From Haliotis rubra (lineage: Eukaryota), in contig NW_025767146.1 of NCBI RefSeq assembly GCF_003918875.1, positions 2,790,001 to 2,854,000 on the forward strand: DNA of 64,000 nucleotides, in the 5' to 3' direction. Positions 1-64,000 of the stretch are shown in pieces. The position numbers and the translations under genes were made by a program. Under the pieces are notes generated by a model. The model saw only the letters and a list, made by a program, of their open reading frames with translations, did no database searches and was not told the origin of the DNA. Within the stretch, counting starts at the first letter, position 1. Each line of letters begins with the position of its first letter.

Positions 1-127
1 TTAGGCTTTGATTACTAAATTAGCTGTATACGGTCTTTAGCAAGGATATACCAGCAATATGCTTTGAAATTTGTACAAAATTTCCGTTTATTCACGTTGT
101 TGACATGATGTTTCATCTTGTTTACAT

Positions 128-2298
128 TTGATGAAATCTTGCATTCGTTGCAGGTTTCGTTTATCGGCTGCTGATCCGCATTCATTATGTCCTAACTGCA
201 CTTCTACATGTTCTTCCAGCCTCCGCTGTAAACTTTGTCAGCATTTATCTGAAATTGAATTTACTAATTATTTATATTCGATTCTTAGACGTGCCAAGGA
301 CAGGTCGAGACAACTTTTACAAGTCATGTCTAAACAGAGTGAATGCGATGATAACCGTGTATTATTGCCTGCTGAGATTCACCATTCCAGTGTTTTGCCG
401 GTGGCTTCTACGGAGCTGTTGACTGTGGCAGATGGCAGCTCCGGGTCCAGGAAGAGATTGTCATCGTCTCAACTACCCTCATTGCAGTCTAAGAAGACCA
501 AGTCATCTTCTGCTCTGAAGAAGATGCTCTGTCGACAGATAAGACTTCATCGAAGTCGTCCCTTGGGGCAGCAAAGAAGACGAGGTCCTTCGCCGCAGCT
601 ATCACCCCACCGGACGAAGCAGACGTATACGATGAAACACCCATGCTGATTCCTGCAGTAACAGTTAGGAAGAAGACGAGGTCTTCTTCTACAGTGACGT
701 CAGCAGCCATATCAACGCAGTCAGATGTCTTATCAACGCAGACTTCAGAGACCAGAGATGACAGGCAGTCCTTGGAAGGAGCCTCAGCACTCTCAGATGC
801 GTCGTCATCTTTACAGCAAAAGCAGTTGTCAGCGCAGACCTTAAACCCGGGTATCTTCATGCAGCAGTTTACTCAGCAGATGATGGACCTGATGGAACGG
901 AGGTTCACGCAGGAGAAGGCTGCAGTGAAGACACCATCTACGAAGAACCTGCACGGAGGACAAGCAGCCTGCAGATCGCATCCGAGTGAAGATGGCAGCC
1001 TGCCTGAAGAAGGGAACATTCATGAAGGATCACATACTCGACAGTCATCCACGAATTCTTCCCGAGAACCTGTCAACCCGGACAACGATGAGCCTGCAGT
1101 AGAAGAGGAGCATTCGCGAAGGAGAACCAGACGTTCACCAGAGCATCGCATATCATCCTCGACCTCAGACTCGGACAATCATCACGGACATGCGCGAACG
1201 TACTTCACATCCCACGGAAGAGAATCTTCACCTTCACGAAAGGCGCAGGAATACGTCTGAGACTCCAGGGAGGATCTTTATACGGAGCGATCACCTTCGC
1301 ACAGGTCTTCAGGAAGATCTTCATGTTCATCTCCACGCAGATCTTCGGGCACATATAGGTCGCCACGCAGGTCTCCACACGCATCTCCACGAAGGCATTC
1401 GCGAATGTCTCAACGTAGATCACCATGTAGATCTCCACTCAGGGAGCAAGCACAGTGGCAACGGTCTTCAGAACAAGATGCATCCAAATCTGAAGATGAT
1501 GGTGGAATCATATTCTCTGATACAGAGATCAAGTCTTGGATGGCTAATGGATTGGAGCTTGCATCACCTTCTAAAGAGGATAATGAAGCATTCACGTACA
1601 TGATGTCAAACGACGAATTTGATACGCTCACCCTTCCACCCATAGATCCTGTGTTGAATGTACCAGAAAACCTCAGTACAGCATTCAGGAAGGCAACGAA
1701 GTTCCAGAGTCAAAATATACCACCGTTCAACGCCAAGAAGTTCTCTCTACACCATATGGAACCCTTCATGAAGGCCCCAGAGATAGACGAGAACTACAAA
1801 ATCATCAACGACGCCCGTACCAGCACTTATAAAGTGGACGATAAGAAGCTAGCACAACTAGACACAACTACCAGGCGTACCTTCTTTGGTCTAGCCAGAT
1901 CAAGAGCCATCAATGAAACCCTCATTGTGAAGTTTAGGAACTCCACCTCGGAAGAAGATCGTATGATCTACTCAGCATTGCTGACCCAGAAGAAAGACCA
2001 GCAGTTTATATCGGAGCATCTGGCATCTACATCAGAAGGGTTGACACTACTGAGAAGACAAGGGCTACTATCTTCCTGTAATTGGAGTGAGAAGTTCACC
2101 AAGACTTTGTACAGAGCTCCATTGTCAGCATCAGCTATCTTCGCTGGGGAAATTGAAGACGTGGCCAAAAAAGTTACGAAGGAGTCTAGGGAGGTCATGA
2201 TGATCAAGTCCATCGATACACTGGCCAGTGTTATCCGACTGACATCTCAAGGCTACTCTGGCAAGTCGAAGTTCGCGGGGATACAGAGAGCTAGATAG
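128..2298 (+). pseudogene. DIRS ORF1 gag-like, split over ORFs 128-649, 643-1260 and 1405-2298
   Basis: N-terminal Cys/His cluster CIRC-x9-H-x2-C-x2-C...CKLC typical of DIRS ORF1, Ser/Arg-rich middle, helical C-terminal region, and position directly before RT. Confidence 0.75.
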
Positions 2299-2410
2299 AA
2301 GAAATACGGCACTTCCAGAGGAGGCAAGGATTCTTTTCGTCGCCCAACCGGAGCTCCCAGAGGTAACCCCGGAAGAGGCACCCCCAGCCGTTCCCATACA
2401 ACCTTCGACA

Positions 2411-3660
2411 GTGGGTGGACGTCTACAACGCTACTGGGAGAATTGGGGAATTCTTCAGGACAACTACGTATCCCAGATACTACGCAGAGGATACAAGATA
2501 CAACTACAAGCAGTTCCACCATTGACAAGCACTCCTCGGATGCACAACTATGCTACCGACCAGAGGGAGAAACTACTCGACGCCATCACAACTCTACTCA
2601 AGAAGGAGGCAGTCGAAGAAATAAAACAGGAACTCATCGCGCCTGGTTTTTACTCCCCAATCTTCCTGGTACCAAAGAAAAATTCCAAGGAAAAGTTCCA
2701 ACTAATCTACAATATGAGGAAATCAACCAGGATTATCTACGCAGACCCGCGTAGTTCAGGATAATACAACTTCCTCAACTACGACAAGTCGTCCGTCCGT
2801 TAGACTACCTCGCCAACATAGATCTACAGGATGCGTATCTTCACATCCCAATACACCCGGACTCAAGGAGATACCTTCGATTCTTCTTCAACGGACGTCA
2901 TTACCAATGGAAGGTGCTACCTTTTGGAATATCGTTGCCCCCCTGGTTGTTTACTCGAGTGACAAAGCCCATCATCACTTGTAAATCTCCTCAAATCGGA
3001 ACTAGAACCTACACAGGATCTTCAATTCTTAGGAATACGACTCATCACATCAGCGAATCGCATAGTCGTTCCAGAGGAACGTTGGGTCAAGATACAACAG
3101 ATGATATCTCAAGCACTACTCTCTCCGTTACGACTACGAAGTTGGCAGAGCCTACTCGGTCTCCTCACGTCAGCACAAGAGATGACACGCAGAGGAAGAC
3201 TACAACTGCGCCCACTACAAGTGTTTGTGAACGCTCATCTAGACAGTCTGGATTCCTTCGAACTACCGGACGGACTGGAACCATACCTACTATGGTGGAT
3301 TCGGAAGTCGAATGTTTGCGGAGGAACCTACTTATCAGAGCCAGAGTCCAACACTCATCTCTATGCAGATGCATCTCTTCACCTCAACAACGAAGTGGCA
3401 GCGGGAAAATGGTCGAGTCAGGAACAAAATCTGCACATCAAATTGCTCGAAATGAAAGCAGTAATAAACGCCTTACTACACTGGTCCAGCATACTAAGGA
3501 ACGCACAGCTGATGATCCATACGGACAACTCCACAGTGGCGTTCTACATCAACAAACAAGGATCAACAAGGTCAAGAAATCTGATAGACCTCAGCTTTCA
3601 GCTATTCAGCATATAATAGACAACCTGAACATCGACATAAAAGCATGCCACATTCCCTAA
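2411..3660 (+). pseudogene. DIRS reverse transcriptase / RNase H, disrupted
   Basis: Motifs GGRL..W, GFYSPIFLVPKK, DLQDAYLHIPIH, LPFG, FLG, ADAS, HIKLLEMKAV, TDNSTVAFYINKQG. The YLDD segment is missing (junction ~2978-2982) and there are in-frame stops. Confidence 0.9.
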
Positions 3661-3669
3661 GCCAAAAAT

Positions 3670-4146
3670 GTGATAGCAGACGCCCTATCTCGTCCAATGC
3701 AACCATCCCCGACGGAGTGGATGTTACATCCAGAGGCGTTCAGATGCATTATTCAGACGATAGGATCTCCACTGATAGACCTGTTTGCGACAAAGTTCAA
3801 CAAACAACTACCAACATTCGTCTCTCTGATTCCAGATCCACAAGCATGGGCAACAGATGCTTTAAGCATATCTTGGGAAGGACTAAACGCTTACGCCTTC
3901 CCTCCTCCAGCTCTAAAACCGAAGGTGTTGCAGAAAATCAAGCAGACGAAGAAGCTGCAACTGATTTTGGTCGCGCCCTACTGGCCAGCGAAAGTGTGGT
4001 TTCCCATTCTCATACAAGAACTCGGAAATCCAACCCTGCAACTCCCAGAGTGGCCGAACCTACTAGTTCATCCGCACACCAAGCAAGCACACGGAAATCC
4101 AACAGTATTTCAGCTACACGCATGGAACGTATCACGACTTACTTGA
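3670..4146 (+). CDS. DIRS Dam-like DNA N6-adenine methyltransferase domain (C-terminal part of pol)
   Basis: ADALSR, then DLFAT, DAL..SW, YAFPP and LVAPYWP..WFP motifs characteristic of the DIRS1 MT domain. Confidence 0.85.
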   Translation: MIADALSRPMQPSPTEWMLHPEAFRCIIQTIGSPLIDLFATKFNKQLPTFVSLIPDPQAWATDALSISWEGLNAYAFPPPALKPKVLQKIKQTKKLQLILVAPYWPAKVWFPILIQELGNPTLQLPEWPNLLVHPHTKQAHGNPTVFQLHAWNVSRLT

Positions 4147-5187
4147 AGAAAAGAGGATATTCCACCAGAGCAGCAAAAGCAGTCACATTAGCTCTACGTA
4201 GATCAACCCGCAACTTGTACGACGACAAGTGGCAGAGTTTTGAGAAATATGCATTGAGGAAGGGTTTCACGGCGATGAAAGCAACACATCCTCAAGTGGC
4301 GGAATTCCTTTGTCATCTAAGACAAACAAGGCGGCTCAACACTCTCTACATACCTAGCGTCCCTCAGCACAGTTATCACCATGAAGACGGGTGTGAAGCT
4401 GACCAAAGTACCAGAGATACTGGCATTACTACGCTCCCTTAAGTTGGAAGACCAACAAAAGAAGTTTTAGGGGCCTGCTTGGGATCTCAACGTGGTCTTG
4501 CAGCATCTCACCAGTGACGCTTACGAACCACTAGAAAGGACATCCTATGAGAGGTTAACTCATAAAACTCTGTTCCTGATCGCCTTGGCAACAGCAGCAC
4601 AGATGTCAGAAATACATGCTCTGGACTTTGAACGAACACGATTTGACGCACATCGTGACACTGTACATCTGGGATTGAGATGGGACTTCATAGCAAAGAA
4701 CCAACTGCCCTGTCAAACAGACAGACAGTTCCATATCCCAGCACTCTCGTCAATCCTAGGGCCACAGGATACTCAAGATTTATCCCTATGCCCAGTCAGA
4801 GCATTGAAAGTCTACCTACAAAGGTCGAAAACGAGGAGACGAAAATTCAAGCGCCTTTTCATCCCTCTATCTATGGAGACGCCTACAGAGGTCTCATGTA
4901 CAACAATATCAATATGGATGAGAGCTGTCATATTGAGAGCCTACAAAGCAGCAGGACTTGAGCCTCCACGAGCCTCCAATCCTCATGAAGTCAGAGCACT
5001 GGCGTCGACACTCGCTCTGCATGGGAACTGCTCCATCTCAACAATAATGGAGGGCTGCTTTTGGAAATCGGAGACGGTGTTTGCCAACCACTACCTCAGA
5101 GACATGGCTACCGAGGACGTCTCCGTCATTCACCAGTTTGGGCCTCTTGTTGTAGCACAACAATTGATGGTTCCTCAAAGACGCTGA
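4100..5187 (+). pseudogene. DIRS tyrosine recombinase, frameshifted near 4340-4490
   Basis: RRSTRNLYDDKW (N-domain), WDLNVVL, KTLFLIALAT, LCPVRAL, HEVR (HxxR), W..ETVFANHY (catalytic Tyr). The catalytic Arg position reads Gln (AAQMSE). Confidence 0.9.
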
Positions 5188-5569
5188 GATGAATCTCACC
5201 CTATTTATCACATGACTTGTAAAAACCAACACTCGAAAGAGTTAGAGCTTTAGAGTCCATGCGCACGTCTAGGACAGGCTAGTATGAGTGACAGACCCTG
5301 TACTTGTAAGGCCTTACTTGTACATGAAGAAGGGTCACTTCTCCACTTGCTGCGAGCATCAAGATATGGAGTTGCATAAATCCACACATAATGTCAGGAG
5401 AAGACAATTCCAGAGAAATCTGACAAGTTGTGGTCCCCCCAGACTCATCAGAGGAAGCTGGAAGAAAGGACACAGTGCCATTAGAAGTTCCCTAGGGAGG
5501 TATGCAGGACGTAAATCAGCAGTTATGAATCCAGAGTGGCTTGACTCACCATCGGTTCCGTCGGATTCT

Positions 5570-5654
5570 ACAAGCAATTAAGCATGAGTCAGGATAAGGA
5601 AAAATATGTAATTTTCTGATTAGATTTGATATTTTATACTTATCCTGACTCATG
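5570..5654. repeat. DIRS internal complementary region (ICR)
   Basis: 5570-5598 is a direct copy of 5950-5978. 5604-5654 is the near-perfect reverse complement of 5963-6013. Confidence 0.9.
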
Positions 5655-6013
5655 AGGTCAGCCCTCCCAACCTCCCCTCATGTCTGTGCTATGAGCATGC
5701 TGTCGGTGTGGATTTAGCGCAATGCAAATGGACTAATTATTATTATTATTATTATGGCACTCTGGATTTCCCTGTAGATCCGGGTGTCGGGCTCATATTC
5801 GGAGAGAGTGAAGAGCATGTCTGATCATGTGACGGGTTTTGGCGGCAAAGGGAGGCTACTCGTGGGGTGAGTGATTTTACGTCCGCTTTTTTTAAGGGAG
5901 CTTCAAAAGGGGATTCAAGTGTTCCACTATAGTTCGTAAGAGGAAGGAGACAAGCAATTAAGCATGAGTCAGGATAAGTATAAAATATCAATTTTAATCA
6001 GAAAATTACATAT

Positions 6014-6524
6014 ATCACACCACACTTCTCTAAAAATATATAATGCATATCTCCCAATAATACTAACTATCAGCCCTCAGCGAAGCTACCATATGATTTA
6101 TTCTCCCCAAAATGACATATTTAGTTTACAATATTTAATCAAAAAGTTCGAATTAATTAATGCACCGTTGCATCATTTCGACTCTTTTGCCCTCTACCGA
6201 CCAGACATTATTTCAAGCGAACCCCATAGAGTTAGGTCCCTTGGACAACTCTTTACAAATATCCTATGCACAACTTGTGATTGAAACCACTGCGTGCGAC
6301 AGTTTTTGATGTATGGAGCAATTGTTTACATTCCATATATGGCAAGTGTTCTCTGTTTGGAAGCTGTTCGTCTCGAAGTTACAATTATCAATTTAAAGCG
6401 AGTCGTAAGGGATAGAAGTCTTTTATTGCATCAATAGGAAGCTAAAATGAGTGCATATGCCCCAATATATATAATATATGCCCAAAAAATTTATTCTCGA
6501 AAATGTTTGGCATTGTGCCTTTAA
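6014..6524. mobile_element. Possible right part of a Kolobok-like non-autonomous element interrupted by the DIRS
   Basis: Ends in ggcattgtgcctttaa, a CCT-TTAA terminus. The partner end is not in the window. Confidence 0.3.
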
Positions 6525-8835
6525 CATACAAGAATAATGTTACTTCTTTATGCTTATCACATGATTTATTCTGAACAATTGTCAGAATACACAAAACTTA
6601 AACCTCACACAATTTAGAATGATCAGGTAAGGTGCTGACAGCAGGATATTGAGACTAGGATTGGTTGGGCAAGCTTTCAAAATGAAAAACATAGATATTA
6701 ACATACAAAAATAATCATACTATGTTGTACATTTTAAAAACCTGCCCTACCTTTCCTCTCAGACAGAACATGGCTTTTTAATTTTTTTTAAGCTGAAAAG
6801 TTAATTGAAACTTGCCCTGGGTACTGAAATTTCTATGACAAAGCACGGTTGTAGATCTGAGCAACCATGGATTTGACTATTACATGTTTCAATATGTACA
6901 CATTTAGTGATGACATCAGTCAGTGTCATCCAGAAGACTAGTCACCACATCGTAGCATTAGTAAGACGTATTGGTGGCGGAGTTGTCTAAGGCGCCACAA
7001 TTCATGGTGCAGAGTCATGTCTCTTAACACCAGCAACCTGTGCTGGGTTTGAATCCCAGTTTGTTGTCCTCAGTTTGTTTGTTTCTAGTGTGTCAGCACC
7101 ATACCTGTGGTCTTAGGTTTCTTGAAAGTCAGATCACTTAAGGCTTTCCTCCCTCATCAAGCTGACATGCCATGCTATAACTGGAATAATGTTCAAAGCC
7201 AACTTATCCACTTTGTGAATGTTCCACTGAGTGAGTTAATCACGCTTCTGTTGCTGCAGGTAAATATAACATGGGCATCATCACCATGGTTATTATATTG
7301 TTCTGATCCTGAAAGGCCAACTTTTGCTTTTGCTTTTGAAAATGGCAATGCATGGTGCACTTTTCCTTTGCTGATGGAGGTTAATGCCTGAAGGATTTCC
7401 TTAGAACTGGATCTGATGAAGAAAATGTCCCAAGGCAACAGAATTTGTCTTAAGCTGTGAAGCTTGAAGAGGCTGATGCTATTGATTGATAATCCATCAG
7501 CTGACAGTAAGACATGGCAACTGAAGACCTTACAGACATGTTCAGTTTGTTCCTCCCGACATGATGGAATGTGGTTTACTTGGCTGATGAAGGGATCATG
7601 GTTTTGGTGATCTCTATAGATGAGACTGTGATGTCACATGAAAAACCAATATTATTGATATTCAGTTGTATTCATGAAATAACAAAGCATTTATTGATAT
7701 CCAAATGATTTCTGTATAAAAACAGATCATCATCAAACCCAGTTTGTTTCCTACAATAATATTATTTCTTAACCATAATGTTAAGAGTGAAATGTCAACT
7801 GATATTGTTCATATAACCTGTATGTCCCATTTTGATCTGTGTTAGTTCTTCAATTCATGTTAAATGCCAAAGTCAGGCATTTAAATTGAAATTTCTCAGC
7901 TATGACCTGAAGTGAATGAATTTTGTGAACAAGTTAGCTTTTAGTATATGGTGGTTTATTGTTTAAGATGCCCTGCTGTAGTAGTAGGCATGCATTTACC
8001 CCAAAGAGGAAGTGACATCATGTGAACGGATGTTTAAGTTAGACTGGGGCTGGGACTTCCTGTTTCGATGTAAGCATGTGATTTCCCAAACCAGAAGAGA
8101 TATGAGAAGACAGGTAGTGGGTATTACTTCCTGATTAAGTGAGGTAGATGAATGGTGGTATGTTGTAAGTGTTTGGCCATTGTGAATAACTTGTCAACTC
8201 CATTTTTTTATTTTTGGTCATTTAGATATATTACAGTAAATTATGGTTACAAGAAACACAAACTGGCCTGTGATGTTAGCACATCATAACCATAGTTCAT
8301 TGTATGCAATTGGACTTAAACATACAGCGAGACCAAAAACAACCGTTTGTCGATTTGTTTAAAGCATGTTCTTTATAAATGTAGGTTACTGTACTTCTGA
8401 ATTACAAGAGATTGTAACAGCACTTTTCAATGAAACATACCCACTATATCACAATAATTAAGTCATATTAATTGTTTAGATTAACATTTGTAGATTACTA
8501 GATTTTTTGCCATACTAAAAGTGTTGTTGTTGAAGTGCAAATGTAACTCCTTCAGATCTTTTGAATTGTTTTACATTGTCATCTTCATCGACTGATTTGT
8601 GACAGGAAAATATTACAAATATTACAGTTCCTTCATGGATGTGGAACATTTTATTTTACACCAGACTATGGGGAGGAGAATCCCCTCATACTCCTGTACA
8701 GAAAAGGCTGTTAAACTTTGTATGCTACCATATGAATAGATGTTCTTTTTAACAAAAAGAATGTTTAATTATCATTCATATTGAGTTGTAAACAGGTCCT
8801 GTTGTTAATGATTGTAATGTACTTGTTTCAGGGGG

Positions 8836-10075
8836 ATGAGTTATAAACGTGAGGGACACAAGCCCCCTCGCCCTCCTCCCCCCAAAGCCAGCCTGGGCTC
8901 CAAGCTGACTTCAGGGGCAATAGGCATCAGCTTCAAGGCGCTGGAGGAGGAAGATGATGAGGATCTCACTAGCTTCACGGGAAAGTTTGATAAGGTTGTA
9001 GAGGAGGCTCACAAGTCCCAGCGCTCTAGTCATGAAAGAAGAGGGTCATCAGGGGAACCAAAGCCCATCAGGATAGGATCAACCTCCATTCAAGATGCAA
9101 AACTCACTAAACTTCACTCACACTCAAAATCCTTAGATGATGGTAACTCATCTCCTACCAAGAAGAGCTTTTTTGAATATAAAGATATCATTTCAGATAT
9201 TAAACATAAGATAACTGACACCAAAGAAAAGATAACTGATTCAATAAGCAAAAGAATAGAAGAATTTTCCGGGGACTCAAGTTCCAATCCCAGCCCTGAA
9301 AATGAGCAGCCTTTTGATGATGACATGTTGGTTACAGAGAGAGAGAACATTTTGACTGACATAAGGCCAGAAAGGGCACCTGTCGTTCAAGATGCTTTGC
9401 CCAGTTCAGTGAAAGATGACTTAGTTGACCATTTCCAGGAATGTGAGGAAGACACAAGTAGTTGGAGGAAGGAGGACGAAGAAGAGGATGACATAGATGT
9501 TGTTGATGAGTACTTTGGTATGAACTCAATGGAGGAATTTAGTTCCAACCCTGGATTGAATGTGTCTGTGAGGCAGAGATCAAAACTAAAACGTTTAGTC
9601 AATAAAAACTCTAAACCTGTAACGTCAGCAACTGTCTCTATGTCAACTCTAATGGACACCAGTCCAGCGGAGGAAGAACCACAGTTTAATCTAGAAGTAC
9701 GAGATGAAAATAACGAACCTGTGGTTGAGAAAACTGAGCCAGCACCAAAACCAGACCTGGAGATAGCAAGTAACCATGACAAGAAAATGCCAACCACATT
9801 GGAGGTGGTGAGGCCAACAGAGAAGACCGTCCCCATACAGAAGCTGGTAGCAGTAGCTGTGTGTGTGTTTGCTTATCTCATCATGCCCGCTCCCCTCCTA
9901 TGTGTCGGGGCTGATGATGGGTGTCATGCTGGCGTCCGCTGGATGGGCCTTGTATCTCTGGTACAAACAACCACCAAAACAACATGATGATTTCAAACTC
10001 ACCCCACTTGAAGATTTACCTCCCATGTATATTCCTCAGATGAGGGATCCAGTCAAAGATGATGGTATTTATAAG
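8836..10075 (+). CDS. TEX2: TEX2 first coding exon (disordered N-terminus plus transmembrane hairpin)
   Basis: Acceptor tttcag at 8831, ATG at 8836, donor gtaag at 10076. Removing one C at 9886-9888 gives AYLIMPLPSYVSGLMMG. Confidence 0.88.
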
Positions 10076-13000
10076 GTAAGATGTCATGTGGCAATGGCTG
10101 CAAATTGAAATGTTACAGGTCGTGAGTTCTTTCATTCATCTTCTTCTTTACGTTTTGTAGTGTTTGTAATGAAGTATTATAGTCAGGTGGCCCTTGTCAG
10201 AAGTGGATTGTGTAATGTCCATTGATTCATATGGGACAGGAGTATATACACCAAAGAAGCCCTTTGAACAGTCAGCTCTTCACATATGCACAGTCAGCTC
10301 TTCACATATACACAGTCAGCTCTTCACATATACACAGTCAGCTCTTCACATATACTCAGCTCTTCACATAAAAATTGTTAGCCCTTCACATATACATAGC
10401 TCTTTTCACATATACATATTCATCTATACACATTCAGTTCACATATACACATTCAGCTCTTCACATATACACAGTCAGCTCTTCACATATACACATTCAC
10501 ATATCTTCTTCACATATACACATTCAGCTCTCAGCTCTTCACACACATATACACATTCAGCTCTTCACATATACACATTCAGCTCTTCACATCAGCTCTT
10601 CACATATACACATTCAGCTCTTCACATATACACATTCAGCTCTTCACATATACACATTCAGCTCTTCACATATACACATTCAGCTCTTCACATATACACA
10701 TTCAGCTCTTCACATATACACATTCAGCTCTTCACATATACACATTCAGCTCTTCACACATATACATATTCAGCTCTTCACATATACATATTCAGCTCTT
10801 CACATATACACATTCAGCTCTTCACATATACACATTCAGCTCTTCACATATACACATTCAGCTCTTCACATATACACATTCAGCTCTTCACATATACATA
10901 TTCAGCTCTTCACATATACACATTCAGCTCTTCACATATACATATTCAGCTCATACAGTCAGCTCTTCACACACATTCAGCTCTTCACATATACACATTC
11001 AGCTCTTCACATATACACATTCAGTCAGCTCTTCACATATACACAGTCAGCTCTTCTCTTCACACAATACATTCATTCAGCTCACATTCACACTATACAC
11101 TCAGCTCTTATACACAGTCAGATCTTCACATATACACATTCAGCTCTTCTAATATACATATTCAGCTCTTCACATATACACAGTAAGCTCTTCACATCTA
11201 CAGTCATCTCTCCACAAATACACATTCAGCTCTTCACATATACACTCAGCTCTTTACATATACAGTCAGAACTTCATATATACACATTCAGCTCTTCACA
11301 TATACACAGTCAGCTCTTCACATATACACAGTCAGCTCTTCTCATATACATATTCAGCTCTTCACATATGCACATTCAGCTCTTCACATATACACAATCA
11401 GCTCCTCACTCAACCAGACAGGATTCACACTTTTACATATTGGCCTCATCAGGATAGTGGGAATGTCACGATATGCCAAATCAGTGCACATGAATATACA
11501 TGTGTATCCGTCATATAGCAATACATGTTGAGATACAGAATTTACTCTGTTTGAAATTCAACATTTCCGACGTGTCCCTGCGAGTAGGTGGTTTTGACGT
11601 TACCTATTATGCGTTTATATTTTGCATTTTGTTTTGAAAGCGTTGGTGCCGATTTAATTATTTGATTGAAAGTCTAGACTATGTCAGTCAAAGAGATCTG
11701 TCTTATGTAACTGTCAATCTTTGGAGATATGAACCTGAAAACAGTTGTCATGATAGTCTCTCAAATGTGTTCAATCTCATATGACTAATAACTCTTGTCT
11801 ATTTGATCCAGGGCTGGATGAATGAACTGTTGGAATACAACTCAGATGACTACCATATCAATCAGACACACTCGGTCTACATCAGTCTGGAAGGTGCACA
11901 TCTGAGACTACAGCGACCAAAGATAGGGGTGCCAAAACGTGCCATGTGGGACGAGGCATTCACACCGTCATCGTTCATACACCAGCGCCATTTCGACCTT
12001 CAGGGGAGTCGTGTGTTCCTGCTCCCCCCAGGCCTAGTGAAGAAGAGGATATGGAGCAAGAAGTACCCAATCTGTGTGGCCCTGGCTCAGACTGGTACCA
12101 AGACAACCAGTATGCCCTCTGCAGTGTCCGGATCTCCCAAACACACAACCACACCCATCAGTGATGGAGAGTTAGGATTTGAAATCATTGACGAGGAGAA
12201 ATGTGACAGTGGTATTCTCTATCTGTTTGCTCGCACAGGGAGAGAAAAGGAAGACTGGTATAAACGTTTCGTGTGCATCTATGGGTAACCCTTTAGGCAA
12301 TCACTTGCTAGATCTCAAAAAGGCAATTTCAAGTCAGTCTAAACATAAACGGAGCAATTCGGACACTTCTTTGAGACACAAACGACAAGGTTCTACAGAT
12401 TCTGTTTCGTCCACATCTTCACTAGCGGAGACACCAGTACCACCATCCCCAAAAGAAAACCAGTCTGTGTTAGATGTGGATCTCCTGGCGTTCGCACAGT
12501 ACATGGGACGCCTGATGCCCTCCGCCTCTGGTGTCTCCAGCCCAGGGAAGGAGAACAATACTTGGAGCACGATCAGTGGATCCCTCATCTGTGATAAACA
12601 ACTGTTCTGGGTAAATGCAATGGTTGGTCGCATCTTCTGGGACTTCCTTCGTGACAAATGGTGGTCAGAGAAGGTGACTGAGAAGTTGCAGAGGAAACTC
12701 AGTAAGATTCATGTAAGTAGTGTCTGCCCGTTGACCGGTTGGTCCTGAGTAAGATACATGTAAGTAGTGTCTGCCCGTTGACTGGTTGGACCTGAGTAAG
12801 ATTCATGTAGGCAGTGTCTGCCCATTGACTGGTTGGACCTGAGTAAGATTCATGTAGGCAGTGTCTGCCCATATTTCGATAGGACCTGAATAAGATACAT
12901 GTAGGCAGTGTCTGCCCATTGACTGGTTGGACCTGAGTAAGATACATGTAGGCAGTGTCTGCCCATATTTCGATAGGACCTGAATAAGATACAAAAAATG

Positions 13001-16000
13001 TTTTGCTTTGTTAGCATTCTATCACATTTATCATATGAAGCGACAACCATCAGGCAAGGTTTGGTTACTTGGCTGGTTGTGGTTGTGCGATGGTGTGAGA
13101 CTTGGATGGCAGGATCAACTACCGGTTTATCTTTTCTAGCAATAATAATTTATTCCAGTCACCATCATACACCTGTAATATTGATCTTTGAAGCATTATA
13201 CTTCAAACTAAGAAAACTATCTGAATTCAAATATACATTGTCTTCAGGTGCCATATTTCATAGAAGAACTACAAGTGATGGATATTGATATGGGCTCAGA
13301 GATCCCAGCCATCCGACGTGCAGGAAAACCATACCTGGATGAGAAGGGCTTCTGGGTCGACCTTGACATCGCCTACAATGGAGGTTTCAAGATGACAATC
13401 GCAACAAAGGTCAACTTGATGAAACTAAAGAAAACTACACATCAGAACGTCTCACAGCGACCACTTGATAAGAGGTGAGGATTCTTAGACAGGCTGTGTT
13501 TAATCCACACTACACCTACAGGTGTGTGTGTGTGTGTGTGTGTGCAGGTGCGTGCGTGCGTGTGCATGTGCGTGTGCGCGCACAGCCTGTGTGTTTTAGT
13601 CCACACTGAATGTACAGGTGAGAGTGTGTGTGTGTATGTGTTTAGTCTACACTGCATGCAGGTGGCTGTCTGTGTGTGAATGTGTGTACACAGCCTGTGT
13701 GTTAAGTCCACACTACATGTACAGATGAGAGTGTCTGTGTGTGAATGTGTGTACAGAGCCTGTGTGTTTAGTCCACACTACACCTACAGGTGAGAGTGTC
13801 TGTGTGTGAATGTGTACACAGCCTGTGTGTTTAGTCCACACTGCATGTACAGATGAGAGTGTCTGTGTGTGAATGTGTGTACACAGCCTGTGTGTTTAGT
13901 CCACACTGCATGTACAGGTGAGCGTGTCTGTGTGTGAATGTGTACACAGCCTGTGTGTTTTAGTCCACACTGCATGTGCAGGTGAGAGTGTCTGTCTGTG
14001 AATGTGTATACACAGCCTGTGTGTTTAGTCCACACTGCATGTACAGGTGAGCGTGTCTGTGTGTGAATGTGTGTACACAGCCTGTGTGTTAAGTCCACAC
14101 TACATGTACAGATGAGAGTGTCTGTGTGTGAATGTGTGTACACAGCCTGTGTGTTTAGTCCACACTACACCTACAGGTGAGAGTGTCTGTGTGTGAATGT
14201 GTGTACACAGCCTGTGTGTTAAGTCCACACTACATGTACAGATGAGAGTGTCTGTGTGTGAATGTGTGTACACAGCCTGTGTGTTAAGTCCACACTACAT
14301 GTACAGATGAGAGTGTCTGTGTGTGAATGTGTGTACACAGCCTGTGTGTTAAGTCCACACTACATGTACAGGTGAGAGTGTCTGTGTGTGAATGTGTGTA
14401 CACAGCCTGTGTGTTTAGTCCACACTGCATGTACAGGTAGAGTGTCTGTGTGTGAATGTGTGTACACAGCCTGTGTGTTTAGTCCACACTGCATGTACAG
14501 GTAAGAGTGTCTGTGTGTGAATGTGTGTGCACAGCCTGTGTGTTTAGTCCACACTGCATGTACAGGTAAGAGTGTCTATGTGTGAATGTGTGTACACAGC
14601 CTGTGTGTTAAGTCCACACTGCATGTACAGGTAAGAGTGTCTGTGTGTGAATGTGTGTACCCAACCTGTGTGTTTAGTTGACACTACATGTACAGGTAAG
14701 AGCGTCTGTGTGTGAATGTGTGTACACAGCCTGTGTGTTTAGTTGACACTACATGTACAGGTGAGAGTGTCTGTGTGTGAATGTGTGTACACAGCCTGTG
14801 TGTTTAGTTGACACTACATGTACAGGTGAGAGTGTCTGTGTGTGAATGTGTGTACCCAACCTGTGTGTTTAGTTGACACTACATGTACAGGTAAGAGTGT
14901 CTGTGTGTGAATGTGTGTACACAGCCTGTGTGTTTAGTCCACACTGCATGTACAGGTGAGAGTGTCTGTGTGTGAATGTGTGTACACAGCCTGTGTGTTA
15001 AGTCCACACTACATGTACAGATGAGAGTGTCTGTGTGTGAATGTGTGTACACAGCCTGTGTGTTTAGTTGACACTGCATGTACAGGTGAGAGTGTCTGTG
15101 TGTGAATGTGTGTACACAGCCTGTGTGTTTAGTTGACACTACATGTACAGGTGAGAGTGTCTGTGTGTGAATGTGTGTACACAGCCTGTGTGTTTAGTCC
15201 ACACTGCATGTACAGGTGAGAGTGTCTGTGTGTGAATGTGTGTACACAGCCTGTGTGTTTAGTTGACACTAAATGTACAGGTGAGAGTGTCTGTGTGTAA
15301 ATACGTGTACACAGCCTGTGTGTTTAGTTGACACTACATGTACAGATGAGCGTGTCTGTGTGTGAATGTGTGTACACAGCCTGTGTGTTTAGTTGACACT
15401 ACATGTACAGGTAAGAGTGTCTGTGTGTGAATGTGTGTACACAGCCTGTGTGTTTAGTTGACACTACATGTACAGGTGAGAGTGTCTGTGTGTGAATGTG
15501 TGTACACAGCCTGTGTGTTAAGTCCACACTGCATGTACAGGTAAGAGTGTCTGTGTGTGAATGTGTACACAGCCTGTGTGTTAAGTCCACACTACATGTA
15601 CAGATGAGAGTGTCTGTGTGTGAATGTGTGTACACAGCCTGTGTGTTTAGTCCACACTACACCTACAGGTGAGAGTGTCTGTGTGTGAATGTGTGTACAC
15701 AGCCTGTGTGTTAAGTCCACACTACATGTACAGATGAGAGTGTCTGTGTGTGAATGTGTGTACACAGCCTGTGTGTTAAGTCCACACTACATGTACAAAT
15801 GAGAGTGTCTGTGTGTGAATGTGTGTACACAGCCTGTGTGTTAAGTCCACACTACATGTACAGGTGAGAGTGTCTGTGTGTGAATGTGTGTACACAGCCT
15901 GTGTGTTTAGTCCACACTGCATGTACAGGTAGGAGTGTCTGTGTGTGAATGTGTGTACACAGCCTGTGTGTTTAGTCCACACTGCATGTACAGGTAAGAG

Positions 16001-19000
16001 TGTCCGTGTGTGAATGTGTGTACCCAACCTGTGTGTTTAGTTGACACTACATGTACAGGTAAGAGTGTCTATGTGTGAATGTGTGTACACAGCCTGTGTG
16101 TTAAGTCCACACTGCATGTACAGGTAAGAGTGTCCGTGTGTGAATGTGTGTACCCAACCTGTGTGTTTAGTTGACACTACATGTACAGGTAAGAGTGTCT
16201 GTGTGTGAATGTGTGTACACAGCCTGTGTGTTTAGTTGACACTACATGTACAGGTGAGAGTGTCTGTGTGTGAATGTGTGTACACAGCCTGTGTGTTTAG
16301 TCCACACTGCATGTACAGGTGAGAGTGTCTGTGTGTGAATGTGTGTACACAGCCTGTGTGTTTAGTTGACACTAAATGTACAGGTGAGAGTGTCTGTGTG
16401 TAAATGCGTGTACACAGCCTGTGTGTTTAGTTGACACTACATGTACAGATGAGCGTGTCTGTGTGTGAATGTGTGTACACAGCCTGTGTGTTTAGTTGAC
16501 ACTACTGTGTAAGAGTGTCTGTGTGTGAATGTGTGTACACAGCCTGTGTGTTTAGTTGACACTACATGTACAGGTAAGAGTGTCTGTGTGTGAAGTGTGA
16601 CACAGCCTGTGTACAGGTGAGGTGAGAGTGTCTGTGTGTGAATGTGTGTACACAGCCTGTGTGTTAAGTCCACACTGCATGTACAGGTAAGAGTGTCTGT
16701 GTGTGAATGTGTGTACACAGCCTGTGTGTTTAGTCCACACTGCATGTACAGGTAAGAGTGTCTGTGTGTGAATGTGTACACAGCCTGTGTGTTTAGTTGA
16801 CACTACATGTACAGGTGAGAGTGTATGTGTGTGAATGTGTGTACACAGCCTGTGTGTTTAGTTGACACATGTACAGGTAAGAGTGTCTGTGTGTGAATGT
16901 GTGTACCCAACCTGTGTGTTTAGTTGACACTACATGTACAGGAAAGATTGTCTGTGTGTAAATGTGTGTACACAGCCTGTGTGTTTAGTCCACACTGCAT
17001 GTAAAGGTGAGCGTGTCTGTGTGTGAATGTGTGTACACAGCCTGTGTGTTTAGTTGACACTGCATGTACAGGTGAGAGTGTCTGTGTGTGAATGTGTGTA
17101 CACAACCTGTGTGTTTAGTTGACACTACATGTACAGGTAAGAGTGTCTGTGTGTGAATGTGTGTACACAGCCTGTGTGTTTAGTCCACACTGCATGTACA
17201 GATGAGAGTGTCTGTGTGTGAATGTGTGTACACAGCCTGTGTGTTTAGTTGACACTACATGTACAGGTAAGAGTGTCTGTGTGTGAATGTGTGTACACAG
17301 CCTGTGTTTAGTTGACACTACATGTACAGGTGAGCGTGTCTGTGTGAATGTGTGTACACAACCTGTGTGTTTAGTTGACACTACATGTACAGGTAAGAGT
17401 GTATGTGTGTGAATGTGTGTACACAACCTGTGTGTTTAGTTGACACTGCATGTACAGGTAAGAGTGTCTGTGTGTGAATGTGTGTACACAGCCTGTGTGT
17501 TTAGTTGACACTACATGTACAGGTGAGCGTGATTGTGTGTACACATTGAAGGGTCCTTTCACTGGGAAAAGATGAAAGCAAGCAAATATGGATGGGAGAC
17601 TTGGAAGTTTGGATCACATGCAAGTCATTCTGACTACTGTATGAGTGATTAGTTCTGTAATTTAAACTACCAGTATGAAGGAAGTCCCTGAATCTTCAGG
17701 AATCTGCTGGTCTCTGGGTGTCTTTAGCATTAGTTAGGGAACGCAAAAAATTTCCCTTAGAAAACGTAAACCACAACTCACTCACTCTTAATGGAAATGT
17801 TGGCAGGTCACCCATAACAGACTCTGATGAGGAGGACAGCGCGGAGTCCTCCACAGACGAAGAGGAGGAAACCCCAACCACTGATGAAAGGTTAGTAGTG
17901 TAGCAGTAGTAGAGCTGTTACTGTCAACAGCATGTGTTATGTTGATATGTGGAGCTGTTACTGTCAACAGACTTCATTATGTTGATGTGTGGAGCTGTTA
18001 TTGTCGACAGACTTCATTATGTTGATGTGTGGAGCTGTTATTGTCGACAGACTTCATTATGTTGATGTGTGGAGCTGTTTCTGTTGACAGATGTCATTAT
18101 GTTGATGTTGTGGATGTGTGGAGCTGTTACTGTCCACAGACTTCATTATGTTGATGTGTGGAGCTGTTACTGTCAACAGACTTTTTTATGTCGATGTTGT
18201 GAATAGTTGGATCAATGGATGCTAACACTGACACCATCCCTTGTTTCAGTGCAGCATCAGGTGGCACCACCAGCAAGAAGTTCCTGCGATATCTGGACAA
18301 GATCACTCAGAGTAAATATTTCCAGCAGGCCACTGAGTATAAATATATCAAGCGGGCCATGGAGGGGGTGTCCAACACTCCTCTCATCCTCACAGTGGAA
18401 GTCAAGACCCTGGTTGGAACCATGGCCCTCAACATTCCGCCCCCACCTACAGACAGATTCTGGTACGAACACAACACATTTTATCAATTTTTATTGCTTG
18501 AAATTTAGCAAAGGGTCATTACCTGTATGCTAAAGGTTAAACAGTGAGGATGTCCCTGGAATCAAACACAGAAGGATTATCGTGCAGTCACCCTTGTAGG
18601 CACACAAGGGTCTGAGACTGATACCACTCGCCAGAAACTGCCAGATGTGTCTATATGACTGAGAACCTGTCTATTTATTTCAACACTTGGATGTTATAGA
18701 TTTGCAGTGACACTCTTGTAATCATTTCATATGGTATTGTTAAGGATTATTGTGTTGAGTTCTAATTTATGAGGTTTTGAGGAAGTGTTTTTTGTTGTAT
18801 TAAATATATTGAAAATAATTATACCCATGCTTTATAAATACAGTGCAACCGTATAGTGAAACATTCATCTTGTTAGTTGCAGTTACAAACATTTATTCAT
18901 GCATCACCACTCATGTTTAAGGTATGGTTTCCGTGGCAACCCTAGATTATGGCTGTCAGCTAAGCCGAAAGTTGGTGAGCGTGAGGTAACATTCAACTAT

Positions 19001-21245
19001 ATCACAGAATGGATAGAGAAGAAGCTGTCGGTTGAGTTTCAGGTGAGACAATTGTAGTGGGATACTTACTTGCTGGTTGATGTATGGAAGCTCTCCTTCT
19101 AGGAAAAATGGGGTGGTGGAATAGCCTAATGGATAAAGCGTTTGCTTCCCCACATGGGTACTGCGTTCGAATTAATTGCTGGCCCAGAGGCTCTGCGCCC
19201 GGTTGTTATTGTATCGGGCCGGCAGTTTCAGATATTTGCAGGCTCTTGTGGCCTTCAGTAAATTATCTGTCCATTATTTTTTTTCAACTGGAATCTTTCC
19301 CATAATTTGTTTTCTTTATTAACATTCGGGAATGATCCATGATCCATCATGTTACGAATACCAGACAGTTTCACGTTCAGGTATTTCAGCACTTTGTGCA
19401 TAGGAATGTCAACACCAGTCTTTAACAAATATAACCTTCTCTCTGCACCATAGGCTTCGCTAACTGATTTTGTAGAAACTGTGTGAAACTGTGTACAGTG
19501 TAGTCTATTTTGTTTTTATTGGTTTGATTTCAACAAAATAGGCCTGCAGATTTCATTCAGGGCCTGCAGATTTTAAAGCCCTCACTCACTCTGGGAAAAA
19601 TACTTTGATTCAGAAAGAAGGGTGTATTGATTGTTAAATATAAAGAACCACAGGGTCTACTAGTTACAATATGAAACTGATTGGGAAACTAACACTCCTT
19701 AGTGACTTGTCATGGATCCACGAAAATATTAAATTATTGAGACAGAAACTAGAGATCTACTGAGATTGGCTTCAGTGTGTGTGGTTAGCTACTCCGTGGT
19801 GATCACCTACGGTCAATTTCGTTTCAGATTGTAATTTATTGATTACTTTCCTGTGCTTAAGTCATATTAATACAGAAATGTGAGTTAGAAATGTTTTGAA
19901 ACAACTATGGTATTTGACAAGTTTGAGCGCAGCAATCTGTTTCCTGCACCATTTTAGGAATGAACCAATGCATGATGTCTATTCTCATAGTGAATTCGTG
20001 GTGAATTCATACATAACACAACAGTCACGTGTGATGGTATTCAGATTACTGCTAACTACTTATACCTAATTTGACCCTCCACATAATATGCAAACTAAAT
20101 AAGATCAAAAATCACTATTAAGCACCCTAAAAACATACCACAGATATAGATAAATTTGTTTTGGACACACCCATGAAGATTTGGGTTAGAATTGGTCTTC
20201 AGCAGTGTGCGGGGGCGGTAGGGTAGCCTGGTGGTTAAAGCGTTGGCTCGTCACGCCGAAGGCCCGGATTCGAATCCCCACATGGGCACAATGTGTGAAG
20301 CCCATTTCTGGTGTCCCCCGCCGTGATGTTGCTGGAATATTGCTAAAAGCGGCGTAAAGCCATACTCACTCACTCACTCACTCAGCAGTGTGCGAAATAG
20401 TTTCCAAATTTTGCTAACCAGACCGGCTAGCCATGCCTGAAAGTTACTAGCCCACAAAATTATTCCCTGGCCACGGGTTTCATCATTAAGCTGCTAAATA
20501 TGATGAATTTTTGATCAGACCATAATCTTGCATGATTTAAAAGTGTATTATATTTATTACTTAACACGCAGGAGAGAGTGATATAGATGTATTTACAAAA
20601 TGACCCATGAAAATTCACTAGCCATTTGGGCCATTGACTGTGGAGATTTACTGGCCCGACTGGATTTTTACTAGCCCGTGGCTATTTCGAACACTGGTCT
20701 TCAGCAACCCATGCTTGTGATAAGAGTCAACTAACTGGATCAGGGTTGTCAGGCTCGCTGACTTGTTTGGCACATGTCATCGTATCCCAATTGCATAGAT
20801 TGATGCACATGCTGTTCATCACTGGATTGTCTGGTCCAAACTTGATTATAGTTGGAATATTGCTGAGTGCGGCGTTAAACAACAAACAAACAAATGTTTT
20901 GACACAGTGCATAAAATAAATGTTATGTGACAGACTTTTGTGTGGTATTCTCTATGCCCTGTGTTCTCCATTTCTACTGATTTTAGAGTGAAAACAATAT
21001 GGTTGTACATCGTTGTCATATTTTGTCATGCATCTACTGAAGAGAAGTTGAGAAGTTCCTAATGCTGAAATTTGTTTGGATTGATACATGTACACCAGTC
21101 TAAAACTAAGAGGAGGAATTGTATTTGTTTCAGCGTGTGTTTGTTATGCCCAACATGGATGACCTGGTTATCCCAATCCTTCTCCCCCGGCATCCTCCCT
21201 GAAGCCATTCCTGTTGCCACGCCGTCCGCCACCACCTCGGTCTGA
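8836..21245 (+). CDS. TEX2: Testis-expressed protein 2 (TM + PH-like + SMP domain ER contact-site lipid transfer protein), proximal-last-exon isoform
   Basis: Exons with GT-AG borders and consistent phases: 8836-10075, 11812-12712, 13248-13474, 17807-17890, 18250-18462, 18922-19042, 21134-21202 (21245 if one C is removed). Recognised motifs: KGWMNE, KRIWSKKYPIC, LFARTGREKEDW, WVNAMVGRIFWDFL, PPPPTDRFWYGFR, FVMPNMDD. Frameshifts at ~9887, ~12273 and probably ~21186. Confidence 0.93.
10268..11404. repeat. 22-bp minisatellite (cagctcttcacatatacacatt)n, ~50 copies, TEX2 intron
   Basis: Direct periodicity with degenerate edges. Confidence 0.95.
11812..12712 (+). CDS. TEX2: TEX2 PH-like domain / start of SMP domain exon
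   Basis: GWMNELLEY...KYPICV...KEDWYKRF, frame change near 12273, then ...KLQRKLSKIH|gtaagt. Confidence 0.92.
12701..12993. repeat. 47-bp tandem repeat, ~6 copies, spanning a TEX2 exon/intron junction
   Basis: Units start at 12701, 12748, 12795, 12842, 12889, 12936 and 12983 (partial). Confidence 0.95.
13488..17545. repeat. 65-bp GT-rich satellite, ~60 copies, TEX2 intron
   Basis: Unit tacatgtacaggtgagagtgtctgtgtgtgaatgtgtgtacacagcctgtgtgtttagtccacac. Confidence 0.97.
17911..18200. repeat. 40-bp tandem repeat, ~7 copies, TEX2 intron
   Basis: Unit ggagctgttactgtcaacagacttcattatgttgatgtgt. Confidence 0.93.
20203..20696. mobile_element. hAT-type MITE
   Basis: TIR cagtgt(g/t)cgaaatag / ctatttcgaacactg. 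8-bp TSD gtcttcag at 20195-20202 and 20697-20704. Confidence 0.85.
20212..20381 (+). mobile_element. tRNA-derived SINE family A
   Basis: A box tagcctggtgg, B box gattcgaatcc, (ACTC)n tail, 13-bp TSD tcagcagtgtgcg. Confidence 0.92.
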
Positions 21246-21249
21246 CACT

Positions 21250-21500
21250 GACAACAAAGCACTCTGCAACAGGGCACCCAGATCTTCATACAGACAACAA
21301 AGCACTCAGCAGCAGGGCACTCTGATGTGCCCACAGCATACAAAGCACTCTACAGCAGGGTACTCTGATGTGCCTACAGCATACAAAGCACTCTACAGCA
21401 GGGTACTCTGATGTGCCCACAGCAGACAAAACACTGAAACGGGGCATCCAGATCCTGCCCACAGCCAACAAAGCACTCGGGTACCCTGTTCTTCCCAAAG
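21250..21500. repeat. 43-bp tandem repeat, ~6 copies, just after the proximal TEX2 stop
   Basis: Unit caaagcactctacagcagggtactctgatgtgcctacagcata. Confidence 0.85.
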
Positions 21501-21889
21501 CAAACACCGTAAATTGTAGCCAAAATAGCAATCAGTTCATCACCCAGTGAGTTGCACCCAATTACATCAGAGCCAAGCTGCAGGATAGCCTGTCTTTGCT
21601 GCACTGCTTGACACACAGCTCTCCTATAGATGCCAGAATAGCCTGCTCTGCACTTGAACCTTTCCCCTGAGACTGCACCTTTCTATGTGCAAATGTGTAC
21701 TGATACAAAGCTGTCCAGCATTATCAGATATTGTCCCTGACATGATGCATAGCAAGCCTCTTCAGTGCTCCACAAAGGAACCAGTCATCAGAACCATCTC
21801 CTGTCACGTTCCCACCTGCATAATTAGTCCTTGTTTATAATGCCTTGTACTATTAATGTATCTTAGCTTCAGTTGTGATAGTGATACCT

Positions 21890-23702
21890 ATCGCGGTAGT
21901 AGATTCTTGCATGCTACAGTGATGTTTCTGTGACAATCAGACTGTATGTGTATGTGACAGTAACAAGACTTGCTACAGTGATGTTTGTGTGACGGTCAGA
22001 CTGTATGATGCTGTAGATGATAGTAACATGACACACTACAGTGATGTTTGTGTGACGGTCAGACTGTATGATGCTGTAGACGAGAGTAACACGACACGCT
22101 ACAGTGATGTTTGTGTGACGGTCAGTCTGTATGATGCTGTAGACGAGAGTAACATGACACGCTACAGTGAGATGTTTGAGTGACGGTCAGACTGTATGAT
22201 GCTGTAGATGATAGTAACATGACACGCTACAGTGAGATGTTTGTGTGACGGTCAGACTGTATGATGCCGTAGACGATAGTAACAAGGCAGGCTACAGTGA
22301 TGTTTGTGTGACAGTCAGACTGTATGATGCTGTAGACGATAGTAACACGACACGCTACAGTGATGTTTGTGTGACGGTCAGACTGTATGATGCTGTAGAC
22401 GATAGTAACAAGGCACGCTACAGTGATGTTTGTGTGGTCAGTCAGACTGTAACCGATGCTGTAGACGATGTGTAACACGACATGATGCTGTACAGTAACC
22501 GACCGTGATGTTTGTGTGACGGTCAGACTGTATGATGCTGTAGATGATAGTAACACGACACGCTACAGTGATGTTTGTGTGACGGTCAGACTGTATGATG
22601 CTGTAGATGATAGCTACAGTGATGTTTGTGTGACAGTCAGACTGTATGATGCTGTAGACGATAGTAACAAGGCACGCTACGGTGATGTTTGTGTGACGGT
22701 CAGACTGTATGATGCTGTAGACAATAGTAACAAAGCACGCTACAGTGATGTTTGTGTGACAGTCAGACTGTATGATGCTGTAGACGATAGTAACAAAGCA
22801 CGCTACAGTGATGTTTGTGTGACGGTCAGACTGTATGATGCTGTAGACAATAGTAACACGGCATGCTACAGTGAGATGTTTGAGTGACGGTCAGACTGTA
22901 TGATGCTGTAGACAATAGTAACAAGGCACGCTACAGTGATGTTTGTGTGACGGTCAGACTGTATGATGCTGTAGACGATAGTAACACGACACGCTACAGT
23001 GAGATGTTTGTGTAGTGACTCAGACTGTATGATGCTGTAGATGATAGTAACAATGTTTGTGTGGACGGTCAGACTGTATGATGCTGTAGGCGAGTAACAC
23101 GACCGCGATGATGTTTGTGTGACGGTCAGACTGTATGATGCTGTAGATGATAGTAACATGACACGCTACAGTGATGTTTGTGTGACGGTCAGACTGTATG
23201 ATGCTGTAGACGATAGTAACACGACACGCTACAGTGATGTTTGTGTGACGGTCAGACTGTATGATGCTGTAGACGATAGTAAGAAAGCACGCTACAGTGA
23301 TGTTTGTGTGACGATCGGTCTGTATGATGCTGTAGACGAGAGTAACACGACACGCTACAGTGATGTTTGTGTGACGGTCAGACTGTATGATGCTGTAGAT
23401 GATAGTAACATGACACGCTTCAGTGATGTTTGTGTGACGGTCAGACTGTATGATGCTGTAGACGATAGTAACAAAGCACGCTACAGTGATGTTTGTGTGA
23501 CGGTCAGACTGTATGATGCTGTAGACGAGAGTAACAAAGCATGCTACAGTGATGTTTGTGTGACGATCGGTCTGTATGATGCTGTAGACGAGAGTAACAC
23601 GACACGCTACAGTGATGTTTGTGTGACGGTCAGACTGTATGATGCTGTAGACGAGAGTAACATGACACGCTACAGTGAGATGTTTGTGTGACGATCAGTC
23701 TG
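21890..23702. repeat. 63-bp minisatellite, ~28 copies
   Basis: Unit gctacagtgatgtttgtgtgacggtcagactgtatgatgctgtagacgatagtaacacgacac. Confidence 0.96.
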
Positions 23703-23775
23703 GATCGTACTCTTGAAAATGGGAGCAGTGTATGCCCCGCCTAAGTCTACTGAAACATGAGGTAGTTTGTTCATA

Positions 23776-23881
23776 TACTGAGGGGAAAAAATAAGCGATA
23801 CAAAGCTTGTGAAGAAACCTTGGAAAAATATAAAGGAACACTTGTGCTTTCATGTGATCCCTTATTTTTTTTCCCTCAGTA
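23776..23881. mobile_element. ~106-bp Tc1/mariner-like MITE
   Basis: TIR tactgaggggaaaaaataagcgat / atcccttattttttttccctcagta. Confidence 0.65.
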
Positions 23882-25615
23882 CATGTGTACTAGTGTAGCA
23901 GGGAAGGTGTACTGGTGTAGCAGGGAAGGTGTACTGGTGTACAGAAAAGACAGACACTGGAATTGCTGAGTACTCTACTTGCAGGGATATTGTCAGTTGT
24001 TGCAGATTATTTATTTTCGCAATTATTTATTGACATGTTGCATATGTTTTTGTATTATATAACGTGTATATTTTAGCAGTCTAATGTGCCAAGGAAGGTA
24101 CGCTTTTGTTGAATGCAGAATAGCATGTATGATGCTGTACTTCATTAAACTTCTTTGAGTCGCGTTTTAGAAGATGGGAAGTGCAGGAATGACAAATTTT
24201 ATGGATAACAACTTCTTTTATTTCATGAGTGCAACATTTCGATATAGATTGTCATTATTTTACTTCATTATACCTTGAAAAGTGTTTTAACTGATGAAAT
24301 AATTGAATGGATGTTTTAAGTTATGATGAGAATGATGTTTTGCAGTTGTAAACATTTGGGCTATGTAGCTAGTCTGACTACTGGTGTGTTGGTCCGGACA
24401 TGAGAGCCTTATGGTAACTGTACTCACACAGGGCAGTGGGCCAGTGTGTAGCCAACACTGGAACAATCTGTTCTTCAGATAGGTCAATGCTTGTCTTGTT
24501 GAAACACAAGAAACGTTGGCATCTAACATTTTGAACTGAACAGCTGTCACAGTAGCTTTCAATGAAATACAAGTTCCTGATCACAGATTTACACAATCAT
24601 ATTTTGCCAAACATTTTATTTTTGTAATATTACATGAAATATGGTATTTTATGATGTTTGTAAAATAGTTTTAATTGAAATTTTTTAGTACAATTCTATG
24701 GTTCTACCTGTCATTACTGACATAAGATAAGGTGGCTTTGGTTCTGTGAATCTTGAATGTAACTGTTGTCCAGAAAGTGTGTCCCAGGAGTCCTTAGAAG
24801 CATGGCTGTGGGCTGGAGGACACTGGGGACCACCACAGAATGACAGCTGTTGTCTGAGACTGTCCATGAAGCACTGACACACCACCAGCTGAATGCTGTA
24901 GGCAGGACGCTGTAAATTAAGGCTGTCAGTAAGGTGTAGAACACCATTAACTCACCAACTGATCTTGTATCGGAAATACAATCAAAATATGGTATTTTAT
25001 ATATATGTTAGCTATGTCCTTCCCATGCTGCTCTAAAATAGAAAGAAACACGGCATCTTGTGGCAAGTGAGCATTGTGTCCAGGCAATGGGAATCTGAAG
25101 TGTTGTCATCTCTCAACGTCATGCACTGTTAATTTTGCACCAGCAGTCTTGTAGTGTTATACATCTGTTATATATAGTAATACAGAGGAGATGTGGTGGT
25201 ATTTTTATATGACTGTCATTAGAGTGTCACTCAGAATAACATCATGGTTTAACACTGTCCTGCATACAGGAGTGAACTTCATGTGATTTATACCCTTTAT
25301 TTGGCTCTGTCGTAAAGCTTTGCACCTGGATGTATGCAGAGAAAATTGATTATAGGAAGCGTTGTACATGTGGCAGACGTTCCACTGCAAAAAGCAGTTG
25401 GCAACAAGTATAAACTGTATTTTGTATGGACTGAAATGCATGATGGATTCTTTAGTATTTGAAGCCTTTGCCTCATTCAACTCAGATCCTTTGATCCGAT
25501 ATGATACCTCTCTGTATAGATCTGACACCCCTCTAGAAAGTGACATCAGGTGACCTTGAGGTAGTCCACTTAGGGAATCCATTTAAGGTTGATGCTTCAG
25601 TTTCAGAAAGTTTCA

Positions 25616-25781
25616 GGGGCGGTGGGGTAGCCTAATGGTTAAAGCGTTGGCTCGTCACGCCGAAGACCCGGGTTCGAATCCCCACATGGGTACAATGTGT
25701 GAAGCCCATTTCTGGTGTCCCCCGCCGTGATGTTGCTGGAATATTGCTAAAAGCGGCGTAAAACCAAACTCAGTCAGTCAG
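25616..25781 (+). mobile_element. tRNA-derived SINE family A
   Basis: Near-identical to the 20212 copy. TSD tcagaaagtttcag. Confidence 0.92.
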
Positions 25782-26830
25782 TCAGAAAGTTTCAGAAACA
25801 AACAGAAAACAAACAGTTCTGAATGTAAATAATAAAGGCCATGCCATTAACATCTTGCATAAGAATCCACAAGATTCAAGTCCTCTTCAGGTCTTGCATA
25901 GAGGGGCTGTCAGATGTTCAGAACGATGTCATATTGGAGTTAAGCATGTTTATGAGATTGTGTTTCCTAAGCCTTGTTCTCCCAGGTAAGATGTGCATCG
26001 CGTGTCATAATATTGACTATATGTATAGGTGCCCATGCTTGTCTTCCTGTGCTTTAATCAAACTGTTAGCACTCCTGACTGGAACAATAAGCTTGCAGGA
26101 AAGTTATGCAAGCTTGAAACACAGACATGCCAAAAACTTAAATAGCATGGAACTATTATTCTTGATTTTAACAGTAGATATATCTACAGTATTGTCACTT
26201 TGTGCTTTCCCTGTGCACCTGTAAGGTAGGTATACAGAGTGGTACGAAGAAAATGGGTGTTTTCGTGAGCTTTCCAGTGTGTTGACAGTTATGTCCCTTA
26301 ACTTTAATTTGCTTAAACCATTTGAACATAATTCTTGGTTAGATGCATCATAATAGAAGTGTAGAAGACAGCTGTGTTCAGTCATCGATTCCCCTTGCTT
26401 TGTGACTCAGTATGGTGCATGCATCATAGATGTTGACAGCAGTAACCTGTATGTTTCTGCCACATGGATAGGAACTGTGAGGGTCAATTGTTAAATTGCT
26501 ACTGTATTAATTACTGAGTTTTGAAATGGCTCTTGTGGGAATTCCTTTTGAAGGAAAACCAAAATCAATTAACAAAAATATATTTTATTTGATCTTAATG
26601 TCTGTTCATGAAAACCATAAATGTTTCATCATAATATGAGGTGTTTGTGTAGAACTTTCAGTCATGAGGATATCATTTTGATAATTTCTGTCTCATGTCA
26701 GGTGAGCTACTGCTTTGTGTTTTATCGAAAGGTTCTGATGTTTTTTCTGTGTTCAGATGGTGATGTGGGTATCAGCTGTTGCAATCTGAGCATGCTCGCA
26801 TAAGATGTCAGTTATTAGTGTACTAGGACA

Positions 26831-26926
26831 CTGTCCACAAAAGCCGACTTAGTGCTAAGGTGATCCTAACTCCCATACTATAGAGATTTGTGACAATCAT
26901 AGCGCTAAGATCACTTTGTTGAACAG
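26831..26926. mobile_element. Small degenerate palindromic MITE
   Basis: ctgtccacaaaag...cttagtgcta / tagcgctaag...ctttgttgaacag form imperfect inverted arms. Confidence 0.45.
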
Positions 26927-27629
26927 TCTGCTGGTGTCATTTTGAATTCAAGTCTTCTCTAGAAAAAGCTGTCAGAATTGATGGTGGTGATTTAAAAGTT
27001 TAGTAAATGATTATCCTACTTTTGTTGCATTTGATCCTGTTCTAACCTGGAGTCATTATAAGAATTTGATGGTTTTATAAAACCTCCACTGCTCAGAACT
27101 GAAATCCTGGAGCATTGTCAGTTTAGGTATTCTATCTGATGGTTGTTTTATTCATCACATATCTATTTTCTTGTAATTTTACCATGTAGATGTATGTATT
27201 TTTATTTGAAGATGGATTGTTTGTAGTACTTATTTGTTGGTATGTATATATGTGTTGAAGATTGTTGAAGTTTATATTCCTGTGTGTTGAAGCATGTATC
27301 TTGGAATCAAGTAGTATATTGATGTGCAATGTGTCCACGATCTGTATGCAAGAACTGGCCAAAACTTCGTTCTAGTTGTGTATATCAGCTGCCCCTTTTC
27401 AGTGTATATCAGCTGCGCCTTTTTTTTATATGTATATGAGATGCCCACTTTTCCGTTTATATCAGCTGCCCCTTTTCTGTGTGTATCAGCTGCCCCCTTT
27501 TGTCTGTTTAGAAATACTGGGAAATCAGTGGCAGGGTTATTTATCTTTAAGGTCCCATGGGAATGTTTCACAAGAAGATCATGGTGCTACTATTGTAACT
27601 CCCATCCCACAAATAGTATTATATAACAG

Positions 27630-30600
27630 GGACCTGATCCTCCAGCGAACTGTCCCAACAGACCTGATCCTCCAGCAAACTGTCCCTACAGACCTGATCC
27701 TCCAGCAAACTGTCCCGACAGACCTGATCCTCCAGCAAACTGTCCCGACAGACCTGATCCTCCAGCAAACTGTCCCGACAGACCTGATCCTCCAGCAAAC
27801 TGTCCCAACAGACGTGATCCTCCAGCAAACTCTCCCGACAGACCTGATCCTTCAGCAAACTGTCCCGACAGACCTGATCTTTCAGCAAACTGTCCCGACA
27901 GACCTGATCCTCCAGTAAACTCTCCCGACAGACCTGATCCTCCAGCAAACTCTCCCGATAGACCTGATCCTTCAGCAAACTCTCCCGACAGACCTGATCC
28001 TCCAGCAAACTGTCCCAACAGACCTGATCCTCCAGCAAACTGTCCCGACAGACCTGATCTACAGCAAACTGTCCCGACAGACCTGATCCTCCAGCAAACT
28101 GTCCCGGCAAACCTGATCCTCCAGCAAACTGTCCCGACAGACCTGATCCTCCAGCAAACTCTCCCGACAGACCTGATCCTCCAGCAAACTCTCCTGACAG
28201 ACCTGATCCTCCAGCAAACTCTCCCGACAGAATTGATCCTCCAGCAAACTGTCCCAACAGACCTGATCCTCAAGCAAACTCTCCCGACAGACCTGATTTA
28301 CAGCAAACTGTCCCGACAGACGTGATCCTCCAGCAAACTGTCCCGACAGACCTGATCCTCCAGCAAACTCTCCCGACAGACCTGATCCTCCAGCAAACTG
28401 TCCCGACAGACCTGATCCTTCAGCAAACTGTCCCGACAGACCTGATTTACAGCAAACTGTCCCGACAGACCTGATCCTCCAGCAAACTCTCCCGACAGAA
28501 TTGATCCTCCAGCAAACTCTCCAGACAGACCTGATCCTCCAGCAAACTCTCCCGACAGACCTGATCCTCCAGCAAACTGTCCCGACAGACCTGATCTCAG
28601 CAAACTGTCCCGACAGACCTGATCCTCCAGCAAACTCTCCCGACAGACCTGATCCTCCAGCAAACTCTCCCGACAGACCTGATCCTCCAGCAAACTCTCC
28701 CGACAGACCTGATCCTCCAGCAAACTGTCCCGACAGACCTGATCCTCCAGCAAACTGTCCCGACAGACCTGATCCTCCAGCAAACTCTCCCGACAGACCT
28801 GATCCTCCAGCAAACTCTCCCGACAGACCTGATCCTCCAGCAAACTCTCCCGACAGACCTGATCCTCCACAGCAAATCTCCAGCAAACTCCCCGACAGAC
28901 CTGATCCTCCAGCAAACTGTCCCGACAGACCTGATCCTCCAGCAAACTCTCCCGACAGACCTGATCCTCCAGCAAACTCTCCCGACAGACCTGATCCTCC
29001 AGCAAACTGTCCCCGACAGACCTGATCCTCCAGCAAACTCTCCCGACAGACCTGATCCTCCCGACAGACCTGATCCTCCAGCAAACTCTCCGACAGACCT
29101 GATCCTCCAGCAAACTGTCCCGACAGACCTGATCCTCCAGCAAACTGTCCCCGACAGACCTGATCCTCCAGCAAACTGTCCCGACAGACCTGATCCTCCA
29201 GCAAACTGTCCCGACAGACCTGATCCTCCAGCAAACTCTCCCGACAGACCTGATCCTCCAGCAAACTCTCCCGACAGACCTGATCCTCCAGCAAACTGTC
29301 CCGACAGACCTGATCCTCCAGCAAACTCTCCCGACAGACCTGATCCTCCAGCAAACTCTCCCGACAGACCTGATCCTCCCGACAGACCTGATCCTTCAGC
29401 AAACTGTCCCGACAGACCTGATCCTCCAGCAAACTGTCCCGACAGACCTGATCCTCCAGCAAACTGTCCCGACAGACCTGATCCTCCAGCAAACTGTCCC
29501 GACAGACCTGATCCTCCAGCAAACTCTCCCGACAGACCTGATCCTCCAGCAAACTCTCCCGACAGACCTGATCCTCCAGCAAACTGTCCGACAGACCTGA
29601 TCCTCCAGCAAACTCTCCCGACACCTCCAGCAAACTCCAGACCCTGATCCTCAGCAAACTCTCCCGACAGACCTGATCCTCCAGCAAACTCTCCCGACAG
29701 ACCTGATCCTCCAGCAAACTCTCCCGACAGAGCTGATCCTCCAGCAAACTCTCCCGACAGACCTGATCCTCCAGCAAACTGTCCCGACAGACCTGATCCT
29801 CCAGCCAACTCTCCCGACAGACCTGATCCTCCAGCAAACTCTCCCGACAGACCTGATCCTCCAGCAAACTCCCGACAGACCTGATCCTCCAGCAAACTCT
29901 CCCGACAGACCTGATCCTCCAGCAAACTCTCCCGAAAGAGCTGATCCTCCAGCAAACTCTCCCGGCAGACCTGATCCTCCAGCAAACTGTCCCGACAGAC
30001 CCGATCCTCCAGCAAACTCTCCCCTACAGATCCTCCAGCAAACTGTCCCGACAGACCCGATCCTCCAGCAAACTCTCCGACTGACTGATCCTCCAGCAAA
30101 CTCTCCCAGCAGAAAGACCTGATCCTCCAGCAAACTCTCCCGACAGACCTCCAGCAAACTCTGATCCTCCAGCAAACTCTCCCGACAGACCTGATCCTCC
30201 AGCAAACTGTCCCGACACACCTGATCCTCCAGCAAACTGTCCCAACAGACCTGATCCTTCAGCAAACTGTCCCGACAGACGTGATCTACAGCAAACTGTC
30301 CCGACAGACCTGATCCTTCAGCAAACTGTCCCGACAGACCTGATCCTTCAGCAAACTGTCCCGACAGACCTGATCCTCCAGCCAACTCTCCCGACAGAAT
30401 TGATCCTCCAGCAAACTCTCCCGACAGACCTGATCCTCCAGCAAACTCTCCCGACAGACCTTATCGTCCAGCAAACTCTTCCGACAGACCTGATCCTTCA
30501 GCAAACTCTCCTGACAGACGTGATCCTCCAGCAAACTGTCCCGACAGACCTGATCCTTCAGCAAAATGTCCCGACAGACCCGATCCTCCAGCAAACTATC

Positions 30601-31120
30601 CCCACAGACCTGATCCTCCAGCAAACTGTCCCGACAGACCTGATCCTCCAGCAATCTCTCCCGACAGACCTGATCCTCCAGCAATCTCTCCCGACAGACC
30701 TGATCCTCCAGCAAACTGTCCCGACAGACCCGATCCTCCAGCAAACTATCCCGACAGACCTGATCCTCCAGCAAACTCTCCCGACAGACTTGATCCTCCA
30801 GCAAACTCTCCCGACAGAATTGATCCTCCAGCAAACTCTCCCGACAGACCTGATCCTCCAGCAAACTATCCCGACAGACCTGATCTTTCAGCAAACTGTC
30901 CCGACAGACCTGATCCTCCAGCAATCTCTCCCGACAGACCTGATCCTCCAGCAAACTGTCCCGACAGACCTGATCCTCCAGCAAACTCTCCCGACAGAAT
31001 TGATCCTCCAGCAAACTCTCCCGACAGAATTGATCCTCCAGCAAACTGACCCGACAGACCTGATTTACAGCAAACTGTCCCGACAGACCTGATCTTTCAG
31101 CAAACTGTCGAAACAGACCT
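27630..31120. repeat. 30-bp minisatellite, ~115 copies, degenerate tail to ~31460
   Basis: Unit gacctgatcctccagcaaact(g/c)tcccgaca. Confidence 0.97.
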
Positions 31121-32128
31121 TATCCCTATGGACTATAGGACTCTCCAGATCCTCCAGGAGACTGTCCCTTAAGACCATATGATTCACCCCATCCTCCAGC
31201 AGACTGTCCCGACAGATTTGATCCTCCAGTAAACAGTCAAAACAGACCTGATCCTCAAACAGACTGTCCCTGAAGATGATAGAACCCTCCAGATCCAACA
31301 GTTGACTGCCCTTACAGATCTGATCCTCCTGGAGACTGTCCCTTAAGATCATATGATTCACCCCATCCTCCAGCAGATTGTCCCTACAGAGTATCGGACT
31401 CTCCTGATCCACCTGTAGACTGTCCCTACATACTATGGGACTCTCCTGATCCTCCTGTCATACAAGACGTTATCAAGGGGTAGCCCAGTGCAGACGTTCC
31501 TGGTCTAGGCTTCAGGTGCAACCACCATGGGTTTTTATACAGGGAGAGAATGACATGAGATTAGGCTAGAGTGTTAGAAGTTAGCATGCAGCAGTCACTT
31601 GTTGACAGACTTGTTAGGACACTGAAAAGTCTCTTATGTCCCTTGAGGAGAAACAAAATGACTTGGGCTAGTCGGCGACTTGTAATTTGTATACCTGAAG
31701 TGTTCAGTGGTCTACTTCAGGCCTTTCAGGAAAAGGAAACGAAATGACAGACAGGTGAGATAGGATTTACAGTATCAATACGAAGAGACTGTTTTGATTA
31801 TTGTGATTTCTGCATTGTTTGTCAAAGATTGCTCGCCATCTGTACTAACATTGAAACATGAATACATAAAGTATGTACAACAAACCAAGTGTGTTTAGTT
31901 TCAATACAGTGTATGTACCCTATTTTTAGACAACTACTTTTACGAAGTAGAAGCAATTCATTACCGTTGAGCGGTCTGTCAGTGAGATTCATTCCAAGTC
32001 TTGCCTTTCTTACAATTACTGCTTGGATCATCAAGCTGTATAAATAGGGGCATAACTACATATCTTTGATTTGTAAATATAGATGACCAGGTCTTTGAAT
32101 GGAATTTAGAAGTGATACACATAAGGAA

Positions 32129-32278
32129 GGGAATTTTATGGATGTCAACTTCTTTATTATGAGGAACACAATGTTTCAGAATAAACTTACTCCTTCATCA
32201 GATGATGAATGAGTAAGTAAGTACATACTCACATACATGTTCCTCATAATAAAGAAGTTGACATCCCTATAATTCCCT
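32129..32278. mobile_element. Inverted-repeat relic with a degenerate hammerhead-like core (Penelope-like element end)
   Basis: 29-bp perfect arms ggatgtcaacttctttattatgaggaaca / complement. The minus strand 32201-32170 reads CTGATGA-aggagtaagtttattct-GAAAC and is followed by AATAAA. Confidence 0.55.
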
Positions 32279-32404
32279 CAATATACCCACCATATAGATG
32301 GAATATTGCTCAATATACATGATGATTCTTATCTTCCTGATAAACAGAGTTTCTTTATGTCGCAACCGACATTATAAGTCAGAACATGTTCATTTGTTCT
32401 TGTT

Positions 32405-32550
32405 CACTGACGTGAGTGAGACATATCATCATTCCCAGTTGCTTGGGTTGATGCTCTAGACATGAATTATGGGGTTGTCTGGTCCAGACTTGATTATTGA
32501 ATGTCTTCCATCATAAAGCCGGAATATTGATGTGTGGCATTAAGGAACTA
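32405..32550 (+). mobile_element. Degenerate 5'-truncated SINE family B
   Basis: ttgtctggtccagacttgattat...ggaatattgatgtgtggcattaa matches the family B 3' half. Confidence 0.6.
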
Positions 32551-32551
32551 T

Positions 32552-33347
32552 CAGAGCTCCAGATAAGCTGCGTATTTGTGTATACTACGCTATAGAAAAG
32601 TTGAAATACGCAAGAAAAATAAATGCCAGCGTATGAAAAACACTAAATATTTACGTTTACGCTATGTTAAAATAAGAATGAGTATTTACCCAATACATCA
32701 AAATTATGTTGGTATCGTATCAATTCAAGACAATTGAAACAAACTTTTCCATCTCCAAATATTCGCGATTAAAATATTCTTGAAAATTCTAAACGCAATT
32801 AAGATGCTCAATGCAGATAGAATACCAGTCATTGTTTGTTAACCCTTCACTGGTTGGTCAATCTATAAATAGCGACTAGTCAATTAGCTGTTTCCTCCGT
32901 ACATGTCCTGTAAACAAAGCAAGCATGGTCAAAAGCTTCCATACGCTCAAAGTAAAATATCTAGGGTTCTTTACGCTACAAACATAAAACAACTTCATTA
33001 GAGGACTGCTGGATGAACTTATATTATGCTGTTTCTAAATCATAATCAATTCCCGGTGATATCTTAAATGAACTTGTAACATTAGCTGTTCTCGGCGAGG
33101 TAGTGAAAAAACTCGATGGGAACAAGGTTTTGAGAAAAAACAGCAATTGCTACGTGGAAAAGAAAATATCCATGGTTAATTTTGAATAAAAAAAGGTCAT
33201 ATGAGGTCATGTTGTAGTGTGTGTCAGGCACACCTCTTACACTTGTTATTTGAAATGAATACCCGGATCTTGAAATCGGAAATACCCCCTTAGTTTAAAA
33301 AGTATGGGTATCATACCCACATGGCCAAAGGCTTATCTGGAGCTCTG
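32552..33347. mobile_element. CAG-ended TIR non-autonomous element (hAT-like)
   Basis: 17-bp perfect TIR cagagctccagataagc. Subterminal TACGCA/TACCCA motifs. Confidence 0.85.
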
Positions 33348-34083
33348 AACAATTAAGCAAATTCATTTATTGTCATCTTCAGCTGATTGCAAGAGCTTTC
33401 TATGTGTAATGCCCATCGTGTTTGCAGTCAGCTGCTGTGCCACTTGGGGACATGTTAAACGTCACCATGTCAGTTATAACTAACATATTCATAGGTTTGC
33501 CAAGGCAAAAATACTCAGAATGCTATCACAATCCTTTTCCAATAATGATACTCTATTGAATTACCAATAATTTTGTCCAGTATCACAACCTTATTGCACT
33601 AGTAAGAGTACCTCCTCTTCTTTCCCCATACTGGCCGAAATGTGTCTGCCCTCTTTAAACACTATGCTGAAGGATCAACGGTTAATGACAGAGTTTTGTT
33701 GCAAAGTTAGCTATGATTTGTGAGGTGTTTACTCTAGTCAGTGTAGCACATCCTCGATTAACCCATTGTGATCAAGTAGCTGAAGGCAGCTGCACTCACA
33801 GGGCACCAAGGTTGGATGTACAATGACATTTGACTGTTTCAACAGGACTTCAAATTAAACTGCAATGCGAAGATACCAGTAAAAAGCAAATGATCAAATG
33901 TGTGGTAGTGGGAGTATGTATTACATCACAGAATAAACCAAGAGGCTAATAGTGAGGTGTTTCTCAGTGTTCACAAATGTTTGACCTAGAACTGGCAAAA
34001 TCATTGTATTGGCAGTAACCTTATAGCAAAGAAATCTTACTTATTTGTTGTCCTCAACTGTCAAATTATAGGTTTATGTTTGT

Positions 34084-34229
34084 AATATTTGGTGTTCAGA
34101 AATTGGTGGTAAATACTGATTGAAACACTCGTAATATGTACAGATATCGTCTGTTGAATATTTGGTGTTCAGAAATTGGTGGTAAATACTGATTGAAACA
34201 CTCATAATATGTACAGATATCGTCTGTTG
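34084..34229. repeat. 73-bp tandem duplication, followed by a SINE-like tail and (TTCA)n to 34307
   Basis: Two near-identical copies. Confidence 0.85.
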
Positions 34230-34741
34230 ATGGAACCTCGCCACTATTGGCTGGAAAATTGTTGATGCGGCATAAGGCAATATTCATTCATTCATTCATT
34301 CATTCATTATTGATGGAATAGCATCTTTTTTGCAAGTATGGTGTGTGTATTGCTAAATGTGATCTAATCCAGTGAATGGCTCATGTCTTCATGATGCAAA
34401 AAAACTTCAGTTCTTTCAACTCCCATATAAAACTGTTTCAGTCTGCTGTCATATAAACACCAAAGCTTGTTTTCTATAGATATTAATAATACATAAAAAG
34501 CCCAAAAAATAGATATTCTTTACTATATACATGTATTACTGAAATATTTACTGTATATTTCCAGAAGAAATGTGATATAGCTTTTGTGGTATTGGCAAGT
34601 TCAGACTGGATCTAACTTTCACTAAATTGGAATTCTTTAGCACCTTGGACCTGTGTCAATGCAGACTTTCTTCAAACAATAAACTAACAGTGATACAAAT
34701 GAGGCATTAAACACATTATGATTCTAGCTTGGTGTTTACAG

Positions 34742-34816
34742 AGAGTATTTGTCCTGCCCAACATGGATGATGCCATGGTTCCCTTCTTTCCTGCGATTGT
34801 TCTGGGCCCTGGATGA
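34742..34816 (+). CDS. TEX2: TEX2 alternative (duplicated) terminal coding exon RVFVLPNMDDAMVPFFPAIVLGPG*
   Basis: Acceptor tgtttacag at 34741, phase 0. The translation is paralogous to the 21134 exon (RVFVMPNMDDLVIP...). Confidence 0.8.
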   Translation, partial: RVFVLPNMDDAMVPFFPAIVLGPG

Positions 34817-35350
34817 AACTCTCCATTGATGTTGGGGATAAAGGTATCACCCACCACTAGGTCAAGAACCAGGTTTACAGACAATATGCTTACAATTAAA
34901 CTAATTATTTTCAAAATAACCTATGAATTGTGATTTCTTCCAAGTTAGTCAACTTTCTTACTTATATGGGGCATCTGTATTGGATTTGAAGATCATGCTT
35001 GGTGTCTTGGCAGATCGCATGTCATCAGACCCAAAACATGTTCTCATAATTCAGAAACTGTGACAACCAGTTTCGGAATTTGGCTGTAATATTGCCGACT
35101 GCACCATTTAACATTTCACTCCTTGCAGTTATAGATAGGTTGTTGACAGTCTCAATTCCAACAAGGATCCATGTGTATATGTAATGACTAGACTCTCCAT
35201 AATGATAGCTTTGAAAAAAACTGATGATAAAATGTCAACTTTGAATGATTGCTTTGTGCTAATGAATATGATCGAGATCTAACCAAGCATGTGTTTGTAA
35301 ATTAAAGTTGTATGTGATATCCTGTCCTAAGTTACGCCTGCTCAACAGGA

Positions 35351-35520
35351 CTGACTGACTGACTGAGTTAAGTTTTACGCCGCTTTTAGCAATATTCCAG
35401 CAATATCACGGCGGGGGACACCAGAAATGGGCTTAACACATTGTGCCCATGTGGGCAATCGAACCCGGGTGTTCGGCATGACGAGTCAACGCTTTAACCA
35501 CTAGGCTACCCAACCGCCCC
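35351..35520 (-). mobile_element. tRNA-derived SINE family A
   Basis: Reverse complement of family A. TSD tgctcaacagga. Confidence 0.92.
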
Positions 35521-38500
35521 TGCTCAACAGGAATTGTGGACTGTGTTCACAGTACATCCAACATAGGGTGAAACAGTTTCAGAATGAGCAATGATCAGAA
35601 ACCTACCCTTACCCAGTCCAAGTTTGTACAGTTCATTGTAAAGTCATCTATCGTCGATATTGTCCGAACATATACATGTGCCATTTCTTCAGTGTTATGT
35701 TACGAGTCGACAAGCTAATGCCAATTGTGAGGTGGAGAATTTATCTTGAATAAACCTGCTAAATAAATATGCTATTGTAATTATTTATAGTTTCCTGTGA
35801 GAAAATGGGACAGAAAACATGTTTCTGGAGAGCAGACTTGTGAGGCAAGGATGTTACATGGGTAAGTTTCACAAAGCCATCTTGATGCTACAACTGTCGT
35901 ATGTTCATACTAGTAGCACTGCCATTCCCTTCAAGAGACCCTGCTGATTGTATTGTCACTGCCCTGACAGGAGGGAGCTTTGCTCGTGTTTCCAGCCACA
36001 GGTCTGCCTGTAACAACCTGACGTGTTTACGGGCCACTGTGACGAAACTGGGCTATTACAGACATAGTATTGCACTGACTGTTACAAAAATTAATGGGTT
36101 ATCTTTTTCATGTTGGCCTCTTGTCACATGACCAAGAAATTAAACGGACTGAAGGAAAGACATCTAATAAACATATATTGCTGTCATTTACAAAACAGAC
36201 TTTATTACTAACTAGCAGTAATAACAGGAGATTATAAACGTACAAAGAACTTTTCCCATTAGACTAAGTGCCAAGATGTGCATCTTTACTTGGTCTTCAA
36301 CATGACAGCATGAAAAAAATCACTCACAACACACTTCACAATAAGCTTGCAGGCTCAAGCTTTGGAGACATATAATTTCACAGATCTATTTAACACTTTA
36401 CTTTGAACAGATGTGTTAATTATTGCCAGTCTTCAGAACACTGCACAGCCCAAAGTAGAGATGGAGTTGACTCTCAAGTGCATGAGAATGAGGGAGGTTG
36501 CTTGGATATCAAACAAGACATATTCAGGGTTAACTGATCATGTCAGCATCAGAACAGATCTGTTAAACAGACGTACACCTGTTCCATTCGGATGCAAATT
36601 AAGTTCCAAAGTAGAACGGCCATCAGAGAGGAGACTTGAGGACAATACTATACTCTTCGTTTCACTAGGCAAACCAGTGATTGATATGAGCACTACTCCA
36701 CATGGTCAGGGAATGGCTACAAGTAATCAAGCACCTCAGCCGCCCTGACAACCAATCCAACCAGTCACCTTTGCGACAGATTGCAGGAACTTTAATACTC
36801 TGTTTGACAGGATGTTAACTTGTTCCTGATGAAAACACCTTAGTCCAGAATTCAAACTTACTGTCTTCCCTTCAAGTAAAATAACCCAAATCATAATGCT
36901 TTAACGGTAATGTGAGTTTGTTCCATCAATTTAATATTGGTTTGCCCCAAAGTAATTGTTGCTAGCTATAAGGTATTGTCAGAATCTGCTGAAAAGAAAA
37001 TGTACAATCTTTTCCTTAGGAACATAACTTATTTATTGATGCTTCAGAACAAAACAACATAAAATTGACTTGAATAAAGACTTTATTCAGAATACAATTC
37101 AAGCAAGCTACGAGCACAATATACATGTCATGTCAAAAATTCTCCTATCACTTGTACTGATAAAAGCTGCCCAATCCTAGGATACCTGTGCTTTGGCAGA
37201 TTGTGATCTATATCTCTTCTTGGTCACAATAAAAATGCAGTAAGTACTGAGTTCGGAAAACACAAGAGGCATCATACATTAATAATAATTATAATAAAGA
37301 ACCATACTGTCTGTAATAGCAGCACTTTGGAACACACGGTGCCCTGCCTGGAAGTAATCACAGTGTGCTTATATAGCATTTATATAGATACAGTCATTTT
37401 TTTTTTATGTTTTTTTTCTTTATATTTTTTTTTTGGTTTTGTTAGGGTTTTTTCATTTTTTGTTGTTTTTTTTCTTTTTTTTTTTCTTTCTTTTCTTTGT
37501 ATTTCTTTTTTTTCTTTTTTTTTGTCTCTTAAGTATTTCTGTTTTTGCACTGCATCCTGTGTCTACCTGCTGCCACGGCGTGCTGGACTCTCAAGCCCAT
37601 AAATGCCAGATCACTGATAATATTAAGGACAAATAATTAAAAATCTTAAATTAAATTTGTGGATTTAGGATGCACATTTGTTTTCTATTTTTGGGAGGTA
37701 TTTTTTTTTTTTGGTCTTTTTCTTTTGTTTTTTTTTTAATACTTTTTTTCATTTGATTTTTTATTTGTTTTTGTTTGGGTTTTTTTCATGTTTTTTTTTC
37801 TTTTTTTTCTCCAAGTATGGGCGGGAATAAGGACTATTACAGACAATACAGCAGTTCAGGTGGCATATTATATAAAATGGCTAACCCAATCAATCATCCA
37901 AGATGATTCGTTATGCCCAATATCATTTATTTCTTGGAAGAATTATCAACAGCACTAGAATGCACTTCTATCCTGATTCAATCACACAACTGGACAACAG
38001 ACACACATATGAGACTTCAGTATCACAGGTTGTATTTTTCCTGCCAACTGACAGATTCCAATTCAAACAAGAAAAAAAATATTACACCACCAATCAAGTG
38101 TAATTAAAGGAAAACATATTTGCACTCATTGTTGCTGCATTACAAGTAAGATTCGATTTGACATCAGTCATGAATGGCCTATACATAAACAGTATTTTCA
38201 TACATTCACAAATAGACTTGAGGTTAACTTGTATAAAAGGCTTTGAACCCTCCCTTTCCCCCGCCCTCCCTCCAGCCCAATTATTAGTAGGCCCACTTGC
38301 TTGCTGAGGCTGTATACCCACATGACAAGACAATTTGGGAATTCTGAAAGACTTAATACTTCACCTGAAGTACAAAAAATAAACTCTGTGCTATACTTGA
38401 AGCAGTGAGCACCACTAATTGCACGCTGTTTAGCACTAGGGAGGGTAGGCAGCAGGGTAACAGCTCTCAGAGCACAAGTGATGGTCCATGGAACACATAG

Positions 38501-38831
38501 AAGCAGTAACTAACTTGCGTCGTTGGCGACGGCACCCACCTGCATTAGCTAGCTAACCCGCGTACAACAAGAGATCAATCACATGATGGGAAACTGGGAA
38601 ACCATGTCAACAAACAAGCCAGAAACCTGCCCAACCCATATTTGATTGTCCTGGAAACACACTACTGGAATACTGACCATATCACGAGTCATCAACATTT
38701 ATTCATTTAAACAGACTACCAACAACCAGTGAATTGACAAAAATCTTGGTAGAGGTCCCAGATTAGATTTGGTTATGGCAGGTTTCAGTGTAATAATATA
38801 TCTCTATATATATTAAAGATTTGTTTGATAT

Positions 38832-39362
38832 TTACATGGATTCCCCTCCCAATATATTGCTAAGGAAAGGGTTGGAATTATGATCCTCTACTGCCCCTCC
38901 CCCCCCCACAAGCTTGAGCTCCACATGTTGCCGGGACCGGGCTGGCTCCCTCCCATGCCTCCACGACTTGGCATGGCACTCCACGGAGTGGTGGACTCGC
39001 TGCGGTAGTACCCAGGGTTAGCAGCTGAGGACGGCTGTGTGGAGCGTTGTGCGGCAGGCTGGCCAGGGGGTGCTTGCTGCATTGGCTGGAAGTTGGACAC
39101 CTGTTGGCCTTGTGACCACTGACTAGGGTTGTTGGATGAATTACTGTGCTGATCCAGGAAATGAGCACACTCTTGGTCAGACAAGAATTCAGCCAGAATG
39201 GTGGTGTTGCCAAGAACGCAAGTATTAAGTGCTTTTTTGAGCTTTAAAGGCTTCATCCTTGGAATTGTAGCAGACCACTGCCTGTCCTTGACTGAGATTA
39301 AGGTGGAACAGACGCAGTGGGCCATGTTGTTGGCACAGTGTACGAAGCGTGGAACCATCAAT
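38832..39362 (-). CDS. TNRC6: TNRC6 last coding exon (RRM and C-terminus)
   Basis: [16 protein letters not shown]...[12 protein letters not shown]...GGESM*. Confidence 0.93.
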
Positions 39363-42300
39363 CTGAAAGGGAACATCAATTTCAATGGACCGACACCAAG
39401 CAAGACAAAATAAATGGCTTTGTATGCCACTTTAAACACTATTGCTAAAAGGTGTTGAACTAGTAACTCATTAAACATCATATCAATAATAGTTCAAAAG
39501 AAACTGCATGAAATTTCATTAAAATTTATCATTTTTGCCTGAAAGCAGGAATGAATAATAAATTCCAAATCCCAATTTATAGCCAATAAAACTGAAGTAA
39601 GCAAGCTAAGATACTATGTGAAAGTTGAATAAGCCCACAACAGCCATCTCCAAAGACTGCAGCTCAATCTTCTAATTAACTAATGCACTATTTTAGCAGC
39701 TGATTAGAACAGAAAGCTGTATTCAATCTCTAGCAAGCACTAGACAGCAAAATGTGAAGAAGTTGAGAATGGAGCATGCAATAAGGACACAGCTGGTATT
39801 GTGGGATGGAACTATGGTTGTAAGACTGCAGAAACCAGGCTAGATGGTCTAAGTTGACTTGGGACAGGTAACATACGGACAAATGGATGATAGTTAATGA
39901 TTCATATCCCAGCCTGGCATGCAAGTTGTAACCATGTTAAAGACTACAAGACAACTACTACCTGTGGAGTGAGGTTCCTTAGGACCAGCCAAGTGGAGGT
40001 ATTAGGGGCTCTCCCATCCCAACCTTGAGCGTTCACTGTAAGACAAGAGGTCAAAAGCTTCACAAGACAGCACCAATCACCTCTAACCCACAATAAGATT
40101 TTGTCTCACAGCAATTTGCAAAGCTTTGCCAAATAAACAGAGCAGCAGGCCCACCGGCCCCGATAGTCTCCACCAATACACTGGTTGGTCCACTAGGCAT
40201 ACCCCACTCTAGCTTGCACCGACCGACCGACAGCGAGTGTCAATGTCAGAGATGAGAAGGCAGAGGGGGACTATTGGGGTGGTACAAGCAGAAAGGTAGT
40301 TAAAAGTAGTGGTAGTTATAATCAGGCATCACTGGTGGCAAATATCAGATCACATAAATAGTCCACTATGTGCACATGTGGATAAAATTCACATACTTAT
40401 GAAGCAAAAGAAAGTTATACCAAATGTCCAAAATGTTTGTCTTACCTTTAAAACAGCTCGCATTGATGTTGAATGTTATAATTGAAAGATTAATGTTTGA
40501 GAAGAGAACTATTAAATAGCCTTGCTATAGAAGTGTTTAAACCTACATGTGAAGAAATACAAGTCACATGAAGGTTTGCAGTTAGTCCAGGAAGCAGAAG
40601 CTTGATACCCATCACCAAATAAATTGAAATGTAAAATTACCTGGGGTAAATGCCGAGTTGTCTGTCCTGCCAGCCCAGGAGTTCTGTCTGTTGACACCAG
40701 CAGGCCAGTGGTGGGTCTTGTGCGCCATGAGGCCAGGAGGAGGGCGATTCTTTGGAGGCATGCTCCATACATCAGACATGGAGGGCGTTGTTGATTCAGA
40801 TGTGGACCAGGGTTTGGACGAACTTGTGGTGGAGATGTGGCTTCCTTTCATGCTCCAAGTGGTGGACGAGTCAGCAGCCACTATTGGGCTGGTCTTGATG
40901 CTTGTCGCCAAGTTATTCAGGTAGTCATCCTTCACAACATTGACACTTAGTGACCGGGATATACTTCCTGGTGTGATATGAGGGTCATCTTCAACACTCT
41001 TAGTAAGCCCCTGCCATGGTTTGCCAGGAACAAACTCAGGGATGATGTCAGTCATACTGATTGTCGGAGTGCTGGATGTGGTAATTGGTGGGTGAGATTC
41101 TTTGTTTTCAGAGCTCTCTTTTGTCTCGGCTTGTGAAGTGGTTCCACCAGAACTAGTAGAAGGCCAATTTTGAGACGAGGTGGTTGCTTGTGTAGACCAA
41201 GTAGTATCACCACTGATATTTAGGCCACTGAGATCAGAGAATGGCCCCAGAGGTGGGCCACTTTGTGACTGCTGGAGAGGTTTGCTTCCAACAGCTTTAT
41301 TGAGGTTTTCTCCAACTTCACCAGCGGTTTCTTTGTCAGGGGTTTGGCGCTTCCACTGGTTAAGGCGGGACGTTTGTTGCAATTGAGGTGGATTAATGGC
41401 AAGTTTCTCGAGTTCATTCTGTATGGGCATCATGTTATCAACTGAGTCTTGAATATGTGGGCCTGCTGCTGGAGCTTGAGCCATGGGACCTCCAGCCCCT
41501 ACAGCCCCACCAGGGTTTTTGAGCAGGATCTGCTGTGCCTGAGAAAGCTGCTTCTGCAGCTGCAGTATCTGCTGTTTGATATTGTTGATCATGACTGCCA
41601 GCTGTTCCACCTGTTGCCGTTGAATCATGTTCATCATCTTGTTCTGTTGGAGGAACTGTTGCTTGGTAACAAGCTGCTGCAGAACATTCTGCAGTTGCAG
41701 CAGTTGTTGCAGGAGCACCAGGATGTTGTGTGGCAGTTGCTGGTTCAAGAGCTGAGGGCTAATGAGGCCAGACTGGACCGCCAGTCGCAGCTGTTGCAGG
41801 ATCTGCTGCTGCGCCATCTGTTGCTGCATCACCTGTGTGTTCGGCAGCTGTCCTCGGGTCAGAGGACCTTGGGTGGGACTCATTGAATTCATAGACTGGT
41901 TCTGTTGCTGTTGTTGACGCTTATGCTGCATGAGTTTTTGTTGCAATGATTGTGGATTAATACTGGGGTTATTTGGATTCAGACTAGATGGGGGCAGACT
42001 AGGTCCCGATTTAGACCGGTCATATATGGTCACAAATGGCTGATTTGGTACTTGAGCATTTTGAAAGGGAGTATTTTGCATGTTAATGTTAGGCACATGT
42101 GGATTGCTCTCAGACTGAGTATCTGATATGTCATCGTTAACCATGGCATTGTCAGGCATCATGCCAGGCATTCTGGGTTTTGCACTATTAGACATGAACA
42201 CATCCATGTCAGCATCCTTCTTGGTGGCCATAAGATCAGCTGAAACAAAAGTACAATCTCCTCAAATGTCAACTAGACTTTCAAAGCTGGAAAGTATCAT

Positions 42301-45300
42301 CGGGGTATATTTACGAGGATAACAGCAAAAACTAAAGTTTTTATTATAGTGACTATTTAGTATGTTGCTATTCCATCCAAGAGAGATAACAAAGTGTAGG
42401 CTTTACACAACACGTTTGTGGGGCACTGCACCCAGTGCCTTCGAAAAGGTAAGAACTTGGCTGACAGCCCCAAGGAATATCTATAAACTACAAAATCATG
42501 AATTTAAATGTATAGGCTTCAAGGACATATCTACTTACCCAGGGCACTTTCAACATTCATGTTATTGCTAATCAAGGCATTCTGAGCTTCTTCCTTCTGT
42601 AAAAAGAAATAAGTGGGCTGTTTGTTAATACAGGAGTTTATTAAATGACATTTGTTTATATATTGTGAATGCCCCAACAAATGTCTTCAACATGACATCA
42701 GCAAGTAAAGATTTCAAATTAAGTTTCCCTATGAATATTGTCTTTGTGATTATATGTAAAAAGGAGAAGTGTATATGTTATTTGAAGTTTTCAGCAAATA
42801 TGGAAGACAAAAGAAATAAGCTATATTGTACCCAATATTGAACCAAGGTTTTCCGCATGACAAGACAAACCACTAGGTTACCCCTATGCTCCAACTATGC
42901 ATAAGCAAGTAACAGATGGCGTGTAAGAAAGTTCTTGTACTCCAGAACATGTATAAATCAATAATTCAGTAAAAAATATTTACAAAAAATGCAGAATTTA
43001 AAGTCTTAAGATTATGTTGCCAAAATTGATCAAACTTAAGTGAGTTGAGATTTACGCCACACTCAGCAATATTCCAGCTATATAGCGGCGGTCTGTAAAT
43101 AATCGAGTCTGGACCAGACAATCCAGTGATCAACAGCATGAGCATCGATCTGCGTAAGTGCGATACAATGACCTGTGTCAACCAAGTCAGCGAGCCTGAC
43201 CACCTGATCCTGTCAGTCGCCTCTTACGACAAGCATGGGTTACTGAAGATCAATTTTAACCCAGACCTTCCTGGGTTGATCAAACTTTAAAAATAACTCA
43301 TAGTATCACAAGAGTTTTATCTTTATGGCCCCATTGAACTACTAACTAAACACGATGGGAGTTTAAGTATGATTTTAATCTAAATATGTTCGAGTTTAAA
43401 CAAAGATACAGTGCAGAGGCCCAGATAAGCTGCGTATTTGGGTAAAATACGCACAGAAAATTTCCAATTACTCATTGAAAAATAATTGTTGCTTACCAAT
43501 TACGCATCTAAAATGTTAGATAAGCACAAAGTTTAAAACATATGCGTACGGAATATATCTATAAAAATCACTTGCATAATGAAAAAGACATCGATTGGCA
43601 TCAAGTTGTATTGTTAGTATAGGACTAGTGTTGAACTGTCAGTACAGGATGAGTGATTTTTTATGAAATCATTTCCATTATATTTAAGTTGGTTTTGCTT
43701 CAGTATGACATAAGGCAGTACATACCTGTTTAGTAAACTTACTCAATGACATATACTTAGGTGAGTAAAATCACTGAAATACCCACATATTTGAAAGCAG
43801 TGGGTAACGGAAAATGAAATACCCACTCAACATTCATAATACCCACTCCAAAAAAATACAGTGGGTACAGTACCCACATGAGCTAAATCTTATCTGGAGC
43901 TCTGCAGTGTATGAAATTCCTCATGTACAATGACTAAACTATTCTTAATGATGCTCTGATGTAACATTGCATTTGACACAACTTTGAACAAACAGCATCA
44001 TACTTCAGTGAATATCATAAAGCACATGTTCGGACACATACTTTGAAACCCATGTCCATCAGCTGTTGTAGTAATTTACTTCTCATCTGGGGATGATGAT
44101 TGTTGCCAGTGGGGAATTTGTTAGGACCCTGTAAAAAAATGCCCAGGAGATAAATATTTGGATCTACTGAAAGGATGTACTCCATTATTCAATTATACCA
44201 TAAATATTGCAGACACTTTTATTAAACTATGCTACAAATACAATTTAAAGGAGAAATTGATGAAATTCTTTTTCAACTGTTATTGAACATAAATAACATC
44301 TAACTTTTCATTTTTGATGAATGTGCTGATCAAATAAAATGAATGACAAAGCATGAAACAATAACTGTGGGTTAGAACGTGCAGACAGATATGTGTCATG
44401 TTAGCGTAACAGTGAGAGAGACACTGTACATTGTGCGATGTTGCAAGCTCCAATGTTATCCCTGGCGCAGGAGGGCCACTTCAGTTACTGATGTCCCATA
44501 CAAGTGGGATGACAGGGAGGAACAAAACTAAACCAAACTTGAACACTGCAGTTAGTTAACGTGTTCACCTCAACACAGCAACATTACCTTTTGTAAACTT
44601 ATGAATATGATTTCAGGAAAATAGAAATGGTTGCTTCAGTGTCAAAAATGAAAAAGTATTAAAAGATTAGAGAAAAATACAAAGCATTAACTATTCATTT
44701 CATTTGCAAACAAGGAACCGTTCAGCTTTACTAACTTACAAAAGGCATGAAATGACTTCTGTAAGAATTGTACTACAAGCAATCTAGCATGTAACAAAAT
44801 GATGATAAGGGTGAGCCTTGTGACTAGTGTACTGGCAGTACAACTTGAGCTGCAGGCAGCTATGCTAGTGTGAGCTAGAACAAGGACGGTGTCGGAAGTG
44901 ACGGGGTCTCATGGTGCCCACATTTTCCAGGGATAGTATACCTTCACCAGATTCTTTTTGGTTTTCCAGCCAGGGGCACTGCTCCATGTACTATTTTCTT
45001 GTGAAATGTCATTCCAATATCCCACCTCCGTTTCACCACCCCACACATTGCCTGAATTGCTTGCATTCTCATCTGGCCAGCCCGGCTGCAAGAATCACCA
45101 TCAGCAACATACAAGTGTTGGCCGCAATCCAAGGGGGGTGGGAGCAGCACAGGCAGGGAGGGCGGAGGAAGAGGGAAGAGGGACAGGAGAGAAAGAAAGA
45201 GGACAGACTGATGCTTCACTCAAGTGTCGAGTAACAGATTACCAGAAATTCACCATGTGCACAGTTGACCTAAATCTGGTATGAATTATACTAAGCCAGA

Positions 45301-48300
45301 AATATAAAGACGATTTAAGCCATAAATGTAAAATGTCTAGAGTCATGAACACGTCACATGAACCTGCATAGAAGGTGCTCAAAACATTGAACACTGGACA
45401 AAATCAACCATCAAAAGCAAACAAACTGAAGATGTCCACAATGTGACACAAATCCCCTTGTGTTGAAATATATCCAGGTATGTGATGCCTCATGAGGAGT
45501 TAGAGTATTAGCACTAATGCTACATGATGGAGAAGAGTATTAGTGATTTAAAATGAAGGATGCTCTTATCTTTCCATTTTTAAGACTTATTTATGTCCTA
45601 AAACATGAATTTATACTACAGGAACACTGCTTATTATCATGGAACTTAAAATTTTCAAACAGAATCCAGTGTTCACATTTTCTAACAAAGACATTGCACT
45701 TGTGTATTGTGGTTTATTGGTCATTCAACTTACAAATGAGCAGCTTTCCCAACAACGTATTTTTTGTTGTTGAACAGAACAGTTGTTAACAAATGAACAT
45801 ATACTGCAATTAAGAAATTTAGTTGGGTTTATACAATTAGTGTTTGTTTCCAATACAACTTATCTACAAACCTGATGAAATGTATATTATGTGTGAATGT
45901 GTTCAATGTCCTGATAACCCTTTATCAAGGGAAAGAGCATGGGATGAGAGCATTTTGAAGGACAAACATAATGAAATAGTCTCCACATGACTTAAGGGCA
46001 TTAACCCATCTGAACGATCAGGTGGACTCTTGACGTAGAGATTAATACAAATATAACAAATGAATGATAAAACATGCAAATGAAATGAATGATGAAATGA
46101 TGAAAAGACCAACTGTGCACATGACCAATATTAGAATATAAATGACCATTATAAAATTAACTCCAAAACAAAATTCTTTCCAAAATTTCCAAAGTGTTTC
46201 TTTAATATCCATGGAAGACTTGGTGGAACATGAGGACATGCAAGTAAGACGGGCTGTGCAGTCTTCCCATGCTGTCTCTATGCTACACCTGCCCAGCTGT
46301 GAAGGAGGCCAAGTTGGACAACAATTAACTGAGAAGCAGCTACAACACCCGCCACAATGCACTCATGTCTGCAAGCACAATGGGCATTAACCAGTAGTGA
46401 GACGGGCAATACAGGAAACTTAGCAAACCTTTCTCAAGTTCCAGCTCTGGTCGCCGCCGCCATCTCCACTCCAACTCGAGGTAGATAGGGATTTTGGCTT
46501 GGCACCAGGCGTGGGATTCCACTGACTCCCTGGGTCACCCCAACCTCCAGCTCGGGCCTGGAACACAACATAGTGTTTATGATGTTGAGAAGCTACTCCA
46601 CAAATGTATTTTATTTTGAAAGCATCATACACAGCACTTACACTGTGTTAGTATCATAAGTGAATAGTACAAACATAATAACTCAGTGAAAAATTCACTG
46701 AAAAAAACACTGATAAATGTTTTATTACCAAATAGTGATGTAATGAAACAAACAGGAAGACTTACCTGCTGCTGGGCATTGGCTGCCCAAATACTGGTTC
46801 CATCATCAACCTTCATGTTGGAGTTGGAGAGGTCTCCCCATCCAGAGGCCTTTGGTGGGTTGCCAACTCCTACATTTCCACCTCCACCACTCATTCCTCC
46901 AGCACCCATTCCTCCAGCGCCCATTCCTCCACCGCCCATTCCTCCACCGCCCATTCCAGAGCCTGTAGGTGGTTGCTGGACCGGTACCGGTGCTCCTTTG
47001 TTCCAAGACTCGGGCTGTTCAGGCTTGGGCCGTGGGGTTAGTGGAGTTGCTGGGGTACTTGGTTGACTGTTCCAACCTTGTGGGCGCGCTGCATCTGTGG
47101 CTCACCCCAGTAACCTGTACCATTATCAACACGTCGACGCTGCATTGCTGCATCTTCCCAGCCTCCTTGAGAATCTTGATTGTCTCCCCACTGGGACCCA
47201 GATCCACGATCGCGATCCTGACCGGAAGATCCCCAAGATCCTGTTTCAGTCTTGTTACCCCACATGCTTGAGGTTTCAGAGCCTCCCCCCCAGGTACCAA
47301 TGGTTTTGTCGGAACTTCCACCTCCGTTGCCTCCTACATTGCCAGCACCATTTCCACCAACTCCAACATTGCCAGCACTGTTTCCACCAAGGCCACCAAG
47401 ACCACCAGTTCCACCATTTGGACCAACACCTACACCACTGCCAACACTGCTTCCTCCATTACCACCCCATTGGTTATCAGCTCCAGGCTTGTTTGGTGGG
47501 CCATTCCAAGTATTGGAATCATTCTCATTTTGCCACTGAGATCCACCTGAAGCTCCATTCCACCCACCACCTCCGCTGCCACCACCATTGCCACCATTTC
47601 CTCCATTACCTCCAGAGCTACTGTCACGACTAGCTTCCCAGATTGCCGTTCCATTATTATTGTTCCACACATTGGAAGCTCCACCACCACTATCAGTAGA
47701 AAATTTGCGTTTGGTCTTTGGTGATTCTGAGACATCCCAGGCTGTATCCTGTTTGACAGGTTTTGCCCCCCACCCATCATGGTTCTCAATGGCTTGTCTT
47801 ATGAAATCATCAGCAACTTGTCCTGATTGGCCTGCTGCATCAGCAGCAGAGGGTTGCCCGGTCCCTGAATTGCTGCTGCCTGGGGTTAAGCCCTTGCATG
47901 CAGCTTGAGCCCATGATATGAACTCAGTTGTATTGCCTGATCCCTGACTATTGGCTGCACCATTGGGGTTGTCCCCCCATTGTGACTTAGAATTATTATC
48001 CCACTGGGTTGCTGACTGTGGAGTGGGAGGTAGGGACTCTCCCCACCCACTACTTCCCAAAAAGCCAGACTTAGGAGCCGCATCTGGTGTGCCCCACATG
48101 CTAGAGCCATTGCCCGCACCTTCCGGGCCACCATTATTGCCACTGTTTTCTTTCCCACAATTGTTCATCACAGCACTTGTTGGATTATTCCAGCCAGACT
48201 CGTGGGGTTTGGAATACGTAGTCATGCCACCAAACATGCCAGACCCACTACTACCCTGCCATGGAGTTTGATTATTTGAAGGCCCTGTCTGATTGCCACT

Positions 48301-51300
48301 CACTGGAGGTCCACTTTGTTGAGCACCGCTACCGCTAAGCATCAAACCATGCATATTGTTGCCATTTGAGGTTTGCATTTGCATGGAATTCTGTGGTCTT
48401 GGGCTACCCTGGCCTGGGGCACCCATCCCCCATCCTGAACGGGAAGTGGAGGAGTTTGAGTTCATAGAATTTGATAGGTTATCACTACCAGCCATGCTGG
48501 TACCAACTTGCATATTATGTCCTTGGTTGTTCATAGAAAGACTTGGATGCGGATTACTTGAACCCCAATTCATAGGATTCATATTGGCAGCAGAGGAATT
48601 TGGAGGATCCCTGATCCCCCAAGGATTTGATTCAAGTCCACCAAGTGTGGAATTGGCTCCCCATGGATTGGAAGCACTTTGACTCTGCATGGCACTTAAC
48701 CCCTGATTGGTCTCCTGATTTTGACCATGGCTACTTGAGCTAGATATCACAGATCCGGACTTGACAGATGCAGCATCATCTCCTGCATCAGAGCCCGCAG
48801 TTTCAGAGTTCCCAATGGACGGCCAAGCTTCTTTATCTGAGGAATCCACAATGACACTATTAACACTTGAGCTTTGGCTCCACTCACAGTCCTTGGAAGG
48901 ATTGTGCCAGGTTCCTATATTCTGACCTCTGTCGTTTGCAGCTGGACCTTACAGAGACAAAATAGGACTATATTTCCTTAAGGGATGATAGAAGTACTTT
49001 ACGTTATGTCTCATCAACACTCAAACTCATTACTGTTTGAGAATAGTTTTCTTTCACTACCTTAAAAATGATTTGATCCAACTACAAATAGACCATTTCT
49101 AGAAACATCAGTTCATTATTACTTCAGAGGCAGAAGACTAATCTCAAGACAAATACTAATGAAGCAATCAACAAAGGTGAAGTAAAGCAAAAATATACAA
49201 ATATGGTTTTCAGGCAAGATACTTTCCAAAAATTAGTAAAAACAGAAAAAATCTTTCAAGGAAAGTGTTCAATAGACATGCCTGATAACCATGAAAATAA
49301 AGTTAGCTTTATTGTGGAACAACTTACTTGGATCTGTCCAACCACTACCCGTAGCAGGTGGTCCCTCACGCCATCCACCATCATCTTCTTCACACCAACC
49401 AAGTCCCACTGCTGCTGACGCTGAAGACGCCCATTGATTACCAGTCTTTTTACCCCCCTGTGGTCGACAATGACACTGTTAATGTTGATCAGGATAAATT
49501 AACAGGAAGAGTTTATAAGCATTATAAAATGCAAGTGTGACAAATGTTCACATTGGACGATTTTCTTTTGAGTGTGGTTGTCAGTGGCCCGTTTTAATAG
49601 TGACCCAATTCTATATAAATCCCTGACGTCATGACATGACTGTTTGACATCCTGGTGTATGCAGAAGCAGGCAAGCACATGGTAGTGACTTTCATCAACT
49701 CCTTACTTCTTGAGCACACCTACCTTCTTGCATGTCTTTGTGACCAGCTCAGGGGGGGGAATCGTGGTTTGGTGAGTACTTCGTTGATAAGGAGCAATGA
49801 GTAGTTTGTAGCAAGCGATGATTGATCTTGAGTTAATTGTAATTTGTTCAATCTGAAATGAAGATTGACTGACATAACTATCTCCACTAAAGCTCAAATG
49901 ATACCAAGGTAAAGCCACATGGTAAAGTACTTCCTTAGTTCTCATGAGGATAGCTATAACTTCTTTGATTAAAAGGTTAATGAACAAAACAGCACAATAC
50001 TTCAGGGCAGATATGGCACCTTAATATAGCTAACTTGGAACAATAACCCAGTTTGTAAGTTTGATCAATGCAAAGCATGAGCCATACTACAACATACCAG
50101 CTATTGTGAAAACAAGTAGTAAGCTTCCCTCTTTGTTGGAAGGATTCAGTAACTCCCATTTCCTAAAAAGAAAAGTTCCGAGTTGAACCAGCTCGACTGG
50201 GATTTCTCGGGGATCAATGGACCCCATCTAAAATCCATTCCATTAAAAAAATCCATTGCATACAAAACCAAATTAGATCATGCATAAAAGCTTTTAAACA
50301 AAGTCAATAAATAGTTTAGTATGTTTCTAGATGTGATCAAAAAGTATTCTAAGTTATTCATGAAATTTAATCTGAGGGTATCAGCATGTATGTCTATGTT
50401 TTCACAATGCAGTCAGCAATATTACAGCTATTGTATAACTGAATCTGGGACAAACTAGGGATTGATATGAGGGAAGTCCAACAAATCAGGGTACAATAAA
50501 CAAGTCACCAAATCTGACAGCCGAATTCTATAGTCGCCACTTGCTAAAAGCAGTCTGTTGCTGTGACCTATTCTTGCAGGGTCTCTACAGGGGATATCAG
50601 TATGGCTAGGGTGTTGATATGCACAAAAACAACTTTCAGCAAGTAGTGAGAATAGCAGTAAGGGACTTACCTGAGAGCTAGGCACTTTGACTGATTTGTC
50701 TTAGCTAGAGAATGCTTCAATGTGCTTGCCCTCAATTTGGAATGCAATCTGATAAAGAAAAGTTTACATTTCATGGCATATCATTCACAAAAATCAACAA
50801 TTATCATGGACCCTCTATTATCGCGGTAGTTAATGTTGTCGCCATCGGGATTATAAACGGCTACTGACATTTAGCATTTTATATATATTTTCAGTTGACT
50901 AATGTTTAATCTTCATTTCTGTCACAAATAATGTGACACATAGTCGCAACTCGTTTAATACCATTGCGGCAATTCCGACTGTCTCGTTTGACCCGAAAAT
51001 TGAAGCAACTCTCTATTATCGCGGTATTGCTTTTTTCGTTACTGTGGCACGCGGTACAAGCAGATGACACTGTGAAACATTTACTAAGACAAGTAACGAA
51101 TCTAAATAGTTTGATCATTAAAAAATATTTAAGAATTTCATTCACATTAGTAATATGTTTTTAACCCAAACATCTGAAACTTCTATTCATTTGGATACAA
51201 GGTAACAATAATGTTACAAAATGATGTTTTTTCCGCCTTAAAACGTACCATACAAGTTGCTGCAGTGTGTAGAGTGAAGTTGCATAATACGTCACTTCCT

Positions 51301-52161
51301 GTTATATTTTTAGCACGAAAAATATGCAAATGACCTTATAGTTGTCGCAGGATTACTTTTGGCGAAGTAAGTTTTGATTCATGCTAGATGTAATGGCAGT
51401 AGGGGTCATACTAGTTTCAAAATGTTCCAGAACTTACTGAAAAGATGAATGCTTTAATATTTCTACGATTAGACTTGACATTCCAATGAAATAAATGACT
51501 TTTTCAAGAGCGATGAATATATTTTATGTAATTTGCATATGTAAACAGCTGATGCGGGGCGTGGTGTGTCTGCTTTCCCGAAGTTTTCACGTGCCGCGAT
51601 AATAGAGAGTCCCAGTATAATGCTTATACAGACTAACAACGGACAAGAAAGAATATGTATGTTCAATTTACAGCCTTACATCCACAACAACAAAACTCTA
51701 AACATTAATCCCTGGTATAGATTGTGAAGTACTTAAATTTTGCCAATCAAATACAAAATTATCAACTGCCAATGGCACCTATGATAACGTTTAAAAAATG
51801 TCAGATTTTCAGTTATCTCATAACTCACCTTTACAACACAACCTTAAAGCAAGGTTCAATTTGCATTGTTCTGAACTAGACAAAAATCTGGAAATGAAAA
51901 AACTATGTTTAGACAAAGGAATTCAAAAGGCTATCATGATCAATATCATTATTTCGATATTTATATGTCAAAAATCTACTGTACCAATCGTTGTCAAAAT
52001 GAAGGACATGATGTTTAAAACTGATCGTCTGAGTAGTTGTTACCAGAAATTAAGGGCACTATGATTTACTTCAGGGGTCACTGAATATATGCTATGATAA
52101 TACCAAATATATTTCCACATAAAGCAACAACTTACAATGAAATGTTGAAAGAATATGGCAT
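38832..52161 (-). CDS. TNRC6: GW182/TNRC6 (gawky) miRNA-silencing effector
   Basis: Exons: (52161-52136 and 50748-50671, tentative), 49457-49328, 48947-46766, 46557-46429, 45085-44942, 44128-44042, 42596-42539, 42239-40641, 40035-39962, 39362-38832. Features: GW/WG repeats ([17 protein letters not shown]), UBA ([15 protein letters not shown]), Q-rich region, PAM2 [42 protein letters not shown]-terminus ILGGESM*. Single-base frameshifts at ~47099, 39233-39238 and ~38900. Confidence 0.95.
40641..42239 (-). CDS. TNRC6: TNRC6 Q-rich / PAM2 silencing-domain exon
   Basis: Open ORF 40612-42231 with [17 protein letters not shown] and [10 protein letters not shown]. Confidence 0.95.
43038..43275 (-). 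mobile_element. SINE-like family B, full-length copy
   Basis: 12-bp TSD ttgatcaaactt at 43026-43037 and 43276-43287. Shares the 3' tail gctggaatattgct...gcgtaaa..actcac with family A. Confidence 0.9.
43414..43904. mobile_element. CAG-ended TIR element related to 32552-33347
   Basis: TIR cagag(g/c)(c/t)ccagataag. 5-bp flanking duplication cagtg. Confidence 0.8.
46766..48947 (-). CDS. TNRC6: TNRC6 large GW-repeat (Argonaute-binding) exon
   Basis: [36 protein letters not shown] and many WG/GW dipeptides. AG/GT borders. Confidence 0.93.
50405..50593 (-). mobile_element. Degenerate SINE family B
   Basis: cagcaatattacagcta ... tagtcgcc ... gacctattct matches family B in reverse. Confidence 0.55.
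50804..51615. mobile_element. pogo/Tigger-like MITE
   Basis: TIR ggac(c/t)ctctattatcgcgg / ccgcgataatagagagtcc, with an internal repeat of the motif at ~51008. Confidence 0.7.
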
Positions 52162-52556
52162 GGACCCACGAGATCTGTAAAATAATAAAAAATATCATGT
52201 CTTTAAAATTTGGTTCTAAGTTAATGTTTTTAGCCCTTTTTTCATGAACTGGATAAGCTCTTTTTTGTTTTGTTGCTTAGAATATATTACAACATCCATC
52301 AGTTGGTGGCCTTGAAAACTATGGCTATCGCCTCTACAATCTTAATATCCCTCATGTCACTTTTTAGCAAGTGTCCCCAAATGTACAATACAAACAAGTG
52401 AAGTAGATTATGTGATAATCACACAAAATAAGTGATCCTTGTTTATTTCAAAACCCTACTCCCTGTTGTGGTGAAACTCCATTTTTCCACGCAAACCCAA
52501 CTTGTGATAAAGACAAATTTAAATTTACTGTTCTATTATACAGTTAATTTCTAAAA

Positions 52557-52720
52557 GAGTGAGTTCAGTTTAATGCCACTTTTTTAAGCATTATTCCAGC
52601 AATATCATGGCGGGGGACGTCAGAAGTGGGCTTCACACACTGTACCCATGTGGGGAAATCGAACCCGGATCTTCGGCGTGACAGGCGAATGCTTTAACCA
52701 CTAGGCTACCCCACCATCCC
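52557..52720 (-). mobile_element. tRNA-derived SINE family A
   Basis: Reverse copy. TSD aattt(c/t)taaaaga. Confidence 0.88.
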
Positions 52721-52875
52721 AATTTTTAAAAGAAGTTTATTCCTTTTTAAAAAGGATACGATGACACAATCAGCTAAGTAACAGTTTGGAAACTAGTAGC
52801 AAAGTTTATTTACTATGACCATGAATTGTTCATTAACTGATATGATCAATTTATAGAATATACTAAAATATCTAC

Positions 52876-55800
52876 CTTTGCACAACAAAAAATACAATGG
52901 CGAGCAGATCAAGAAATCTGAAAAATAAAGAAAATGTGTGCTGACATACAAAACCTTAAAACAGGAAATGTAATCAATTTGTGCTAATAATTGTGTCTGC
53001 TTGCATGATTGAAGAGGCTAAGGTGTTTCTTTAAATATTTTGTGTAATAAGCAAGACCTCAGATGTTGTTCTTTGTTAAATGAACTTGAATTCAAACAGC
53101 AAGGAATAAATATTTTCCTTGAGTAAAGCGAGCTGATATGTTGATATTTCAGGATTAAAGTGACAGTACTGGTACTAAATATCAAAGTTTCTTGGAAAAT
53201 GTAAGCAGGTTCTTTGAAAAATATGTTCTCATCAGGATGCCTTAGAAATGTTTGAAGACAATTGGAACAAACTGGTGAGGTTATTTCTGAAAAGTTGTAT
53301 GCTGTATTGGCAACCCTGCTTTGGAAAACAAATCATTTGCAGGCCTGGGCAAAAAGAAAGGTAGTCATTGTGGTAAATGTTCCAAGTTGATCAAATTAAG
53401 GGGGAATGTTAACTTTGTACTTAAACACTGCATTTAATGCAGTAACAAAAACAAAGCATCATAACTTCTTCCTATTTATCAATTATCATTGACATACAAT
53501 TCACCTACAAAGTTGTAACATTTAAAAAAACACAGTATAATTTCACACTGGCCACACTGTACATCAAATATTCACCTGATCTTATCAAACTGCTTTTCTG
53601 TTAAGACAAACAATGCTCCAGGAAATTTTTAACAATACAGGTACAGTAATGGACATCAGAACATATTTCCTAACAAATACATTCTGTACTAGTTTGAAAA
53701 AACAGATACATAAACATTGTAATTTAATGTATACTTTCTACCTGTGCTGCCCACCTGTACACTATTTAGCAGGTAGTTCAAAGTGGGTGTGATTATTTGT
53801 CAAAGATCATTTTGTTAATCTGGTTGGATATTCACTTTGTGACATCAAAGAATGTTTTGTCCATTCGAATTTTTGGTATGGCAACAATCAAGGGAGCATG
53901 AAGTACTGTTTGCCCTTATGATTGATAAGTTTGTGATTTGCAATCCATATATTACTAGTCCATATCTGACTAGTTTTCATCAGTACAATATACCAATACA
54001 GCATCTATCTCAAACGCTGGTGGTGTCATGCCAAACCAGCTAAACTTTTGACTGCCACAATTTGAACTTGCCCATTCCTGATGATATTCATAGGACCCAA
54101 TTTGAAGCTTTTAAAACACTTCATTAATATAATTTAGATTGAGAAGTTGAAAATGTCAAGAATGGATGACATCTTTCCATGAACTCGGATGGTTCTGTGT
54201 GACAGGAAAGCTAAACTTGTATTGGTATGAACTATTTCCACGGACAGTAGTTTACCATGCCACAAAAAATACTTCAAAATATATTATTTAAGCAGTGAAC
54301 TTTTCACAGACTATTTTCACTCTAACCTCTCTGGAAGCATATTAGAGGAAATGTACTGTAAGCAATTATGTGCATCTTAGAGGGCACATGGGTACAGTTA
54401 GTACAATACACACAACTTCACGATTATCTTTCTTATCTGACTGTTTGTGTCTTAAGTCATTTCTCAAATGTCCTACTGTTTGGACAAACTAAATAATGTA
54501 GTACATGAGTGAGTTTGGTTCACACCGCTTTTAGCAATATTCCAGCAATATCACACAGCGGGGGACACCAGATATGGGCTTCACACATTGTACCCATGCG
54601 GGGCATCGAACCTGGGTCTTCAGCATGATAAGCGAATGCTTTAACCACTAGGCTACCCCATCGCCCTTGTACATGAACAATGGGGCAATGGTCAACAAAT
54701 GCCCAAATCTAGAAATATCCCTGTATTACACTGAACTGGGAATTACTACGCTGAAAAAATACAAATGACACTCACCTCTTAATGACTGTTGATTATGGTT
54801 CTGCAAATGAAAACAAGACTTGTGTGTTAAAAAAGCAAAATGCTAAGAACAAAGAGCTGGGAAAATATTAGAAAATCCAAAACTTTCCTAGTAAGCAGAT
54901 GCTTTCAGTTACCTGTATGCAACTATAATGCACCGTGCCAATACGGTTGCACATTAGTTGTTAATAGTCATAGTCCAGCCATTACACGTACATTATATGC
55001 TGCATGTTCTCAGATTAACCTTTCAGACAGTGCCCATATAAGTTAACCAATTCAGGTTACTCAAATTGTGATGAAATGGAAAGACACTTAAATTTGAATC
55101 AAAAAAGATACTAAAGACAATGTCAATGTGGACTAGTACTTACCTGAGATTAGATATGAAAGGCAGTGCTAATATCTTCCGATTTGGCAATGGAATTTAA
55201 ACCCTGCAAATGATGAAAATTGTTACGTCTCAAAATTATTACAGAATTTCACAGAAAAACAATCTCAACTACAACTAATAAAAAACCTCTGAAAGCTTTG
55301 TAAGTGTTCTAATTAAAGAATTGAACTGTTCTTTTCTGACTTCTAACTTTTGTTCCTACCTAGTTCAGTTGGCTGACTTCCAAGATTTGGAAGTCCTGCC
55401 AAACAGTGTGTCATGGTCCTCATGAAGTATTTACATTACATATCATATGGCTGCTGGTTAAAGAATGGACTTTTCTGGCAAACTCCAAAATGAAGTTAGT
55501 ACCCAGAAGAAAACTTCAATTGAATTCAGAAAATATATATTATTGGAACACTACATTATCAACTACAGGAAGTATATTCACCTTATAACAGGATCAGGTT
55601 GATTATACTGCAAGGCAAGATGAAAGATCTTTGGATAACAGCTGAAACAAAAACAAGAGACATAACTTGAAATGCAGATTTCGTAACACCAAAAGCTGTG
55701 TAAATATTGAACATAAAACAGTTTGGGGCATAAATACTAATACATATAATTCAATATTTCAAACAGACCTTAAATAGAAAACATTAATATACCCGATTTT

Positions 55801-56790
55801 TCCTGTTATGTCACATTAACCAAACTCCAAACAAATCTGCCACCAAAAAACATGTTATTTTCATTGTTATTCATTTGACAAAAAACAAACAAACATTTTA
55901 AATACTGAATTCCACAACATATCTGAGATAAGTCAACTTAGTTATGATCACTTCATCTTCAAACACATAGGGTCAACGGAAATTTATTGAATCAAAAATT
56001 ATGTCTGATTCTAATGATATTTTATGTTCGACCATGTCAATGGTGGCCATGACATAACTAAAGTCTGGGTCATTTGAGGTTTTGGCAAAATGCCACTAAG
56101 GCTTCGATGGATGAAATTTATATGATTTGTTGTTTCAGCGATTTATTTTTTACTAAATCTTATCAAAAAGCTGTAAATTGTGCAAAAATTTGTTTCGGAC
56201 ATTGTTTAAGACGCCTGAGTCCGTCAATGCACCGGCAGAAACGCCATCTTGAATTTTCAATGAAGTCAATCCACTCTACAACATGGCCGCCCATAACAAA
56301 AATGGCGACCTGTCTGATCTGATCCTCGAAGTGAATGCTGTTTGTGTTGACATTACCCAACATGCATCTAACTAGGTTATGATGTTTACAGCAAGAATAA
56401 AGTTGAATACTGCCTAAACAACCAACTGCAAACTCAGATGAGTCAATTTTCCTCAGCTTTTGAGCTCAAAAATAGGGGGCACCTTCCCCTCACCGACACC
56501 TTACCCGCAATGCGAAATGCAGACAGATGTTTTTTTCACAACAATAGCCTTGTAACCACTCAAAATATAACAAATGCGATACCAGAAAATCCTTTGGGTA
56601 CGATAAACAATATAAATGCACTATTTTGCTTCAGTAAGATTGCATTCAACGAAGTAAAACCTCTCAGCACGACAGAGCAAGGCAACTCACCTTTCAGAAG
56701 GAATTCAAATGGCTGAGTTTCCTACCCTGGAAAGATTGCACGTATATCACAGAATCTGCTTGAGGAATACACACTCAAATTGTCTCAAAA
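52876..56790 (-). other. TNRC6: Putative TNRC6 5'-UTR exons: 52876-52917, 54776-54800, 55144-55203, and a first exon ending at 56691
   Basis: Each is bounded by a pyrimidine-YAG acceptor and a GTRAG/GTAG donor on the minus strand. In-frame stops in the 54776 and 55144 exons. Confidence 0.5.
54507..54666 (-). mobile_element. tRNA-derived SINE family A
   Basis: Reverse copy flanked by gtacatga. Confidence 0.88.
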
Positions 56791-56990
56791 TAGAGTATCT
56801 ACATAGCACCGGTGCCGAGACATCATTATTGCCGAAATCAACAGATTCTGTCAGTATTCAAAGCTATGCTGACAGGCCTGCCTGGAGGCCGATATCGGCA
56901 TCAGGCCCATTACGTCCACTGGCTTCTGTTAAATGTCGCCTTTCATGCGCATGTCTCGCAAATCACGTGATAACGAAACTATTCTCGTAA
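56200..56990. promoter_or_regulatory. Probable TNRC6 promoter / first-exon region
   Basis: Local CpG enrichment, YY1-like motifs (acgccatcttg at 56241, aaaatggcg at 56299), E-box cacgtg at 56964, next to the most upstream donor in the chain. Confidence 0.45.
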
Positions 56991-59472
56991 TAACATTTTA
57001 TATATAATGACTTCATGTGAAAGCATCATCAATTGTTTTATGAAGTCCGGACCTTTACGCATTACACGAGGGGTGATCAAAATGATACAGTTTAACAAAA
57101 ATGCGTAATTAACTGCTGCAACTGTAGCAGGTTGAATGTTGATATTTTGGGAGTAACCACGATCTTTATATAACAAAAAACGAAATCTTTATGGTGAAGG
57201 TATAATAAATAATCTGATCGCCATACATGCGTTATTTCCAGCGTACTTAATAAAATCTACACGCTACTCTATCTGACCAAGGGCGATTAGACTGTCAAAA
57301 CAATTTAATCTTCAAAGAATACGCAATCAATATATTCAAATGTGTATAGAGTGGTAATGACACGTGCGCATGTAAGCTGGTATCAACACTTCATTCATGC
57401 ATGGTGTTATGAAAACAACGCAGCGAATCAGTTTATGTTGTTCTTAGAAAAAAGGTACTGTTTAAAATCGCTTGTGTTTTTGAATGGTCAAGAGTGATTG
57501 GTCGGAATCTAATTTTATTATGTATAAATATTTGGGTAAAAAGGTCCCTCGTTACTTTTTTCCACCTTCCACGGTAAACGTGTATTGAACTGGATTGTGT
57601 AACAGGCAGATATAGGCATCCCGTCATACTTACCTGACGTATATAATGTCTATATGACACGGTGTTACACACATGGTTTCTAATATGACACGGACACGGT
57701 TTGTAACATATCAGTCTAAAATTGTTCACATATGATTCATGGTTTGGTAAGTATTCCAATCCTCTTGGGATTACCTCAATACACTGAAACTATAGCACTG
57801 CCAGCTCCTTGTCTGTAATAGTTGACGCCAATATATGGGTTGCTTGCATGGTTAGCTTTTGTCATATTCTCTTATTCTAAAACGTTAAAATACCTAGACA
57901 AGCAGGATATGCACAGGGTATATGCAAGTATATATCTATCTTCTTTAATGTCAGTGAGAATTTACTGAAATGACAACTTAAGGTTAATCTTGTGTTATTT
58001 TTTATTTCGTTTTATCGGTACTAATGTACACTGCTTCGCATACACACACACAAACATTTATATACATACCTATATATACATACCTTTCTGTACACCGCGA
58101 AACGACTTCCTCAGGCTATATATGTCAAATTTTATCCGAATTTGTATTTTGTAAATGCACCCGTCCCTATTTTCCGATAAGCTGACCCAGCGCTTGATGC
58201 CATACCTGATCATTATTGGTTTCTGCCGAAACGTGTGCATGTATAAACATCTATATCGATCCCCTATAATATTCCCTGATGTCGGTTACCAACAAATAGA
58301 GATCTGTGCTAGTGGTCTATTCCCATACAATGTGTGGGGCAGGATTGAATATGTGCTGACAGTAACCAGTTCTGGTCGTAAGGGGCAACCATATGAACGA
58401 GGTGGTTGGGCTGATTGCGCCAACATGTAAGTGTTTTCATGACATCCACCTCTAGCTACGGTAGCCTCGACTTGTGATTGTTGTTAAATCTATAAAAACT
58501 CTGAAGGCTCATAAAAACAGTGAAAAAACAGACTATTTTAGTCTGTTTGCAAACACGAACGATGTTAAATGTATGTAGTCAGTCCTATGAGAAACCTTAA
58601 TCGTATGATATCTTATAATTGTTTTAATTGTTTCACCTTAAAAGTCACCTGTCCTCACTCCTCAGTAATGTAAGACATGTGTAACGTATATAATGTCTAT
58701 ATGACACGGTGTTACACACATGGTTTCTAATATGACACGGCCACGGTTTGTAACATATCAGTCTGCAATTACTAATAAACAATATATAAATGGAATATAA
58801 ATGACTTCAGAGTTTCACCTAAGATGGTAATATATGTCAATTCAGAACTTTTCATAGTTTCCGTAAATGTCACTCAGAGCCCACTGGTCTATGGAATTAG
58901 TTGTGTCGAAAGTAAGACATATACCCCACGTGACGTTCACGCAAGTGCCCGAACTGTCTGAGCAAGAGCCCTGCAAAACAAAACTTGCATTGTTTACACT
59001 CTGTGAAAGCAATCAACACAGACTGCATGCAGACATGCATCACGTCACTGGCATAAGATCATTTCCATGACATATCTCTCAGGTAATTGCATTTTTCTTG
59101 ACATGTTATTTATTCATAATTATTTTTTTCTGCATCGTTACATTGTGATCCCATCGTGTTCCATTGTTTGGGTCATGTGCCGATGCCGAGACTTGGCAGA
59201 TTGTATGCATAGATTGGAATCTACACGTGATCACATTAGCTTGCGTACAAATTAGACGTACTTTGAAGGACCAAATGAGATAAGCAGTCTTATTGCCACA
59301 TGGGCAGTGATCATGACAGTTGATACTTTGTGTAGGAACTCTTGTGATTGTCAAACTTGTTTACAAATCCGTTGTTGACACCAGTGTCTCCAATAATATT
59401 CAACCAAAGTAACATAGATGCACATGCAAATTTTGCAAAACAGTTTGTCTACATTGGACCCAAACCCATCAA

Positions 59473-59734
59473 GGCTAGAATGCACTTTACCGGGCACAGC
59501 CCTCGCTGCTCCCTTTACGATCCTTAGGGTTAAAGTTAGGCACCCTTTACGATCCTTAGGGTTAGGGTTTAAGGTTAGGCACCCTTTACTATCCTTGGGG
59601 TTAGGCACCATTTATGATCCTTGGGGTTAGGCACCCTTTACGATCCTTAGGGTTAGGGGTAAGGGTTAGGGTTAGGGAACCCCAGCAGCGCTAATTAGTC
59701 TGAAAAAGTGCGCCCGGTAAAGTGCAGTACTCCC
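59473..59734. mobile_element. TIR MITE with internal telomeric (TTAGGG) repeats
   Basis: TIR core tgcactttaccgggc(a/g)ca. 8-bp TSD cccatcaa at 59465-59472 and 59735-59742. Confidence 0.8.
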
Positions 59735-60195
59735 CCCATCAATATCAGGCTTACGGTTATGCGTGGTCAGTTTGTTAAATAATGCTCGTGGTTTAAGTTA
59801 GAATCACTTGTAAGGTGGAGGGGAAGAGTTGACAACATTGTAAGATGCCAGAATTGCAAAATGAATGTAGGTTTGGATAAAAAAGATTAAGTTTACAAAA
59901 TCAAAGAATGTGGGGATCAGTTATAAACTGCAAGTTGTTGTGATAAGTGTGGATGCCCAGACAAAGACATGGTGGTCTTTTATTGTAGTAATGGGAGTGA
60001 TGCCATTCATATTTATTATGGTAATAGTCCTGAATAGTGTGCTTCAGTATTCATATAGAGGACATTATCTGTTATATAAGTCTTTTGTGAATGTCATTTT
60101 CAGTGTATGTTTGTTTTTTTGTACATGATTTAGCATGTAGTGTTAACATTGTTGGGGTGTGTGTGTGTTTTCTTTACTGATTCAGTGATAACACC

Positions 60196-62112
60196 TGTCA
60201 GTAACTAGGTAGGGAGAGAGGGTTGTCAGTAACTAGGCAGGGAGGGAGTGTAGTCAGTAACTAAGCAGGGAAAGAGGGTTGTCAGTAACTAGGTAGGGAG
60301 AGAGGGTTGTCAGTAACTAGGTAGGAAGAGAGGGTTGTCAGTAACTAGGTAGGGAGAGAGGGTTGTTAGTAACTAGGTAGGGAGAGAGGGTTGCCAGTAA
60401 CTAGGTAGGGAGAGAGGGTTGTCAGTAACTAGGTAGGGAGAGAAGGTTGTCAGTAACTAGGTAGGGAGAGAGGGTTGCCAGTAACTAGGTAGGGAGAGAG
60501 GGTTGTCAGTAACTAGGTAGGGAGAGAGGGTTGTCAGTAACTAGGCAGGGAGGGACTGTTGCCAGTAACTAGGTAGGGAGAGAGGGTTGTCAGTAATTAG
60601 GTAGGGAGAGAGGGTTGTCAGTAACTAGGCAGGGAGGGACTGTTGCCAGTAACTAGGTAGGGAGAGAGGGTTGTCAGTAACTAGGCAGGGAGAGAAGGTT
60701 GTCAGTAACTGGGCAGGGAGAGAGGGTTGTCAGTAACTAGGCAGGGAGGGACTGTTGCCAGTAACTAGGCAGGGAGAGAGGGTTGTCAGTAACTAGGTAG
60801 GGAGAGAGGGTTGTCAGTAACTAGGCAGGGAGGGACTGTTGCCAGTAACTAGGCAGGGAGAGAAGGTTGTCAGTAACTAGGTAGGGAGAGAAGGTTGTCA
60901 GTAACTAGGTAGGGAGAGAGGGTTGTCAGTAACTAGGTAGGGAGAGAGGGTTGCCAGTAACTAGGCAGGGAGAGAAGGTTGTCAGTAACTAGGCAGGGAG
61001 AGAAGGTTGTCAGTAACTAGGTAGGGAGAGAAGGTTGTCAGTAACTAGGCAGGGAGAGAAGGTTGTCAGTAACTAGGTAGGGAGAGAGGGTTGTCAGTAA
61101 CTAGGCAGGGAGAGAGGGTTGTCAGTAACTAGGCAGGGAGAGAGGGTTGTCAGTAGCTAGGTAGGGAGAGAGGGTTGTCAGTAACTAGGTAGGGAGAGAG
61201 GGTTGTCAGTAACTAGGTAGGGAGAGAGGATTGTCAGTAACTAGGTAGGGAGAGAGGGTTGTCAGTAACTAGGTAGGGAGAGAGGGTTGTCAGTAACTAG
61301 GTAGGGAGAGAGGGTTGCCAGTAACTAGGTAGGGAGAGAGGGTTGTCAGTAACTAGGTAGAGAGAGGGGGTTGCCAGTAACTGGGCAGGGAGAGAGGGTT
61401 GTCAGTAACTAGGCAGGGAGAGAAGGTTGTCAGTAACTAGGTAGGGAGAGAGGGTTGTCAGTAATTAGGTAGGGAGAGAGGGTTGTCAGTAACTAGGTAG
61501 GGACGGACTGTTGCCAGTAACTAGGTAGGGAGAGAGGGTTGTCAGTAACTAGGCAGGGAGAGAAGGTTGTCAGTAACTGGGCAGGGAGAGAGGGTTGTCA
61601 GTTACTAGGCAGGGAGAGAAGGTTGTCAGTAACTAGGTAGGGAGAGAGGGTTGTCAGTAACTAGGTAGGGAGAGAGGGTTGTCAGTAACTAGGTAGGGAG
61701 AAAAGGTTGTCAGTAACTAGGTAGGGAGAGAGGGTTGTCAGTAACTAGGCAGGGAGAGAAGGTTGTCAGTAACTAGGTAGGGAGAGAGGGTTGTCAGTAA
61801 CTAGGTAGGGAGAGAAGGTTGTCAGTAACTAGGCAGGGAGAGAGGGTTGTCAGTAACTAGGCAGGGAGAGAGGGTTGTCAGTAACTAGGTAGGGAGAGAG
61901 GGTTGTCAGTAACTAGGTAGGGAGAGAGGGTTGTCAGTAACTAGATAGGGAGAGAGAATTGTCAGTAACTAGGCAGGGAGAGAGGGTTGTCAGTAACTAG
62001 GCAGGGAGAAAGTGTTGTAAGTCACTAGGCAGGGATGGAGGGTTGTCAGTAACTAGGCAGGGAGAAAATGTCAGTAACTAGGTAGGGAAGAGAGGGTTGT
62101 CAGTAACTCGGC
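60196..62112. repeat. 28-bp G-rich minisatellite, ~68 copies
   Basis: Unit gtcagtaactagg(t/c)agggagagagggtt. Confidence 0.97.
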
Positions 62113-63068
62113 AGAAGAGCAGAGCTAACAAGCGAGCAGGTTGTTAGCTGCTATGTAATCAGTTTGTTTTCTCAGGTCATGGTGTGACAGAAAGCTGCAA
62201 CATTTAGCTATGGGCCCAAGTGTTGTGAAGGTTACGTTCTACACGCTGCCTTAAGCTTTGTCCAAATGAACCTGCTTGTCTTGTAGAGTGGGGCATACCT
62301 GTGGTATCCTTGTAAGCAGATGAAGTGCAGTTAACATATTTACAATATTAAATAAAAATGAGGACCGTTTTAGCTAAAATATATATTTGAGAAAAAATTG
62401 TTAGAAATACCTCCTATAAACCCCAGATGAATTTCTTTCAGACACATGATTGGATGACCTTGAAGGTGTCACTCAGTATGAGCCAGGTGTCGGGTACACA
62501 TTGTTACTAGAGTATTGCTTTAATTGAATTTGATGATCATGGCCTAATCTCTATCTTAGCAACTTTTGGGCTATCTCTGCCAGTTTATGGTAAGGGAAAA
62601 TTATAAAATAGGTTCATATTTCAGGAAAATTCACAATAATCCACAATAGTATTTTCCCCTTTTTTCATTTCTTTATTTTGAATTGCTGGCTCTGTTTAGC
62701 TCACCCTAGCTTGGCTTGGATGAAGTGATATCAGTGGCAGCTTGGTTTGGAAAGGTATCCTCCCAAAATGCAGACCTCCCAAAACAAAGACCCGTTAAAA
62801 CAACACTTGTTATGGTTGGTTGCATCCGTGATTAGTAGGCTGTACCCTTGATTACGAAAAATGGTATCACCCATGTAACGAGTTTTGACAATTTAGCAAG
62901 GGTATCTTCCCATAAGACAGACGTCCCAAAAGACAGACCACTTAAAACAACACATTTTATGGTTGGTTGCATAAGGCTTAATTAAGCTGTACCCTTGATA
63001 ATAATGGTATGTGCCCTGATAAAAAAAGACAACATTAGGTATTAACTATAGTTTTATCAATTCATGTA

Positions 63069-63442
63069 CAGGGCTCGATTTAGTGTTTTGTTACTGGTAC
63101 AACGCAATATTACAAAGTGCAACCTAGTTATGAGTCTAACTTGCACAAGGTGCAAGTAAATTTTTTAGAAATAAATCAGTAATAAATCTAACATTATAAG
63201 CATAAATATGTCAGCAGCTCATTTTTCTTCTAAACTTTGAATAGCTAGGGCACTGAAATATTTCTATTCATATACACGTTTCGGTTATGACAGCTCTTGT
63301 AAACAGGGATCAGCTTATGTGCACTGAAACCTTTGACGTTTTAACACACTATGTTGTAACTGGAATTTGGCTGGTGCAACTAGGTTTCTATGTTAGGTTG
63401 CACCTGGTGCAAGTAGGTTAGTCTTTCTTAAATCGAGCCCTG
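63069..63442. mobile_element. CAG-ended MITE with 5-bp TSD
   Basis: TIR cagggctcgattta / taaatcgagccctg. TSD atgta. Subterminal TGCAAC/TGCACC motifs. Confidence 0.85.
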
Positions 63443-64000
63443 ATGTAATGAATTATTTTTTTAAATTAAGACATATTGCATCAACATAAATTTGCCAGAT
63501 CATATTTACTTGTGAATATTATCAATAACAATAATTTATATACATGTACCTATGAAACATTTGAGACCAAGCCGTAAGTCCCAAAACATCAAAGTCAATT
63601 TAGCTCTACCAAACTTTTAATCGTAGTATATTTGTTATTTTTAATAATGGCTAAAATTCAGCATAATCGCCAGCAGCTGAAGGGTTGGTGTAAATCCTAG
63701 TATGGTGATCTACCTTCAGTTGTTGGTGATCTATAGCCCGTTTTTATTTTGTACTGTCTATACTGATTTGATTTTATGATAGCGTACTAGTTTTAAATTT
63801 ATGTCTGTGATGCTCTAGTCTTTTTTCTGTCCTTCGATGACAGCTTTTTATGTTCTAAATTTATTGATTTTAATATTGATATAAATTAACTTGTTCTTGT
63901 CACGAGATGAGTCAAATGTTGCCGAGGTGACGCTAAATATTAACTCACTCACTCACTATGAAACCAAGCACCATATCATTTTATATCACATGTTTGTCAG

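What the first reader, a model, noticed from the sequence alone, without database searches (positions are those of the whole stretch)
21134..34816. TEX2 has two duplicated, mutually exclusive terminal coding exons 13.6 kb apart
Seen: exon A (21134) encodes RVFVMPNMDDLVIPILLP... and exon B (34742) encodes RVFVLPNMDDAMVPFFPAIVLGPG*. Both are phase 0 with good acceptors. Amino acids are conserved while third positions differ (cgt gtg ttt gtt vs aga gta ttt gtc), suggesting purifying selection on both. They complete the SMP domain and give different tails and 3' UTRs. Exon B is invisible in the ORF track. I do not know of this arrangement in TEX2, but cannot check the literature.
Basis: partly seen in the sequence, partly recalled or inferred. 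Interest (0 to 1): 0.75.

Follow-up and report, generated by a model that had tools for sequence, protein, structure and literature searches.

The report
Abalone TEX2 duplicated alternative last exons
An abalone lipid-transfer gene (TEX2-like) carries two homologous copies of its last coding exon, used as alternatives to give two protein tails; this is real and conserved, but it is an ordinary kind of alternative splicing that RefSeq already annotates in two sister species.

Summary
Exon A (from 21134) and exon B (34742-34816) both follow AG acceptors in phase 0 after the donor at 19042. Both open with RVFV-x-PNMDD. No other TEX2 exon is duplicated in the window.

The window is a Haliotis (abalone) TEX2-like gene. 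Exon B is intact (24 codons plus TGA, no indel, same acceptor) 10-11 kb downstream of exon A in H. asinina, H. rufescens and H. cracherodii. RefSeq already lists isoforms X1 (966 aa, A tail) and X2 (954 aa, B tail) in the last two species. Octopus bimaculoides has the same proximal/distal layout. Five other molluscs showed no second copy within 10 kb downstream.

Structure models place the shared start of both exons inside the SMP fold. The tails differ: A is proline-rich and ends in [S/T]-x-V, while B is short and hydrophobic.

Correction: exon A as assembled carries a +1 frameshift. Its conserved frame runs to 21245 (…PGILPEAIPVATPSATTSV*).

I got no RNA evidence for this species, because the runs I laid behave like genomic DNA.

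C-terminal swaps by tandemly duplicated 3' exons are a known, common class. The scan had not noted TEX2 before, though it has noted other duplicated-exon cases in this genome.

Verdict: real, ordinary, low interest.

The parts
8836..10075 (+). First coding exon of the TEX2-like gene (N-terminal region and hydrophobic hairpin). It contains a +1 frameshift at about 9888 relative to congeners.
   Evidence: tblastn of H. asinina TEX2-like P0178 on the window; local alignment to L001-L003; sequence.
11803..12715 (+). Coding exon for the PH-like region and the start of the SMP domain. It has a -2 frameshift in a (GT) run at about 12274 relative to congeners.
   Evidence: weak Pfam PH_SMPa hit.
13221..13475 (+). 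SMP-domain coding exon (approximate limits).
   Evidence: tblastn.
18248..18466 (+). SMP-domain coding exon (...NIPPPPTDRFW; approximate limits).
18922..19042 (+). Penultimate coding exon. It ends ...SVEFQ in phase 0, with donor gtgaga at 19043. This donor is shared by exons A and B.
   Evidence: 100% amino-acid identity to three Haliotis species.
21134..21245 (+). Proximal terminal exon A, coding part. As assembled it stops at 21202. The conserved frame reads RVFVMPNMDDLVIPILLPGILPEAIPVATPSATTSV, then TGA at 21243-21245.
   Evidence: it matches the X1 / H. asinina tails.
21185..21189 (+). C-run carrying one extra base relative to H. asinina, H. rufescens and H. cracherodii. Probably an assembly indel or a private allele.
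   Evidence: Alignment A3; split tblastn HSPs 21134-21187 and 21186-21242.
34667..34741 (+). Conserved intron end upstream of exon B: ctaac branch-point-like site, pyrimidine-rich stretch, and acceptor ...gtgtttacag.
   Evidence: 31-39 of the last 40 nt are identical across Haliotis species; bin identity is 0.76 versus H. rufescens and 0.93 versus H. asinina.
34742..34816 (+). Distal terminal exon B, coding part: RVFVLPNMDDAMVPFFPAIVLGPG plus TGA.
   Evidence: It is orthologous to the C-terminal exon of RefSeq isoform X2 in H. rufescens and H. cracherodii.
35749..35767 (+). Two AATAAA hexamers, the first on the + strand after exon B. Candidate poly(A) signal for the B transcript (inferred only).
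   Evidence: They lie in a conservation peak, 64/74 identical to H. rufescens in bin 35717-35791.

Best explanation
This is the 3' end of an abalone (Haliotis) TEX2-like gene, which encodes an ER-anchored SMP-domain lipid-transfer protein. Its last coding exon was tandemly duplicated, and the two copies serve as alternative last exons.

The donor at 19042 (phase 0) can join the proximal acceptor at 21134 (exon A) or skip 13.6 kb to the distal acceptor at 34742 (exon B). Each exon carries its own stop and presumably its own 3' UTR and poly(A) site, so one mRNA can hold only one of them.

Both exons re-encode the same structural piece of the SMP domain: the end of the last helix, the invariant V-x-P-N-M-D-D loop and a short strand. 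After that they differ. Isoform A has a proline-rich tail of about 22 residues, modelled with low confidence, that ends in [S/T]-x-V. This looks like a class I PDZ-ligand consensus. Isoform B has a hydrophobic tail of about 10 residues without that ending.

Shown here: the homology, the shared phase, conservation in four Haliotis genomes, both isoforms in RefSeq for two congeners, and the position in the modelled fold.

Inferred: that both exons are used in this species, how the choice is regulated (competition between the proximal 3' splice site and poly(A) site and the distal exon), and any role of the tails in partner binding.
For: - Sequence and phase.
- Only the terminal exon is duplicated, at E 7e-5.
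- Similarity is confined to the coding start.
- Identity as TEX2-like, with closest full-length hits from Haliotis.
- RefSeq X1 and X2 in H. rufescens (XP_046337217.2, XP_046337218.2) and H. cracherodii (XP_071106588.1, XP_071106589.1) are identical to residue 934, then carry A-type or B-type tails. The 12-aa length difference equals 36 versus 24 codons.
- Exon B is found by tblastn in H. asinina (unannotated there), H. rufescens and H. cracherodii, 9.8-11.3 kb after exon A, always 24 codons plus TGA after ...tttacag.
- Against H. rufescens, exon B has 63/75 identity and no gaps. The sequence just downstream falls to about 0.5 identity, and most flanking bins contain indels.
- Octopus bimaculoides has the same proximal/distal pair, each used by a different public gene model.
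- AlphaFold2 models of both isoforms give an SMP/TULIP fold (best PDB match Mmm1 5yk6, E 3e-8, then Mdm12, E-Syt2, TMEM24). The exon-encoded start is at pLDDT 77-90, and the A tail falls to 50-56.
- C-terminal swaps by tandemly duplicated 3' exons are a documented class, 77 of 236 human events: PMC9741552.
Against: - No RNA evidence was obtained for this species. The runs guessed to be RNA carry contigs that run straight across the 34742 acceptor at depth 3-7. They also cover the putative intron, so they behave like genomic DNA. No loose end at 34742 was among the rows listed.
- No abalone transcript fragment with either tail was found in the protein collections.
- I could not inspect the transcript support behind the RefSeq X2 models.
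- Against the nearer species H. asinina, exon B (0.87) is no more conserved than its flanks (0.85-0.93).
- pN/pS for exon B is about 0.5-0.8 on very few sites. 8 of 24 residues differ between the window and H. rufescens, against 3 of 36 for exon A.
- H. asinina RefSeq has only the A form.
- The window's own TEX2 coding sequence has three frameshifts relative to congeners. That leaves a small chance the gene is damaged in this genome rather than mis-assembled.
Confidence: 0.8

Rival explanations
1. Exon B is an old duplicate that is now a decaying or barely used relic. It is spliced only at noise level, enough to yield an automated X2 model, and it contributes no functional protein.
For: - The B tail evolves fast: pN/pS about 0.5-0.8, with 8/24 residues changed between the window and H. 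rufescens.
- There is no conservation excess over flanks against H. asinina.
- H. asinina RefSeq lacks an X2 form.
- No transcript evidence was found here.
Against: - The frame, the length (24 codons), the stop and the acceptor are retained with zero indels in three diverged lineages. Flanking 75-nt bins mostly hold 1-3 gap events each.
- The first 10 codons, which fall in the fold, are nearly invariant.
- X2 was modelled independently in two species.
- Octopus keeps a comparable distal exon that a RefSeq model uses.
Confidence: 0.15
2. Exon B is not an alternative TEX2 exon at all. It is either a chance ORF resembling exon A, or a fragment of a second, partial TEX2 copy or of another gene.
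For: The similar stretch is short, about 14 residues.
Against: - tblastn E is 7e-5 within the window, and exon B has the same phase and an acceptor at the homologous codon.
- No other TEX2 exon is duplicated.
- The exon is at the same relative place in three other genomes and is the CDS end of the RefSeq TEX2-like X2 models.
- In H. rufescens and H. cracherodii the next called gene downstream is on the opposite strand.
Confidence: 0.03

Closest known systems
Tandem-exon-duplication-derived C-terminal substitutions (homologous alternative 3' exons), as catalogued for human genes and tropomyosins (PMC9741552, PMC8373072)
   Same: Two adjacent homologous exons share the same upstream donor and phase. 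Only one enters each mRNA. The isoforms are identical except for a homologous C-terminal region, and the swapped parts are exposed or disordered tails.
   Different: TEX2 does not appear in the main text of that paper (0 occurrences). Here the pair is seen only in abalones and an octopus. Usage has not been measured, and the distal tail evolves quickly.
RefSeq 'testis-expressed protein 2-like' isoforms X1 and X2 of Haliotis rufescens and H. cracherodii
   Same: The same gene and the same two terminal exons. The X2 tail RVFVQPNMDDVVVPIFPAFVPDSG is the orthologue of window exon B (16/24 identical).
   Different: These are automated models in other species. Nothing I found records that the two exons are duplicates of each other. 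The window species' B tail differs at 8 residues.
Mammalian TEX2 / yeast Nvj2, an SMP-domain lipid-transfer protein at ER contact sites (PMC9930140)
   Same: The same family by name and domain order. The C-terminal domain has an SMP/TULIP fold. The motif ...EFQ-x-x-x-V-x-PNMDD... is conserved from arthropods to vertebrates.
   Different: That paper does not discuss alternative C-terminal isoforms: a term search found one reference-list hit for 'isoform' and none for 'splice'. The function of the molluscan protein is untested.

Membership tests
TEX2 / Nvj2 family of SMP-domain proteins | C-terminal SMP (TULIP) lipid-binding fold | tested here: met
   AF2 models have mean pLDDT 79 and 75. Foldseek finds Mmm1 5yk6 at E 3e-8, then Mdm12, E-Syt2 4p42 and TMEM24 5tod. 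Pfam MMM1 scores 25.8 bits against a cutoff of 21.9 on the congener protein.
TEX2 / Nvj2 family of SMP-domain proteins | Closest relatives are proteins named TEX2 or TEX2-like, aligned over the full length | tested here: met
   H. asinina TEX2-like maps along all window exons at 80-100% amino-acid identity. The hit lists are dominated by 'testis-expressed protein 2(-like)' from molluscs to vertebrates.
TEX2 / Nvj2 family of SMP-domain proteins | PH domain upstream of the SMP domain | tested here: inconclusive
   Pfam PH_SMPa scores 19-22 bits, below the cutoff of 27.
TEX2 / Nvj2 family of SMP-domain proteins | N-terminal transmembrane hairpin anchoring the protein in the ER | not tested
   A hydrophobic stretch is visible around 9850-9960. 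No transmembrane predictor was run.
Tandem-duplicated, mutually exclusive alternative 3' exons | Two neighbouring exons are homologous to each other | tested here: met
   tblastn of A against B gives E 7e-5 in the window, with 10/14 residues identical and a 16-nt exact DNA match. The same pair is found in three other Haliotis genomes.
Tandem-duplicated, mutually exclusive alternative 3' exons | Both are compatible with the same upstream donor (same phase, functional-looking acceptor) | tested here: met
   The donor at 19042 is in phase 0, and both exons start at the homologous Arg codon directly after AG.
Tandem-duplicated, mutually exclusive alternative 3' exons | Each exon is found in mature mRNA, and never both together | tested here: inconclusive
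   RefSeq isoforms X1 and X2 in two congeners carry one tail each. For this species, the only runs available behaved as DNA and showed no spliced contig. No transcript fragments were found.
Tandem-duplicated, mutually exclusive alternative 3' exons | Both copies are conserved across species | tested here: met
   A and B are intact in four Haliotis genomes. Conservation of the B tail is weak.
Class I PDZ-binding C-terminus (considered for tail A only) | [S/T]-x-hydrophobic residue at the extreme C-terminus | tested here: met
   Endings are TSV (window, corrected frame), TLV, SSV, TAV (Lottia), SSV (Patella), TEV (Octopus) and TEL (Gigantopelta). The B tails end GPG, ASG or DSG.
Class I PDZ-binding C-terminus (considered for tail A only) | Actual binding to a PDZ domain | not testable with these tools
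   This needs a binding assay.

The most novel reading that the evidence does not exclude
The proximal/distal pair of TEX2 terminal exons could be an ancient molluscan switch, shared by gastropods and cephalopods and lost or unrecognised elsewhere. It would toggle a PDZ-ligand-like C-terminus and so redirect this ER lipid-transfer protein between membrane contact sites or partners in a tissue-specific way.
Probability: 0.12. Interest if true: 0.45.

Novelty: new member of a known kind. Interest (0 to 1): 0.2.

Why it matters
It adds TEX2 to the genes whose C-terminus is swapped through a tandemly duplicated last exon. It also suggests that the extreme C-terminal tail of this contact-site lipid-transfer protein is a regulated interaction module in molluscs.

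In practice it mainly helps annotation:
- The distal exon is missing from the H. asinina model.
- The two public Octopus bimaculoides models each use a different terminal exon.
- This window's assembly has three frameshifts in the gene.

It opens no new mechanism. Both protein isoforms are already in RefSeq for two abalone species.

Tried and rejected
1. RNA evidence. Two sequencing-run searches found no run on record as RNA. The single read-laying run (33700-37200, runs X1-X3 and X15) showed low-depth contigs collinear with the genome across the acceptor, so it was uninformative for splicing. In hindsight, the donor/exon A stretch would also have let me check the exon A frameshift.

2. Transcript fragments in the protein collections. 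Searches with exon 18215-18508 and with the last 64 residues of X2 returned only single-exon genomic ORFs from other animals. The exact look-up of X2 found nothing.

3. Partial gene duplication. Rejected, because no other exon is duplicated.

4. A second terminal exon in Patella, Lottia, Pecten, Ostrea and Babylonia. None was found within the gene plus 10 kb downstream. The search was limited by the flank size and by a fairly strict motif.

5. Pfam on single window exons was nearly blank. Identity came from homologues instead.

6. Deciding whether abalone B and octopus distal exons are orthologous. The shared part is too short (about 10 residues) for a tree, so I left this open.
Full report
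**Observation.**
- The penultimate coding exon (18922-19042) ends ...SVEFQ and is followed by gtgaga.
- Exon A begins at 21134 after ...tttcag and reads RVFVMPNMDDLVIPILLP....
- Exon B begins at 34742 after ...tttacag and reads RVFVLPNMDDAMVPFFPAIVLGPG, with TGA at 34814-34816.
- A DNA alignment of the two exons with 100-nt flanks shows similarity only over about 45 nt at the exon starts, including a 16-nt exact match. The flanks do not align.
- I ran tblastn of every TEX2 exon ORF against the window. Only the terminal exon has a second copy (E 7e-5 to 8e-5). Nothing else in the gene is duplicated.

So this is a single-exon duplication. It is neither a partial second gene nor a chance ORF.

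**What the gene is.**
- A representative-library search with the exon at 18215-18508 returned hundreds of relatives. In the full-length ones that reach this point, the C-terminus reads ...EFQ-[RK]-x-[FL]-V-x-PNMDD-..., from arthropods to vertebrates.
- A word search from the Lottia homologue's C-terminus gave named hits. 'Testis-expressed protein 2-like' from Haliotis asinina was among the closest.
- That protein maps along all window exons at 80-100% identity. The window is therefore an abalone TEX2-like gene.
- AlphaFold2 models of the C-terminal 330 residues of both congener isoforms have mean pLDDT 79 and 75. They match the SMP/TULIP folds of Mmm1, Mdm12, E-Syt2 and TMEM24.

**The decisive comparative result.** The 90% cluster of the H. 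asinina protein contains RefSeq isoforms X1 (966 aa) and X2 (954 aa) for both H. rufescens and H. cracherodii. Within each species, X1 and X2 are identical through residue 934 (...EFQRVFV). X1 then continues MPNMDDLAIPILLPGILPEAIPVATPSTTSSV, and X2 continues QPNMDDVVVPIFPAFVPDSG. The 12-residue length difference is exactly a 36-codon exon against a 24-codon exon.

I fetched the three genomic loci and ran tblastn on them. An exon B orthologue lies 9.8 kb (H. asinina), 11.3 kb (H. rufescens) and 10.8 kb (H. cracherodii) downstream of exon A. It is always 24 codons plus TGA, directly after ...gtgtttacag. In H. rufescens and H. cracherodii the called gene range ends exactly at exon B's stop. In H. 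asinina the exon is present but unannotated.

From my knowledge of NCBI's Gnomon pipeline, alternative isoforms are built from transcript alignments. X2 therefore implies spliced-read support in two species, but I could not inspect that evidence.

**Constraint.** Across the four genomes exon B has no indel and keeps its frame, stop and acceptor.
- Against H. rufescens it is 63/75 identical with no gaps. The 75 nt immediately downstream fall to 0.51, and most flanking bins hold one to three gap events. About 300 nt of upstream intron are also conserved (0.72-0.81).
- Against the nearer H. asinina, exon B (0.87) does not stand out from its flanks (0.85-0.93).
- Nei-Gojobori counts are tiny but consistent. 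For exon A, pN is 0.01-0.05 against pS of about 0.10. For exon B, pN is 0.11-0.16 against pS of 0.20-0.31.
- Change in B is concentrated in the last 14 codons. The first ten (R-[VI]-F-V-[LQ]-P-N-M-D-D) are nearly fixed.

So the structural start of exon B is constrained, and its tail only weakly.

**What the two exons encode.** The figures below come from the models of the congener isoforms.

| | X2 model | X1 model |
|---|---|---|
| Terminal exon starts at model residue | 307 | 295 |
| Last helix, ending in RVF | 291-309 | 279-297 |
| Short strand after the V-x-PNMDD loop | 315-318 | 304-306 |
| Mean pLDDT, 10-residue blocks | 90, 78, 71 (301-330) | 85, 77 (291-310) |
| Tail | short and hydrophobic | 56 then 50 over the proline-rich last 20 residues |

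In a 70-sequence alignment, V, P, N and the second D of this loop are invariant. Both exons therefore complete the same part of the fold and then diverge.

The A-type tail ends in [S/T]-x-[V/L] in abalones (TSV, TLV, SSV), Lottia (TAV), Patella (SSV), Octopus (TEV) and Gigantopelta (TEL). This fits the class I PDZ-ligand consensus. The B tails end GPG, ASG or DSG. A role in partner binding is my inference and is untested.

**Correction to exon A.** As assembled, the window reads ...ILLPRHPP* (stop at 21200-21202). The three congeners have one base fewer in the C-run at about 21185-21189. tblastn with the H. rufescens tail splits into two frames at that point. In the conserved frame the window encodes ...ILLPGILPEAIPVATPSATTSV, with TGA at 21243-21245.

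The window's TEX2 coding sequence has two further frameshifts relative to all three congeners:
- +1 at about 9888, within the hydrophobic hairpin.
- -2 in a GT run at about 12274.

The protein is otherwise 80-100% identical on both sides of each shift, and all three shifts sit in short repeats. I therefore read them as assembly indels. I could not check reads there.

**RNA evidence.** None could be obtained for this species.
- Neither run search found a run on record as RNA.
- I laid the contigs of three runs guessed to be RNA, with a DNA-like control, on 33700-37200.
- Those contigs run straight across the acceptor: X1 34645-35075, X2 34448-35350, X3 34685-35193. Depth is 3-7, with patchy cover of the putative intron as well. 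No loose end at 34742 was among the rows listed.
- They behave like low-coverage genomic DNA, so this neither supports nor refutes splicing.
- All four runs share variants against the window inside exon B: 34771 T>C (synonymous) and 34777 G>T (Met12 to Ile).
- Searches for abalone transcript fragments in the protein collections were blank.

**Wider distribution.** Octopus bimaculoides has the same layout:
- penultimate exon at L004:17779-17898;
- a proximal A-like terminal exon at 18878-18991 (...PGLPEDAVPSTICPPDGTEV*);
- a distal homologous one at 23207-23305 (RLLVLPNMDDLLIPIMINPVEEFLSLITTTVH*).

The UniProt model uses the proximal exon and RefSeq XP_014777264.1 uses the distal one. No second copy was found within the gene plus 10 kb downstream in Patella caerulea, Lottia gigantea, Pecten maximus, Ostrea edulis or Babylonia areolata. 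The shared part is too short to tell whether the abalone and octopus duplications are one event or two.

**Comparison with what is known.** Swapping homologous C-terminal regions through tandemly duplicated 3' exons is a documented and even enriched class. It accounts for 77 of 236 such events in human genes, and tropomyosins provide recurrent independent examples (PMC9741552). I found no paper describing this for TEX2. Both protein isoforms are nevertheless already public as RefSeq models for two congeners.

I therefore file it as a new member of a known kind. It is real, conserved within abalones and plausibly functional, but unsurprising.

Noticed in passing
window 9885-9890, 12270-12276, 21185-21189: Three frameshifting indels (+1, -2, +1) in the TEX2 coding sequence relative to H. 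asinina, H. rufescens and H. cracherodii. All sit in short homopolymer or dinucleotide runs, and the protein is otherwise 80-100% identical. They are probably assembly errors, and they would break any automatic gene model here.
   Followed up: partly
L001:35656-35730 (H. asinina): An intact exon B orthologue (RIFVLPNMDDVIVPFFPAVVLASG*) lies 9.8 kb downstream of the annotated end of the H. asinina TEX2-like gene. RefSeq has only the A isoform there.
   Followed up: yes
L004:18878-18991 and 23207-23305 (Octopus bimaculoides): Octopus TEX2 also has a proximal and a distal homologous terminal exon, 4.3 kb apart. Two public gene models each use a different one.
   Followed up: partly
window 35342-35520: A tRNA-like SINE copy downstream of exon B is absent at the orthologous place in H. 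rufescens. It is hugely repeated in the runs (summed contig depth 1e5-1e7), and small shares of words (0.07-0.08) are held by runs of other organisms.
   Followed up: partly
window 21254-21478: Four to five tandem copies of a 43-nt unit lie directly after the exon A stop, in the presumed A 3' UTR. The repeat is also present after exon A in the three other Haliotis loci (alignment A3).
   Followed up: no
window 10268-11409, 13637-17540, 21909-23702, 27631-31125: Large intronic or inter-exon satellites with units of 22, 65, 63 and 30 nt. The last two make up much of the 13.6 kb between exons A and B. They also produce long spurious ORFs on both strands.
   Followed up: no
window 34771 and 34777: All four laid runs differ from the window inside exon B. 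One change is synonymous (GAT>GAC) and one is Met12-to-Ile (ATG>ATT). Overall divergence from the window is about 2.5% in this stretch.
   Followed up: no
window 128-5187 (+): A run of long ORFs with reverse-transcriptase-like and recombinase-like sequence upstream of TEX2. It looks like a retroelement copy.
   Followed up: no
window 38878-39481 (-) and onward; L002:39993-45125 (-): A large gene lies on the opposite strand, convergent with TEX2 (1677-aa product in H. rufescens). It starts about 4-5 kb beyond exon B, so the B 3' UTR and that gene's 3' end may lie close together.
   Followed up: no
runs X1-X4, X22-X25 (study P1): Runs labelled 'RNA?' by guess hold intron and intergenic sequence at low, even depth, so they look like low-coverage genomic DNA.
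   Followed up: partly
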